20,352 nucleotides of DNA, taken from IMG/VR virus record IMGVR_UViG_3300010367_000170; one strand, written 5' to 3'. Under the pieces are notes generated by a model. The model made no database searches. It saw only the letters and a program-made list of their open reading frames with translations, and was not told where the DNA came from. The position numbers and the translations under genes were made by a program. Source of the DNA: a virus. Its lineage: Duplodnaviria > Heunggongvirae > Uroviricota > Caudoviricetes. How positions within the stretch are numbered: position 1 is the first letter of the stretch; each line of letters begins with the position of its first letter. Of this stretch, positions 1 to 20,352 are shown piece after piece.

Positions 1-25
1 CAAACACACCGGAGGAGAAGCCGCG

Positions 26-1609
26 ATGAGCGACATCAAGTACACCGCCACCAAGAAGATCATCACCGGCGGTACCGTCACCGAGATCACCGACCGCCAC
101 GCGTTCATCAGCTCCAGCAACACCGCCCACTACGAGAACTGCGCCGTGGTCACCCGGATGCTCTCCGGTGGCGGAAGCAACCGGATGGACCGCCGCAACA
201 TCACCACCGCCGAGAAGGCGCTGGCGGGCATCAAGACCGACCACTACATCGACTGCAACGCCTGCTCCAAGATCCACCGCAACCGCACCGCCGAGTACAC
301 CGCCAACAACCGGCTCATCGCCAACACCGAAGGCTCCAAGGAGGAGACCGCCATGAGCGAGACCACGACCACCGACAACAACGACGTCACCCTGCCCGAC
401 GGCGTCAAGGACACCCCCACCCTGCGCCAGGTCTACGCCGCGATGCTGAACGGCGCCAGCGGCTCCGCCGCCCAGATCGCGGAGACCTCCGGCGTCACCG
501 CCACCTCCGTCAAGCGTGCCCTCGCCGCCCTGACCGACGCCGGAGCCGTCAGCTCCCTGGACAGCGGCAAGCGCGGCACCCCCATCAGCTACTTCCTGAA
601 CAACGACGACACGACCCAGGGGCAGCGCGCGCAGGCCGTGGAGGAGGAGCCGGAGGGACTGGAACCGCTGGGCTCCGACCAGGAGGTCACCCACATCCCC
701 GGGCTGGGCGACGTCCCCACCGCCGCGCTGAACATCCTGGCGACCGGCGACCCGGAGATGGGCAGCAACGAGAAGCGGGTGCGGGACCTGCTGGCGAAGA
801 CCTTCAAGTCCGAGTGGACCGCGCTGACCGATCCGCAGCAGGCCACCATCGTCATGGACTTCCAGGCCGGTGAGCAGGCGGAGCCGGAGACGTTCACCGC
901 CGACAGCTACCGCAAGGACATCGGCAAGAACAACCTGCTGACCTACGCCAACAGCGTCATGAACGCCGACATGGGCGAAGGTACCCCGCTGGACGCCGAC
1001 GACATGGTGGACGCCGACGACGACACCGAGGAGGAGGAGCCCACCGACCTGTTCGACGAAGAGGACGACACCGAGGAGGAGCCGGAGCCGGTCGTGGAGG
1101 CGTCCAAGCCGGTCAAGCGCGTCGCGAAGCCCAAGCTGAAGGCCGCTGGGGTCAAGGAGGGCCAGGCGTACGGCTACCTGTCCGGGACCGGGCTGGCGCA
1201 CACCGCCAAGTGCGCGTCGGTGAAGGCCGCTGAGCTGGGTACCCTGAACATCCCGATGGGGCCGGAGTACCGGCACCCGCTGGGGGACCTGCTGGAGCTG
1301 GTGCACAACGGCGACATCAAGGAATGCCGACTGTGCGCGAAGATGCGCCGCACCGTCGAGACGGCGCAGGTGGACGTCGCCAAGTTCGTGGAGTTCATCA
1401 AGGGTCTGGTGGCCTCCAAGCCCGCTGACGCGCCGGTCGCCAAGATGTTCTCCGGGTTCAACGTGACCGTGGGGTCCACCGGCAAGGACCTGTACACCCT
1501 GGACCTGCGCGGCCCGGCTGCCAACCAGTGGAGCCGCCGCAAGGACATCGACAAGAAGCAGGTGGGTCGGGTGGCCCAGGAGCTGGTGAAGGAGATCACC
1601 TCCAAGTAG
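26..1609 (+). CDS. Phage protein with two H-x3-C-x37-CxxC putative Zn modules, a central winged-HTH-like segment and an acidic linker
   Basis: 527-aa ORF, SD GGAGGAG upstream, strong GC3 bias. HTH-like 'TLRQVYAAMLNGASGSAAQIAETSGVTATSVKRALAALTDAGAV'. AHYENC..CNAC and AHTAKC..CRLC motifs. Confidence 0.75.
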   Translation: MSDIKYTATKKIITGGTVTEITDRHAFISSSNTAHYENCAVVTRMLSGGGSNRMDRRNITTAEKALAGIKTDHYIDCNACSKIHRNRTAEYTANNRLIANTEGSKEETAMSETTTTDNNDVTLPDGVKDTPTLRQVYAAMLNGASGSAAQIAETSGVTATSVKRALAALTDAGAVSSLDSGKRGTPISYFLNNDDTTQGQRAQAVEEEPEGLEPLGSDQEVTHIPGLGDVPTAALNILATGDPEMGSNEKRVRDLLAKTFKSEWTALTDPQQATIVMDFQAGEQAEPETFTADSYRKDIGKNNLLTYANSVMNADMGEGTPLDADDMVDADDDTEEEEPTDLFDEEDDTEEEPEPVVEASKPVKRVAKPKLKAAGVKEGQAYGYLSGTGLAHTAKCASVKAAELGTLNIPMGPEYRHPLGDLLELVHNGDIKECRLCAKMRRTVETAQVDVAKFVEFIKGLVASKPADAPVAKMFSGFNVTVGSTGKDLYTLDLRGPAANQWSRRKDIDKKQVGRVAQELVKEITSK

Positions 1610-1623
1610 GGTCCACGGCCCTG

Positions 1624-1662
1624 AGCGGAAGCCCCCGGAAGACAACTCCGGGGGCTTCCGCT
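1624..1662 (+). terminator. 16-bp perfect stem-loop downstream of the CDS, probable intrinsic terminator
   Basis: agcggaagcccccgga (1624-1639) pairs with tccgggggcttccgct (1647-1662), 15 nt after the stop codon; no long U-tract. Confidence 0.65.
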
Positions 1663-1681
1663 TGCCTGCGTAGCGGGAGCG

Positions 1682-2374
1682 TTGCACACTGGCGGGAAGC
1701 TTCTTGATCCAGCCCTCCGGAGGGAACTGTTGACGTACCCGTGCCCTGGACCTTGTAGTGCCGGAGAGCTGTCTAGAAACAACGGGGAACCCATCTGGTG
1801 CTCCTCGTGTGCCCAAGTGGTTAGGAGTGCCCTACGGGCGGTCCCGGAGGCTTATACGGCCCTGGACGCGGTGAGGTTCTACTCCCGGTCGGCTCCGGCC
1901 GACGCGGTACGAGTATCCGGCTCGAAGGAACGGCCGTCGGTAGCTCCTGGGGTGGACCTGCGCGATGAGGTCTTCCACACCCTGCGGTCCTGGGAGGATG
2001 ATGTGCGGTCCGCTTTGCGGCATCGTGCGGCACGTGACGGCTCCGACCGGGAGGAGACCCTGGAACGGTCGGTAAGGTACCTGAACCGTAACTTCGAGGC
2101 AGCGATCAAACGGGATCCGGGAGGTCTGGAGTTCGGGCAGGAGATCTACCGCCTGTTCACCGGCGCACTCCGGCTGCTGAAGAACGGGCCGATACGCAGC
2201 CGCCTGACGATTACCTGCCCGCGATGCTCCCGACGCTCTCTGATCCAGCAGGAAGGTATAGCTGGCAGGCCCTGGGTGACGGTGTGCGATGAGCGTCTGT
2301 CCGGGTGCGGGACGTCCTACACCGAAGTGGAGATGACGTGGATGGTGGAAATGCGTACGGCGGTGGCTCTTTGA
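1682..2374 (+). CDS. Phage hypothetical protein with Cys-pair motifs at both ends (putative Zn-binding regulator)
   Basis: 230-aa ORF with CPGPC..CSSC and CPRC..C..C. Start codon (TTG) uncertain. Stop overlaps the next ATG (TGATG). Confidence 0.65.
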   Translation: MHTGGKLLDPALRRELLTYPCPGPCSAGELSRNNGEPIWCSSCAQVVRSALRAVPEAYTALDAVRFYSRSAPADAVRVSGSKERPSVAPGVDLRDEVFHTLRSWEDDVRSALRHRAARDGSDREETLERSVRYLNRNFEAAIKRDPGGLEFGQEIYRLFTGALRLLKNGPIRSRLTITCPRCSRRSLIQQEGIAGRPWVTVCDERLSGCGTSYTEVEMTWMVEMRTAVAL

Positions 2375-2568
2375 TGACGTTCGCTGCGGTACCGGATGTG
2401 GCGCTGTTCATCGGCAAGTCGGAGCGGACGTTGAAACGCTGGGTTGATCAGGGCCTGTTGGAACAGCGGCGAGACGTCGCCGGTCGGCGGACCGTGTGCG
2501 TGCAAGAGGCTATCCGGGTGGAGTCCGAGGTGCGTACGCGCAACAGGGCGCGTCCCCCTGCTCTCTAG
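2374..2568 (+). CDS. Small MerR/excisionase-type HTH DNA-binding protein (64 aa)
   Basis: ATG overlaps the upstream TGA. 'VPDVALFIGKSERTLKRWVDQGLL' fits an HTH_17/MerR-like pattern. Confidence 0.7.
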   Translation: MTFAAVPDVALFIGKSERTLKRWVDQGLLEQRRDVAGRRTVCVQEAIRVESEVRTRNRARPPAL

Positions 2569-2613
2569 ACACCGGTGGGGCTACGGTTTGTTCTCCGCGT
2601 CTCCTAGACAGCG

Positions 2614-2651
2614 CGAAGCCCCCGAACCGGGAAGCTGGTTCGAGGGCTTCG
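2614..2651. terminator. Stem-loop between convergent genes, probable bidirectional terminator
   Basis: cgaagccc-ccgaacc pairs with ggttcga-gggcttcg, between the stops at 2568 (+) and 2661 (-). Confidence 0.6.
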
Positions 2652-2660
2652 TTGTCTCGG

Positions 2661-2972
2661 TCAGATGCCCAGGGCGTCCAAATCCTCCAGGAACTGGCCC
2701 GCCTTCACCGAAGCGGTGTTGGCGTACCCCGGCAGGTTCTTCTGCCGCAGCGCGTCGGCCAGCGGGCCGATGACCCAGGAGTTCAGGTACGCCGCCTGCT
2801 CCGAGCGCCACTGGCGCTCTGCCTCACCGCCGTCGGCTGCCAGGCAGTTGATCATCACGTCCTTGCAGTCCGGGTCGGCCAGCTTCAGGACGGCGTCCAG
2901 GGCTGCCAGCAGGGCCTTGTTGCGGAATTCGTTGCTCTGCTCCAGGCGGGACTTGTGGGTGTTCGCGAGCAT
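2661..2972 (-). CDS. Hypothetical protein (103 aa, helical)
   Basis: SD GGAGG upstream of ATG, GC3 bias; no recognised motif. Confidence 0.7.
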   Translation of the reverse strand: MLANTHKSRLEQSNEFRNKALLAALDAVLKLADPDCKDVMINCLAADGGEAERQWRSEQAAYLNSWVIGPLADALRQKNLPGYANTASVKAGQFLEDLDALGI

Positions 2973-2996
2973 GGTGTTTCCTCCGGTTCTAGCTGG

Positions 2997-3386
2997 TTAC
3001 TTCAGCAGCGCGCGGGTGCGGTTGAGGAAGTCGTGGATGGCGGCGACCTCCATGCGGTAGCTCATCTGCTCGTGGGCAGTGAACACCAGGTCGGTGGCGG
3101 ACAGTTCGTAGATGCGCGTGTTGGCCTTGAGGTGCGCCTCCGCCAGGGAGTCCTCCCAGGAGATGTCGGGCATCTGAGGTTCGGCTTGGAACACCCAGTT
3201 GCGGAAGTGGACCGCCCTCATGTACTCGCTGAGGTCGGGGATCTCGTTGACGGCGATCTCGCCTCTGGCCCGGTCGCGGTAGCGACGGAGCTTGGTGAGG
3301 GCCAGGTCGCGCAGTCCGCCGGACGCGTGGAACGCCTGTTCGATGGCCTGCTGGTTGCCTTCGGACTTGCTGAGTACCTTCGCCAT
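2997..3386 (-). CDS. Hypothetical protein (129 aa, MAKVLSKSEG...)
   Basis: Start reassigned to ATG 3386, preceded by GGAGGAG; GC3 bias. Confidence 0.7.
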   Translation of the reverse strand: MAKVLSKSEGNQQAIEQAFHASGGLRDLALTKLRRYRDRARGEIAVNEIPDLSEYMRAVHFRNWVFQAEPQMPDISWEDSLAEAHLKANTRIYELSATDLVFTAHEQMSYRMEVAAIHDFLNRTRALLK

Positions 3387-3538
3387 GCTGTCTCCTCCGG
3401 TTGAGAGCTTGGGAGTTACCATGCTAGCCGAATCGGTAAGCGAAGTAAAGCTATCCTGGAGTTGCCTGAGAACGCCAGCCATACGCCGCAACTGGCCGCG
3501 ACGCAACCAAGCCTCCAGAGCCTCCGAACGATCCGCCG

Positions 3539-3937
3539 TCAGTCCCACCACGACCCCAACCGGTCCACAAGCCTGTGCAACGCGGCCTGCACCTTCTCCT
3601 GCTGCTCCGCCGTCGCCGCGTATGCGAACTTGTCGTAACCCGCCAGATCCGAACGGATCCCCTCCAGATACTCCCCCCACTCCTTCTCGCAGTCGCACCC
3701 CTCACTACCAGGAGCCGCGTGCGAACACGGGTAACCGCATCCGTACTCCAACATCTTCTTGGCTGCGGCCTCCACCAACGCCACCAGGAACGTATCGAAA
3801 CTCCACCACCAAAGGTCCGGGACGAAATCACCGTTGTCGGTGAACAGCGGCACCAAATCCTTCGGCATGGAAGGCAGCGGCGGCTCCGAGGTCGGCTTGT
3901 AGTTCGGGTTGACGATCGGGCTGTCCAAATCGCTCAC
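3539..3937 (-). CDS. Hypothetical phage protein (132 aa)
   Basis: GTG 3937 with GGAGG SD, just downstream of the terminator; Trp/acidic-rich with a C-x3-C-x8-CxC patch. Confidence 0.6.
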   Translation of the reverse strand: MSDLDSPIVNPNYKPTSEPPLPSMPKDLVPLFTDNGDFVPDLWWWSFDTFLVALVEAAAKKMLEYGCGYPCSHAAPGSEGCDCEKEWGEYLEGIRSDLAGYDKFAYAATAEQQEKVQAALHRLVDRLGSWWD

Positions 3938-3952
3938 GCTTTCCTCCAGACG

Positions 3953-3991
3953 AAAAAGGGCGGGCACCTCGCGATGGGAGGTGCCCGCCCT
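3953..3991 (-). terminator. Intrinsic terminator of the Ro/TROVE transcript
   Basis: 14-bp perfect stem agggcgggcacctc/gaggtgcccgccct followed by a U-tract on the minus strand, 6 nt after the TROVE stop. Confidence 0.8.
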
Positions 3992-3997
3992 AGCCTG

Positions 3998-5620
3998 CTA
4001 GTTGTCGATCTCCCACGGCCAACCGGCGTCACGGCCCCGCGACAACAAGTCCATCATCGTGAACATGGCGTCGGAGAAACCGCCGATCTCGAACCGGTTC
4101 GGGTCGGAGGTGTTGATGGACGTGGACGCGTAGCCGGAGGTGTTGATACCGAAGACCGGAACGTCCCTCGGAACCGAGTTCGACACCGACGCCCCGCCCC
4201 AGCCCGACGACAGGTGCGTCTGCATGTCGGAGATGATCACCACGCGCTTGTGGATCGTCTCACGGAACGTCGCCCGCACCGCCTCCACCGTCTTCGTGCC
4301 GTGACCCACCGTGCCGACCTTCGCGCAGAAGCTGTCGATCTGCTTCAACGCCGACCCGCCCTTGACCAGGTTGTGCGGGAACACCACGTTGCCGTAGCCG
4401 TCACCGGCGAAGCCGTACAGCTCCACGTCGTTGCCGCGCATCGCCAACGCCACACCGAACAGCGCGCCGACGTCCACGTGCCGCACCTTCGACTTCTCCG
4501 ACACCGTGTCCAACATCGAACCGGAAGTGTCCACCAGCACCAGCGTCGAACCGGAGAACTCCGGCAGGTTCCCGCACGCCGCATCCAAGCCCTTGTCCAA
4601 CGCGTGGCCCCACCGCAACGACGGAGCAGCCCGGTACGCCGACAACAGCCGGTACGGGAACACCCGCGCCTTCCGGATGTCCTCCGGGTTGGACAACTTC
4701 TCGCACACCTGCGCCGCGACCTTGTCCGAGACCTTGGCCTCATCAAAGTTGCGCAGGTTCCGCATCAGCGCGAACGCGCCCATGGACGGGATGATCGCCT
4801 CCCACGCCTTCGCGTCCATCGGACCCTGAAGCCACCCGGCCAGCGACTCCCACGTCATACCAGCCTCAGCCAGGCGCTCGGAGCCGTCGGCGGACAGCAA
4901 CACCTTCCGGCGCTCACCGACCGGCATCTCCATCAGAGCCTGCCGCGCCGCCAGCGTCTTGTTGCCCTCCGGCAGACGCACATCCGACCGGTTGTGACGC
5001 CGGTCCAGCGCGTAGCGGAACAGCTCCCCCTGCCACGGCTTGTCATCCGCCGGAGACGGGTGCACCAAGTCGATGACGTCACCGAACCGGTAGGCGCTGT
5101 TGTCGGAGTCGTACTTCAGCAGGTTCTTGCCGTTGTACAGCCGCCGAACAGCGTCGGCCACACCGCGCTTCACCGGCTTCGGCAGCTTCCGGCCGTAGTG
5201 AGACGTCCAGTACGACAACAACTCACCCGGCTCGTCAGCGCGCTGGCAGGCGGCGTCGATGAGGGTGCGCCCAGCCGGGGTCTGCTTCGCGTCCAGGCGC
5301 GCCTTCACCGCCTCGCAGGCGGCCACGACAGACGCCGAGCGCATGTTGGCCTTGGTGCGCAGCCACAGCACAAACCCGTGCATCCAGCCGTAGTCCTCCA
5401 CGGCGACCTTACGAACCAGGTCCCGGAAACGGGCATCACGGGCAGACGCCGACTCGTAAAACGTGGACTCGCCCACCATGTTGGTGACAGCCAGCAGCAG
5501 CAGAGCTGACTGGTCGTCGTGGCTCCAAGCCAAACCGCCCTCGTGGGTGCGGGCCGGTGCGGTCGTGGCCATCGGGGACTTCACCGACGGCTGCGCACCC
5601 TTGGTGTTGAACTTGCTCAT
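3998..5620 (-). CDS. rsr: Ro60-related RNA-binding protein (TROVE plus vWA domain), 540 aa
   Basis: Hallmarks THEGG, LAVTNMVGESTFYESA, ALMRNLRNF, vWA MIDAS LVDTSGSM and IISDMQT. ATG 5620 with SD AAGGAGG. Confidence 0.93.
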   Translation of the reverse strand: MSKFNTKGAQPSVKSPMATTAPARTHEGGLAWSHDDQSALLLLAVTNMVGESTFYESASARDARFRDLVRKVAVEDYGWMHGFVLWLRTKANMRSASVVAACEAVKARLDAKQTPAGRTLIDAACQRADEPGELLSYWTSHYGRKLPKPVKRGVADAVRRLYNGKNLLKYDSDNSAYRFGDVIDLVHPSPADDKPWQGELFRYALDRRHNRSDVRLPEGNKTLAARQALMEMPVGERRKVLLSADGSERLAEAGMTWESLAGWLQGPMDAKAWEAIIPSMGAFALMRNLRNFDEAKVSDKVAAQVCEKLSNPEDIRKARVFPYRLLSAYRAAPSLRWGHALDKGLDAACGNLPEFSGSTLVLVDTSGSMLDTVSEKSKVRHVDVGALFGVALAMRGNDVELYGFAGDGYGNVVFPHNLVKGGSALKQIDSFCAKVGTVGHGTKTVEAVRATFRETIHKRVVIISDMQTHLSSGWGGASVSNSVPRDVPVFGINTSGYASTSINTSDPNRFEIGGFSDAMFTMMDLLSRGRDAGWPWEIDN

Positions 5621-5668
5621 TACAGTTCCCTCCTTGTTTGTGGCGGAGGGAGAAGGCAACGCGGTGAC

Positions 5669-5778
5669 GCCCGAGATCCAGTCAGCTGCGGTGACACCGA
5701 CCGGCGAACCGGACGGTTTCAGGGGTTGAACCTGACCTTGTAAGGATTACCGAAGTAACCGCAGCTTACGCACCGGGC
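5669..5778 (-). ncRNA. Y-RNA-like gene A (T-arm plus UUCG hairpin, no clear D arm)
   Basis: Terminal helix GCCCG-GUGCGUAAGCUGCGG / CCGCAGCUGACUGGAUCU-CGGGC, shared UACUUC linker, T-arm UCAGG-UUCAACC-CCUGA; directly upstream of rsr. Confidence 0.75.
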
Positions 5779-5792
5779 ATCGGCGCGTTTCC

Positions 5793-5932
5793 CCTCCCGA
5801 GATCCAAACGGCTGCGGTCAGCTAGGGCAGGATTCGAACCTGCGACCTTTCCGCTCGCGCGGAACGCTCTACCAACTGAGCTACCCGGATGGTTGTTGTA
5901 TCCGAAGTAACCGCTGCCTACGCACCGGGAGG
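5793..5932 (-). ncRNA. Y-RNA-like gene B (D arm, GNRA-capped arm, T arm in normal tRNA order)
   Basis: Same terminal motifs GGUGCG and UGGAUCUC. Inner GCUC-AGUUGGUA-GAGC, UUCCGC-GCGA-GCGGAA, GCAGG-UUCGAAU-CCUGC. Confidence 0.8.
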
Positions 5933-5943
5933 TGCGTGTTTAG

Positions 5944-6033
5944 TTATTCGCCCTTGCAGCAGCCGCACTCGCCGCAGTGCATCGCCAGGCCGCAGTTGCA
6001 GCCCCAAGGACGCCATCTGATCCAGAACTTCAT
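5944..6033 (-). CDS. 29-aa Cys-rich micropeptide MKFWIRWRPWGCNCGLAMHCGECGCCKGE
   Basis: ATG preceded by GGAGGAGAAGC; 6 Cys; fits exactly in the gap between Y RNAs B and C. Confidence 0.5.
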   Translation of the reverse strand: MKFWIRWRPWGCNCGLAMHCGECGCCKGE

Positions 6034-6060
6034 GCTTCTCCTCCAGGCTTCGAACTGAAA

Positions 6061-6167
6061 TCCCCTGAGATCAAGTCGGTGACGGGGTGCCCAGCCAATG
6101 GGCCACCCCCGCGAGGTGGGGGTGTTTGGATTCGAACCGAAGTATCCGTCACTGTCGCACCAGGGGA
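6061..6167 (-). ncRNA. Y-RNA-like gene C (YrlA-like; short T-arm, closed acceptor-like hairpin, D arm)
   Basis: UCCCCUG-GUGCG / UGAUCUC-AGGGGA ends; GG-UUCGAAU-CC; CACCCCC/GGGGGUG hairpin; GCCC-AUUGGCU-GGGC. Confidence 0.8.
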
Positions 6168-6186
6168 AAGCTTGTTCGGTTGTGGC

Positions 6187-6328
6187 GGTCCTGAGTTCCA
6201 AGACGGCTTTGGGCTTACGTCCGTTGCTCTACCAGATTGAGCCACCGTCCGAGGGTGCCGGACGGGCTGGATTTGAACCAGCAACCCACGGCTCCAAGAG
6301 AAGTATCCAATGCCTACGCACCAGGACC
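6187..6328 (-). ncRNA. Y-RNA-like gene D (YrlA-like circularly permuted tRNA module)
   Basis: T arm GCUGG-UUCAAAU-CCAGC, then 7-bp acceptor-like CCGUCCG/CGGACGG closed by a loop, then UG-GCUC-AAUCUGGUA-GAGC D arm; terminal motifs conserved. Confidence 0.85.
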
Positions 6329-6340
6329 GCAAAGGTTTTG

Positions 6341-6482
6341 GCCTGCCAGAGATCCAAACGACTTGGGTAACGTTGACGTGCTGTCCATTACACCACCACC
6401 CCACGAGTGGGGTGGGCCGGAATCGAACCGGCACCTCCGGATCCGTATTCCGAAGTAACCCATGTCTGCGCACCTGGCAGGC
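6341..6482 (-). ncRNA. Y-RNA-like gene E (YrlA-like circularly permuted tRNA module)
   Basis: GCCUGCCAG-GUGCG / UGGAUCUC-UGGCAGGC ends; GCCGG-UUCGAUU-CCGGC; CCACCCC/GGGGUGG closed acceptor-like stem; D-like GUGU-AAUGGAC-AGCAC. Confidence 0.85.
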
Positions 6483-6550
6483 GCGTTGTTGTTCACCCCT
6501 GAACGGGGTGCGCCGTCTCCCGGATCGGGGGGGACGGGAGACGACGCGGG

Positions 6551-6625
6551 TAGCGGCGACGGGATTTGAACCCGCGATCTTCAGATTGAAAGTCTGACGA
6601 GCTTTCCAGACAGCTCCACACCGCC
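6551..6625 (-). tRNA. tRNA-Glu (TTC)
   Basis: Full cloverleaf; TCAGA-CT-TTC-AA-TCTGA; T loop TTCAAAT. Confidence 0.93.
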
Positions 6626-6754
6626 TTGCATGTCGGGTACCGAATCTCCGACTCCCTGGCCAACGAACGACTCCCTACCCTCACGGGCAGCCAGGCCCTT
6701 ACGCAGCTCTGCCGGTCCCTCCAACACCCGTGAACCCTTGTTGGAGGGACCAGG

Positions 6755-6828
6755 AGCCGTCACCGAGGTTCGAACTCGGAACACGTTCTTACCAAGAACG
6801 TAGCGTTGCCAGTTACGCCCACAACGGC
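6755..6828 (-). tRNA. tRNA-Thr (GGT)
   Basis: Cloverleaf; CGTTC-TT-GGT-AA-GAACG. Confidence 0.9.
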
Positions 6829-6968
6829 TTGTCCCGCGCACCCAACTGAACCGACTCCCCGTAGGGGTCTGCTCCACACCTGAACTTGTGCTCACCGGCG
6901 CGGGACGGTGAGCGTGCGCCTCAGACTGGTTCAGATGGCAACTTCTTACCGGCTGTTCCGCTCGCCGG

Positions 6969-7103
6969 TCACGGCTTCTTGCTCTTCTGCTGGCCTACCT
7001 TGCTCCAGGACACACCGGGGACCGGCATGCCACCCGGGAACAGGTGCGGGAACTTCCGTGCCCGCGCCAACATCTTCTTGCGCTTGTTCCGGCTGTAACT
7101 CAC
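6969..7103 (-). CDS. 44-aa highly basic small protein MSYSRNKRKKMLARARKFPHLFPGGMPVPGVSWSKVGQQKSKKP
   Basis: GTG preceded by AGGAGGAGGAGAA; lies in a tRNA-free gap; K/R-rich with no acidic residues. Confidence 0.6.
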   Translation of the reverse strand: MSYSRNKRKKMLARARKFPHLFPGGMPVPGVSWSKVGQQKSKKP

Positions 7104-7124
7104 TTCTCCTCCTCCTCTGTAACC

Positions 7125-7214
7125 GGGCTGGATCCCCGCAGGAGTCGAACCTGCCCTAGGAGTTGACGCAGGTTATCGGCCTACGCCGCTGGCCCTTCAG
7201 CTAAGGTCCAGCCC
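7125..7214 (-). ncRNA. Atypical tRNA-like element (CC-GAT-AA loop, long variable region, extended bulged acceptor helix)
   Basis: T arm GCAGG-TTCGACT-CCTGC; GTAGG-CCGATAA-CCTGC; ends GGGCTGGACCTT/GGGGATCCAGCCC pair over about 12 bp. Confidence 0.5.
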
Positions 7215-7216
7215 TG

Positions 7217-7288
7217 TACCGCACGCGAGACTTGAACTCGCAGAACCTGCTTGGAAGGCAGGCGGGTTGCCAATTACCCCAGTGCGGC
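7217..7288 (-). tRNA. tRNA-Gly (TCC)
   Basis: Cloverleaf; CCTGC-CT-TCC-AA-GCAGG. Confidence 0.92.
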
Positions 7289-7389
7289 ACACCCACCGTC
7301 CCCAGTTTCTGTGGGGGCGGGTGGTGCAGCAGACTTTGCGCTCAGGCGTCTACCGGTCCTGCTTCTTCCCCTCCGAGGAGGGACGCGCG

Positions 7390-7464
7390 TAGTCCGTACG
7401 GGATTTGAACCCGTGGTCTTCACCTTGAGAGGGTGACGAGATAGGCCAGCTACTCCAACGGACC
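7390..7464 (-). tRNA. tRNA-Glu (CTC)
   Basis: Cloverleaf; TCACC-CT-CTC-AA-GGTGA. Confidence 0.92.
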
Positions 7465-7469
7465 TCGCG

Positions 7470-7542
7470 CTGCGTCGGCAGGCTTCGAACCTGCATTGTC
7501 CAAGTTCAAAGCCTGGGGTCCTGCCAGTTAGACGACGACGCA
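7470..7542 (-). tRNA. tRNA-Gln (TTG)
   Basis: U1-A72, G73; CCAGG-CT-TTG-AA-CTTGG. Confidence 0.92.
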
Positions 7543-7547
7543 TAGCG

Positions 7548-7621
7548 CTGCACTGTCAGGATTCGAACCTGAAACCACCCGATTCAGAGCCGGGAGCGCT
7601 GCCAGATTGCGCCACAGTGCA
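7548..7621 (-). tRNA. tRNA-Gln (CTG)
   Basis: U1-A72, G73; CCCGG-CT-CTG-AA-TCGGG. Confidence 0.92.
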
Positions 7622-7897
7622 TTGCGCGGACTTCGGTCTGAGCCGTCCGCTGAGCCCGATGGACTTCACGCGTAGCCGTCTGCCCTGGGGTCTGGCTTGG
7701 CCGTATACCCCATTAGGCGACCTGTTCAACATACCGGCCCGTACGTCCGGCACCTCCGGGGATAACCCTCCAGGCGCTTCCCAGCCTCCCGGTCTTAGCG
7801 CGACCGGTAGTAACAGCTCCACGGCTCAAATCCCTGTCAGGATCCCCTGTCATAAGCGTGCAGGACTCTGGCCTCGACATGGGCCAGGCTGCGCGCG

Positions 7898-7978
7898 TGG
7901 GAGTGGTAGGTGTCGAACCTACAATGCTCGAAAGCGCGGGCTTTACAGGCCCGCTGGCAGACCGCTGCACTCACTCCC
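7898..7978 (-). tRNA. tRNA-Tyr (GTA)
   Basis: CGGGC-CT-GTA-AA-GCCCG; long variable arm GCT-TTCG-AGC. Confidence 0.9.
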
Positions 7979-8020
7979 GAAACCCCTTACGGGGCCGGTG
8001 TTGACGTTCCTCGCTAGGTG

Positions 8021-8099
8021 AAGCCCGGAGCGGAGTCGAACCGCTATCCACGCGCTTTGCAGGCGCGCTCTAGATACCGTCTAGATGAGGACCCGGGCA
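8021..8099 (-). tRNA. tRNA-Cys (GCA), atypical D arm
   Basis: CGCGC-CT-GCA-AA-GCGCG, U73. D region contains TCTAGA-CGGTA-TCTAGA; 1:72 mismatch. Confidence 0.75.
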
Positions 8100-8190
8100 A
8101 CGGAGCCGTCCGCCCGGTCCAGCCACGGTCAGCCTCCGAGGGGGTGGAGGCAATATCGGCAGCTTGCGCATCGGACCGGTACGGACGACG

Positions 8191-8262
8191 TGCCTCCGGT
8201 GGGATTCGAACCCACGTCGAACCACTTAGAAGGTGGTCTCCCATCCTCTGGGCGACGGAGGC
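8191..8262 (-). tRNA. tRNA-Arg (TCT)
   Basis: Cloverleaf; ACCAC-CT-TCT-AA-GTGGT. Confidence 0.9.
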
Positions 8263-8403
8263 GAGCGGGTCCACCGTCCTCAGATCCCCCGCCGTCGCTA
8301 GGGATTGTTCGATTCGCGGTGGACCCTAAAGTCCAGGAGGGGGAGGTACGTGGGCCGCTGGCCACGGTAGGCCACGCTTCTCGGCCAGTCCCTTCTGGAC
8401 TTG

Positions 8404-8477
8404 CGCTCGTGACGGGACTTGAACCCGTGACCTCCTGATTGACAATCAGGTGCCCTAACCGTCTGGGCCACACGAGC
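8404..8477 (-). tRNA. tRNA-Asp (GTC)
   Basis: CCTGA-TT-GTC-AA-TCAGG; G73. Confidence 0.93.
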
Positions 8478-8509
8478 CGGACGCAGGCGAACCTGCGCTT
8501 TTGTTCTAC

Positions 8510-8632
8510 CTAGTTCCCCTTCGTGCAGGTGTGCGGTCCCTTCCTGAGGCACACGATGTGCGAGTGGACAGCGCAAGCGAAGCACCCGCACGAACACATA
8601 CAACGCCTAGCCAGCAACAACAGATGTTTCAT
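8510..8632 (-). CDS. 40-aa Cys/His-rich micropeptide MKHLLLLARRCMCSCGCFACAVHSHIVCLRKGPHTCTKGN
   Basis: ATG preceded by GGAGGGAGGAGAAG; 7 Cys and 4 His; fills the gap between tRNA-Lys and tRNA-Asp and is followed by a UUCG hairpin. Confidence 0.5.
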   Translation of the reverse strand: MKHLLLLARRCMCSCGCFACAVHSHIVCLRKGPHTCTKGN

Positions 8633-8647
8633 CTTCTCCTCCCTCCG

Positions 8648-8719
8648 TGCGCCGCGAGGGTGTCGAACCCCCGACCCCTCCGTTAAGAGCGGAGTGCTCT
8701 ACCGTTGAGCTAGCGGCGC
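8648..8719 (-). tRNA. tRNA-Lys (CTT)
   Basis: CTCCG-CT-CTT-AA-CGGAG. Confidence 0.93.
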
Positions 8720-8832
8720 AGGTGAAGCAGGGGCCTGAGTTGAACAGGCCAGCGGGCCGTCGCCCTTTTCTCCTAAGGAACCCACCAAGGGTGCGCGGGA
8801 ATCGAACCCGCCACTGCCGGTTCCCTGCCTCG

Positions 8833-8904
8833 CAGGTCGCCAGGGACTTGAACCCTGTTCCACGGATTAAAAGTCCGTTACATAGCCATACATGCTCGCG
8901 ACCC
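8833..8904 (-). tRNA. tRNA-Lys (TTT)
   Basis: ACGGA-CT-TTT-AA-TCCGT; G73. Confidence 0.88.
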
Positions 8905-9038
8905 ATAAGCCCCACCATTCCGCAGTCAAGAGGAAGGCGGGGAACATTGGGGCCAGGCCAGGGTTCAACCCTTCCCGGAAGCACGGGGTTCGTACGGCCC
9001 AGCCAGGAACAGCCCGGATCAGGGGCTGCTGCTCCAAG

Positions 9039-9113
9039 TAGCGGGGACAGGATTTGAACCTGCGATCTCTGGATTATGAGCCCAGCGGGGACACCGAACT
9101 CCCCCACCCCGCG
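9039..9113 (-). tRNA. tRNA-Met (CAT), initiator-like
   Basis: CGCGGGG 5' end with C1:U72 mismatch; CTGGG-CT-CAT-AA-TCCAG. Confidence 0.88.
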
Positions 9114-9135
9114 TCGGCGCGGCGAACCGCGCTCG

Positions 9136-9207
9136 TGTCCTCGACAGGAATTGAACCTGCGCGCCCCGGGCTTCAACCGGATGCTCTTCCAACTGAGCTA
9201 CAAGGAC
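9136..9207 (-). tRNA. tRNA-Phe (GAA)
   Basis: TCCGG-TT-GAA-GC-CCGGG. Confidence 0.9.
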
Positions 9208-9359
9208 GTTGCCCGCCTACTGAATCAGTGCCGTACCCAAAGGACGTGTCCGGAGATCTCCTCCGGCTCTACAACAGCGGGCCGCATACAACGCACTCCA
9301 AAGGTATGCGAGCTTTGGCCGTCGTCAACGCCCCATCGGTGAGGCGTTGAGCGTGTGCG

Positions 9360-9430
9360 AGCCCTTGGCGGGAATCGAACCCACGTTGCCTCCCTGGCAA
9401 GGAGGTGTCTTGCCGCTAGACGACAAGGGC
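9360..9430 (-). tRNA. tRNA-Gly (GCC)
   Basis: CCTCC-TT-GCC-AG-GGAGG; U73. Confidence 0.93.
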
Positions 9431-9540
9431 GAACATCGTCCGGTAGGTGGTCCCGCTACCGCCACAAACACGGAAACGCGTACGGGCCGTGTTCCGCCAC
9501 CCCTTACCGCCCGTTCAGACCGGACGATGAATTTACTGCG

Positions 9541-9614
9541 AGCCCTGAGCCGGGGTCGAACCGGCGACCTCCGTTTTACGAGAACGGCGCTACTTCCAAC
9601 TGAGCCACCAGGGC
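9541..9614 (-). tRNA. tRNA-Thr (CGT)
   Basis: CCGTT-CT-CGT-AA-AACGG. Confidence 0.92.
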
Positions 9615-9699
9615 GCGGCAGCTGTTGCACAGGGGAACTGCCTACCCCTTCACCACCCCCATCACGGCCTGTCCTCCAACGGCCGTGACGGTTAGTGCG

Positions 9700-9771
9700 T
9701 AGCCCCACCGGGATTCGAACCCAGGCCTGCACCTTCGGAGGGTGCTGCGCTGTCCGCTGCGCTATGGGGCT
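9700..9771 (-). tRNA. tRNA-Arg (CCG)
   Basis: GCACC-CT-CCG-AA-GGTGC. Confidence 0.92.
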
Positions 9772-9908
9772 GTGTTGACCAACTCTCTTACAAGGTTAAG
9801 GCTCTGACTAGGCGCCATACAGCCTTGTAGAGAGGCGGGGGAGGCCACCCACCCTGATCCCGCATTGTCCGCAGCCCCTCGCCGGTCAAGGCTACTCACT
9901 GCGGCATG

Positions 9909-9981
9909 CTGTCCCAGCAGGGTTCGAACCTGCGACCTGAGGATTAACAATCCACTGCTCTGCCTACTGAGCTATAGGACA
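9909..9981 (-). tRNA. tRNA-Asn (GTT)
   Basis: GTGGA-TT-GTT-AA-TCCTC (one mismatch); G73. Confidence 0.9.
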
Positions 9982-10108
9982 ACGCCCCGCAAAGTTGCGC
10001 ACCCTCGCGGGGTTGTTGAGATGGGCGGGAACTGAACCAGCCTCTGAGCCTGCCGATTCGGGCGCCCCTAGTTCTCAGTTCTTAAGGGTCCGCTATTCCC
10101 ATCTCTCG

Positions 10109-10181
10109 TGCGTCTACAGGGACTCGAACCCCGAACCTGCTGGGTGTAGGCCAGCTGCTCTTCCAATTGAGCTACAGACGC
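10109..10181 (-). tRNA. tRNA-Val (TAC) with C33
   Basis: GCTGG-CC-TAC-AC-CCAGC; otherwise canonical cloverleaf. Confidence 0.85.
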
Positions 10182-10277
10182 TCCCGGGAGGGGGCAGCGC
10201 CGAACGCGCTGCCCTAGTCCTCCCTTGTAGGTATACCGGGCCTGGGGTATACCAGCCCAGGTGATCGACACTTGCCC

Positions 10278-10346
10278 GTGAGGCGGCTGGAATCGAACCA
10301 GCTTCGGGAGTCTTCGCGAAACCCTACGTAACCAACGTCCACCTCC
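10278..10346 (-). pseudogene. Degenerate tRNA-like element, TC-GCG-AA loop (Arg GCG-like)
   Basis: Perfect T arm GCTGG-TTCGATT-CCAGC; 6-bp acceptor; short D arm ACGT-TGGTT-ACGT; C33. Confidence 0.5.
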
Positions 10347-10400
10347 AGCGGGTAGCGAACCCGCCTTCACCGGGTTCAGGACGCGTTCCTGAGTACCGGC

Positions 10401-10476
10401 TGGTGTCCCCGGGAGGAATCGAACCTCCAACCTCCTGATTCGTAGTCAGGTGCCCTATCCGTTGGGCCACGGAGAC
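10401..10476 (-). tRNA. tRNA-Arg (ACG), CCA encoded
   Basis: CCTGA-CT-ACG-AA-TCAGG; ends A-CCA. Confidence 0.95.
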
Positions 10477-10635
10477 ATGACGATTATCGCAGGCCAGGAA
10501 CCGTCGCCCGGTAGTAGCGCAAGATCCATTTGCGCCCTGCTTGTCACGCACATTCGCAGCAAAATCAGGGGACACCCTGGGGTACTTGGGATAACCGGAG
10601 GTGTTGCTGCCCGGAGCGTGACCGCACCGTTCCCG

Positions 10636-10704
10636 TGGTCAGTGCGGGATTCGAACCCGCATCCAGTCACAAGTGGACCCGCTCAGCCGTTGAGCTACCT
10701 GACC
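10636..10704 (-). pseudogene. tRNA-like element with aberrant anticodon arm (GGTC-CACTTGT-GACT)
   Basis: Canonical D arm (GCTC-AACGGCT-GAGC) and T arm, 6/7 acceptor pairs; 4-bp anticodon stem, no U33. Confidence 0.6.
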
Positions 10705-10714
10705 CTGCTGTACG

Positions 10715-10786
10715 TGGAAATGAAGGGACTCGAACCCTTGACCCGACCGGCACATATCCGGCGCTCTGCCGCTGAGCTACATCCCC
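10715..10786 (-). tRNA. Non-canonical tRNA: Ala-type acceptor (G3:U70, A73) with AT-ATG-TG anticodon loop
   Basis: GGGGATG/CATTTCC-A acceptor; canonical D and T arms; CCGG-ATATGTG-CCGG. Confidence 0.65.
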
Positions 10787-10901
10787 TAGGTGGCCGGGCT
10801 GTACGGGACTTACCGGCCGTGCATGCTGCCGCTGACAGAAGCGTTCCCGTCTGGTTCCTGGCGTACCGGCAATCTAAGGCACCGACGTCCCGTCACCATT
10901 G

Positions 10902-10975
10902 TGCTCACAGAGGGATTTGAACCCTCACTTGCGGCGGTTTGAGCGCCGTGCCTCTGCCGATTGGGCTACGTGAGC
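10902..10975 (-). tRNA. tRNA-Leu (CAA), short variable loop
   Basis: CGGCG-CT-CAA-AC-CGCCG; variable region only CAAGT; A73. Confidence 0.9.
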
Positions 10976-11083
10976 TGGAAGCGCAGTCCCGTGCGGGAGG
11001 AGAAGTCACCGCACGGGACTACTTACTCCAAGACCTTTGCTGCCGCCGGAGGAAAGCCTGTAAGCCGACAGGTCTCGGAGTCG

Positions 11084-11157
11084 TTGCCACGGCTGGATTC
11101 GGACCAGCGACATACGCCTTATCAGAGCGCTGCTCTACCAGGCTGAGCTACGTGGCA
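11084..11157 (-). tRNA. tRNA-Ile (GAT)
   Basis: GCGCT-CT-GAT-AA-GGCGT; T-loop variant TCCGAAT. Confidence 0.88.
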
Positions 11158-11278
11158 TTGTCGGACGGCCTGCGCGAGGCAGGCCACCGACGTCTACGTT
11201 CATTTACATCATCGTCGCTGTTGAGTTCTCAAGGTTCCAGGAGCTTCGTGCCGACGTACAGCGCGCTCCAAACGTGCG

Positions 11279-11349
11279 CGTCCTTGAAGGGATTCGAACC
11301 CTCGCTTGCCCACCAGGAACTGGGCGCTCTACCGTTAAGCTACAAGGAC
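11279..11349 (-). tRNA. tRNA-like, probably Arg(CCT)-derived, with an irregular 8-nt anticodon loop
   Basis: Perfect acceptor GTCCTTG/CAAGGAC, D and T arms; CCCA-GTTCCTGG-TGGG. Confidence 0.55.
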
Positions 11350-11363
11350 ACCTTGTTCAGTTG

Positions 11364-11426
11364 TACGGGGACCGGAGTCGAACCGGAACCTCAGCCGTGC
11401 ACTGCTACTCTCCCACCCGGACCCGC
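11364..11426 (-). pseudogene. Highly degenerate tRNA-like remnant
   Basis: T arm CCGG-TTCGACT-CCGG and a partial acceptor GCGGG/CCCGT; D and anticodon arms are poor. Confidence 0.35.
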
Positions 11427-11524
11427 TTGGCAGGCCCGTTTTCCCCTCGCGGGGACACCCAACCAGTTCGGACCTGGCGGTTCCGGCGTTGAAACTCCAC
11501 GGGCCAACAGGGTCGTCGCCTTCG

Positions 11525-11580
11525 TGGACCCAGAGGGTTTCGAACCCTCCCACGCGCGTCAGCCCCCAGGGCTTGGGCCC
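11525..11580 (-). ncRNA. 56-nt mini-tRNA: full acceptor with G3:U70 and A73 plus T arm, no anticodon arm
   Basis: GGGCCCA/TGGGTCC-A; GAGGG-TTCGAAA-CCCTC; only one small hairpin (AGCCC-TGG-GGGCT) between them. Confidence 0.55.
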
Positions 11581-11611
11581 GTATTCAGTTGTTGGCTCCG
11601 TCCTACCGGAG

Positions 11612-11684
11612 GGTGATGTGCGGGAATCGAACCCGCTGCTGCCTGGATCACAACCAGGTCCCCGACCGGAGGGGCTACACCACC
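11612..11684 (-). tRNA. tRNA-His (GTG)
   Basis: G-1:C73 pair; CCTGG-TT-GTG-AT-CCAGG. Confidence 0.88.
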
Positions 11685-11690
11685 AAGAGG

Positions 11691-11771
11691 TCTCGCCAGA
11701 GATCCAAGGCGACTCCGGATCTGAATTCATTCCCAAAACGAAGGAACCGGGGTCATGCGCACCTGGCGAGA
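11691..11771 (-). ncRNA. Y-RNA-like gene F (minimal: terminal helix only, no tRNA module)
   Basis: UCUCGCCAG-GUGCGCAUGACCCCGG-UUCCUUC ... CCGGAGUCGCCUUGGAUCUC-UGGCGAGA; same motifs as copies A-E. Confidence 0.7.
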
Positions 11772-11790
11772 TCTGTGAAGTTTTAGGTTG

Positions 11791-11939
11791 TGCATCCCCC
11801 AGAGGTCCAGTCGATCAGGCGATCGTAGGCGCTCTGCCGCTGAGCTACAGTCCCGGTTTCCCGGCACCGGCAGGATTCGAACCTGCGACATCCCGCTTAA
11901 AAGGCGAAGAACTCCTGGTCTGCGCACCTGGGGGGTGCA
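11791..11939 (-). ncRNA. Y-RNA-like gene G (complete four-arm permuted tRNA with a Lys UUU-type anticodon loop)
   Basis: CCCCCAG-GUGCG / UGGACCUC-UGGGGG ends. UUCGC-CUUUUAA-GCGGG, AUGUC, GCAGG-UUCGAAU-CCUGC, GAAA-closed acceptor-like helix, UA-GCUC-AGCGGCA-GAGC. Confidence 0.82.
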
Positions 11940-11986
11940 TCGTCTTCCCTTTGGGGCTTTCGCTCCGTCGTTCCGGCGATGTCTTT

Positions 11987-12016
11987 ACGATACCGCGTTT
12001 CGGCTCCGGGCGTCTA
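11987..12016 (-). promoter_or_regulatory. Candidate sigma70/HrdB-type promoter for the RNA array
   Basis: TAGACG-18 nt-TATCGT on the minus strand, about 50 nt upstream of Y RNA G; motif match only. Confidence 0.35.
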
Positions 12017-12541
12017 ATCGAAATCCAACACCTGGACCGGTTTCACGTTCCCAGCATCCCCGTCTCGGAGCCGGATAGCAAGATCACCGTCGGGGGCTTC
12101 GAAGACTTCGAACTTGGACGGGCCGCGACGGCGCCAACCCGGATCCCGGATGTCCAGCACCTTCTCAGGCGAAGCCTGACCGGAAGCCAGCTCCAGAAGC
12201 AACGGCGTGTCCTCCGGATACAAGTCCATAGGGCGCACCGCGAAACCCTCCAGAACAGGCGTCTCAAGCCAAGCCACCGGGTTGCCAACCCCGTGGCGGG
12301 ACAGCATGTCCGTGACAGCCAGAAGATGCGCCACCTTCATCGCGTCGGAGAACCACGCCTTGTCGCCGCGCCTCCAACTCTGGACGTCGAAGACGTTGGT
12401 GTTCAACATCCTCGCGACGTCCCTCAGGGCGAAGCCCATGTCCACCAGCTCCTCCACCGAAGCGGCCTTACCGTTCCTGCGACGCTCCATCTGAAGCTTG
12501 TGGAACGTTGACACGTCCTCAGAAGTCACCAACGTCATCAC
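12014..12541 (-). CDS. HTH protein resembling Xre/MbcA/ParS-type antitoxins
   Basis: HTH-like 'GFALRDVARMLNTNVFDVQSWRRG' followed by 'NPVAWLETPV..RPMDL'; SD AAGGAGG; family call by pattern only. Confidence 0.5.
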   Translation of the reverse strand: MMTLVTSEDVSTFHKLQMERRRNGKAASVEELVDMGFALRDVARMLNTNVFDVQSWRRGDKAWFSDAMKVAHLLAVTDMLSRHGVGNPVAWLETPVLEGFAVRPMDLYPEDTPLLLELASGQASPEKVLDIRDPGWRRRGPSKFEVFEAPDGDLAIRLRDGDAGNVKPVQVLDFD

Positions 12542-12719
12542 CTCCTTTGGGTGGCTCCACGCAACCGTGGATCTTGCGGTAATCGTTCAGGTCAGGGTTG
12601 GGATGCGCCTCGCCGCGCAACGAGTACTCGCACTCCTCGGACAGCTGCCGAGCCTGCTCCGGAGACAGACAAGACGGCCAGTCGCAGATACGGCACACCC
12701 GGAACTTAGGAGCCGTCAT
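12519..12719 (-). CDS. Small Cys-containing hypothetical protein (66 aa)
   Basis: CRIC..PSC..C; overlaps both neighbouring genes, as typical of phage operons. Confidence 0.5.
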   Translation of the reverse strand: MTAPKFRVCRICDWPSCLSPEQARQLSEECEYSLRGEAHPNPDLNDYRKIHGCVEPPKGGDDVGDF

Positions 12720-12936
12720 ACTCCTCGTCCTGCTGCCGGTGGCGAGTCATCGACTCCACCATCTCCATGAAGTCTTTCCACGGCATGCCCACCAGCTCTA
12801 CCGTGCCGCCCGTCTCCAAGTCCGGGTCATGTGCGATGAAGGTGACGGTCCCTCCAGGCCGGTACTCGGTGATGAGGTGTTCGGTGTCCTCTTCGGCTTC
12901 GTCATACGCGTACACGTACTCCCAGGTACGGCCCAT
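12706..12936 (-). CDS. Acidic hypothetical protein (76 aa, MGRTWEY...)
   Basis: ATG overlaps the upstream TGA; SD GGAGGAG. Confidence 0.65.
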   Translation of the reverse strand: MGRTWEYVYAYDEAEEDTEHLITEYRPGGTVTFIAHDPDLETGGTVELVGMPWKDFMEMVESMTRHRQQDEEYDGS

Positions 12937-13151
12937 CACTGCTCCTCCGGGAAGACTATGGTGACGACTGCCGATGCAACCAGGCGTTCGACCTCTGCCA
13001 TGAGGTCGAACCATTGGTCGTCGGTCAGCCAGTTGTTCTCTGGAATCTCGGCCAGCGTGTCATTGGCGGGGAACGGCGCGTTGAGACGGTTGAGGATCAC
13101 CAGCCGAGCTAGCTGCTGAACGCGCAGCGGAGCAATATCAGAAGGCGCCAT
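12936..13151 (-). CDS. Hypothetical protein (71 aa, MAPSDIAPL...)
   Basis: Start chosen at the ATG overlapping the end of the HAD gene; coupled to the downstream gene. Confidence 0.55.
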   Translation of the reverse strand: MAPSDIAPLRVQQLARLVILNRLNAPFPANDTLAEIPENNWLTDDQWFDLMAEVERLVASAVVTIVFPEEQ

Positions 13152-13758
13152 CAGCGACCTGGAAGCAAGCCAGTCCCAGTTTCCGCCACAGGTACACGCA
13201 GCGGTCACGGTCGTCCAGGACCAGGTGCGGATGCCAGAGGTCCCGGACGTGTTTGTCGAAGAGTTCCAGCTTCACGATGTCGTCACCGCGCCGGTCCCCT
13301 CCGGGGCGCATGTGCAGCTCGTCATACGGAACCTGGAACTTCTTCAGCCACCGCTCCGTGTGGGGCCGGTACTCCTCTTGGCGGCCGGACAGCAGGATGA
13401 TCCGCTGGCCGTCTCTGCGGAACAAGTCCAGGGCGTAGACGACCTGCTTGTACTCGGTGTCGGTTTCGACCTTGTCGAAGTCGTACGGGCCACGGTTGGT
13501 GTGCAGGGCCAGGGTGCCGTCGATGTCGCAGACGATAGCTGGGGGCTGCCCGTTGAACTCGTACGTCCTGGCGAACTCCACATCGACGGCGAGGCCGGTG
13601 AACCTGTGGCTGGGCTCTGTGGCGATGATGGCGCTGCGGGCGTCGTTCTCCACGTCCGTGATGCGACGGGAGACGCCGGGGAGCAGGTGCCTGCCGGTCT
13701 GAACCTTCCAGGCCCACTCCACGCCGTCGGAGTCCACGGTGACGGTGTAGTCGCTCAC
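13138..13758 (-). CDS. HAD-family phosphatase of the Pnkp 3'-phosphatase type with a short N-terminal extra domain
   Basis: DIDGTL (DxDxT), LLSGR, LHMRP..DRRGDDIVKLEL, DDRDRCVYLWRKLGL: motif order as in the C-terminal domain of T4-type polynucleotide kinase/phosphatase. No P-loop. GTG overlaps the upstream TGA. Confidence 0.85.
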   Translation of the reverse strand: MSDYTVTVDSDGVEWAWKVQTGRHLLPGVSRRITDVENDARSAIIATEPSHRFTGLAVDVEFARTYEFNGQPPAIVCDIDGTLALHTNRGPYDFDKVETDTEYKQVVYALDLFRRDGQRIILLSGRQEEYRPHTERWLKKFQVPYDELHMRPGGDRRGDDIVKLELFDKHVRDLWHPHLVLDDRDRCVYLWRKLGLACFQVADGAF

Positions 13759-13988
13759 TTGTACATCCATGTCCACTCGGAGGCGTTTGGATCCCACTCC
13801 ACGTCCAGGCTGTAACACTCTCCGTTGAAGGCCCACTCCACGGAATAGGACGCGCCTTCTTCATCGACGTCGGGGCAGACGGCGAAGCCGAGAGAGTGTG
13901 AGCGGTTCAGCAGCGCCGCAAGGTCTTTGGCGACAAGAGCGGCGCTTACGGCAACGTGCTGCTGAAAGTTCTCTCTGATATCGCTCAT
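13755..13988 (-). CDS. Hypothetical protein (77 aa, MSDIRENF...)
   Basis: ATGA overlap upstream and GTGA overlap downstream. Confidence 0.6.
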   Translation of the reverse strand: MSDIRENFQQHVAVSAALVAKDLAALLNRSHSLGFAVCPDVDEEGASYSVEWAFNGECYSLDVEWDPNASEWTWMYK

Positions 13989-14416
13989 GCTGCCGCCGCG
14001 TACAGGTCGGTCTGGGTCGGGTGGGTATCGACGTACCGCATGAGTCCGGCCAGGACGGTGCCGATGTCGCCGCGCAGCAGGGTACGGGAGGCTTCTCTGG
14101 TGGCGCGTCGTTCGCTGCGAGCGTCTGCGATGCGGGAGATGGCCATCTCCTGGTGCAGGTCGATCCTGGGCATGACGGAGGTGTCCACGATGTCGTCGTA
14201 CACGGCGCGCGGGATGACGCGCTGGCCGACGTGGACACCGGCGGGGGTGCCGACGGGGTTGGTGAGGGGCTTGGCGGAGGCCAGGGATCCCTGGGGAGGC
14301 TTGGCCACCCACATGTCGATCTTCCATCCCCAGCCGTCGCTGTCGGCGACCGTGCGGCGCACACGGCTGGCAGTACCGGCGAAACGGCGGGTGAGCTTGT
14401 CCTTCAGGTTCCACAC
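13985..14416 (-). CDS. Hypothetical protein (143 aa)
   Basis: GTG with SD AAGGAG; GC3 bias. Confidence 0.7.
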   Translation of the reverse strand: MWNLKDKLTRRFAGTASRVRRTVADSDGWGWKIDMWVAKPPQGSLASAKPLTNPVGTPAGVHVGQRVIPRAVYDDIVDTSVMPRIDLHQEMAISRIADARSERRATREASRTLLRGDIGTVLAGLMRYVDTHPTQTDLYAAAA

Positions 14417-14478
14417 GGTCGTCTCCTTGTCTTTTGAGTAAGGCTTTCGCTACGTTACCGGATTTTCGGAGGAAGTCG

Positions 14479-15009
14479 CTACGACTTCGTAGGAGAAGGG
14501 TCCGGCGTGCGGTTCCCCGTGGCCGTAGGCGCACTAGTAGGGGTAGGCGTGGGGGCCGGGCTGGTAGCGGTTGCAGGAGGCTGAGAGGAAGGCTTAGAGG
14601 TGGGATCAGGGGTAGGTGACGGCATGGGGGACGGCTTGAACGTCGGAGACGGCTTGGAAGTCGTAGAGGGTGGAGACGGCTTCGAATAGGTCGGAGACAC
14701 CGGCCGGTAAGTAGGGTGCGCCGGAACCGTGGAGGTCATCGCCGGAGAAGTTGGTTTGGGCGGCTGTGCCGGTCTTGTTGTCGCGCGGATCGCGGAGCTG
14801 ACCGATGTTGGCTGTGACGACGGCGTGAACACGGTCCCGCTCGAATACGGGTACGGGGTTGCCGGGTTAGCTCTGTGCGGAGGAGTACCGAATGCCACTG
14901 CCGCCAGCGCGACAGCGGACGCTCCGGCTATCGCGGAACAGACCACGGCCAGGGTGCCGTTCGCGGCCCGGCGCCTACGCGGAGGGGGGTAGTGAACGGT
15001 GGTTTCCAT
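14479..15009 (-). CDS. Membrane-anchored Pro/Ser/Thr-rich protein (176 aa)
   Basis: ATG 15009 with GGAGG SD; RRRR followed by a hydrophobic helix, then a low-complexity PST tail. Confidence 0.6.
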   Translation of the reverse strand: METTVHYPPPRRRRAANGTLAVVCSAIAGASAVALAAVAFGTPPHRANPATPYPYSSGTVFTPSSQPTSVSSAIRATTRPAQPPKPTSPAMTSTVPAHPTYRPVSPTYSKPSPPSTTSKPSPTFKPSPMPSPTPDPTSKPSSQPPATATSPAPTPTPTSAPTATGNRTPDPSPTKS

Positions 15010-15112
15010 AGTGCTTTCCTCCGGGCTCTCCCGAGGGGTCCAGATGTCGTCCACGGCTTTCCTCCGTTGGGTTAGGCGGGCAGGTGTGCGGCGACTCGCC
15101 GCCTATATAGGT

Positions 15113-15182
15113 ATCGTAATGAACGGCTACGTTACCGCGAAATCGAGCCCGCTTTACGCCGCTAAACAATAGGGTATACGAT
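15113..15182. promoter_or_regulatory. AT-richer divergent promoter region with TACGAT -10-like boxes on both strands
   Basis: Minus-strand TACGAT at 15113-15118; plus-strand TTTACG-18 nt-TACGAT at 15153-15182; lies between divergent genes. Confidence 0.3.
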
Positions 15183-15257
15183 ACTCCTAAAGCTGCCCCG
15201 GAAGGACAGCCTGACGTGGGCCAACACCACAAGAAAACCCGACCTGAGGAGAAGCGA

Positions 15258-16679
15258 ATGGGCGGAAAGAAAGACCTGGAAGATCTCGCCAGCCAGGTCG
15301 CAGCAACACCGGGCTGGGAGTCCGACAAGACCACCTCCGGACACTGGCAGTTCACCAGCCCCGGTAATGAGCAAGTCATCGTCAGCTACACCCCCGGCAG
15401 CATCCGAACCCTGGCCAACGCCAAGGCCGAACTGCGCCGCAAGGGCTGGGATGAGGAAGCCGCCAAACGCGCCAAGGACGACAAGCGCGTGGAACGTCTG
15501 GCCGCCGACAAGGAGCTGGAGGCCAAGATGATGGACGCCGCCCTGAAGAAGGCCGCATCAGAGGCTCTGAAGAAGGCGTCCGAGGACGACCTGGAGCAGC
15601 AGCTCCTGCAAGCGGAAGCGGTCAAGCCGAACCCCGTCGTCAACCCGTTCCTGGCAGCGCCGGTGGCGCTCGCCAACATGATCAAGCCGGAGGAACATAT
15701 GGCACCCAACAAGCACTCCAACCCGTTCCCCGCCTCCGCGCGGGACCGGGACAAGCCCGGCCTGTACTGGGTGACGCCGGACATGGCTGACAAGGCTCTG
15801 GAGAAGGGGCCGTGCCGTCAGCGCACCGTCTACGACACCAACGTGGCCAAGATCAAGAAGGCCATGGAGACCGGCCGTTTCCTGGAGAACGAGGTGGACC
15901 GCATCGCCTTCGACATCCACGGCTGCTGCTCCAACGGCCAGCACCGGCTGTTCTCCGTCCTCGACGCCGACCCGGACCAGCTGGCCAAGCACTACCCCAA
16001 CGGGGTACCGATGCACGTCGTGTTCGGGATCGACCCGGAAGACATCGACGTGATCGACACCGGCCGGTCCCGGTCCGTCAAGGACGCCCTGGACGTGGAC
16101 GGGCTGCCCGAGTTCGGCAACAACGGCTCCGCCGTCCTGCGGCTCATCATGAACTACGACTCCGGCGTGCCGTGGACCGGCTGGAACCACAACGTGTGGA
16201 CCAACGACGAATTCCGCGCCGCTGCCCGTGGCGGACTGAGGGACGTCAAGGACTACCTGGCGTACTCCCAGAAGCTGAACCGCAAGGCCAAGCTGGTCAA
16301 GACCGTGGGCGCTGCCGCATCGTTCCTGATGGACCGGGACAACCCGGAAGGCGGTGGCAAGGAACACCCGGAGCGCACCAACGAGGAGTTCTGGGCCGGA
16401 GTGTGCTTCGAAGTCGCCTTGGAGCCGGACGACCCCCGTGCCGCGCTGTACAAGTTCCTGACCAACCTGAAGGACGACAGGAACCGCAAGGTGCCCACCC
16501 CCGTCATCCTGGGCCACGTGCTGCGGCAGTACGCCAACTGGCACCTGAACATGTCCATCGTCAACTCCCGGCAGGACGACGACTGGCCGATGCCGCAGGT
16601 GTGGCAGCCCGGGATGCGGTTCATCAACGGACAGCTGCGGCACCCGCAGCGGGTCGTGAACAACCGCACCAAGAAGTAA
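15258..16679 (+). CDS. Fusion of an N-terminal HicA-like domain and a ParB/Srx-like (xGQHRL) domain
   Basis: 'GWESDKTTSGHWQFTSPGNEQVIVSYTPGSIRTLANAKAELRRKGW' is HicA-like; 'VTPDMA..RQR..V..I...M..G.F..IAFD..G..SNGQHRL' is ParB-N-like. Start 15258 has SD GAGGAGAAG. Confidence 0.7.
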   Translation: MGGKKDLEDLASQVAATPGWESDKTTSGHWQFTSPGNEQVIVSYTPGSIRTLANAKAELRRKGWDEEAAKRAKDDKRVERLAADKELEAKMMDAALKKAASEALKKASEDDLEQQLLQAEAVKPNPVVNPFLAAPVALANMIKPEEHMAPNKHSNPFPASARDRDKPGLYWVTPDMADKALEKGPCRQRTVYDTNVAKIKKAMETGRFLENEVDRIAFDIHGCCSNGQHRLFSVLDADPDQLAKHYPNGVPMHVVFGIDPEDIDVIDTGRSRSVKDALDVDGLPEFGNNGSAVLRLIMNYDSGVPWTGWNHNVWTNDEFRAAARGGLRDVKDYLAYSQKLNRKAKLVKTVGAAASFLMDRDNPEGGGKEHPERTNEEFWAGVCFEVALEPDDPRAALYKFLTNLKDDRNRKVPTPVILGHVLRQYANWHLNMSIVNSRQDDDWPMPQVWQPGMRFINGQLRHPQRVVNNRTKK

Positions 16680-16691
16680 CACCCCACTGAC

Positions 16692-16737
16692 GTCAGGCCC
16701 CAACGCATACACAGGGCTCCCCCGCCCGGGGCCTGAC
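16692..16737. terminator. 10-bp inverted repeat between convergent genes
   Basis: gtcaggcccc ... ggggcctgac with a 26-nt loop. Confidence 0.4.
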
Positions 16738-16777
16738 AGCCGTCCGCCGGACCCGGACGGCCACGCGACGCGGTGAC

Positions 16778-17686
16778 CTACACGGTCACCGCGTCGTTGC
16801 GCTTCTCCCGGACGGAGACGGCGCGGTCAAGTTCCTCATCGGCGGTACCGCAGTCGGTGACCTTGGTTCGGAAGTACGAGACCACGCTGATCCGCTCGGC
16901 GCCGCAGTCCTTGCAGTACTTGTCCAGGACGTTCCCGCAGGCGCAGACGATAGCTGTGTTCCCGTGGAATTCGTGCGCATCCATCAGGATCAGGTCCCCG
17001 TCCTGAAGATCCACCGCGACCCGGTACTCCGGGAACGTCAGACGTCCTCCCGTGAACTCCCCTCGCCGGATACAGGCGATAGTGGAGAACCCCTTGTCCA
17101 AGTCCCCCTTGTCGGTGTGGACGCCGGTCGGGTAGGTGTTGTTGACGGTGACGGTGGAGAACGGAGTGCCCGGTACCACCCACTCCGGCTTGGAGGCTTT
17201 TGCTTCAGCGAGCTGGTTGGCGTACCGGTCCGGGACGTACTCCTCCAGGTACCTGGCGACCTGGATCAGGAACGGCTGGAGGTTCTTCCATTGGGGCAGG
17301 TTGTCGCCGGTCCAGGCGGTCAGGCGGCAGTAGCGGTAGATCCCTCCGGGGTCAATCGCGCCGATGATCGCAGAGGGCACGTCTTTGGCGTAGGTGCGGT
17401 TCTGGCCGTTGCGCTTGACGCGGACGCTACCGGCGGCCATGCCCCGGTTCTTGCTGACAGCGTTCCAGAGGCTGTGGAGGATCGTATACACCTCATCGGT
17501 GACGACGTCCTTCATGGCTCCGGGCAGGTACACGCACAACGGCGAACCGTTCGGTTTGCGGACGTACGCCGGTCCGGTCAGCAGGATGTTGTAGTCGGCA
17601 TCAGTGAGGATCTTCGCGATCTTCTCATCCATCTCCTGCTTCGAGATCTTCGAACGCAGACGGATGTCAACGAGAGGGACGCTCAC
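16778..17686 (-). CDS. TET/JBP-family 2-oxoglutarate/Fe(II) dioxygenase (302 aa)
   Basis: NRG..AG, RYCRLT, PFSTVTVNN..TGVHTDKGD (HxD), GGRLTFPEY, HEFHGNT (distal H), ERISVVSYFR. GTG overlaps the upstream TGA. Confidence 0.88.
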   Translation of the reverse strand: MSVPLVDIRLRSKISKQEMDEKIAKILTDADYNILLTGPAYVRKPNGSPLCVYLPGAMKDVVTDEVYTILHSLWNAVSKNRGMAAGSVRVKRNGQNRTYAKDVPSAIIGAIDPGGIYRYCRLTAWTGDNLPQWKNLQPFLIQVARYLEEYVPDRYANQLAEAKASKPEWVVPGTPFSTVTVNNTYPTGVHTDKGDLDKGFSTIACIRRGEFTGGRLTFPEYRVAVDLQDGDLILMDAHEFHGNTAIVCACGNVLDKYCKDCGAERISVVSYFRTKVTDCGTADEELDRAVSVREKRNDAVTV

Positions 17687-18231
17687 CGCAGCACCTCCAA
17701 AGCGGGCACAGCCTCCATCAAAACCTCCACCAGTTCCTGCGGGGTCCGCATAGCGTCCAAGTCCCAGCCGCCGATAGCGGCACGGAGGTTCGCCGCGCGG
17801 GTGCTGGCTCCCTGGACCCACTTCTCGTTCTGGTTGCTGCCACGTTTGCGGCGGCGTGCTTCCAGCTCCTGCCGGGTAGCGTCTAGATAGAACGTGTGCA
17901 CGTCGTATTCAGCTCCCCTCGCTGCCTCTAGGAAGCCGCGCGTGGCGAGCCTTGCCCCTTCGCCCAGGATGAGACGGTACGGAGCCGTACGCACCCAGGA
18001 GACAGCTTCTGGCTGGATACTCATCGATAGGGCGTCGGTACCGGAGAACGCTTCGCGGCGGCGGCCCAACTCGGCGCCTCGAAGCTTGTTGCCGTGGAAC
18101 AGGATGTCGTGCGGCACCTTCGCAGCCGACGACGCGGAGCGGTCGCAGTGTTTCGTCAACTCCGCCATCAGAGTGGACTTCCCCGCTCCAGGCGGCCCGT
18201 AGAAGTACACAAACGTCCCTGCGCCTACCAC
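17683..18231 (-). CDS. P-loop nucleotide/nucleic-acid kinase of the type linked to base-modification clusters
   Basis: Walker A GPPGAGKST, GTDALS, ILGEGARL, lid RRRKRGS. Confidence 0.8.
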   Translation of the reverse strand: MVGAGTFVYFYGPPGAGKSTLMAELTKHCDRSASSAAKVPHDILFHGNKLRGAELGRRREAFSGTDALSMSIQPEAVSWVRTAPYRLILGEGARLATRGFLEAARGAEYDVHTFYLDATRQELEARRRKRGSNQNEKWVQGASTRAANLRAAIGGWDLDAMRTPQELVEVLMEAVPALEVLR

Positions 18232-19028
18232 GAGTCCACCATCTCTTCCGCTTCCGCCGGAGCCAACGCGTAGCCGGTCCGGTGGTAGCCAGTCAGTACG
18301 TAATGGCCGTCCGGGTGTTGGAACGCGCGCGGTTCTGTCTGGATCCTCTGCCCGTACACCGGGGTCCAGCCGTTCTTCACCGCAATCCCCAACTCCTCCG
18401 CCAGACGCAGCATCTTGTGGGCCTGTTCCCTCGCGGCCTCTGCGGTGGTGGCGCTGGAGGAACCGAGACGGGCGCTGCCTCCGACGACTCCGGCGGTGAG
18501 GGTCTTGTACGGCGCCATGTGGTGAACCCGCAGGGTGTACTCGTTCAATGCCGACTTGTGAGCAACCCAGGTAACGCCGTGGGTGATCTTGCCTTTGCCG
18601 GTGGACGACCCGATAGCCATCACTACCTTGTCGCCGGTGAACTCCTTACCGTTCCTCAGCGTCACCTTGCGGCCGTCAGCTGACACGGCAATGCCTTTGA
18701 TAGCGAGCGCAGCGACTTCGATCAGAGGCTCAGCCGGGTCCAGCATCCGCCAGTCCTTGTCCAGTTTCAGGTTGGGGTTGCGGTACGACGTCACCAACGC
18801 GCCTTCCCGCATCTGCACCTTCCACTGCCGGTACAGCTCTATGCTGCGGTCCCACAGCTGAACATCCCGCCGGTCTTTGACGTGGTACCCGCGTCGCAGT
18901 ATCGCCGTCGCCGCGAGCGAACCAGCTGCCTGCCCGTCGGTGATGTGGGTGACGGCGTACCCCTTTGCCCAGCAGGCCCGCACAACGGAACATCCGGCGA
19001 TACCGGCTCCTACAACGATCACTTTCAT
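18225..19028 (-). CDS. FAD-dependent oxidoreductase (DAO/glycine-oxidase-like)
   Basis: N-terminal VIVVGAGIAG dinucleotide fold; C-terminal TGYHRTGYALAP. Confidence 0.85.
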   Translation of the reverse strand: MKVIVVGAGIAGCSVVRACWAKGYAVTHITDGQAAGSLAATAILRRGYHVKDRRDVQLWDRSIELYRQWKVQMREGALVTSYRNPNLKLDKDWRMLDPAEPLIEVAALAIKGIAVSADGRKVTLRNGKEFTGDKVVMAIGSSTGKGKITHGVTWVAHKSALNEYTLRVHHMAPYKTLTAGVVGGSARLGSSSATTAEAAREQAHKMLRLAEELGIAVKNGWTPVYGQRIQTEPRAFQHPDGHYVLTGYHRTGYALAPAEAEEMVDSW

Positions 19029-19894
19029 GTGCGCTCCAGGATCTTTCCGGTGTCGCGGTATGCGCGTTTACGGTTCGTATCGGTGTCGGTCCAGCCGTAG
19101 ATCTCGCCCAGGTACAGATGAGGGAGGGTGTGGAACCGGGCGTCCAGAGCGCGTCTGGTCCAGCCGGACTGCACGTCCAGGATCTGCCGCAGCATCTGGT
19201 CAATGTCGTGGCCCACGTAGTACCGGCCGGTAGCCAGGGAATGGAAGTCGCACAGAGTCGTCTCCACTTCCTCCACGGGGGCTTGGAGACCTTCCATCTC
19301 CAAACGAATCCGCACGATCTCCGAGACCTTGTCCAGCTCCCGAACTGTTTCCTTACCGTTTCCCCTGGGAAGGTTCGGCAGCAGCAGGTCCAGGCCCTGC
19401 CGGGGACCGGAGGAGTGGGCATGTCCCATGTCGGTGGCCCGGACCTGAACGTCGCAGACCTTCCACAGGATCTCTGCCGTCTTGTACGACGCCCAACGGC
19501 CGTTGCCCCAGATACCCAGCAGGGCGTCGTTGAGTTTCCCCCAGGCTTCACGCGGGTCGGCGGATCCCTGGAGGGCTCTGCTTATCCAGCCTTCCCATCC
19601 CCCTGGCATAGCCTCCACCTCTCGGAGCGCTCCGAGATGCCTCTGAAGCTTGCGGTCATCCCGGTGGCCACGGCGTTCCGTCGCGCACGGCAGAGGACCT
19701 GTCTCGCCCAGGAACGATGCCATCCCGGAACCCAGGTGGTAGTAGGCGATGTACCGCATCACCAGCCGGATACGGTCTTCCGGCGTCAGGTTGTCGTATT
19801 GGGACAGCTGTTTCAGCACAGGATAGGTGGGGTCCACGTCTCTGGTCTGCAACGCCAGATCGTGGAATCTGATGTAGTCCTCCCAGACGGACAT
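19025..19894 (-). CDS. Amino acid:DNA transferase / aGPT-pyrophosphorylase-like protein (HhH DNA-glycosylase-like fold)
   Basis: GNGRWASYKTAEIL (HhH-like) and EVETTLCDFHSLATGRYYVGHDID; context next to a kinase and TET/JBP. Confidence 0.75.
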   Translation of the reverse strand: MSVWEDYIRFHDLALQTRDVDPTYPVLKQLSQYDNLTPEDRIRLVMRYIAYYHLGSGMASFLGETGPLPCATERRGHRDDRKLQRHLGALREVEAMPGGWEGWISRALQGSADPREAWGKLNDALLGIWGNGRWASYKTAEILWKVCDVQVRATDMGHAHSSGPRQGLDLLLPNLPRGNGKETVRELDKVSEIVRIRLEMEGLQAPVEEVETTLCDFHSLATGRYYVGHDIDQMLRQILDVQSGWTRRALDARFHTLPHLYLGEIYGWTDTDTNRKRAYRDTGKILERT

Positions 19895-20352
19895 CAGACG
19901 GGGCTGCTGATGTGGTTGTAGTGGTTGCAGTGGTCGCAGTCTTTGCCGTGTTCGGCGCGGGCTGCGACGGTGAGCTTCAGGCCGCGTGCGGCCCGCAGCA
20001 GGATCTCGCCGTTGGTGAGGTCTCCGTTGGCGTCCAGGGAGGAGCGGAGACCGGCGAGGTGGCGGTGAAGCTCATCGTGGTCGTCCTGGGGGAGGATGAT
20101 CACGGTCTCGCGGATGCCGCGCGCGGCGAGGGATTCGCCGGATCCGAGTTCGGCGCGGGCTGCGGCTTGCTCCGGGGTTTCGGCGTACTGGGCTTCGGTG
20201 GCGACGTACGGGGTCTCAGCGACCTGGTCCAAAGCGGAGAGCAGGTCATCCAGGTCGTCCGCTTCCCAGCCGGTGCCGACGTAGTCGCCATCGAGCTGTT
20301 CCAGCAGGGCCGCCAGGGATTCGTCGTGGTATCCGGCGCGTTCGCCGATGCG
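19894..20352 (-). CDS. C-terminal part of a ParB-like nuclease-domain protein (5' end outside the window)
   Basis: Frame is open to the window edge: RIGERAGYHDESLAALLEQLDGDYVGTGWEADDLDDLL, a typical tail after phage ParB-N domains. Stop overlaps the next ATG. Confidence 0.6.
   Translation of the reverse strand, partial: RIGERAGYHDESLAALLEQLDGDYVGTGWEADDLDDLLSALDQVAETPYVATEAQYAETPEQAAARAELGSGESLAARGIRETVIILPQDDHDELHRHLAGLRSSLDANGDLTNGEILLRAARGLKLTVAARAEHGKDCDHCNHYNHISSPV

What the first reader, a model, noticed from the sequence alone, without database searches (positions are those of the whole stretch)
3998..11939. Phage-type Ro60/Rsr gene with seven Y-RNA-like genes embedded in a tRNA array
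Seen in sequence: seven minus-strand elements share a terminal helix with 5' GGUGCG, a CUUC linker and 3' U(G)GANCUC, and most enclose tRNA-like arms. Five sit directly upstream of a clear TROVE-vWA gene. Established: bacterial Rsr binds Y RNAs, YrlA RNAs mimic tRNA and lie near rsr, and the RNP acts in RNA decay/repair. Inference: this element encodes its own diversified Ro RNP set, co-expressed with 23 tRNAs. The helix is a variant of the canonical GUCCGA/UUGAC Ro site, so the call rests on context and architecture.
Basis: partly seen in the sequence, partly recalled or inferred. Interest (0 to 1): 0.9.

Follow-up and report, generated by a model that had tools for sequence, protein, structure and literature searches.

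The report
Phage Ro60 gene with seven Y RNAs
A soil actinobacterial phage carries a Ro60/Rsr gene plus seven small Y-RNA genes in its tRNA gene cluster; the RNAs belong to the known Y-RNA family of its likely hosts, so this is an unusually large set of a known system, not a new one.

Summary
Exactly seven minus-strand elements share a covarying terminal stem, GGUGCG, a second covarying stem, a UACUUC junction and a 3' UKGAnCUC. The pattern gives 7 hits against 0.2 expected by chance. Five lie 45-860 nt upstream of a TROVE+vWA (Rsr) gene that ends at a strong terminator. Two lie at the far end of a 24-26 tRNA array.

A covariance model built only from these seven finds the same RNA next to rsr, on its strand, in 9 other actinophages. 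It also finds 217 hits in 79 of 80 chromosomal actinobacterial rsr loci. About 90% of helix cells pair, against 33-49% in slid controls. So the "variant helix" is the ordinary actinobacterial Y-RNA (YrlA/YrlB-type) scaffold, not a phage invention. The window's Rsr nests among Catenulispora/Streptomycetaceae proteins.

Rfam YrlA scores all of these below its threshold, including known mycobacteriophage YrlAs. Eighteen soil metatranscriptome runs hold the locus.

Phage Ro60-Y RNA particles are already published (Chen 2014; Thermus phage phiLo 2025). This scan has also noted similar loci many times on other DNA. What is new is the copy number (7, against a mode of 3 in bacteria), the swapped tRNA-mimic modules and the missed annotations. 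Verdict: new member of a known kind, moderate interest.

The parts
3957..3991 (-). Intrinsic terminator-like hairpin (14 bp, 11 G-C, then a T run) directly after the rsr stop codon; probable end of the transcription unit
3998..5620 (-). rsr: Ro60/Rsr-type protein with TROVE ring and vWA domain with DxSxS MIDAS motif. Probable start is the ATG at 5620 behind AAGGAGGG; the longest ORF runs to a TTG at 5659
   Evidence: Pfam TROVE 1e-12 and VWA_2 3e-4. phrog_850 9e-55 over residues 14-552. PDB 9KOP/9L5Y phage phiLo Ro60 1.4e-22. 50-60% identity to chromosomal actinobacterial Rsr. D364/S366/S368 invariant
5664..5782 (-). E7: Y RNA copy nearest rsr. Scaffold plus a T-arm-like hairpin (loop UUCAACC) and a UUCG-capped hairpin; no D arm
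   Evidence: R1 94.9 bits; fold
5790..5934 (-). E6: Y RNA scaffold enclosing a tRNA-like body in normal arm order (D arm, 6-bp hairpin capped by GCGA, T arm). The scaffold matches the chromosomal Catenulisporales Y RNA at 30 of the first 31 nt
   Evidence: R1 107.2 bits. ARAGORN 'tRNA-???' with a 2-nt anticodon at 5816-5891. Rfam tRNA 46 bits with acceptor mismatches. Alignment A6
6058..6169 (-). E5: reduced Y RNA. Scaffold, degenerate T arm fused to the UACUUCGG junction, 7-bp closed acceptor-like stem, degenerate D-like hairpin
   Evidence: R1 90.3 bits; fold
6184..6330 (-). E4: the most canonical YrlA-like copy. Scaffold, small V hairpin, T arm, 7-bp closed acceptor-like stem, D arm
   Evidence: R1 100.1 bits; Rfam YrlA 42.3 bits, E 7e-7 at 6218-6290
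6340..6482 (-). E3: Y RNA with V hairpin, T arm, 7-bp closed acceptor-like stem and a degenerate D arm
   Evidence: R1 129.6 bits; Rfam YrlA 21.9 bits, full-length alignment
6549..11683 (-). tRNA array (about 24-26 tRNA genes, same strand) lying between the two groups of Y RNA genes
11690..11771 (-). E2: short (82 nt) Y RNA with the scaffold and one small hairpin only. It matches the ~75-80 nt short form found in most chromosomal loci (YrlB-like)
   Evidence: R1 53.6 bits; short forms
11793..11936 (-). E1: Y RNA carrying a nearly complete permuted tRNA. It has a 5-7 bp hairpin with the 7-nt loop CUUUUAA, a 5-nt linker, T arm, GAAA-closed acceptor-like stem and D arm
   Evidence: R1 113.5 bits; Rfam YrlA 28.4 bits at 11828-11893; hairpin analysis

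Best explanation
The region is one minus-strand phage unit: E1-E2, then a tRNA array, then E3-E7, then rsr, then a terminator. The seven elements are Y RNA genes of the actinobacterial YrlA/YrlB-type family.

Each RNA has a docking handle. This is a covarying terminal stem, a conserved asymmetric internal loop (5' GGUGCGYA opposite 3' YUKGAUCUC), a second covarying stem and a UACUUC junction. Each handle carries a different inner module: a permuted tRNA body, a normal-order tRNA body, a reduced body, or none.

Shown here: the family, its structure, its strict linkage to rsr in about 90 loci, and its presence in RNA libraries.

Inferred by homology with M. smegmatis, D. radiodurans, S. Typhimurium and Thermus phage phiLo: the RNAs are cut out of a common precursor together with the tRNAs. 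The conserved loop binds the outer surface of the phage Rsr ring. The inner modules recruit tRNA-recognising or RNA-decay proteins, above all host PNPase. The phage would thereby redirect or damp host decay of structured RNA during infection.

The cassette was probably captured from a Catenulispora/Streptomycetaceae-like host and then expanded from 1-3 to 7 copies, with the modules exchanged.
For: - Seven copies against 0.2 expected by chance; 7/7 terminal-stem pairs in each.
- The window-only model R1 finds full-length, same-strand hits beside rsr in IMG/VR loci L001-L005 (2, 4, 4, 4, 6 hits), VanLee, Kela, Atuin and Rabbitrun. It gives 217 hits in 79 of 80 bacterial rsr loci, all within about 600 nt upstream.
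- A plain motif count gives 219 hits in 56 kb upstream against 107 in 1.44 Mb elsewhere.
- Covariation: 91% and 90.5% of cells paired against 33-49% when partners are slid; 16 of 17 pairs show double changes; no shuffle reached the observed share of paired cells or the covariation score (0/500).
- Rfam YrlA local hits on E4, E1 and E3 score like chromosomal copies and the known mycobacteriophage copy.
- The Rsr protein has TROVE, vWA and MIDAS. Its best solved relative is phage phiLo Ro60, which binds two upstream phage Y RNAs and host PNPase (PMC12135203).
- M. smegmatis YrlA and YrlB lie upstream of rsr and are processed from one precursor (PMC4201824).
- A terminator follows rsr.
- 18 of 20 public runs that hold 5600-6600 are soil metatranscriptomes. 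Exact RNA-library contigs span E7-E3 together with the rsr 5' part, and span E1/E2.
- The window's Rsr nests within bacterial Rsr next to Catenulispora, and the E6 handle is nearly identical to the Catenulisporales chromosomal copy.
Against: - No copy reaches the Rfam YrlA gathering score (best 42.3 against 69).
- None has the literal GNCGAA motif.
- No Rfam Y_RNA hit at E<=10.
- Binding to Rsr, discrete RNA ends and any PNPase link are untested here.
- The RNA-library contigs cannot show strand, ends or level, and DNA carry-over cannot be excluded.
- E1 and E2 lie about 6 kb from rsr, outside the 4-kb criterion of Chen 2014.
- The alignments used for the pair counts were fitted to the model, which favours the structure.
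- No promoter was found.
Confidence: 0.82

Rival explanations
1. The elements act mainly as free tRNA decoys or inhibitors. Their tRNA-like modules would soak up or block host tRNA-targeting enzymes such as anticodon nucleases, protecting the phage's own tRNA supply. In this reading Rsr is a chaperone or is dispensable, rather than the centre of an RNA-decay particle.
For: - E1 shows a 7-nt CUUUUAA loop on a 5-7 bp stem. The homologous hairpin in relatives has the form CU-NNN-AA with many different middle triplets (VanLee copy CUUCUAA).
- The elements sit within a tRNA array, and a PNKP-type phosphatase gene lies nearby at 13138-13836. RNA ligase genes lie at or near rsr: adjacent in Kela, about 5 kb upstream in Rabbitrun.
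- Hughes et al. 2020 proposed that the YrlA tRNA-like domain may competitively inhibit an anticodon nuclease (PMC7790460).
Against: - The most conserved part of every copy is the handle, not the tRNA-like module. E2 and the chromosomal short forms have no module at all.
- Strict linkage to rsr in about 90 loci argues that Rsr is central.
- No anticodon nuclease or target is identified here.
Confidence: 0.1
2. The elements are cis-acting parts of a long primary transcript. They would be leader structures that let Rsr autoregulate its own mRNA, or processing and stability signals for the tRNA array, rather than stable trans-acting RNAs.
For: - Five copies lie in what would be the 5' leader of rsr, the last only 45 nt from the start codon.
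- RNA-library contigs run through E7-E3 into rsr.
- M. smegmatis Y RNAs come from one precursor.
Against: - E1 and E2 are 6 kb away, on the other side of the tRNA array.
- In Atuin the copies lie downstream of rsr.
- Homologous RNAs in M. smegmatis and phage phiLo are discrete RNAs bound by Rsr/Ro60 (PMC4201824, PMC12135203).
- Contigs cannot show a single transcript.
Confidence: 0.06
3. The elements are decayed tRNA genes or tRNA-derived repeats produced by recombination within the tRNA array, with no role of their own.
For: T-arm and D-arm sequences occur in most copies. ARAGORN calls a tRNA inside E6 and inside the VanLee homologue.
Against: - The shared handle is not tRNA-like. It is conserved with compensatory changes across phages and about 80 bacterial genera or species.
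- The T-arm-before-D-arm order and the closed acceptor stems are conserved features of YrlA (PMC4201824).
- E2 has no tRNA part.
Confidence: 0.02

Closest known systems
Actinobacterial YrlA/YrlB Y RNAs with Rsr (M. smegmatis; Chen et al. 2014, PMC4201824; Rfam RF02553 YrlA)
   Same: Several Y RNAs in tandem upstream of rsr on its strand. A 5'/3' stem with a conserved purine-rich motif near the 5' end. A tRNA-like body with the order T arm, closed acceptor-like stem, D arm. A shorter companion RNA without the full body. Seven-bp acceptor-like stems as in the M. smegmatis YrlA that RNase P cleaves. The window's handle equals the consensus of 200+ chromosomal actinobacterial copies.
   Different: Seven copies instead of 2-4. 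Two of them are displaced to the far end of a tRNA array. One copy (E6) has the normal tRNA arm order. The motif reads UGCG(Y/A)A rather than GNCGAA. All copies score below the Rfam threshold.
Mycobacteriophage (cluster C1, e.g. ET08, Bxz1-like) Ro-like protein with YrlA (Chen et al. 2014: 22 phages)
   Same: A phage-encoded Ro60 homologue with a tRNA-mimicking Y RNA upstream, in a phage that also carries many tRNA genes.
   Different: The Ro proteins are only about 24% identical. In the one cluster C1 phage examined here (Dandelion) only a single YrlA-like hit was seen, which my model barely detects (11.6 bits) and Rfam scores at 36 bits. The window belongs to a separate, host-derived lineage.
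Thermus phage phiLo Ro60 with Yrl1/Yrl2 and host PNPase (NAR 2025, PMC12135203; PDB 9KOP, 9L5Y)
   Same: A phage Ro60 with Y RNA-like genes just upstream. A stem-bulge-stem handle with a CGAA-type motif. This is the best solved relative of the window's Rsr (E 1.4e-22). It gives an experimentally shown mechanism: Ro60-Y RNA-PNPase complexes that attenuate PNPase.
   Different: Two RNAs without a described tRNA-like body, against seven with diverse tRNA mimics. Different host phylum. No biochemical data for the window's system.
D. radiodurans Rsr-Yrn1-PNPase (RYPER) and S. Typhimurium rsr-yrlBA-rtcBA operon
   Same: A Y RNA as a two-module adaptor, with a Ro-binding stem plus an effector module with tRNA features. 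E6 has the D-before-T order described for Yrn1, including a non-anticodon loop on the middle arm (PMC4201824).
   Different: No RtcB/RtcA/RtcR in the window. There is no sequence-level match to these RNAs. The PNPase link is not tested here.

Membership tests
YrlA-type bacterial/phage Y RNA (Chen 2014; Rfam RF02553) | Encoded within about 4 kb of rsr and on the same strand | tested here: met
   E3-E7 lie 45-860 nt upstream of the rsr start on the same strand. E1 and E2 are on the same strand but about 6.1-6.3 kb upstream, outside the 4-kb rule.
YrlA-type bacterial/phage Y RNA (Chen 2014; Rfam RF02553) | GNCGAA(N0-1)G motif near the 5' end | tested here: not met
   The seven copies read GGUGCGCAG, GGUGCGUAG, GGUGCGUAA or GGUGCGACA. 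None has the literal motif. At the homologous position many relatives read GGUGCGAAG, which contains the CGAA core.
YrlA-type bacterial/phage Y RNA (Chen 2014; Rfam RF02553) | tRNA-like domain with the order (V hairpin) - T arm - closed acceptor-like stem - D arm | tested here: met
   Clear in E1 and E4, and in E3 with a degenerate D arm. Rfam YrlA local or global alignments score 28.4, 42.3 and 21.9 bits. E5 and E7 are reduced, E6 has the opposite order and E2 has none.
YrlA-type bacterial/phage Y RNA (Chen 2014; Rfam RF02553) | Score at or above the Rfam gathering threshold (69 bits) | tested here: not met
   The best score is 42.3 bits. In the loci checked, chromosomal actinobacterial copies (33-50 bits: 14 loci at the gathering threshold, 7 with E-value scores) and the mycobacteriophage Dandelion copy (36 bits) also fail. 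For the actinobacterial loci checked, the threshold therefore does not separate members from non-members.
YrlA-type bacterial/phage Y RNA (Chen 2014; Rfam RF02553) | Bound by Rsr in vivo or in vitro | not testable with these tools
   No RNA-protein test is available. It needs co-immunoprecipitation or EMSA.
Actinobacterial rsr-linked handle RNA (model R1, defined here) | Covarying terminal stem + GGUGCG + covarying second stem + UACUUC + UKGAnCUC, next to rsr | tested here: met
   All seven score 53.6-129.6 bits. They built the model, so this is by construction. Independent support comes from hits in 9 phage loci and 79 of 80 bacterial rsr loci, and from pairing of 90.5% against 33-49% when slid.
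Metazoan-type Y RNA (Rfam RF00019) | Match to the family model, i.e. the GGUCCGA/UUGAC bulged helix | tested here: not met
   No Y_RNA match at E<=10 in 3500-12500. The resemblance of GGUGCGYA/UUGAUCUC to GGUCCGA/UUGACC is seen by eye only.
Ro60/Rsr protein | TROVE (HEAT-repeat ring) domain followed by a vWA domain with a MIDAS motif | tested here: met
   Pfam TROVE 1e-12 and VWA_2 3e-4 (below the Pfam cut-off). phrog_850 9e-55 full length. DxSxS (D364, S366, S368) invariant in 6 proteins. PDB 9KOP/9L5Y 1.4e-22 and human RO60 9NEN 4e-4.
tRNA (for the body inside E6) | Cloverleaf with a 7-bp acceptor stem and a 7-nt anticodon loop | tested here: not met
   The Rfam tRNA score of 46 bits passes threshold, but with mismatched acceptor pairs and a shortened loop. 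ARAGORN reports a 2-nt 'anticodon'. The middle arm is a 6-bp stem capped by GCGA.

The most novel reading that the evidence does not exclude
The phage has turned a host Rsr/Y-RNA cassette into a small library of interchangeable tRNA mimics on one Rsr-docking handle. The modules include a permuted tRNA showing a Lys-type UUU loop (E1), a normal-order tRNA body with a capped middle arm (E6) and reduced forms. They are transcribed with its tRNA array. Each module would engage a different host tRNA-recognising enzyme (anticodon nucleases, PNPase, RNase P, modification enzymes). The set would then work as an anti-defence or tRNA-protection system rather than as simple RNA quality control.
Probability: 0.15. 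Interest if true: 0.75.

Novelty: new member of a known kind. Interest (0 to 1): 0.45.

Why it matters
Y RNAs are among the least understood conserved non-coding RNAs, and what their variable modules do is an open question. This locus shows seven modules on one invariant handle in a single phage. It also has clear chromosomal counterparts in the likely hosts and is present in many soil RNA libraries. That makes it a compact natural experiment: swapping or deleting modules could show which host proteins each recruits.

There are practical gains too. The work gives a covariance model that detects actinobacterial and actinophage Y RNAs which Rfam YrlA misses at its threshold. It also exposes annotation errors in deposited phage genomes: a 'tRNA-Arg' in VanLee, small 'hypothetical proteins' in Rabbitrun, and unannotated gaps in BRock.

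It does not reveal a new kind of system. Phage Ro60-Y RNA particles and their link to host PNPase are already published.

Tried and rejected
- **Near-identical phage genome:** megablast against 50,697 phage records found none. No whole genome is held for the window.
- **Rfam at gathering thresholds:** gave only tRNAs in the window and in the five IMG/VR loci. In the 14 bacterial loci it gave tRNAs plus one glycine riboswitch and one Scr4115 sRNA hit. No YrlA hit appeared anywhere, so membership had to be tested otherwise.
- **Exact-motif regex from the window:** found nothing in the five phage relatives. Only the covariance model bridged the divergence.
- **Promoter scan:** no sigma-70-like site in 3900-12600, so the start of the unit is unknown.
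- **RNA-library cover outside the unit:** the four runs gave no or almost no contig cover on 12124-14500 and 3302-3702. Contigs of three runs begin at 3993-3995, just past the rsr stop. This fits a unit running from E1 to the terminator. However, gaps in contig cover prove nothing, and no DNA run was laid for comparison, so I do not count it as evidence.
- **Joints:** these link tRNA T-arm repeats and look like assembly chimeras.
- **Spacer 11350-11610:** it carries two T-arm-like motifs and a tmRNA-like GGGGCUGA start. It folds no better than shuffles (z -0.53) and has no ARAGORN or Rfam match, so it is not claimed as an RNA gene.
- **Pairing inside the conserved internal loop:** I looked for a metazoan-style bulged helix. 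The bases do not vary, so no covariation test is possible.
- **Complex prediction:** not used, because it cannot take RNA.
- **Rsr tree:** the careful search did not finish. Only the quick tree (SH-aLRT, midpoint root) is reported.

Full report
**What is there**

The window is 63.7% G+C. It has no near relative among 50,697 deposited phage genomes and no whole genome is held for it. Its genes are phage-like:
- a PHROG 'RNA-binding protein' (Ro);
- a polynucleotide-kinase-type phosphatase;
- a TET/JBP oxygenase;
- several PHROGs of unknown function.

All of 3957-11936 is organised on the minus strand. A TROVE+vWA gene occupies 3998-5620 (longest ORF to 5659). Its support is Pfam TROVE 1e-12, phrog_850 9e-55 and an invariant DxSxS MIDAS motif. 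It is followed at once by a 14-bp terminator hairpin at 3991-3957. Next comes an array of tRNA genes at 6549-11683 (27 ARAGORN calls, 25 Rfam calls). The remaining two elements follow at 11690-11936.

**Check of the observation**

The seven elements are real and specific.
- GGTGCG-N13-14-CTTC occurs seven times, only in them, against 0.20 expected.
- In each copy the seven bases ending at the first G of GGUGCG pair perfectly with the seven bases starting at the last C of GA(N)CUC.
- Folding each copy and reading the alignment gives one common plan. There is a terminal stem whose sequence differs from copy to copy but always pairs. Then comes a conserved internal loop (5' GUGCGYA opposite 3' YUKGAUCU), a second 7-9 bp stem that also covaries, the junction UACUUC, and a variable inner module.
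- A covariance model with filters off finds no eighth copy. Scores fall from 53.6 to 19.9 bits.

**Inner modules**

| Copy | Module |
|---|---|
| E4 | Classical YrlA order: small hairpin, T arm, 7-bp closed acceptor-like stem, D arm (Rfam YrlA 42.3 bits, E 7e-7) |
| E1 | Same order, plus a 5-7 bp hairpin with the anticodon-like loop CUUUUAA |
| E3 | Same order with a degenerate D arm |
| E5, E7 | Reduced forms |
| E2 | 82 nt, no tRNA-like part |
| E6 | tRNA-like body in the normal order: D arm, hairpin capped by GCGA, T arm. ARAGORN calls it a tRNA with a 2-nt anticodon; Rfam tRNA scores 46 bits with a mismatched acceptor stem |

**Is the family linked to Ro genes elsewhere?**

I built model R1 from the seven copies only, giving it just the two stems.

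- *Phage relatives.* The Rsr protein retrieved five IMG/VR phage contigs at 42-47% identity. Deposited phages followed: BRock, VanLee, Kela, Atuin and Rabbitrun at 37-44%, and mycobacteriophages at only about 24%.
- *Phage hits.* R1 finds full-length hits in every one of the non-mycobacterial loci. They are always on the rsr strand and adjacent to rsr. There are 2, 4, 4, 4 and 6 hits in L001-L005, with six in tandem in L005 ending 40 nt before rsr. VanLee and Kela have two each, Atuin has three downstream of rsr, and Rabbitrun has two or three.
- *Bacterial hits.* A scan of one genome per prokaryotic species with the Rsr alignment returned 80 chromosomal loci of Streptomyces, Kitasatospora, Catenulispora, Lentzea, Actinomadura and others, at 49-60% identity. 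R1 gives 217 hits there, in 79 of 80 loci. All are on the rsr strand and within about 600 nt upstream.
- *Independent motif count.* A plain motif count agrees: 219 hits in the 56 kb upstream, against 107 in the other 1.44 Mb.
- *Covariation.* On 24 and on 77 aligned sequences, 91% and 90.5% of helix cells pair, against 33-49% when partners are slid by 1-3 columns. Sixteen of 17 pairs show changes on both sides, and no shuffle reached the observed share of paired cells or the covariation score (0/500). The alignments were fitted to the model, which favours the structure. The terminal stem, however, is anchored by invariant flanks without gaps.

**What the family is**

The consensus of the chromosomal copies is CCCGGUGCGCAGG ... 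UACUUC ... GAUCUCGGG. This is the window's motif. The handle is therefore the ordinary Y-RNA scaffold of these actinobacteria, not a phage variant of the Ro site.

The same chromosomal elements give Rfam YrlA scores of 33-50 bits. The copy upstream of the Ro gene of mycobacteriophage Dandelion belongs to the phage group in which Chen et al. reported YrlA. It scores 36 bits. All are below the 69-bit threshold, so in the actinobacterial loci checked the Rfam cut-off does not separate members from non-members.

Chen et al. 2014 (PMC4201824) described the following:
- YrlA-like RNAs beside rsr in 254 bacteria and 22 phages;
- the T arm / acceptor stem / D arm order;
- a GNCGAA motif near the 5' end;
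- for M. smegmatis, YrlA and a shorter YrlB, both upstream of rsr, processed from one precursor and bound by Rsr.

The window's copies fit this description, with two exceptions. The motif reads UGCG(Y/A)A, and one copy (E6) has the arm order that the paper describes for D. radiodurans Yrn1.

**Origin**

In a quick maximum-likelihood tree the window's Rsr lies inside a well-supported bacterial clade, next to Catenulispora. It is apart from the BRock/Atuin/Kela phage clade (quick search, midpoint root). The first 31 nt of E6 differ at one position from the chromosomal Catenulisporales copy, while the inner module is unrelated.

Chromosomal loci mostly carry three copies (56 of 80 loci; range 0-4) and the nearest bacterial relatives carry one to three. 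By the plain motif count, five phage loci carry four to six (BRock, L001, L002, L003, L005); the other deposited phages carry two to four. The window carries seven. The simplest reading is capture of a host rsr-Y RNA cassette, followed by duplication and module exchange in the phage.

**Expression**

Of 20 public runs holding at least 57% of the sampled words of 5600-6600, 18 are soil metatranscriptome libraries, each from a different coded study. In four of them, contigs without a single difference cover these regions:
- the whole E7-E3 cluster together with the 5' part of rsr (5263-6553, 5423-6514, 5604-6491);
- E1/E2 (11732-11964, 11214-11922).

Contigs cannot show strand, ends or abundance, and DNA carry-over is possible. 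This is supportive but not decisive.

**Mechanism**

- *Shown here:* a conserved structured RNA family, strictly linked to rsr, and present in RNA libraries.
- *Inferred from published systems:* the handle binds Rsr, and the modules recruit other proteins. In D. radiodurans the Y RNA tethers Rsr to PNPase (as summarised in PMC7790460). In Thermus phage phiLo the Ro60 is the best solved relative of the window's protein (E 1.4e-22). It binds two phage Y RNAs encoded just upstream, and with them it forms complexes with host PNPase that attenuate the enzyme (PMC12135203).
- *Most likely reading:* the phage makes its own Rsr particles, loaded with seven different adaptors, to redirect or damp host RNA decay.
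- *Less likely but more novel reading:* the tRNA-like modules act as decoys for host tRNA-targeting nucleases. Hughes et al. proposed this for YrlA. It is suggested here by the anticodon-like loops and by the nearby RNA-repair-type phosphatase.

**Verdict**

This is a new, unusually rich member of a known kind of system. This scan has noted phage Ro60 genes with handle-bearing small RNAs many times on other DNA, which does not change the score. Interest is moderate.

Noticed in passing
window 11793-11936 (E1); L006 4704-4846; bacterial loci L079, L052, L070, L021, L047, L030, L043, L038: In the long Y RNA subtype the hairpin between UACUUC and the T arm is a 4-5 bp stem with a 7-nt loop of the form CU-NNN-AA, like an anticodon loop. 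The middle triplet differs between genomes: UUU in E1, UCU in VanLee, and GCU, GGU, GAA, UCU, CUU, CCU, GUU, GCA in bacteria. My search required U at loop position 2 and a purine at position 6. The C at position 1 and A at position 7 were not required, yet are constant in these copies.
   Followed up: partly
L006 4707-4778 (Gordonia phage VanLee, NC_073474.1 65454-65525): The annotated tRNA-Arg(tct), also called by ARAGORN, lies inside a 143-nt Y RNA hit (63.5 bits). It uses the Y RNA handle as its 'acceptor/D' part, so it is probably a mis-annotated Y RNA. A third, short handle-bearing copy is visible at about 4862-4942.
   Followed up: partly
L009 4436-4793 (Gordonia phage Rabbitrun gp93, gp94); L011 2463-3042 (Streptomyces phage BRock): In Rabbitrun two small 'hypothetical protein' CDSs overlap the Y RNA hits (4493-4612, 4701-4844). 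In BRock the four Y RNA hits fill an unannotated 580-nt gap between tRNA-Asn and the Ro gene.
   Followed up: partly
L036 (MAG Micromonosporaceae scaffold_6) 734-3961; also L052: A contig binned as a bacterial genome carries 23 tRNA genes in one array, directly followed by three Y RNA hits and rsr. This is the same architecture as the window, so it is probably a phage or prophage.
   Followed up: no
window 5944-6033 (-), 6969-7103 (-), 8510-8632 (-): Three very small ORFs lie inside the RNA gene cluster, each behind a strong GGAGGAG-type ribosome-binding site. One is a 29-aa cysteine-rich peptide between E5 and E6. One is a 44-aa very basic peptide. One is a 40-aa cysteine-rich peptide.
   Followed up: no
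window 8023-8098 (-); also T-arm-like GGTTCRA motifs near 11546, 11384, 10299, 8808 (-): More tRNA-like pieces exist than ARAGORN calls. 8023-8098 looks like a tRNA with a GCA (Cys) loop and an odd D arm (Rfam tRNA-Sec model 29 bits, below threshold). Several spacers carry lone T-arm motifs. The 261-nt spacer 11350-11610 starts like a tmRNA (GGGGCUGA) but folds no better than shuffles.
   Followed up: partly
window 13138-13836 (-) and 16778-20352 (-): A polynucleotide-kinase-type HAD phosphatase (PF25109, 2.5e-46) lies 1.2 kb upstream of E1. A TET/JBP oxygenase sits further on with an FAD-dependent oxidoreductase and other genes. In Kela an RNA ligase gene directly precedes the Ro gene, and in Rabbitrun one lies about 5 kb upstream.
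   Followed up: no
many chromosomal loci, e.g. L017 3668-3809, L031 3713-3791, L020 3796-3871; window E6: One paralogue class of the Y RNA has the nearly invariant terminal stem CACCUCCCGG ... CUCGGGAGG. This contains the anti-Shine-Dalgarno-like CACCUCC paired to a Shine-Dalgarno-like GGGAGG. Whether this means anything is unknown.
   Followed up: no

What the first reader, a model, noticed from the sequence alone, without database searches (positions are those of the whole stretch)
5669..6482. One Ro-binding scaffold carrying different tRNA-mimic cassettes, including opposite arm orders
Copies C, D and E show T arm, loop-closed acceptor stem, then D arm (circular permutation). Copy B shows D arm, an anticodon-position hairpin capped by a GNRA tetraloop (GCGA), then T arm, which is the normal tRNA order. 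Copy A has T arm plus a UUCG hairpin and no D arm. This looks like modular swapping of effector domains on a constant scaffold, each possibly recruiting a different partner (inference). I do not recall a non-permuted form in described YrlA RNAs, but could not check.
Basis: partly seen in the sequence, partly recalled or inferred. Interest (0 to 1): 0.78.

Follow-up and report, generated by a model that had tools for sequence, protein, structure and literature searches.

The report
Re-wired tRNA mimic on Y RNA
An uncultured soil phage carries, in front of its Ro60 gene, a row of small "Y" RNAs that share one protein-docking stem but hold tRNA look-alikes wired in different ways, and one of them (copy B) belongs to a conserved layout, seen in at least 18 related phage contigs, that I did not find described in print.

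Summary
Five minus-strand RNAs at 5666-6482 share one terminal stem (GGUGCG ... UACUUC ... GAUCUC) directly upstream of a TROVE+vWA (Ro60) gene. Two more copies lie beyond a 26-tRNA array. Copies D, E and C have T arm, closed acceptor hairpin, then D arm. Copy A has a T arm and a UUCG-capped hairpin but no D arm. Copy B has D arm, GCGA-capped anticodon-position stem, then T arm.

B is therefore not an unpermuted tRNA. It is a second circular permutation, joined to the scaffold between the T stem and the acceptor 3' strand.

B is not an accident. I found 17 further B-type RNAs in viral and metagenome contigs. Ro60 is encoded close by on the same strand in 11 of the 14 B loci tested by tblastn. 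Covariation is strong (94.9% of cells paired against 70% in shuffles). In 15 of 18, the acceptor loop begins with RCCA exactly where a tRNA 3' end would be.

D. radiodurans Yrn1 already has a D-like/anticodon/T order, so I rate this a new variant of a known kind. Function is inferred, not shown. The scan noted the same layout earlier on another contig (e1-3283710).

The parts
3998..5620 (-). Ro60/Rsr orthologue (540 aa, TROVE + vWA)
   Evidence: Pfam TROVE E=1e-12, VWA_2 E=3e-4. Best cultured-phage relatives are 'Ro-like RNA binding protein' genes of Streptomyces, Gordonia and Arthrobacter phages, 38-44% identity.
3957..3991 (-). Intrinsic terminator-like hairpin just after the Ro60 stop codon
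   Evidence: 14-bp stem (11 G-C pairs) followed by a T run. No sigma-70-like promoter was found at 3900-12600, and the only other minus-strand terminator-like site between 3991 and 12600 is a weak 5-bp one at 10579-10566.
5666..5781 (-). Y RNA copy A: scaffold, UAC-UUCG-GUA mini-hairpin, CCUU/AAGG hairpin, T arm, 9-position UUCG-capped hairpin; no D arm
   Evidence: Consensus fold with the orthologues in L214 and L169 shows compensatory changes.
5793..5932 (-). Y RNA copy B (B-type): the whole RNA
   Evidence: tRNA model 46 bits. Model R1 gives 144.9 bits, though the window sequence is in the seed. Structure supported by covariation in 17 sequences.
5921..5926 (-). GGUGCG, the conserved 5'-strand motif of the presumed Ro60 site in B; invariant in the 14 B-type RNAs of A1 (two distant members have GUUGCG and GGUGCC)
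   Evidence: Invariant columns in A1. Present in all 7 window copies.
5886..5904 (-). B: loop-closed acceptor hairpin (5' strand CGGAU = tRNA 68-72; loop ACAACAACC; 3' strand AUCCG = tRNA 1-5)
   Evidence: helix 3. Base-pair probability in the single-sequence ensemble 0.90-0.99. In 15 of 18 relatives the loop begins RCCA; the window has ACAA.
5884..5885 (-). B: G6 and G7, paired with C67 and C66 at 5825-5826 just after the T stem, completing a 7-bp composite acceptor stem
   Evidence: Helix 4 is 100% paired, with double changes in distant members. The nearest-neighbour model does not predict it (p=0).
5866..5881 (-). B: D arm (GCUC AGUUGGUA GAGC), preceded by U8 and A9
   Evidence: The arm is invariant in 16 of 17 sequences, and L017 shows compensatory changes.
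5849..5864 (-). B: anticodon-position hairpin, 6 bp capped by the GCGA tetraloop (5855-5858)
   Evidence: All 6 pairs show compensatory changes. Loop length in relatives is 3-7 nt.
5827..5848 (-). B: variable region AGGUC plus T arm (GCAGG UUCGAAU CCUGC)
6061..6167 (-). Y RNA copy C: T arm starting inside the CUUC motif (with a 51:63 mismatch), 7-bp acceptor hairpin, GCCC..UGG..GGGC D-like arm
   Evidence: Eight orthologues aligned; acceptor-hairpin and scaffold helices covary.
6185..6330 (-). Y RNA copy D: classical YrlA layout (4-bp closing helix, T, 7-bp acceptor hairpin, D)
   Evidence: Rfam YrlA 42.3 bits over model positions 23-89, below the gathering score of 69.
6341..6482 (-). Y RNA copy E: 5-bp/7-nt-loop hairpin, T arm, 7-bp acceptor hairpin, D arm (GUGUAAUGGACAGCAC)
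   Evidence: Rfam YrlA 21.9 bits..
5944..6033 (-). 29-aa Cys-rich ORF between copies C and B, with a GGAGGAG ribosome-binding site
   Evidence: Conserved at the same place in L214, with C-terminal RPWGCNCGL.MHCG.CGCCKG.
6549..11683 (-). Array of 26 tRNA genes lying between the two groups of Y RNAs
   Evidence: ARAGORN and Rfam. Only 1 of 24 encodes CCA.
11691..11771 (-). Sixth copy: short hairpin-only Y RNA (YrlB-like)
11796..11934 (-). Seventh copy: YrlA-type Y RNA (hairpin, T arm, acceptor hairpin, D arm)

Best explanation
The region is an array of Ro60-partner Y RNAs of an uncultured actinophage-like virus. It is probably co-transcribed with the tRNA array and the Ro60 gene and then cut into single RNAs. 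The co-transcription is inferred from a single strong terminator after Ro60 and no internal promoter-like sites.

All copies share a two-helix terminal stem whose internal loop (5' GGUGCG-N-AG, 3' UUGAUCUC) is the presumed Ro60 docking site. Different tRNA-derived cassettes begin right after a conserved UACUUC.

Copy B belongs to a distinct, conserved subclass. It is a complete tRNA cloverleaf with all tertiary-contact nucleotides kept. The acceptor stem is closed by a loop that usually begins RCCA. The anticodon stem is capped by a short, freely varying loop. The scaffold leaves the cloverleaf through the acceptor 3' strand next to the T stem, at about positions 66-68. In classical YrlA the scaffold takes the place of the anticodon stem.

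So the same L-shaped body is hung on Ro60 from a different corner. In B the anticodon-stem end is free and the acceptor end with its NCCA-like loop is presented differently.

The most likely role (inferred) is that of other Y RNAs: a tether or gate that brings a tRNA-recognising host protein to Ro60, or keeps it away from tRNAs, with different cassettes offering different faces. Cleavage of the acceptor loop by RNase P, as shown for M. smegmatis YrlA, would free an encoded CCA end. That step is possible but untested.
For: Ro60 identity is shown by Pfam TROVE+vWA.

Scaffold:
- 7 motif hits in the window against 1.06 expected.
- Helix P1 is 98% paired and P2 90% paired, with compensatory changes in 6 of 7 and 7 of 8 pairs.
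- Each copy's own P2 strands pair better than mismatched partners: -13.5 against -8.9 kcal/mol, p=4e-35, n=134.
- The same scaffold occurs 2-6 times upstream of Ro60 in related viral contigs.

B-type class:
- 18 distinct RNAs were found.
- 94.9% of cells are paired against 70.1% in shuffles and 43-50% when partners are slid.
- 31 of 37 pairs show compensatory change.
- Ro60 is encoded on the same strand in 11 of the 14 B-type loci tested by tblastn: downstream in 10, upstream in L181. The other 3 loci gave no hit. L004 and L017 were fetched through their Ro60 match, with the B-type upstream of it. L284 was not tested.

Acceptor mimic:
- The strand pairing with positions 1-5/6 is followed at once by RCCA in 15 of 18.
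- Hairpin pairs plus pairs to the CC after the T stem sum to 7 bp in most members.
- Only 1 of 24 tRNA genes in the window encodes CCA, so the RCCA is not a passive tRNA-gene relic.

tRNA core: U8, A14, G15, G18, G19, A21, A44-G46, C48, G53-A58, C61 and C62 are invariant in A1 (numbering is the established tRNA convention).

Precedents from the literature: Y RNAs are modular and encoded upstream of rsr on the same strand, co-transcribed with a tRNA in D. radiodurans, and M. smegmatis YrlA is cleaved by RNase P and receives CCA (PMC4201824). YrlA folds as a tRNA-like L with a closed acceptor stem (10.1101/312249). A phage Ro60 binds phage Y-like RNAs and host PNPase in vitro (PMC12135203).
Against: - There are no expression, processing or Ro60-binding data for any of these RNAs.
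- The presumed Ro site (GGUGCG-N-AG) is not the published GNCGAAN0-1G motif. No copy reaches the Rfam YrlA gathering score, and B does not hit YrlA at all.
- For B alone, the proposed cloverleaf is 10.8 kcal/mol above the minimum-free-energy fold. The D stem has probability 0.27 and the two G6/G7:C66/C67 pairs 0.
- The D stem is invariant in 16 of 17 sequences, so covariation says little about it.
- G6 and G7 could instead wobble-pair with the UU of CUUC.
- The alignment used for the pair counts was fitted to the model.
- The window's own copy has ACAA, not RCCA.
- No protein other than Ro60 is shared by the B-type loci within the flanks held, so there is no genomic hint of a specific partner.
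Confidence: 0.7

Rival explanations
1. B-type RNAs are precursors. RNase P cuts the acceptor loop 5' of position 1 and exonucleases trim the other end back to the encoded RCCA. The product is a two-piece RNA held together by the scaffold and acceptor pairs, with a true free CCA end, which is the active form. It could be a substrate or bait for the CCA-adding enzyme, a synthetase or EF-Tu. This refines the main explanation and does not replace it.
For: RCCA lies exactly at positions 73-76 in 15 of 18, followed by 4-8 loop nucleotides that would act as a 5' leader. The composite acceptor stem is 7 bp, which Chen et al. give as the reason M. smegmatis YrlA is an RNase P substrate; that RNA is cleaved and receives CCA in vivo (PMC4201824). 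The phage's own tRNA genes lack CCA, so the encoded CCA looks selected.
Against: The window copy (ACAA), L004 (ACUC) and L211 lack a proper CCA. The scaffold leaves the acceptor stem at bp 5-7 and may hinder RNase P. There is no conserved -1 nucleotide in the loop. No identity element is conserved: G3:U70 occurs in one lineage only (L217 and its near-copy L220), and there is no anticodon.
Confidence: 0.3
2. The tRNA-like Y RNAs are decoys in phage-host conflict. They soak up or misdirect host tRNA-targeting defence enzymes (anticodon nucleases, acceptor-end modifying toxins) or bring them to Ro60 and exonucleases. Different wirings expose or hide different tRNA ends.
For: The array sits in a tRNA and RNA-repair neighbourhood: 26 tRNAs and a PNKP-phosphatase-domain protein. 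Anticodon loops are replaced by nuclease-insensitive tetraloops in many B-types. A Ro60-like phage protein encoded next to a tRNA block counters the ppl defence system in Bas63 (PMC11482910). phiLo Ro60 with its Y-like RNAs binds host PNPase in vitro (PMC12135203).
Against: The support is entirely circumstantial. Bas63 gp130 is a distant Ro60-like protein of a different phage group, and ppl is proposed to act on DNA. No defence-related gene is conserved beside B-type RNAs.
Confidence: 0.15
3. The shared stem is not a Ro60 site but a processing or insulation element of a long tRNA-array transcript, and its association with Ro60 is only positional.
For: The copies lie at both ends of the tRNA array and within one apparent transcription unit. 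The motif differs from GNCGAAN0-1G. No binding data exist.
Against: In 40 loci fetched only through their Ro60 gene, the stem recurs immediately upstream on the same strand. Hairpin-only copies with no tRNA part keep it, as YrlB-type RNAs do. By my recollection of human Y RNA sequences (not tested here), its 5' strand matches the metazoan Ro site GGUCCGAAGG at all but one position.
Confidence: 0.07
4. Copy B is a decayed tRNA gene or a chance recombinant between a tRNA and a Y RNA, with no function.
For: It scores as a tRNA (46 bits) with a broken acceptor stem and a 2-nt 'anticodon'. A 57-nt stretch is 85% identical to tRNA-Ile of three Streptomyces phages.
Against: 18 distinct orthologues keep every helix through compensatory changes while loop sequences drift. 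The closest relative (Ro60 82% identical) has the same array order C-ORF-B-A-Ro60.
Confidence: 0.03

Closest known systems
YrlA Y RNAs (Rfam RF02553; S. Typhimurium, M. smegmatis, mycobacteriophage ET08; Chen et al. 2014 PMC4201824; Wang et al. 2018 bioRxiv 10.1101/312249)
   Same: Encoded upstream of Ro60 on the same strand. A terminal stem carries the Ro site and a YUAY-like UAC follows it. The tRNA-like T arm, loop-closed acceptor stem and D arm keep tRNA tertiary nucleotides. Several Y RNAs occur per locus. Copies D, E and C (and the copy at 11796-11934) have this T-AS-D order.
   Different: In B the order is AS-D-anticodon stem-V-T. The scaffold joins at the T/acceptor junction instead of replacing the anticodon stem, the anticodon stem is a closed hairpin, and the acceptor loop usually encodes RCCA. 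B gives no YrlA hit, and no window copy reaches the gathering score. The 5' motif is GGUGCG-N-AG, not GNCGAAN0-1G.
D. radiodurans Yrn1 (Chen et al. 2014, PMC4201824)
   Same: Described as having D-like features, then a 5-bp 'anticodon arm' with a 6-nt loop, then a T arm. The T/D orientation is opposite to YrlA, as in B. Both strands of the Ro-site helix are recognisable.
   Different: By the paper's description, Yrn1 has no full D arm, no dihydrouridine was detected, and it has no variable region. No closed acceptor hairpin with NCCA is described. I could not compare sequences because none was held here.
M. smegmatis YrlA processing (Chen et al. 2014)
   Same: A 7-bp acceptor hairpin; that RNA is cut by RNase P and gains CCA. 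This is the precedent for a Y RNA with a tRNA-like free end.
   Different: There CCA is added after cleavage. In B-types RCCA is encoded in the loop, and cleavage of B-types is untested.
Circularly permuted tRNA genes of Cyanidioschyzon merolae and an archaeon (cited in 10.1101/312249)
   Same: The tRNA 3' part is encoded before the 5' part, with the acceptor stem initially closed by a loop.
   Different: Those are matured into decoding tRNAs. B-types have no conserved anticodon loop (3-7 nt) and keep a Ro-type scaffold.
Thermus phage phiLo Yrl1/Yrl2 with phage Ro60 (PMC12135203)
   Same: Phage-encoded Y-like RNAs upstream of a phage Ro60, shown to bind it and host PNPase in vitro.
   Different: They are described as stem-bulge-stem RNAs with a CGAA motif. 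No tRNA-like cassette is reported.

Membership tests
Y RNA (Ro60-partner ncRNA, general) | Encoded next to the Ro60/rsr gene on the same strand | tested here: met
   All 7 copies are on the minus strand upstream of the TROVE+vWA gene. The same holds in related loci.
Y RNA (Ro60-partner ncRNA, general) | Long stem formed by the 5' and 3' ends | tested here: met
   P1 and P2 covary.
Y RNA (Ro60-partner ncRNA, general) | Conserved Ro60-binding motif in the stem (GGUCCGA in animals and D. radiodurans; GNCGAAN0-1G in YrlA) | tested here: inconclusive
   GGUGCG-N-AG is conserved and resembles both motifs but matches neither exactly.
Y RNA (Ro60-partner ncRNA, general) | Bound and stabilised by Ro60 | not testable with these tools
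   Needs immunoprecipitation or a gel-shift assay.
YrlA (Rfam RF02553) | Score at or above the family's gathering threshold (69 bits) | tested here: not met
   D scores 42.3 bits (partial), E 21.9 bits, and A, B and C give no hit at E<=10.
YrlA (Rfam RF02553) | Order T arm, closed acceptor stem, D arm, enclosed by the scaffold or anticodon-like helix | tested here: not met
   Met by copies D, E and C. Not met by B, whose order is AS-D-AC-T, nor by A, which has no D arm.
YrlA (Rfam RF02553) | tRNA-like D and T loops with nucleotides for the elbow and Levitt pair | tested here: met
   G18, G19, U54-U55-C56 and G15:C48 are invariant in B-types.
tRNA (Rfam RF00005) | Score above the gathering threshold (29 bits) | tested here: met
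   B scores 46 bits.
tRNA (Rfam RF00005) | 7-nt anticodon loop with a usable anticodon | tested here: not met
   The window has a GCGA tetraloop; relatives have loops of 3-7 nt with no conserved sequence. ARAGORN reports a 2-nt 'anticodon'.
tRNA (Rfam RF00005) | Acceptor stem formed by the 5' end and the strand after the T arm, with a free 3' end | tested here: not met
   In most members only 1-2 pairs (up to 3 in L017) form with the strand after the T arm; the rest form with an upstream strand in a closed hairpin.
D. radiodurans Yrn1-type Y RNA | D-like element, anticodon-like arm, T arm in that order on a Ro-site stem | not tested
   The order agrees with the description in PMC4201824. No Yrn1 sequence or model was available for comparison.

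The most novel reading that the evidence does not exclude
The phage mounts one tRNA body on Ro60 in several orientations: scaffold at the anticodon stem, at the D/anticodon junction, or at the T/acceptor junction. Each Ro60 particle would then capture a different tRNA-acting host factor. The B-type, with its loop-embedded or RNase P-released RCCA, would be a bait for enzymes that act on the tRNA acceptor end, such as RNase P, the CCA-adding enzyme, or acceptor-end toxins of abortive-infection systems. That would make the array a multi-target counter-defence or tRNA-surveillance device.
Probability: 0.15. Interest if true: 0.85.

Novelty: new variant of a known kind. Interest (0 to 1): 0.66.

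Why it matters
What the tRNA-like module of bacterial and phage Y RNAs is for remains an open question. Here nature offers a ready-made comparison. The same Ro60 handle and the same tRNA body are connected at different points of the cloverleaf, side by side in one operon, and each layout is conserved across phages.

That gives a direct experimental route: pull down each RNA, ask what binds, and see which end of the tRNA mimic must be free. The B layout also shows that an NCCA mimic inside a loop is under selection in RNAs that cannot decode. This points to recognition of the acceptor end, not the anticodon.

There is a practical point too. tRNA finders report B-type RNAs as odd tRNAs, so phage 'tRNA' counts may include them.

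Tried and rejected
- **Megablast.** The region found nothing in cultured phages. Distant blastn found only a 57-nt tRNA-Ile-like stretch.
- **Rfam at E<=10.** No family matched the scaffold. The cyano_tmRNA and permuted-tmRNA hits on copy E are by-products of a T arm followed directly by a hairpin.
- **First B-type pattern.** It was too loose, giving 119+ chance hits and none real. Tighter patterns worked.
- **Species-representative genomes.** The strict B pattern gave 18 hits in 185,579 genomes, all chance. No bacterial or prophage B-type was found at that stringency, though divergent ones would be missed.
- **A second shared gene.** All-against-all blastp of ORFs in B-type loci found only Ro60.
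- **RNAalifold on C-type copies.** It did not recover the T stem, which is short and has a mismatch.
- **RCCA pairing with UGG in the 3' scaffold strand.** Rejected, because most relatives have UUGA there.
- **An alanine-type G3:U70 identity.** Rejected; it is present in one lineage only (L217 and its near-copy L220).
- **Whole genome.** None is held for this window.
- **Two reviews.** PMC10870794 and PMC6047535 are not held, so I could not check whether they mention such a layout.
Full report
**What is there**

The window carries a minus-strand gene at 3998-5620 for a 540-aa TROVE+vWA protein, a Ro60/Rsr orthologue. Its nearest cultured relatives are the 'Ro-like RNA binding proteins' of Streptomyces, Gordonia and Arthrobacter phages at 38-44% identity. 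Nothing in the cultured-phage collection matches the DNA itself, and no genome is held for the window.

Upstream on the same strand lie five RNAs:
- A, 5666-5781
- B, 5793-5932
- C, 6061-6167
- D, 6185-6330
- E, 6341-6482

Beyond them come 26 tRNA genes (6549-11683) and then two more copies (11691-11771 and 11796-11934).

The shared motif GGTGCG-N9-14-YTTC occurs 7 times, all on the minus strand and all at these copies. Shuffles give 1.06 on average. A strong terminator-like hairpin follows the Ro60 stop codon (3991-3957). No promoter-like site lies inside 3900-12600. One long transcript that is processed into pieces is therefore plausible. This is an inference; co-transcription of Y RNAs with a tRNA and with each other is documented for D. 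radiodurans and M. smegmatis (PMC4201824).

**The scaffold**

Every copy has the same elements in order:
- a basal helix P1
- a conserved internal loop (5' GGUGCG-N-AG, 3' UUG(G)AUCUC)
- a second helix P2, often with a central A.A mismatch
- a conserved UACUUC, after which the variable insert starts

P1 and P2 differ in sequence between copies but stay complementary. Across 134 copies from the window and related contigs, a copy's own P2 strands pair at -13.5 kcal/mol on average, against -8.9 for mismatched partners (p=4e-35).

In 40 viral contigs fetched only through their Ro60 gene, the same scaffold recurs 2-6 times just upstream of Ro60 on the same strand. The 5' motif is not the published YrlA motif GNCGAAN0-1G. 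By my recollection of human Y RNA sequences (not tested) it is closer to the animal GGUCCGAAGG. Ro60 binding is inferred, not shown.

- **D** aligns to Rfam YrlA model positions 23-89 (closing helix, T arm, acceptor hairpin, D arm) at 42.3 bits. **E** aligns over the full model at 21.9 bits. Both are below the gathering score of 69.
- **C** starts its T arm inside the CUUC motif, has a 7-bp hairpin and a GCCC..UGG..GGGC arm. Eight orthologues share this build, with covariation in the scaffold and the acceptor hairpin.
- **A** has a UAC-UUCG-GUA mini-hairpin, a second small hairpin, a T arm and a 9-position UUCG-capped hairpin, with no D arm. Two orthologues confirm it with compensatory changes.
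- **B** hits the tRNA model at 46 bits in the order D arm, 6-bp stem capped by GCGA, AGGUC, T arm. The tRNA-style acceptor pairing is broken.

Between UACUUC and the D arm, B has a hairpin: CGGAU, a 9-nt loop, AUCCG. Counting back from U8, its 3' strand is tRNA positions 1-5. G6 and G7 can pair with the two C residues that follow the T stem.

The acceptor stem is therefore present, 7 bp long and closed by a loop, as in YrlA. Its 3' strand, however, sits at the 5' side of the cassette. B is a circular permutation of a tRNA broken at about positions 65-68. Classical YrlA is broken at the anticodon loop (10.1101/312249).

The scaffold, the distal acceptor helix and the proximal-acceptor/T stack form a three-way junction. 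There is no linker on the continuous 1-7 strand, which would allow the usual acceptor/T coaxial stack (inference).

**B is a conserved class**

Pattern scans for scaffold-then-D-arm found true relatives in IMG/VR and in metagenomes. A covariance model built from 14 of them (R1) separated 15 close members (117-145 bits) and two distant ones, L017 and L004 (69 and 66 bits), from all other Y RNAs and tRNAs (55 bits or less). A further scan added L284. That makes 18 distinct RNAs.

On the 17-sequence alignment:
- 94.9% of cells are standard pairs, against 70.1% in shuffles and 43-50% when partners are slid by 1-3 columns.
- 31 of 37 pairs show compensatory changes.
- Every helix is covered except the nearly invariant D stem.

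The alignment was fitted to the model, which favours the structure, but the controls are far apart from the observed values.

Ro60 is encoded on the same strand in 11 of the 14 B-type loci tested by tblastn: downstream in 10, and upstream in L181. The other 3 gave no hit. L004 and L017 were fetched through their Ro60 match, with the B-type upstream of it. L284 was not tested.

The closest relative, L214 (Ro60 82% identical), has the same order: C-type, small ORF, B, A, Ro60. Among the 40 loci fetched through Ro60 alone, only 2 carry a B-type, so it is a minority class. The strict pattern found none in 185,579 species-representative genomes.

**Features of the class**

1. In 15 of 18, the strand that pairs with position 1 is followed at once by ACCA or GCCA, the discriminator-CCA of a tRNA. 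The loop then continues for 4-8 nt to position 1. The window copy has ACAA. Only 1 of 24 tRNA genes in the window encodes CCA, so the RCCA is not simply inherited from tRNA genes of this kind of phage.
2. Hairpin pairs plus pairs to the post-T strand add to 7 in most members (5+2, 6+1, 7+0) and to 8 in L017.
3. The anticodon-position stem covaries at all six pairs. Its loop is 3-7 nt with no conserved sequence (GCGA, GAAA-type, UUCG, UCCG, CUAG, CACG, or 7-nt loops). L214 has a 7-nt loop where the window has GCGA. The loop therefore does not act as an anticodon.
4. U8, A14, G15, G18, G19, A21, A44-G46, C48, G53-A58, C61 and C62 are invariant. These are the nucleotides that build the tRNA core and elbow (established tRNA knowledge). 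Selection is on the L-shape and the acceptor end.

**Weak points**

- Folding B alone, the proposed cloverleaf is 10.8 kcal/mol less stable than the minimum-free-energy fold.
- The D stem has probability 0.27 and the G6/G7:C66/C67 pairs 0. P1, P2, the acceptor hairpin, the anticodon hairpin and the T arm are at 0.7-1.0, apart from the two innermost P2 pairs at 0.68 and 0.42.
- Low D-stem probability is common for tRNAs but is still a caveat.
- G6 and G7 could instead wobble-pair with the UU of CUUC.
- There are no expression or binding data.

**Other layouts**

- E and the copy at 11796-11934 carry a 5-bp hairpin with a 7-nt loop before the T arm.
- L001:2295-2398 and L005:3594-3703 have a hairpin, an anticodon-like arm and a T arm but no D arm, which recalls the published description of Yrn1.
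- One copy in L096 has a D arm and no T arm.
- Hairpin-only copies (YrlB-like) are the commonest class.
- A and B in the window have almost identical P2 helices but different cassettes, as expected if cassettes were exchanged or replaced on a duplicated scaffold.

**Comparison with the literature**

Chen et al. 2014 (PMC4201824) describe YrlA as T-AS-D, found it in 22 phages, and note multiple Y RNAs per locus. [quoted passage not shown]

Wang et al. 2018 (10.1101/312249) call YrlA a circularly permuted tRNA with a closed acceptor. The phiLo study (PMC12135203) shows a phage Ro60 binding phage Y-like RNAs and host PNPase. A knockout screen reports that a Ro60-like protein next to the tRNA block of phage Bas63 counters the ppl defence system (PMC11482910).

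I found no paper describing the B layout. Two reviews were not available.

This scan had already noted the same layout on the contig behind L181 (e1-3283710). My result agrees with that note and adds the RCCA and 7-bp composite-acceptor features.

**Verdict**

Modular cassettes on one scaffold are real, and so is the D-before-T order of B. But B is a differently permuted, fully closed tRNA mimic, not an unpermuted one. The idea of different partners per cassette remains untested.

I rate it a new variant of a known kind (Y RNA / YrlA-like), of real interest to RNA biologists because it offers a natural set of rewired tRNA mimics on one Ro60 handle.

Noticed in passing
window 11691-11771 and 11796-11934 (minus strand): Two further Y RNA copies lie on the far side of the 26-tRNA array, one hairpin-only and one YrlA-type. 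The tRNA array is therefore bracketed by Y RNAs.
   Followed up: partly
window 5944-6033 (minus strand); L214 at the same relative place: A 29-aa Cys-rich ORF with a strong ribosome-binding site sits between copies C and B. Its C-terminal half (RPWGCNCGL.MHCG.CGCCKG) is conserved in the closest relative, so it is probably a real small protein. It has no Pfam hit.
   Followed up: partly
window 6549-11683: Only 1 of 24 tRNA genes encodes CCA. Nearly all have C then G after the discriminator. ARAGORN reports a 4-base anticodon (tcct) for 11278-11349 and undetermined identity there.
   Followed up: partly
window 13138-13836, 16778-17821, 19025-19894 (minus strand): The neighbouring genes include a PNKP phosphatase-domain protein (Pfam PF25109, E=2.5e-46), a Tet/JBP-type 2OG-Fe dioxygenase (PF12851) and an amino acid:DNA transferase (PF18724). 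These suggest RNA-end repair and DNA base hypermodification functions in the same phage.
   Followed up: no
L001:2295-2398, L005:3594-3703: These Y RNAs have a hairpin, an anticodon-like arm (5-7 bp stem, 6-7 nt loop) and a T arm but no D arm. The layout recalls the published description of D. radiodurans Yrn1.
   Followed up: no
L096 (minus strand, about 2748-2859): A scaffold copy carries two small hairpins and a D arm but no T arm, the reverse of copy A.
   Followed up: no
window 5810-5818/5910-5918 (B) and the matching P2 strands of A: Copies A and B have nearly identical second scaffold helices (A's 5' strand pairs with B's 3' strand as well as with its own). This points to a recent duplication of the scaffold with different cassettes.
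   Followed up: partly
window 3957-3991 (minus strand): A strong intrinsic terminator-like hairpin (14 bp, T run) directly follows the Ro60 stop codon. It is the only strong one on that strand between 3991 and 12600.
   Followed up: no

What the first reader, a model, noticed from the sequence alone, without database searches (positions are those of the whole stretch)
10715..10786. tRNA with alanine acceptor identity but a His-type (AUG) anticodon position
Seen: G1-C72, G2-C71, G3:U70, A73 with canonical D and T arms, and loop AU-AUG-UG. Established: G3:U70 is the major AlaRS determinant and AlaRS ignores the anticodon. Inference: it may be charged with Ala and either misread CAU codons or donate Ala non-ribosomally. 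No canonical tRNA-Ala is present in the array, and a normal His tRNA is. The 4-bp stem and U37 may prevent decoding.
Basis: partly seen in the sequence, partly recalled or inferred. Interest (0 to 1): 0.7.

Follow-up and report, generated by a model that had tools for sequence, protein, structure and literature searches.

The report
Alanine-type phage tRNA, remodelled anticodon arm
An uncultured soil phage carries a well-conserved transfer RNA that keeps every mark for being loaded with alanine, but its anticodon arm is shortened and its "histidine" triplet differs in a sister phage, so it is a selected offshoot of tRNA-alanine of unproven use, not a histidine decoder and not a dead gene.

Summary
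Window 10715-10786 (minus strand) is a real tRNA gene (Rfam 47.7 bits). It has G1-C72, G2-C71, G3:U70, also G4:U69, and A73, with canonical D and T arms. Its anticodon arm is 2 nt short: stem CCGG/CCGG, loop AUAUGUG.

New here: it descends from tRNA-Ala. The closest relative has a normal tRNA-Ala(GGC) at the same array position. The odd form is conserved in two further phage lineages at 90% or more, with a compensatory acceptor-stem change. One of those lineages reads AAG instead of AUG, so the "His anticodon" is nominal. CAU codons in the phage's genes sit at conserved His positions (8 of 9, none Ala), so there is no reassignment. The T stem is predicted to bind EF-Tu tightly, unlike known non-ribosomal donor tRNAs.

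The gene belongs to a set of three odd-armed tRNA types that replace one another at one array hot spot. Each lies upstream of a conserved 72-98-nt RNA element, directly in most lineages.

Function is unproven. My odds: non-decoding alanine-accepting tRNA mimic about 0.35, weak Ala missense tRNA about 0.3. The scan's earlier notes on this window (e1-5371601, e1-5371597) flagged damaged anticodon arms and Y-like RNAs.

The parts
10715..10786 (-). The tRNA gene ('type A'), 72 nt to the discriminator. It has a tRNA-Ala acceptor identity and a remodelled anticodon arm.
   Evidence: ARAGORN; Rfam 47.7 bits; identical copy in another sample (L041); orthologues in L037-L039 and L046.
10780..10786 (-). 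Acceptor stem 5' strand GGGGAUG, pairing with 10716-10722 (CAUUUCC). Gives G3:U70 and G4:U69. The discriminator A73 is at 10715.
   Evidence: Read from sequence. All 7 pairs are kept in 3 lineages, with 6:67 compensatory and 4:69 changed on one side.
10747..10761 (-). Anticodon arm, 15 nt. Stem CCGG (10758-10761) pairs with CCGG (10747-10750). Loop AUAUGUG is at 10751-10757. The nominal anticodon AUG is at 10753-10755.
   Evidence: The stem is invariant and the loop is R-U-A-W-G-U-G across three lineages. The flanking 26/44 positions are G/U here but A/A in L037 and L046, so no conserved fifth pair exists.
10740..10746 (-). Enlarged variable region UCGGGUC (7 nt).
10723..10739 (-). T arm AAGGG-UUCGAGU-CCCUU. 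Pairs 49-65 AU, 50-64 AU and 51-63 GC.
   Evidence: Invariant in three lineages. Calculated EF-Tu affinity about -10.6 kcal/mol from the published table.
10636..10704 (-). Neighbouring odd tRNA ('type C'), 10 nt downstream. It has U3-A70, A73, a 4-bp stem GGUC/GACU and loop CACUUGU with A at position 33.
   Evidence: The orthologue L047:12436-12504 has an identical arm and pair-restoring acceptor changes.
10542..10633 (-). Conserved RNA element E downstream of the odd tRNAs. Its 5' part is ..CGGUGCGGUCACGCUCC.. and its 3' part is ..AAUGUGCGUGAC. The stem GUCACGC/GCGUGAC closes it.
   Evidence: Found after every type A, B or C tRNA in six lineages, and absent where they are absent.
11611..11683 (-). 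Ordinary tRNA-His(GUG) of the same array.
5816..11683 (-). The tRNA array (27 ARAGORN calls, all on one strand), with interspersed Y-RNA-like and other tRNA-like elements.
3998..5659 (-). Ro60/Rsr gene (TROVE + vWA) at the downstream end of the array.
   Evidence: Pfam; 88.5% identical to the L035 orthologue.
13138..13770 (-). PNKP-type phosphatase gene upstream of the array. It was used to fetch the syntenic relatives.
   Evidence: Pfam and PHROG; homologue list.

Best explanation
Two tiers. Tier 1 (about 0.85). This is a functional, selected phage gene that descends from the array's tRNA-Ala. It keeps the full alanine acceptor identity and a normal D/T elbow. Its anticodon arm has been rebuilt as a 4-bp CCGG stem, a loop R-U-A-W-G-U-G and an enlarged variable region. 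It is not a tRNA-His, not a pseudogene and not a CAU reassigner. It is one of three odd-armed tRNA types (A, B, C) that replace each other at one hot spot of related arrays, always upstream of a conserved 72-98-nt RNA element E. Tier 2 (about 0.35, inferred). It is transcribed with the array, cut out by RNase P and a 3' endonuclease, given CCA, and alanylated by the host AlaRS through G3:U70. It does not serve as an ordinary decoder. It acts instead as an alanine-accepting tRNA look-alike. Its conserved, non-canonical arm would be the part read by a partner, such as a host enzyme that attacks or modifies anticodon arms, or the phage's own Ro60/Y-RNA and RNA-repair machinery encoded around the array. 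The confidence value given (0.4) is for the whole statement including tier 2.
For: Real tRNA. Ala ancestry: the best full-length phage matches are annotated tRNA-Ala. The closest relative L035 (Ro60 88.5%, Tet/JBP 93.7% identical) has tRNA-Ala(GGC) with the same 5' strand GGGGAUG at the same place, Leu(CAA)-X-Y-Arg(ACG)-Val. Selection: orthologues occur in L037-L039 and L046, whose PNKP proteins are only 71% and 56% identical. Identity between the window and L037 copies is 0.90, against 0.57-0.92 for same-anticodon tRNAs, while the flanks do not align. All 20 pairs are kept, with one compensatory change. Not a His decoder: AAG replaces AUG in L046, and the CAU codon test is negative. Against ordinary decoding: the 4-bp stem is invariant, whereas reviews describe 5 bp as constant and 6 bp as the known exception, and position 32 is a purine. 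Scaffold reuse in forms that cannot decode normally: the same Ala scaffold occurs without any anticodon arm (L037:9466-9522) and with a 27-nt arm (L050:12392-12473). Type C shares the 4-bp design without Ala identity. Context: a phage region with Ro60, several Y-like tRNA mimics, a PNKP phosphatase, and an RNA ligase in a relative.
Against: No partner for the arm is identified. The loop resembles no standard host anticodon loop, so it is a poor mimic of an intact tRNA target. Several retained features are what a decoder needs: G3:U70 and A73, an EF-Tu-competent T stem, a 7-nt loop with U33, and conserved A34. Only three distinct type A sequences exist, so covariation statistics are weak (167 of 500 shuffles reach the observed score). 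Maturation and charging are not shown. RNA-library contigs cover only part of the gene and could be DNA.
Confidence: 0.4

Rival explanations
1. Attenuated alanine missense tRNA ('tRNA-AlaX'). It would be charged by AlaRS, carried by EF-Tu, and read CAU in this phage at low efficiency (CUU in the L046 form, CUA/CUG in type B). This inserts Ala at codons that are rare in GC-rich genomes. The short stem, purine 32 and U37 would act as brakes.
For: G3:U70 and A73 are kept in types A and B while other acceptor pairs change with compensation. The T stem is calculated at -10.6 kcal/mol, inside or tighter than the tRNA-Ala range. The loop is 7 nt with U33, and its U37-G38 frame is shared with the canonical Ala(GGC) of L035. 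A34 is conserved while position 35 varies, as in the tRNA-ProX family of actinomycetes. That family also carries A33, which is seen here in types B and C. Ashbya mt-tRNA-Ala(UAG) is a precedent. CAU, CUU and CUA make up only about 0.3%, 0.5% and 0.1% of codons in the phage genes sampled.
Against: No functional decoder with a 4-bp anticodon stem is described in the reviews read. CAU sits at conserved His positions of the phage's own proteins. No codon avoidance is seen in carriers. The armless and long-armed versions of the same scaffold cannot work this way.
Confidence: 0.3
2. Processing handle or 5' module for element E. The tRNA fold mainly supplies RNase P and 3'-endonuclease cuts that define the ends of the downstream RNA, or it stays joined to E as a composite tRNA-like/Y-like RNA.
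For: E lies within about 5 nt of the last odd tRNA in five lineages, and behind a ~120-nt tRNA-like insert in the sixth (L035). Three unrelated tRNA types occupy the place, and lineages without odd tRNAs lack E. E begins with the GGUGCG word shared by the Y-like RNAs next to Ro60.
Against: Any ordinary tRNA would serve this purpose. It does not explain why the odd anticodon arms are the best-conserved parts or why G3:U70 is kept. In the window, type A is separated from E by type C.
Confidence: 0.1
3. Dedicated non-ribosomal alanine donor, for example for a Fem-type, aminoacyl-lipid or other tRNA-dependent transferase.
For: It has alanine identity with an arm unfit for decoding. Non-proteinogenic tRNA-Gly of Staphylococcus is a precedent.
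Against: Those donors have weakened EF-Tu T stems (-9.5 against a class mean of -10.8), whereas this one is calculated as tight. No tRNA-dependent transferase was seen among the genes of the window or of the syntenic loci. Whole phage genomes could not be searched.
Confidence: 0.08
4. Decaying tRNA-Ala pseudogene with a chance deletion in the anticodon stem.
For: The arm is 2 nt short. The window lacks another tRNA-Ala. Folding energy is not distinctive.
Against: The same arm occurs in three lineages. Changes in stems are all pair-preserving. The gene is among the best-conserved tRNAs between the window and L037, and its flanks are unalignable.
Confidence: 0.07

Closest known systems
tRNA-ProX family (tRNA-ProA/N/T) of Streptomyces and Kitasatospora (review PMC11415595)
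   Same: These are natural actinomycete-associated tRNAs that join the acceptor identity of one amino acid to anticodons of others. A34 is conserved and the anticodons vary among members. They have unusual loop positions, including A33, which is seen here in types B and C.
   Different: ProX tRNAs come with a dedicated ProRSx and are shown to mistranslate in E. coli. No 4-bp anticodon stem is mentioned for them in the review section read. The present RNA has Ala identity, needs no special synthetase, is phage-encoded, has a 4-bp stem, and no misincorporation has been shown.
Ashbya gossypii mitochondrial tRNA-Ala(UAG), and allo-tRNAs carrying G3:U70 (review PMC7609411)
   Same: They combine G3:U70 with a non-alanine anticodon. 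UAG and the CUU/CUA targets coincide with type B and with the L046 form of type A.
   Different: Those are efficient decoders, and in Ashbya the codons are truly reassigned. Here the codon test shows no reassignment, and the arm is non-canonical.
Engineered tRNA-Ala anticodon variants (PMC10543346)
   Same: They rest on the same principle: AlaRS ignores the anticodon, so a tRNA-Ala with another anticodon inserts Ala.
   Different: They are laboratory constructs on a normal 5-bp arm.
Non-proteinogenic tRNA-Gly of Staphylococcus aureus (PMC7826273; PMC3239215)
   Same: It is a tRNA paralogue set aside from translation.
   Different: It has a weakened EF-Tu-binding T stem and a normal anticodon arm. 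Here the reverse holds.
YrlA-type Y RNAs and the tmRNA tRNA-like domain
   Same: Both are tRNA mimics that are not decoders. The tmRNA domain is alanylated through G3:U70. Y RNAs are encoded beside Ro60, as in this window.
   Different: The present RNA is a complete cloverleaf with free ends. It has no Ro-binding stem around it (Rfam YrlA 17.8 bits against 69). No tag reading frame or tmRNA call was found.
Phage tRNAs with anticodon-loop changes that evade anticodon nucleases (PMC10264068)
   Same: These are actinophage tRNA arrays in which loop positions differ from the norm, in a setting of host tRNA nucleases.
   Different: Those keep a matching anticodon and identity and remain decoders. 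Here identity and triplet disagree and the stem is shortened.

Membership tests
tRNA (Rfam RF00005) | Cloverleaf scoring above the curated threshold | tested here: met
   47.7 bits against 29; ARAGORN call.
tRNA-Ala (identity set) | G3:U70 wobble pair | tested here: met
   Read. Kept in all three type A lineages.
tRNA-Ala (identity set) | A73 discriminator with G1-C72 and G2-C71 | tested here: met
tRNA-Ala (identity set) | Anticodon NGC reading GCN | tested here: not met
   The loop is AUAUGUG, with nominal anticodon AUG.
tRNA-Ala (descent) | Orthology or synteny with a bona fide tRNA-Ala | tested here: met
   L035 has Ala(GGC) in the same slot with the same 5' strand. It is the best in-locus match at 0.73. 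The best phage database matches are tRNA-Ala.
tRNA-Ala (function) | Alanylation by AlaRS | not testable with these tools
   Inferred from established AlaRS recognition of G3:U70 (cited in PMC11415595).
tRNA-His | G-1 paired to C73, with a GUG anticodon | tested here: not met
   Position -1 is A and the discriminator is A. The true tRNA-His of the array has both features.
Canonical elongator decoder | 5-bp anticodon stem | tested here: not met
   The stem is 4 bp. Positions 26/44 are G/U here but A/A in L037 and L046. Reviews give 5 bp as constant.
Canonical elongator decoder | 7-nt loop with U33, pyrimidine 32 and purine 37 | tested here: inconclusive
   The 7-nt loop and U33 are met. Position 32 is A or G, and position 37 is U. 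U37 also occurs in the canonical Ala(GGC) of L035.
Dual-identity (mistranslating) tRNAs | Identity elements of one amino acid joined to the anticodon of another | tested here: met
   This holds at sequence level only.
Dual-identity (mistranslating) tRNAs | Misincorporation at the target codon | tested here: inconclusive
   No reassignment signal: CAU aligns to His 8 of 9 and 5 of 8, never to Ala. No codon avoidance. Low-level misreading cannot be seen this way.
Non-proteinogenic donor tRNAs | T stem weakened for EF-Tu | tested here: not met
   AU/AU/GC gives about -10.6 kcal/mol by the published additive table, against tRNA-Ala class means of -10.0 to -10.3.
Non-proteinogenic donor tRNAs | A tRNA-dependent transferase partner | not tested
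   No whole genome is held. None was seen in about 20 kb around the arrays.
YrlA / Y RNA | tRNA-like domain enclosed by a Ro60-binding terminal stem | tested here: not met
   The RNA has its own closed 7-bp acceptor stem. The Rfam YrlA match is only 17.8 bits against 69 and spans two tRNAs.
tmRNA | Alanine tRNA-like domain plus a tag-encoding region | tested here: not met
   ARAGORN finds no tmRNA in the window. No conserved reading frame exists in element E (read from alignment A7).
tRNA pseudogene | Unconstrained change, with broken pairs across relatives | tested here: not met
   100% of the 60 pair cells are standard. Conservation is 0.90 against a range of 0.57-0.92.

The most novel reading that the evidence does not exclude
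These actinophages carry a swappable cassette of alanine-charged missense tRNAs. The alanine scaffold is constant and the anticodon arm is exchangeable: AUG, AAG or UAG. The cassette would be aimed at A/U-ending codons that are rare in the phage's own GC-rich genes, so expressing it would corrupt proteins rich in such codons far more than the phage's own proteins. Whether host defence or rival-element genes are enriched in these codons is my speculation and was not tested. The shortened stem and odd loop positions would set the dose.
Probability: 0.12. Interest if true: 0.9.

Novelty: new variant of a known kind. Interest (0 to 1): 0.6.

Why it matters
Natural tRNAs whose amino-acid identity and anticodon disagree are rare. 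The few characterised cases (tRNA-ProX, CUG-clade yeasts, Ashbya mitochondria) have shaped ideas about how the genetic code tolerates ambiguity. In the papers I could search I found no virus-encoded, conserved tRNA with alanine identity and a non-alanine loop on a one-pair-short anticodon helix.

Either outcome would be informative. If the RNA decodes, it is a phage-borne mistranslation device and shows that a 4-bp anticodon stem can work on the ribosome. If it does not decode, it adds a complete, chargeable cloverleaf to the growing list of phage tRNA mimics encoded beside Ro60, Y RNAs and RNA-repair enzymes. In that case it points to the anticodon arm as an exchangeable recognition module.

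Both readings are directly testable with a short transcript and a reporter.

Tried and rejected
1. Near-identical DNA searches. Phage records gave nothing useful and plasmid records gave only an unrelated ~90-nt tRNA match. No whole genome is held.

2. Exact and degenerate patterns of types A and B in IMG/VR gave 0 hits. The type A pattern was not found in 401 Streptomycetaceae genomes searched, nor in 68 further Ro60-bearing viral loci.

3. The PNKP peptide scan of IMG/VR found nothing. The exact-protein look-up with my own start codon failed. Relatives came instead from the homologue list.

4. Expression. Eleven metatranscriptome runs hold parts of the stretch. When laid, only one RNA-library contig touches the gene (10741-10934), and it may be DNA. 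No ends, strand or variants can be read. This is no evidence either way.

5. Alternative folds were rejected for weak pairing or lack of conservation. They included placing GUG at positions 34-36, an 11-nt loop, or a fifth stem pair G:U. The fifth pair is A/A in L037 and L046.

6. The idea that the target's 3' half and the neighbour's 5' half form one permuted tRNA-like domain (weak YrlA hit) was rejected. The two acceptor strands do not pair with each other, and each tRNA closes its own stem.

7. I looked by eye for complementarity or covariation between the odd loops and element E. Nothing covaried.

8. Element E as a tmRNA-like coding piece was rejected because it has no conserved frame.

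9. Codon avoidance in carrier phages shows no signal, but the counts are small.

10. The sigma-70 promoter and terminator scan found nothing above shuffles.

Full report
**What is at the coordinates.** On the minus strand, 10786 to 10715 is a 72-nt cloverleaf. ARAGORN calls it tRNA-His(atg). Rfam's tRNA model gives 47.7 bits against a threshold of 29.

Reading the sequence:
- The acceptor stem is GGGGAUG/CAUUUCC. This gives G1-C72, G2-C71, G3:U70 and a second wobble, G4:U69, with discriminator A73.
- U8 A9, the D arm and the T arm are canonical.
- The anticodon arm is CCGG-AUAUGUG-CCGG. In the Rfam alignment only 7 nt stand where the model has 9 positions, so the arm is two nucleotides short.
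- The variable region is enlarged to 7 nt.
- CCA is not encoded, as for most genes of this array.

The window has no tRNA with an Ala anticodon. It does have an ordinary tRNA-His(GUG) with the extra first G opposite C73.

**Setting.** The gene lies in a one-strand array of 27 ARAGORN tRNA calls (5816-11683). The array is flanked by a Ro60/TROVE gene, a PNKP-type phosphatase, and a Tet/JBP plus amino acid:DNA transferase cluster. Several Y-RNA-like elements are interspersed. No whole genome is held for the window. Earlier notes of this scan call the source an uncultured soil phage, and near-identical DNA occurs in soil metagenome runs of several studies.

**Descent from tRNA-Ala.** Three lines of evidence point the same way:
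- The best full-length matches among deposited phages are annotated tRNA-Ala (77%).
- Relatives fetched through PNKP homologues are syntenic, running PNKP, array, Ro60.
- The closest relative, L035 (Ro60 88.5% and Tet/JBP 93.7% identical), has the order Leu(CAA) - tRNA-Ala(GGC) - odd tRNA - Arg(ACG) - Val. The window has Leu(CAA) - target - odd tRNA - Arg(ACG) - Val.

The L035 Ala(GGC) has the same 5' strand, GGGGAUG. Its loop, C-U-GGC-U-G, shares U33, U37 and G38 with the target's A-U-AUG-U-G. So U37 is inherited, not a lesion.

**The odd form is conserved.** An identical copy occurs in another sample (L041). Orthologues occur in L037-L039 and in L046, whose PNKP proteins are only 71% and 56% identical to the window's.

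The three distinct sequences differ at 8 of 72 columns:
- 4:69 is G:U or A:U.
- 6:67 is U-A or C-G, which is compensatory.
- Positions 26, 44 and 45 vary.
- Loop position 32 is A or G.
- Loop position 35 is U or A.

All 20 stem pairs are standard in all three sequences. Three sequences give little statistical power, however: 167 of 500 shuffles reach the observed score. Window-to-L037 identity is 0.90, while same-anticodon tRNAs of the two arrays range from 0.57 to 0.92. The flanks do not align. A decaying pseudogene is therefore unlikely.

Positions 26/44 are G/U in the window but A/A elsewhere, so the stem is truly 4 bp.

**The "His anticodon" is nominal.** L046 reads AAG where the window and L037 read AUG. 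HisRS identity (G-1:C73) is absent.

I tested reassignment directly. In 13 real genes, the window's CAT codons (9 of 80 His codons) align to His in L035 in 8 of 9 cases, and in L042 in 5 of 8. They never align to Ala. L035 and L042 both lack this tRNA. CAT is not avoided in carriers: its share of His codons is 0.12 and 0.08, against 0.06-0.18 elsewhere. Low-level misreading cannot be excluded by such tests.

**EF-Tu.** I applied the published additive table for T-stem pairs 49-65, 50-64 and 51-63 (PMC3239215). The invariant AU/AU/GC of type A gives about -10.6 kcal/mol. This is at the tight end of the tRNA-Ala class means (-10.0 to -10.3). It is unlike the weakened non-proteinogenic tRNA-Gly of Staphylococcus (-9.5 against -10.8). 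This argues against a donor that hides from EF-Tu. It is compatible either with inheritance from tRNA-Ala or with continued delivery to the ribosome.

**A cassette of odd-armed tRNAs.** Two further families turn up at the same hot spot.
- Type B (L035:13036-13108, L043:13115-13186) also has G3:U70 and A73. It has a 5-bp stem and loop UAUAGGA, with A at position 33 and nominal anticodon UAG. Between the two lineages four acceptor pairs change with compensation, while G3:U70 and the whole anticodon arm stay identical.
- Type C is the target's neighbour (10636-10704). It has U3-A70, a 4-bp stem and loop CACUUGU with A33. In L047 it recurs with an identical arm and pair-restoring acceptor changes.

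The slot holds the following in each lineage:

| Lineage | Slot content |
|---|---|
| Window | A + C |
| L035 | Ala(GGC) + B |
| L037 | A |
| L046 | Ala(GGC) + A |
| L043 | B |
| L047 | C |
| L042 / L051 | nothing |

In all six carrier lineages a conserved 72-98-nt element E follows, and it is absent from the lineages without odd tRNAs. In five lineages E lies within about 5 nt of the last odd tRNA. In L035 a ~120-nt tRNA-like insert separates type B from E. E starts ..CGGUGCGGUCACGCUCC.. and ends ..AAUGUGCGUGAC, closed by the invariant stem GUCACGC/GCGUGAC. E shares its GGUGCG start with the Y-like RNAs next to Ro60, but I could not show that it is a Y RNA.

The same Ala scaffold also occurs in two other forms. 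One has no anticodon arm at all (L037:9466-9522, G3:U70, A73). The other has a 27-nt arm (L050:12392-12473).

**How it most likely works.**

Shown:
- It is a selected tRNA-Ala derivative with an intact alanine identity set and elbow.
- It has a conserved non-canonical arm.
- It is a member of a swappable set linked to element E.
- It does not reassign CAU.

Inferred from established knowledge: AlaRS recognises G3:U70 and ignores the anticodon (cited in PMC11415595). From this I infer maturation and alanylation.

Beyond that, two readings compete.

I give a slight edge (0.35) to a non-decoding, alanine-accepting tRNA look-alike whose arm is read by a partner. The reasons:
- No decoder with a 4-bp stem is described in the reviews read.
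- Position 32 is a purine.
- The triplet is not conserved.
- Type C shares the short-arm design without Ala identity.
- The scaffold exists in armless and long-armed forms.
- The surrounding region is devoted to tRNA mimics and RNA repair.

The rival (0.3) is a braked Ala missense tRNA, analogous to the A33/A34 tRNA-ProX family of actinomycetes and to Ashbya mt-tRNA-Ala(UAG). It is favoured by the retained identity set, the tight EF-Tu stem, the 7-nt U33 loop and the conserved A34.

Lesser rivals are a processing handle for E (0.1), a non-ribosomal Ala donor (0.08) and a pseudogene (0.07).

**Comparison and novelty.** The RNA is a tRNA by Rfam's test and carries the tRNA-Ala identity set. It fails the anticodon criterion for tRNA-Ala and every criterion for tRNA-His. 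It works, at most, like the dual-identity tRNAs. It is not a member of tRNA-ProX, YrlA or tmRNA.

I found no description of such a phage family in the papers searched. I found no copy in INPHARED phages, IMG/VR, or the 401 Streptomycetaceae genomes searched. I rate it a new variant of a known kind, with interest 0.6.

Noticed in passing
window 10636-10704 (-); L047:12436-12504: 'Type C' odd tRNA next to the target. It has a 4-bp anticodon stem and loop CACUUGU with A33, nominal anticodon CUU. It is conserved in a distant lineage with pair-restoring acceptor changes. It may be a Lys-type tRNA altered against anticodon nucleases.
   Followed up: partly
window 10542-10633 (-); L037:9692-9785; L046:3955-4051; L043:13188-13274; L047:12507-12604; L035:13231-13302: Conserved 72-98-nt element E with the invariant stem GUCACGC/GCGUGAC and a GGUGCG start. 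It occurs once per phage, always downstream of an odd tRNA. In the window and L047 it contains a hairpin followed by a U-run. Its identity is unknown.
   Followed up: partly
L035:13036-13108; L043:13115-13186: 'Type B' tRNA with G3:U70, A73, C8, A33 and nominal anticodon UAG. Its anticodon arm is identical between lineages while four acceptor pairs covary. It is a cleaner candidate for an Ala-at-Leu-codon tRNA than the target.
   Followed up: partly
L037:9466-9522 (also L038, L039): tRNA-Ala scaffold (G3:U70, A73, normal D and T arms) with no anticodon arm. A 7-nt connector replaces it. It lies about 95 nt upstream of the type A gene.
   Followed up: partly
L050:12392-12473; L043:12167-12243; L037:10837-10909: Further variants on similar Ala-like scaffolds. 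One has a 27-nt anticodon arm carrying GAU (discriminator U). One has G3-C70 and an 8-nt loop (UCAA). One is a tRNA-Ala(UGC) with a 6-bp anticodon stem and an odd D arm.
   Followed up: no
window 11278-11349 (-): tRNA with an 8-nt anticodon loop (four-base anticodon UCCU by ARAGORN) and no nucleotide at position 26. Rfam gives 53 bits.
   Followed up: no
window 5816-5891 (-); L035:18136-18213; L042:17135-17210; L051:9763-9838: tRNA-like call directly upstream of Ro60. Its body is conserved but its 'anticodon' hairpin varies (2-nt CG here, GA or GGU elsewhere). It is probably the tRNA-like module of a Y RNA. Bacterial Ro60 loci show a similar-400 nt upstream.
   Followed up: no
window about 10240-10340 (-), T loop at 10299; L035:13110-13230; L043 about 12690-12790: Another conserved tRNA-like element with a good T arm that ARAGORN does not call. 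In L035 it sits between type B and element E.
   Followed up: no
window 10901-10975 (-) and the Leu genes of related arrays: The array's tRNA-Leu genes are 74-77 nt long and lack the long variable arm that bacterial tRNA-Leu normally has.
   Followed up: no
L004:15288-15913: ARAGORN predicts a permuted tmRNA (tag AARQVLAEL) inside the tRNA array of a distant Ro60-bearing phage contig.
   Followed up: no
window 13138-13770 (-): The PNKP homologue has only the phosphatase domain (210 aa). Many bacterial relatives of about 300 aa also carry the kinase domain. A relative encodes an RNA ligase just beyond Ro60.
   Followed up: no

What the first reader, a model, noticed from the sequence alone, without database searches (positions are those of the whole stretch)
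11791..11939. Y-like RNA containing a complete permuted tRNA with an intact Lys(UUU) anticodon loop
The order is anticodon arm (UUCGC-CU-UUU-AA-GCGGG), variable AUGUC, T arm, GAAA-closed acceptor helix, D arm, i.e. a tRNA opened between the D and anticodon arms. It cannot be aminoacylated yet displays the loop that PrrC-type anticodon nucleases recognise (established target: tRNA-Lys UUU). Copy E has a similar arm (UCGGA-AUACGGA-UCCGG). It is the first RNA after the candidate promoter. Inference: a Ro-stabilised decoy for anticodon nucleases or modification enzymes.
Basis: partly seen in the sequence, partly recalled or inferred. Interest (0 to 1): 0.8.

Follow-up and report, generated by a model that had tools for sequence, protein, structure and literature searches.

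The report
Phage Y RNA with anticodon-arm mimic
A small RNA gene of an uncultured soil phage belongs to a known class of tRNA-mimicking "Y RNAs" that work with the Ro60 protein. It does carry a lifelike anticodon hairpin, but its lysine "anticodon" is only one of many interchangeable variants, so a lysine-specific decoy role is unproven.

Summary
Window 11791-11939 (minus strand) encodes a 149-nt RNA with a terminal Ro-type handle. Inside it lie an anticodon-like hairpin (loop CUUUUAA), a 5-nt variable loop, a T arm, a GAAA-capped acceptor helix and a D arm.

Re-joined in silico, ARAGORN calls it tRNA-Lys(UUU). It is then 63/73 identical to a genuine soil tRNA-Arg(UCU).

Covariation in about 45 phage and Streptomyces relatives moves the opening point to between tRNA positions 28 and 29. 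The anticodon stem is composite: 3 bp come from the 5' strand and 2 bp from the nucleotides after the D arm.

The RNA is a member of the published YrlA family (Chen 2014), and the hairpin is their "V" stem-loop. M. smegmatis YrlA appears to carry the same hairpin with loop CUUCUAA.

In loop-unbiased samples U33 is invariant and A37/A38 are nearly so, while positions 34-35 are hypervariable. UUU appears 0 times in 37, so lysine identity is not conserved.

The decoy idea is already in print as a hypothesis (Hughes 2020) and remains untested. "Cannot be aminoacylated" is unsafe, because M. smegmatis YrlA is opened by RNase P and CCA-tailed in vivo.

Soil metatranscriptome contigs cover the element exactly.

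This scan has reported YrlA-type permuted tRNA mimics on other DNA before. Verdict: new member of a known kind.

The parts
11791..11939 (-). Whole Y RNA (about 149 nt), YrlA-type
   Evidence: Sequence reading. My model R1 scores the tRNA-like core at 76.4 bits. Rfam YrlA gives a sub-threshold hit of 28.4 bits at 11828-11893.
11919..11939 (-). 5' strand of the Ro-type handle, including GGUGCGCAG
   Evidence: The same motif starts the six other Y-like RNAs of the window and the rsr-adjacent YrlA RNAs of Streptomyces genomes.
11791..11810 (-). 3' strand of the handle (CUGGACCUCUGGGGGAUGCA)
   Evidence: Pairs with RNA 1-13 and 22-25. It is homologous to the (U)GAUCUC-N 3' motif of the other copies and of Streptomyces YrlA.
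11907..11913 (-). Linker AGUUCUU, the counterpart of the conserved GUUACUU / 'YUAY' motif of YrlA
   Evidence: GUUACUU precedes the hairpin in most relatives. Chen 2014 describe a conserved YUAY at this place.
11892..11906 (-). Anticodon-arm mimic: CGC / CUUUUAA / GCG plus GG (tRNA positions 29-43)
   Evidence: Sequence. ARAGORN reads anticodon ttt on the re-joined RNA. Stem covariation is shown. The 36-nt AC-to-T stretch (positions 29-64) matches real tRNA-Arg(UCU) genes at 35/36; the one difference is position 35, left free in the query.
11887..11891 (-). Variable loop AUGUC; C48 can form the Levitt pair with G15
   Evidence: Sequence. A 5-nt spacer ending in a pyrimidine is the rule in relatives.
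11870..11886 (-). T arm GCAGG/UUCGAAU/CCUGC
   Evidence: 100% paired, covarying.
11848..11869 (-). Acceptor helix, 9 bp closed by a GAAA tetraloop (one G.G mismatch). A possible RNase P site lies between 11855 and 11854.
   Evidence: Sequence. Relatives have entirely different, complementary acceptor hairpins. RNase P cleavage of M. smegmatis YrlA is reported in Chen 2014. The site in this RNA is an inference.
11828..11847 (-). U8-A9, D arm GCUC/AGCGGCA/GAGC, G26, and C27-C28 that close the top of the anticodon stem
   Evidence: The 27-nt 5' part (11828-11854: acceptor 5' strand, D arm, G26, C27-C28) is 25/27 identical to the tRNA at 10714-10786.
11812..11825 (-). Extra small hairpin CGAUC/GCCU/GAUCG in the 3' linker
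   Evidence: Fold. It is not present in L006, so it is probably lineage-specific.
11691..11771 (-). Next RNA in the same unit: a minimal Y-like RNA with the same handle and no tRNA module
Evidence: Sequence.
5665..6490 (-). Five more Y-like RNAs directly upstream of the Ro60 gene
   Evidence: Rfam YrlA hit of 42.3 bits at 6218-6290. R1 hits at 6223-6297 and 6377-6453.
5816..11683 (-). Array of 27 tRNA genes between the target and the Ro60 gene
3998..5659 (-). Ro60/Rsr gene (TROVE + vWA), presumed protein partner
   Evidence: Pfam TROVE E=1e-12. 43-58% identity to Ro proteins of Streptomyces/Gordonia phages and Streptomycetales genomes.
13138..13836 (-). Polynucleotide kinase-phosphatase (HAD_PNKP phosphatase domain), an RNA end-healing context
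   Evidence: Pfam PF25109 E=2.5e-46 and phrog_505.

Best explanation
The element is a YrlA-class Y RNA of an uncultured soil actinophage, probably infecting Streptomyces-like hosts.

Inferred by homology: its terminal handle binds the phage Ro60/Rsr ring.

Shown: the interior is a circularly permuted tRNA body with a T arm, a capped acceptor helix, a D arm and a full anticodon-arm mimic. The 5-bp stem of that mimic is assembled from two strands, and the handle branches off between tRNA positions 28 and 29. It most likely arose from a tandem or dimeric tRNA transcript of the Arg(UCU)/Lys(UUU) type.

Inferred from the YrlA literature: the tRNA-shaped module makes the RNA a stable, tRNA-like platform. 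That platform is recognised by general tRNA-handling proteins (TruB, Dus, RNase P, the CCA enzyme, and possibly repair or decay enzymes). It thereby tethers them to, or gates, Ro60 during the tRNA damage and repair conflict between phage and host.

The constrained parts of the hairpin are its shape and loop frame (U33, N36-A/G37-A38). The triplet is not constrained, so UUU is an incidental state and not a lysine-specific signal.
For: Architecture and tRNA completeness:
- Arm order and pairing.
- The re-joined RNA is called tRNA-Lys(ttt) by ARAGORN.
- The re-joined RNA is 63/73 identical to a real tRNA-Arg(UCU), and 41/45 over its 3' part.

Family membership:
- The handle motif is shared with six other copies in the window and with rsr-adjacent Streptomyces YrlA.
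- Model R1, built from phage relatives, scores untrained rsr-adjacent chromosomal YrlA at 54-79 bits (nine loci) and the target at 76 bits.
- 27 of 30 loop-unbiased relatives have a Ro-like ORF in the held stretch.
- L006 carries the same module directly upstream of a Ro-like gene. Its acceptor helix is completely different but complementary, also GAAA-capped.

Structure:
- 98.6% of cells are paired, with 13 of 18 pairs showing changes on both sides. The composite stem pairs are 100% paired with four pair types each. The all-5'-strand alternative is worse.

Loop statistics:
- U33 is 37/37 and A38 is 35/37. Entropy is 1.6-1.9 bits at positions 34-35. UUU occurs 0/37.

Expression:
- Contigs with 0-1 mismatch from three soil RNA libraries span 11229-12041 and 11351-12064.

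Literature:
- YrlA architecture with V, T, AS and D elements.
- The dimeric-tRNA origin model.
Against: - The Rfam YrlA score (28.4 bits) is far below the gathering score of 69. The YrlA-like element of mycobacteriophage Cali also scores only 36 bits.
- The thermodynamic MFE is not the cloverleaf. The proposed fold is 10.5 kcal/mol less stable than the MFE in the nearest-neighbour model.
- The target lies 6.1 kb from the Ro60 gene. That is further than the 4 kb typical in Chen 2014.
- No binding, modification or processing data exist for this RNA.
- RNA-library contigs cannot prove transcription, ends or strand.
- Coaxial stacking of the hairpin on the 27-28/42-43 pairs is inferred from connectivity, not shown.
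Confidence: 0.7

Rival explanations
1. Lysine-specific decoy. The Ro-stabilised RNA displays the tRNA-Lys(UUU) loop to soak up or inhibit PrrC/RloC-type or other Lys-directed anticodon nucleases or modification enzymes.
For: - The loop is the exact canonical CUUUUAA on a 5-bp stem.
- The context includes a PNKP end-healing enzyme and a 27-tRNA array.
- L006 keeps the identical 39-nt anticodon-to-T module although the rest has diverged and GC content differs by 16 points.
- At least 17 CUUUUAA-bearing permuted modules occur in diverse viral contigs.
- Competitive inhibition of an anticodon nuclease by YrlA is a published hypothesis.
Against: - In loop-unbiased samples UUU is 0/37, and positions 34-35 vary as freely as expected for unconstrained bases.
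- Rsr-adjacent YrlA genes of related actinomycetes (Streptomyces, Spirillospora) differ only in these two bases, and one has lost the hairpin.
- The CUUUUAA set was selected by my own search pattern.
- The identity with L006 may reflect common derivation from a widespread real tRNA that matches the shared 36-nt stretch at 35/36.
- The phage's own tRNA-Lys(UUU) has the same loop.
Confidence: 0.08
2. General anticodon-loop decoy or sensor. The hairpin mimics anticodon loops generically (U33, U36-A37-A38 or G36-G37-A38 frames). It competes for, or reports on, loop-directed nucleases or position-37 modification enzymes. Positions 34-35 are diversified by an arms race.
For: - U33 is invariant and A37/A38 are strongly conserved. 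U36 or G36 occurs in 33/37.
- Positions 34-35 are hypervariable on conserved stems.
- Ro/YrlA is linked to RNA repair loci in the literature.
Against: - Variability at 34-35 among the close Streptomyces relatives looks no greater than in the apical acceptor loops of the same RNAs, judged by eye and not measured. Neutral drift is therefore sufficient.
- Sequences are phylogenetically non-independent.
- S. Typhimurium YrlA functions without any such hairpin.
- One Streptomyces lineage has deleted the hairpin.
Confidence: 0.12
3. Two-piece tRNA. RNase P opens the acceptor loop and CCA is added, as in M. smegmatis. This would give a Ro-tethered, CCA-tailed split tRNA that could be charged or could engage LysRS, EF-Tu or the ribosome.
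For: - A 7-bp acceptor register exists inside the 9-bp helix.
- M. smegmatis YrlA is processed this way in vivo.
- All tRNA core nucleotides are present.
Against: - The G.G mismatch at pair 3-70, a G at the discriminator position, and no encoded C after it.
- Acceptor hairpins in relatives range from 5 to more than 12 bp.
- No end-mapping data exist. Contigs cannot show ends.
Confidence: 0.07
4. Permuted pre-tRNA that is excised, ligated and matured into a decoding tRNA-Lys, as in Cyanidioschyzon.
For: The re-joined sequence is a good tRNA. The resemblance of YrlA to permuted pre-tRNAs is noted by Wang et al..
Against: - No bacterial splicing endonuclease is known.
- The breakpoint lies inside a stem, with no bulge-helix-bulge motif evident.
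- The handle is the conserved Ro-type motif.
- Relatives have non-tRNA acceptor lengths and arbitrary triplets.
- A normal tRNA-Lys(UUU) is already present in the array.
Confidence: 0.03

Closest known systems
YrlA Y RNAs of actinobacteria and mycobacteriophages (M. smegmatis YrlA, phage ET08; Chen et al. 2014, PMC4201824; Rfam RF02553)
   Same: - Encoded upstream of, and on the same strand as, rsr/Ro60.
- Handle with a conserved 5' motif and a YUAY-type linker.
- A stem-loop ('V') before the T arm, then a capped acceptor stem, then the D arm.
- The tRNA tertiary-interaction nucleotides.
- Several Y RNAs per locus, next to tRNA genes.
- The M. smegmatis primer sequence is consistent with the same hairpin carrying loop CUUCUAA.
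   Different: - 6.1 kb from rsr, with a 27-tRNA array in between.
- Loop triplet UUU.
- 9-bp GAAA-capped acceptor helix.
- An extra 3' hairpin.
- Below the Rfam threshold.
- The literature labels the hairpin a variable arm. Here its connectivity and covariation place it at the anticodon-arm position.
S. Typhimurium YrlA (crystal structure 6CU1; Wang et al. 2018, 10.1101/312249)
   Same: L-shaped tRNA mimic with a T arm, closed acceptor and D arm. The top pairs of the anticodon stem are formed with the nucleotides that follow the D arm (Rfam consensus gcc...ggc).
   Different: The Salmonella RNA 'lacks the anticodon loop'. Its anticodon stem runs straight into the Ro-binding module. The present RNA has a separate 7-nt-loop hairpin at that junction.
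Circularly permuted tRNA genes (Cyanidioschyzon merolae and others; cited in Wang et al. 2018)
   Same: The 3' half is encoded before the 5' half, and the acceptor stem is initially closed.
   Different: Those RNAs are matured into decoding tRNAs through a circular intermediate by the splicing machinery. Here the flanks are a conserved Ro handle, and relatives have arbitrary triplets and acceptor lengths.
Competitive-inhibitor hypothesis for YrlA against an anticodon nuclease (Hughes et al. 2020, PMC7790460)
   Different: It was proposed for Salmonella YrlA, which has no anticodon loop, and it is untested in either system.

Membership tests
YrlA (bacterial/phage Y RNA) | Encoded near, and on the same strand as, a Ro60/Rsr (TROVE) gene | tested here: met
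   The Ro60 gene is at 3998-5659(-). The target is on the same strand 6.1 kb upstream, which is further than the usual 4 kb or less. Five sister RNAs lie within 0.9 kb. Homologue L006 lies directly upstream of a Ro-like ORF.
YrlA (bacterial/phage Y RNA) | Terminal handle with the conserved 5'-strand Ro-binding motif | tested here: inconclusive
   GGUGCGCAG with a 3' GGACCUC-N is homologous to the handle of rsr-adjacent Streptomyces YrlA. It does not match GNCGAAN0-1G literally. Binding itself is not testable here.
YrlA (bacterial/phage Y RNA) | T arm, then capped acceptor stem, then D arm, with tRNA tertiary-interaction nucleotides | tested here: met
   U8, A14, G15:C48, G18G19, U54U55C56 and A58 are all present in the sequence.
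YrlA (bacterial/phage Y RNA) | Score at or above the Rfam RF02553 gathering threshold (69 bits) | tested here: not met
   28.4 bits. The best YrlA-like hit in mycobacteriophage Cali scores only 36.1 bits, so the model under-detects the actinobacterial and phage branch.
YrlA (bacterial/phage Y RNA) | Bound by Rsr in vivo; carries pseudouridine-55 and dihydrouridine | not testable with these tools
   Needs RIP and modification mapping.
Permuted pre-tRNA matured to a decoding tRNA | Conserved 7-bp acceptor and a fixed, codon-matched anticodon among orthologues | tested here: not met
   Acceptor hairpins range from 5 to more than 12 bp, and the triplets are arbitrary.
Lys-specific anticodon-nuclease decoy | Conservation of the UUU loop identity among relatives | tested here: not met
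   UUU occurs 0/37 in loop-unbiased relatives, with 13 different 34-35 dinucleotides. The only close homologue, L006, does keep UUU.
Lys-specific anticodon-nuclease decoy | Binding to, or inhibition of, PrrC/RloC-type nucleases without productive cleavage | not testable with these tools
   Biochemical assay required.

The most novel reading that the evidence does not exclude
The 'V' hairpin of actinobacterial and phage YrlA RNAs is a true anticodon-arm mimic. Its positions 34-35 are diversified by conflict with anticodon-loop-directed nucleases or modification enzymes. In that case each Ro60-tethered Y RNA would be a decoy or sensor tuned to a particular enzyme, and the present UUU version would be aimed at Lys-directed nucleases of the host.
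Probability: 0.1. Interest if true: 0.75.

Novelty: new member of a known kind. Interest (0 to 1): 0.38.

Why it matters
As an object it is ordinary: one more YrlA-type Y RNA in a phage tRNA/Ro60 locus, a type this scan has met repeatedly.

What is useful is the structural reading that came out of checking it.
- In the actinobacterial and phage branch, the published 'variable' stem-loop sits where the anticodon arm belongs. This probably includes the experimentally studied M. smegmatis YrlA.
- That hairpin has an invariant U33 and a conserved 36-38 frame.
- It completes a 5-bp stem together with the two nucleotides after the D arm.

These RNAs are therefore whole tRNAs opened at positions 28|29, not anticodon-less mimics. 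The present example is still 86% identical to a real tRNA after re-joining.

This gives concrete sequence support to the tandem-tRNA origin model. It also makes two questions directly testable: whether the hairpin is modified or recognised like an anticodon loop, and whether RNase P plus CCA addition yields a chargeable two-piece tRNA.

Tried and rejected
- No whole genome is held for the window.
- Rfam at gathering thresholds finds only tRNAs.
- The simple sigma-70 scan found no promoter upstream of the RNA. A TATCGT at 11987-11992 is only a guess, and the RNA contigs extend upstream of it.
- MFE folding does not return the cloverleaf.
- The metagenome scan with positions 34-35 left free found only L006 again, plus three genuine tRNA-Arg(UCU) genes. 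It therefore gave no series of close orthologues with which to test conservation of UUU.
- The window's own contig was not met in the collections scanned.
- Read laying showed no variant inside 11791-11939. Stretches without RNA cover (12132-12700) are not evidence by themselves.
- The 2026 preprint on tRNA mimics does not treat YrlA-type hairpins.
- Comparing the phage's tRNA-Lys(UUU) loop with the Y RNA loop gave no contrast.
- 12 of 18 CUUUUAA loci showed no Ro-like ORF in the held stretch. Many of these stretches are short fragments, so this is not evidence of absence.
- Rejected readings: a lysine-specific decoy as the main explanation, a permuted pre-tRNA, and a dead tandem-tRNA remnant. 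The last is contradicted by the conserved handle, covariation and RNA-library coverage.

Full report
**What is there.**
On the minus strand the window carries, in order:
- the target (11939 to 11791);
- a minimal Y-like RNA (11771-11691);
- 27 tRNA genes (11683-5816);
- five further Y-like RNAs (6490-5665);
- a TROVE+vWA Ro60/Rsr gene (5659-3998).

Upstream lie a PNKP-type phosphatase and a DNA-hypermodification cluster. No genome is held for the window. Its Ro60 is 43-47% identical to Ro proteins of Streptomyces and Gordonia phages, and 52-58% identical to chromosomal Ro of Yinghuangia and Streptomyces. The contig is therefore most likely from an uncultured actinophage. Near-identical DNA occurs in soil metagenomes.

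**Checking the observation.**
- a terminal helix;
- a hairpin with loop CUUUUAA;
- AUGUC;
- a canonical T arm;
- a 9-bp helix capped by GAAA, with one G.G mismatch;
- UA and a canonical D arm;
- G26.

I re-joined the RNA in silico (RNA 86-112 followed by 34-78). ARAGORN then calls a complete tRNA-Lys(ttt) cloverleaf, whereas the native order gives nothing. The re-joined sequence is 63/73 identical to a genuine tRNA-Arg(UCU) from a soil metagenome contig. Its 3' part is 41/45 identical to that tRNA. Its 5' part is 25/27 identical to another tRNA of the window's own array. Chance is excluded.

**A refinement from comparative data.**
An exact-match scan found a homologue in a 7.3-kb viral contig of 47% GC (L006). 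It lies directly upstream of a Ro-like ORF. Its 39-nt anticodon-to-T module is identical to the target's. Its acceptor helix is completely different but perfectly complementary, and also GAAA-capped.

Pattern scans of IMG/VR, filtered with ARAGORN to discard tandem tRNAs, gave about 48 distinct permuted modules. In 41 of 48, the two nucleotides after position 26 pair with the two nucleotides just before the variable loop.

On a 27-sequence alignment these two pairs are 100% Watson-Crick or G-U, with four pair types each. The alternative partners on the 5' strand pair in only 44-59% of sequences. These sequences were chosen for having the pairs, so the 41/48 figure is the unbiased one.

The anticodon stem is therefore composite. 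Pairs 29-31/39-41 come from the 5' strand, and pairs 27-28/42-43 come from the 3' strand. The tRNA is opened between positions 28 and 29, where the Ro handle branches off.

In the target, C27-C28 plus C29-G30-C31 reproduce exactly the CCCGC of the real tRNA-Arg(UCU).

**It is a YrlA.**
Chen et al. 2014 describe YrlA as follows:
- a handle with a conserved 5' motif;
- a YUAY motif;
- a less-conserved stem-loop 'V';
- the T arm;
- a closed acceptor stem;
- the D arm;
- encoded on the rsr strand in more than 250 bacteria and 22 phages.

The target has all of these. Its handle (GGUGCGCAG ... GGACCUC-N) matches the handle of rsr-adjacent RNAs in Streptomyces genomes. A covariance model built only from phage sequences scores those untrained chromosomal RNAs at 54-79 bits and the target at 76 bits. 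Of 30 loop-unbiased relatives, 27 have a Ro-like ORF beside them.

The Rfam model gives only 28 bits against a gathering score of 69. It gives only 36 bits for the best hit in mycobacteriophage Cali as well.

The anticodon-like hairpin is thus the published 'V' stem-loop. A primer in Chen's Methods indicates that M. smegmatis YrlA has the same hairpin with loop CUUCUAA. By connectivity the hairpin cannot be a variable arm, because it leaves the 27-28/42-43 helix on the anticodon side. That it stacks there is my inference.

**Is lysine identity meaningful?**
I sampled relatives without constraining the loop, in two ways.
- A scan anchored on GUUACUUC gave 30 clean cases.
- Ro-anchored chromosomal and phage loci gave further cases.

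The results:
- U33 is 37/37, A38 is 35/37, and position 37 is A or G.
- U36 or G36 occurs in 33/37.
- Positions 34-35 have the highest entropy, with 13 different dinucleotides.
- UUU occurs 0/37.

Seven rsr-adjacent actinomycete YrlAs (six Streptomyces, one Spirillospora) share the stem CCA/UGG. They read GAU (three times), GCU, GUU (twice) and UCU. An eighth has lost the hairpin.

By eye, variability at 34-35 in these relatives is no greater than in the apical acceptor loops of the same RNAs. I did not measure this. Drift is therefore sufficient to explain it.

The many CUUUUAA modules I found were selected by my own pattern. The phage's own tRNA-Lys(UUU) carries the same loop. The UUU triplet therefore looks incidental. 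What is conserved is the anticodon-loop frame.

**Function.**
Shown in the literature:
- YrlA folds like tRNA, is modified by TruB and DusA, and is bound by Rsr.
- In M. smegmatis it is cut by RNase P in the acceptor loop and gains CCA in vivo. 'Cannot be aminoacylated' is therefore not safe.
- The effector is unknown. Roles in RNA decay or repair are favoured.
- Hughes et al. 2020 explicitly suggested that the tRNA-like domain may competitively inhibit an anticodon nuclease.

I therefore commit to the following. This is a Ro60-bound YrlA whose tRNA-shaped module serves as a stable platform for general tRNA-handling proteins in the phage-host conflict over tRNA damage and repair. Identity is about 0.9 likely and the overall statement 0.7. 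A generic loop-decoy role is about 0.12 likely, and a lysine-specific one about 0.08.

**Expression.**
Contigs from three soil metatranscriptome libraries match with 0-1 differences across 11229-12041 and 11351-12064, and across parts of the tRNA, Y RNA and Ro60 region. The RNA contigs end near 12041 and 12064, and nothing was laid from the RNA runs beyond 12132. This is a weak hint that the transcription unit starts shortly upstream of the target. Contigs cannot show ends, strand or processing.

**Origin.**
The module fits the dimeric-tRNA origin model cited by Wang et al., with one addition. Here the anticodon arm of the upstream tRNA is retained intact. The acceptor helix is formed from the two tRNAs' acceptor strands, not from spacer alone.

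**Verdict.**
The object is a new member of a known kind. This scan has already reported YrlA-type permuted tRNA mimics next to Ro60-like genes on other DNA.

Noticed in passing
window 5790-5935 (-): A Y-type handle encloses a tRNA-like module in the normal D-to-T order. Its anticodon loop is replaced by a GCGA tetraloop on a 6-bp stem. ARAGORN calls it 'tRNA-???' at 5816-5891. This is the opposite arm order from its neighbours.
   Followed up: partly
window 11691-11771 (-): A minimal Y-like RNA with the same GGUGCG / GGAUCUC handle and no tRNA module lies immediately after the target, in the same RNA-library contigs.
   Followed up: partly
window 16778-19894 (-): A gene cluster typical of DNA base hypermodification: a Tet/JBP 2OG-Fe oxygenase, P-loop nucleotide kinase 3, an FAD oxidoreductase and an amino acid:DNA transferase (ADDT).
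   Followed up: no
L067, L086, L106, L108, L109, L023, L145, L178, L209 (viral contigs): AT-rich contigs, one labelled as a giant-virus MAG, carry permuted tRNA modules with a different conserved 5' flank (ACAGCAA). No Ro-like ORF was detected in the held stretch for the five of them that were in the CUUUUAA set (L023, L067, L086, L106, L108, L109 listed). This may be a second handle type or a different protein partner.
   Followed up: no
L254:4633-4706: In one Streptomyces genome the rsr-adjacent YrlA has lost the anticodon-like hairpin, while the T arm, acceptor and D arm are intact.
   Followed up: no
Relatives: Hairpin loops fall into two frames, YU-NN-UAA and NU-NN-GGA. From my own knowledge these resemble the U36-A37 (t6A) and G36-G37 (m1G, TrmD) determinants of real tRNAs, and A36 is almost absent. 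This is a speculative lead only.
   Followed up: partly
window 10714-10786 (-) versus 11828-11854 (-): The acceptor 5' strand plus D-arm part of the target is 25/27 identical to the odd tRNA with anticodon AUG. The 3' part instead resembles tRNA-Arg(UCU)/Lys. The two halves may therefore derive from different tRNAs.
   Followed up: partly
window 8832-8904 (-): The phage tRNA-Lys(UUU) has a weak 3-bp D stem with a G-U pair and an unusual D loop, yet a canonical anticodon loop.
   Followed up: no

Follow-up and report, generated by a model that had tools for sequence, protein, structure and literature searches.

A five-gene phage operon predicted to hypermodify thymidine in finished DNA, starting from a TET/JBP dioxygenase

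The closest characterised pathway to the one discussed here is that of PaMx11, whose gp46-gp49 route to 5-AcNmdU has been reconstituted (Lee et al., NAR 2021/22, PMC8989533) and for which the structures of gp46/PUGT and gp47/NGTO have been solved (Wen et al., NAR 2024, PMC11472151). Thymine can also be hydroxylated after replication: in the case of JBP, an enzyme of the TET/JBP family hydroxylates it in DNA and the 5hmU that is formed is then derivatised (PMC13229309). In phages, ParB homologues activate a subclass of T-dioxygenases, and a C-terminal extension past the last conserved Cys is found only in such ParB-dependent enzymes (O'Toole et al., PNAS 2026, PMC13229309). Gordonia phage Wooper and Rhodococcus phage Tonitrus have been described as carrying a "thymidine hypermodification system" (PMC11955845).

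Here, we analysed a stretch of 20,352 nucleotides from a virus (IMGVR_UViG_3300010367_000170), which we call the window and in which a sequence-only reading had pointed to a cluster of coupled genes. Taken as a whole, this cluster is probably best explained as an operon of an uncultured high-GC soil phage for post-replicative thymidine hypermodification. We hold the pathway class itself with high confidence and give about even chances to 5-aminomethyl-dU (5-NmdU) being the final base. This reading is built on family membership, catalytic residues, folds, coupling between genes, synteny and the lack of another source of 5hmU or 5mC in a sister phage.

A coupled five-gene operon

The cluster consists of five tightly coupled minus-strand ORFs at 16778..>20352, encoding in this order a ParB-like protein, an amino acid:DNA transferase (AADT), an FAD-dependent enzyme, a P-loop kinase and a TET/JBP dioxygenase. 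These ORFs are real and, as the sequence-only reading had stated, their stop and start codons overlap, successive junctions sharing 1 base (TGATG), 4 bases (ATGA), 7 bases (GTGGTAG) and 4 bases (GTGA). That reading had named the four enzyme families and left the fifth gene unnamed, which turned out to encode a ParB homologue. No promoter-like site was found inside the five-gene cluster. A hairpin with a perfect 12-bp stem lies over the stop codon of the dioxygenase gene (16767..16795, minus strand); with an RNA fold of -31.4 kcal/mol (z of -3.74 against shuffles), it likely marks the end of the transcription unit. The neighbouring gene past this hairpin is convergent to the operon and ends at 16679.

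Eight other IMG/VR loci have their genes in this same order, ParB-AADT-FAD-kinase-TET, although the encoded proteins are only 23-91% identical to those of the window, so that the arrangement is more than chance. A sister phage, whose genome is complete (direct terminal repeats, 102.9 kb) and collinear with the window, carries a cluster that is ~79% identical at the nucleotide level and that encodes proteins 67-91% identical to ours. In this sister phage, a fusion of ParB_N and an N6/N4 methylase adjoins the cassette.

We propose the following route. The dioxygenase, aided by the co-encoded ParB-like protein, would convert T into 5-hmdU in duplex phage DNA, and the kinase would then put a phosphate on the hydroxymethyl group, giving 5-PmdU. 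The AADT would replace this phosphate by an amino acid (most likely glycine), linked through its amino group, to give N-alpha-GlyT, and the flavoenzyme would finally oxidise the N-C-alpha bond, with hydrolysis yielding 5-NmdU and glyoxylate. Since an acetyltransferase is absent from the route, we expect it to end with the free amine, which would serve as a shield against host nucleases. All of these enzymatic activities, as well as the glycine donor, the end product and its biological role, are what we infer from the locus. A fully post-replicative route through a 5-methylpyrimidine, a hydroxymethyl group, a phospho-ester, an amino-acid adduct and flavin tailoring had been suggested by the sequence-only reading, and every test that we ran agrees with it.

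Kinase, transferase and flavoenzyme

The P-loop kinase (182 aa; 17683..18231, minus strand) matches PF18751 (Ploopntkinase3) with 129.6 bits (cut-off 27, E of 1.3e-37), shares phrog_800 with the assayed PaMx11 gp49 and reaches 94.6% (E of 6e-8) against gp49 by hhalign. Its Walker A motif, GPPGAGKS, is at residue 12, and its GTD (64) and EGxR (91) motifs are invariant. Judged by its sequence, this protein is a member of the canonical 5-hmdU DNA kinase (5-HMUDK) family, and it would, by analogy with gp49, phosphorylate 5-hmdU in DNA. The sequence-only reading was thus mistaken in seeing no canonical 5-hmU DNA kinase in the window, as the P-loop kinase itself belongs to the family that serves as the marker for such enzymes.

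The AADT (aGPT-Pplase2, 289 aa; 19025..19894, minus strand) matches PF18724 (ADDT) with 62.3 bits (cut-off 26.2, E of 7e-17) and falls in phrog_6364, which is also the PHROG of PaMx11 gp46. In gp46, C247 is the nucleophile, E243 and T244 are metal ligands, and W146, K150 and D24 contact glycine. All of these residues are found in the window AADT: gp46 D24, Y47, Y51, E92, R94 and R97 correspond to D21, Y48, Y52, E73, R75 and R78, and gp46 W146, K150, E243, T244, C247 and D262 to W134, K138, E211, T212, C215 and D230. Three residues of the gp46 leaving-group pocket are changed (K261 to H, E265 to Q and H95 to G). We predict that the AADT is a glycine:5-PmdU transferase. Known members of the family use glycine, serine, putrescine or 1,3-diaminopropane as donors (PMC8989533, PMC13458397), a choice that the sequence does not reveal; the main argument for glycine as the most likely donor here is the pairing of the AADT with a gp47-type oxidase.

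This oxidase is the FAD-dependent enzyme (267 aa; 18225..19028, minus strand), which matches Pfam DAO with 39.9 bits (cut-off 27.9) and, over its full length (residues 1-261, E of 7e-25), phrog_16743, the PHROG of gp47. Its AlphaFold model (pLDDT 87) has the gp47 structures 8z79/8z2o as its top PDB matches (TM 0.75-0.77), with glycine, sarcosine and iminodiacetate oxidases ranking below them, and hhalign gives 94%. The protein has a GxGxxG motif at residues 7-12 and, in the alignment, its R228 falls opposite R242, the residue of gp47 that binds the carboxylate. Two other gp47 residues are conservatively replaced (K268 by R250 and W51 by Y48), and gp47 R210 and the wedge residue Y180 fall in alignment gaps, so that Y180 has no aligned counterpart. 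By analogy with gp47, we predict an N-alpha-glycinylthymidine oxidase/lyase releasing 5-aminomethyl-dU and glyoxylate. The window contains no homologue of the gp48-type GNAT acetyltransferase, and the complete sister genome gave no match to PF00583 (GNAT), which does detect cassettes of the L008 and L009 types.

The same class of pathway might lead to another end product, if the AADT used a donor other than glycine or if an unlinked gene tailored 5-NmdU further; the virion base would then not be 5-NmdU and may still be uncatalogued. We regard this as rather unlikely. The diversity of AADT donors and the altered leaving-group pocket speak for it, as do the combinatorial nature of such cassettes, in which a GNAT gene can be inserted (L008-L016) or an unrelated 305-aa protein can stand in for the flavoenzyme (L017-L022), and the span of our search for tailoring genes, which covers only part of the contig and leaves ~67 kb outside. 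On the other hand, the three glycine-contacting residues of gp46 are kept in the AADT, and a gp47-type flavoenzyme that has kept its carboxylate-binding Arg fits an N-linked alpha-amino acid. Moreover, oxidation of the N-C-alpha bond of any alpha-amino-acid adduct would still yield 5-NmdU, and the sister genome lacks a GNAT.

The dioxygenase, its ParB-like partner and the source of 5-hmdU

The TET/JBP Fe(II)/2OG dioxygenase (5mYOX; 16778..17686, minus strand) matches PF12851 (Tet_JBP) with 77.5 bits (cut-off 34.9, E of 9e-22). We place its start codon at the GTG of position 17686 (302 aa) rather than at 17821, where the longest ORF begins, since the N-termini of homologues and the metagenome gene call concur on this position. 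H190-x-D192, H238/H241 and R265 are invariant among 10 homologues, and these iron/2OG residues line up with the HRD and TRIS motifs found in TET2. The predicted model, which is only moderately confident (pLDDT 69, residues 75-128 being poorly predicted), has TET2, CcTet and NgTET1 as its top PDB folds (E of 1e-10 to 1e-8, TMq 0.5-0.6). Beyond the invariant C279 lies a C-terminal helix (282-298), and a CxC-x7-CxxC (Cys4) insert at residues 248-261 is absent from part of the enzyme's own lineage. We predict that this protein is a thymine-to-5hmU dioxygenase that acts on DNA and that would prefer T and depend on ParB.

The ParB-like protein is encoded by the first gene of the operon (19894..>20352, minus strand), which is cut by the window edge: the C-terminal 152 of its 242 aa are inside the window and the N-terminal 90 aa are past the edge. 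A full-length copy, identical over its overlap with the window, is present on L004/L003 and matches PF02195 (ParB_N) with 31 bits (cut-off 26.3), and the in-window part matches the ParB-like phrog_620 and phrog_723. A ParB gene stands ahead of the cassette in 18 of 18 related IMG/VR loci, as well as in Wooper, Tonitrus and Phelemich, and ParB also adjoins the closest cultured-phage relative of the window dioxygenase (HTVC112P gp17/gp18). This protein is predicted to be an activator of the dioxygenase. Prediction of the ParB-TET complex weakly backs this pairing: the median score over three runs was 0.53, while the best of 3 controls scored 0.00. Of 80 solved complexes, 58 reach the mark of this scale, as do 2 of 110 mismatched pairs; only 7 of the 80 solved complexes, but both of the mismatches that passed, do so at 0.60 or below. 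Contacts agreed by at least 65% between runs, with partner pLDDT of at least 75.

We searched for other sources of 5-hmdU or 5mC. The complete sister genome gave no match to PF00303 (ThyA-like hydroxymethylase), though control genomes did, and none to PF00145 (C5-methylase); four other related records gave no PF00303 match either, and a TET/JBP gene was present in all five related records tested, including the sister phage. The window has no C5-methylase, in line with the sequence-only reading, which had seen neither a hydroxymethylase nor a C5-methylase there, and the flanking gene lists of its own contig, which extend 4.7 kb past the right edge and 10 kb past the left edge, contain no hydroxymethylase, C5-methylase or GNAT; the sequence-only reading had also advised looking to the right of the window edge, where methylase, hydroxymethylase and second kinase are all absent from the 4.7-kb gene list. 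Inspection covered ~35 kb of the 91.6-kb contig; for ~67 kb of this contig, the case against a hydroxymethylase, an acetyltransferase or a further tailoring gene comes solely from the sister phage, by analogy.

It is very improbable that 5-hmdU is made before replication by a dUMP hydroxymethylase encoded elsewhere in the genome, with the TET/JBP protein being redundant or otherwise employed. Most characterised thymidine-hypermodifying phages (PaMx11, M6, ViI) do use a ThyA-like hydroxymethylase (PMC8989533; PaMx11 gp51), and the inspected part of the contig leaves room for one, but the collinear sister phage manages without PF00303, the TET/JBP gene recurs in every related record tested and, in the window, it is translationally coupled to the kinase gene. 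Least credible of all is a dioxygenase acting on 5-methylcytosine in a cassette for cytosine hypermodification: phage 5mYOX clades A and B do oxidise 5mC, assayed T-dioxygenases can also do so in vitro (PMC13229309) and a methylase fusion lies beside the sister's cassette, but N6/N4 methylases make no 5mC, C5-methylase is absent from the window, the flanking lists and the sister genome, thymidine derivatives are the only known substrates of the kinase, AADT and gp47-type enzymes, and all ParB-linked 5mYOXs assayed to date are T-dioxygenases (PMC13229309). Oxidation of thymine in finished DNA is the reading that we retain.

Comparison with described systems

The window shares with PaMx11 an AADT, a gp47-type flavoenzyme and a 5-hmdU DNA kinase of the same PHROGs, its AADT-FAD-kinase order corresponds to gp46-gp47-(gp48)-gp49, and the catalytic residues of gp46 and the fold of gp47 are kept. 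It differs in having no acetyltransferase, so that we expect the route to go no further than 5-NmdU, and in its predicted source of 5-hmdU, which would be TET/JBP and ParB acting on finished DNA, whereas PaMx11 uses a dUMP hydroxymethylase. Pairwise protein identity is only ~20-25%, and the host is a high-GC actinobacterium instead of Pseudomonas. The sequence-only reading had spoken of an uncharacterised hypermodified base. This is overstated, since the trio is the published PaMx11 gp46/gp47/gp49 set and each step has a characterised counterpart, and 5-aminomethyl-dU, the predicted product, is itself a characterised nucleoside. The operon is of an already described type and raises no biological question beyond those of Lee 2021 and O'Toole 2026. 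To the known cases of thymidine hypermodification it adds a well-resolved one, from an uncultured actinobacterial phage, of the variant that starts with TET and lacks an acetyltransferase; its compact five-gene set is predicted to make 5-aminomethyl-dU from ordinary T in finished DNA. If this product is right, a reactive primary amine would be present on such DNA, a property of interest in labelling DNA enzymatically.

We consider it possible, if doubtful, that the end product of the cassette is a base that has so far not been described as a final mark in the DNA of any virion. This could be the free, positively charged 5-aminomethyl-dU, made post-replicatively at sequence-specific thymines, or another adduct arising from a different donor of the transferase; a second dioxygenase lineage (phrog_24024, with its Cys4 insert and last in the operon) would then have been independently recruited under ParB control.

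With trypanosomatid JBP1/JBP2 and base J, the locus shares a TET/JBP-type hydroxylation of thymine in DNA that is followed by derivatisation. Base J arises from glucosylation, with no phosphorylation or amino-acid transfer involved, and the JBPs have their own DNA-binding or SWI2/SNF2 domains, without a ParB partner.

The likeness is closer to 5mYOX clade C1 (5mYOX176/ParB176, PMC13229309): in both, the operon encodes a ParB homologue and no C5-methylase, a PF18751 kinase and a PF18724 AADT are linked to the dioxygenase, and this enzyme has a C-terminal extension after its last conserved Cys and TET2 as top structural match. The window dioxygenase differs in being last in its operon, three genes from ParB, and in bearing the Cys4 insert, and the likeness is one of features, not of a tree.

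Mycobacterium phages Phelemich and Reprobate (gp1-gp5) have the same five families as the window; in Phelemich, ParB, TET/JBP, AADT, a phrog_16743 flavoenzyme and a PF18751 kinase are all present, with the AADT 39% and the flavoenzyme 43% identical to ours. In Wooper and Tonitrus, the place of the flavoenzyme is taken by a 290-aa protein unrelated to it. In all four of these cultured actinophages, the cassette adjoins terminase and the dioxygenase, which is in phrog_6059, comes right after ParB, whereas that of the window, in phrog_24024, comes last. Two distant dioxygenase lineages are thus found, each at a position of its own, in ParB-AADT-kinase cassettes that are homologous in other respects.

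An overlapping five-gene operon and its phage

The ParB-like (19894 to beyond 20352), amino acid:DNA transferase (AADT; 19025-19894), FAD enzyme (18225-19028), kinase (17683-18231) and TET/JBP dioxygenase (16778-17686) genes all lie on the minus strand of a high-GC window (~63% GC), and the first of them extends past the right edge. As the sequence-only reading had noted, the five genes overlap, by 1, 4, 7 and 4 bases (junctions TGATG, ATGA, GTGGTAG and GTGA). The dioxygenase start was placed at GTG 17686 (302 aa) and not at the longest-ORF start, since the metagenome gene call and the N-termini of homologues concur there. Its stop codon lies inside a perfect 12-bp-stem hairpin (-31.4 kcal/mol, z -3.7), the gene beyond it is convergent, and a search for promoter-like sites inside the cluster found none. 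The cluster is a single tightly coupled transcription unit that is entered from outside the window edge. Upstream of the full-length ParB copy on locus L004, a perfect TTTACT-18-TAACGT site (L004:1283-1312) lies on the strand opposite ParB and points away from the operon; the motif is present on that divergent strand only and absent from the operon's strand upstream of ParB.

A protein identical to the AADT is found on a 91.6-kb contig from a JGI metagenome. This contig stops ~4.2 kb past the window's right edge, and its gene list places a portal gene 10 kb left of the window; this portal gene, together with the 27 tRNA genes, the Ro60/TROVE gene and the PNKP-type phosphatase of the window, identifies the source as a phage. 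Past the right edge, where a missing methylase or kinase had been thought worth looking for, the only genes that the contig lists upstream of ParB are small divergent ones and one for an AAA ATPase; a methylase, a hydroxymethylase and a second kinase are all absent. The IMG/VR record L005 is the complete genome (102.9 kb, direct terminal repeats) of a sister phage. It runs collinear with the window from ~9.3 kb on, with ~79% nucleotide identity over the cluster and 67-91% identity between cluster proteins, and this genome (G001) was used as a proxy for the whole-genome content of the window's phage. Megablast searches against cultured phages gave no relevant match for the cluster or the whole window, and cultured-phage relatives of the cluster exist only at the protein level.

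Several other genes surround the operon. The tRNA array (5816-11683) adjoins a Ro60/TROVE-VWA gene (3998-5659), the whole region spanning 3998-11939 on the minus strand. Between this array and the cassette, also on the minus strand, are two genes, one for a kinase-less PNKP-type HAD phosphatase (13138-13836; PF25109, E 2.5e-46) and one (14479-15054) for a 191-aa protein that is rich in Pro, Ser and Thr and has a hydrophobic segment at its N-terminus. Convergent with the TET gene is a 473-487-aa protein (15216-16679, plus strand) that matches phrog_5931 and phrog_2089 only; its position is kept in the sister phage, weak homologues (E ~1e-6) are found within a few kb of the cassette in three related loci (L017, L019 and L020), and the protein may be linked to the modification system. 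We considered this protein as a second ParB-like partner and rejected the idea, as hhalign against a ParB alignment, Pfam, NCBIfam and PDB gave no match. In the sister phage, a fusion of ParB_N to an N6/N4 DNA methylase (L005:7906-9276) is found immediately upstream of the cassette's ParB gene; at this position, the window's contig has small divergent genes only.

Counterparts of the PaMx11 modification enzymes

The Pfam matches of the four cluster enzymes all exceed curated cut-offs: Tet_JBP for the dioxygenase (E 9e-22), Ploopntkinase3 (PF18751) for the kinase (E 1e-37), DAO for the flavoenzyme (E 5e-10) and ADDT (PF18724) for the transferase (E 7e-17). The transferase, flavoenzyme and kinase fall into phrog_6364, phrog_16743 and phrog_800, which are the PHROGs of gp46, gp47 and gp49 of Pseudomonas phage PaMx11. 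Biochemical work on these three proteins demonstrated glycine:DNA transferase, flavin-dependent N-alpha-glycinylthymidine lyase and 5-hmdU DNA kinase activity, respectively (PMC8989533). Thus, the sequence-only reading missed that a member of the canonical 5-hmU DNA kinase family is in fact present in the cluster, in PF18751 and phrog_800 and matching gp49, and the chemistry that it took to be uncharacterised has biochemically characterised counterparts. The cassette belongs to an already known type.

Since pairwise identity to the PaMx11 proteins is low, with weak BLASTP matches (E 7e-6 for gp46, 3e-5 for gp47 and 0.04 for gp49), profile, fold and residue comparisons were added. A profile of window-type kinases matched gp49 with 94.6% probability, and a flavoenzyme profile matched gp47 with 94% (hhalign). 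The top PDB matches of the flavoenzyme AlphaFold model (pLDDT 87) were the gp47 crystal structures (TM 0.75-0.77), followed by glycine, sarcosine and iminodiacetate oxidases. When the flavoenzyme was compared with solved structures by phmmer and profile searches, the match to gp47 was confined to the dinucleotide-binding motif, so that the link to gp47 is drawn from PHROG, hhalign and fold. DNA-bound structures have been solved for gp46 and gp47 (PMC11472151). The transferase family alignment keeps all the catalytic, metal-binding and glycine-contacting residues of gp46 (C247, E243/T244, W146, K150, D24 and others); the window's flavoenzyme keeps the glycyl-carboxylate-binding Arg of gp47, while the Tyr180 wedge of gp47 finds no aligned counterpart. 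Given the resemblance of the flavoenzyme to MnmC1 and the large tRNA array of the phage, we also considered tRNA as the target, and rejected it because gp46 and gp47 are dsDNA-binding, base-flipping proteins (PMC11472151) and because the cassette is always accompanied by ParB and a DNA dioxygenase.

The dioxygenase, its probable ParB partner and the likely thymine substrate

The iron triad of the dioxygenase (H190, D192, H238/H241) and its 2OG-binding R265 are invariant among ten homologues and align with the matching TET2 motifs. Phmmer found no match in PDB and profile matches to TET2 were marginal (E 0.16); for a model of moderate confidence, TET2, CcTet and NgTET1 were the closest folds. 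A CxC-x7-CxxC insert at residues 248-261 (16905-16946, minus strand), which follows the distal iron-binding His and precedes the 2OG-binding Arg, may form a zinc knuckle. The window's enzyme shares this insert with those of L005, L006, L017 and L019; within the same dioxygenase lineage, the L009-L016 branch lacks it.

O'Toole et al. (PNAS 2026, PMC13229309) showed that phage 5mYOXs (TET/JBP-type dioxygenases) with no C5-methylase in their neighbourhood are T-dioxygenases. One subclass of these requires a co-encoded ParB homologue; it occurs in linkage with PF18751 kinases and AADTs, and it is the only subclass with a C-terminal extension past the last conserved Cys (PMC13229309). The window's operon likewise holds a ParB gene, which at full length matches ParB_N, and in its dioxygenase an invariant C279 precedes a helix (residues 282-298); residues 75-128, where a variable insertion is placed in PMC13229309, are poorly predicted. 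The five-gene cluster of the sequence-only reading was confirmed, but the role of the fifth, ParB-like gene had been overlooked. The closest cultured-phage relative of the dioxygenase, gp18 of Pelagibacter phage HTVC112P, is also encoded directly after a ParB-like gene. Complex prediction slightly favours a TET-ParB pairing: the score was 0.53 against 0.00 for the best of three controls, passing a mark that 58 of 80 solved complexes reach, as do 2 of 110 mismatched pairs. Among those that pass with scores of 0.60 or less are only seven of the 80 solved complexes, together with both of the mismatched pairs. At least 65% of contacts agree between runs, with a partner pLDDT of at least 75.

Searches of the complete sister genome found no member of the thymidylate-synthase family, no C5-methylase and no GNAT acetyltransferase, three families that were matched in positive-control genomes, and a TET/JBP gene is present in all five related records searched. 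These observations support a pathway that starts from thymine in already synthesised DNA and lacks an acetylation step, and the post-replicative logic proposed from the sequence is upheld.

A putative pathway and related cassettes

We infer the four activities of the pathway from family membership. Thymine would be hydroxylated to 5-hmdU with the assistance of ParB, and 5-hmdU would then be phosphorylated to 5-PmdU; transfer of glycine would give N-alpha-glycinylthymidine, which flavin oxidation and hydrolysis would convert into 5-aminomethyl-dU (5-NmdU) and glyoxylate. The proposal is least secure for glycine as donor and for the final product, since AADT donors vary and the reading covered all but 67 kb of the phage's own contig.

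The order ParB-AADT-FAD-kinase-TET recurs in L005, L006, L009, L011 and L013-L016. In L008 and L009, a confirmed GNAT between AADT and flavoenzyme recreates the full PaMx11 enzyme set, and in L010-L016 a gap of corresponding length lies at this place. In homologous cassettes, two distant TET/JBP lineages each have a fixed place of their own: phrog_6059-type enzymes directly after ParB (L001, L002, L007, L008, L022 and L023) and phrog_24024-type enzymes after the kinase or further downstream (window, L005, L006 and L009-L020). Both lineages occur with and without the flavoenzyme.

Contigs combining such genes with TET_JBP in place of a hydroxymethylase were already noted by Lee et al. 2021 (PMC8989533). 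The Mycobacterium phages Phelemich and Reprobate share all five families with the window, except that their dioxygenase, unlike the window's, is of phrog_6059 and immediately follows ParB. In L017-L022, as in Gordonia phage Wooper and Rhodococcus phage Tonitrus, an unrelated protein is found instead of the flavoenzyme. This conserved 290-320-aa protein (L001:3054-3926, L002:3761-4642 and L017-L022) has no Pfam or PHROG match and is a candidate tailoring enzyme; it fills the flavoenzyme slot between AADT and kinase, or follows the kinase in Wooper and Tonitrus. A diverged gp47-type enzyme was considered for its 305-aa member and rejected, with no similarity by hhalign and no match in Pfam. A published annotation already names the Tonitrus genes a thymidine hypermodification system (PMC11955845).
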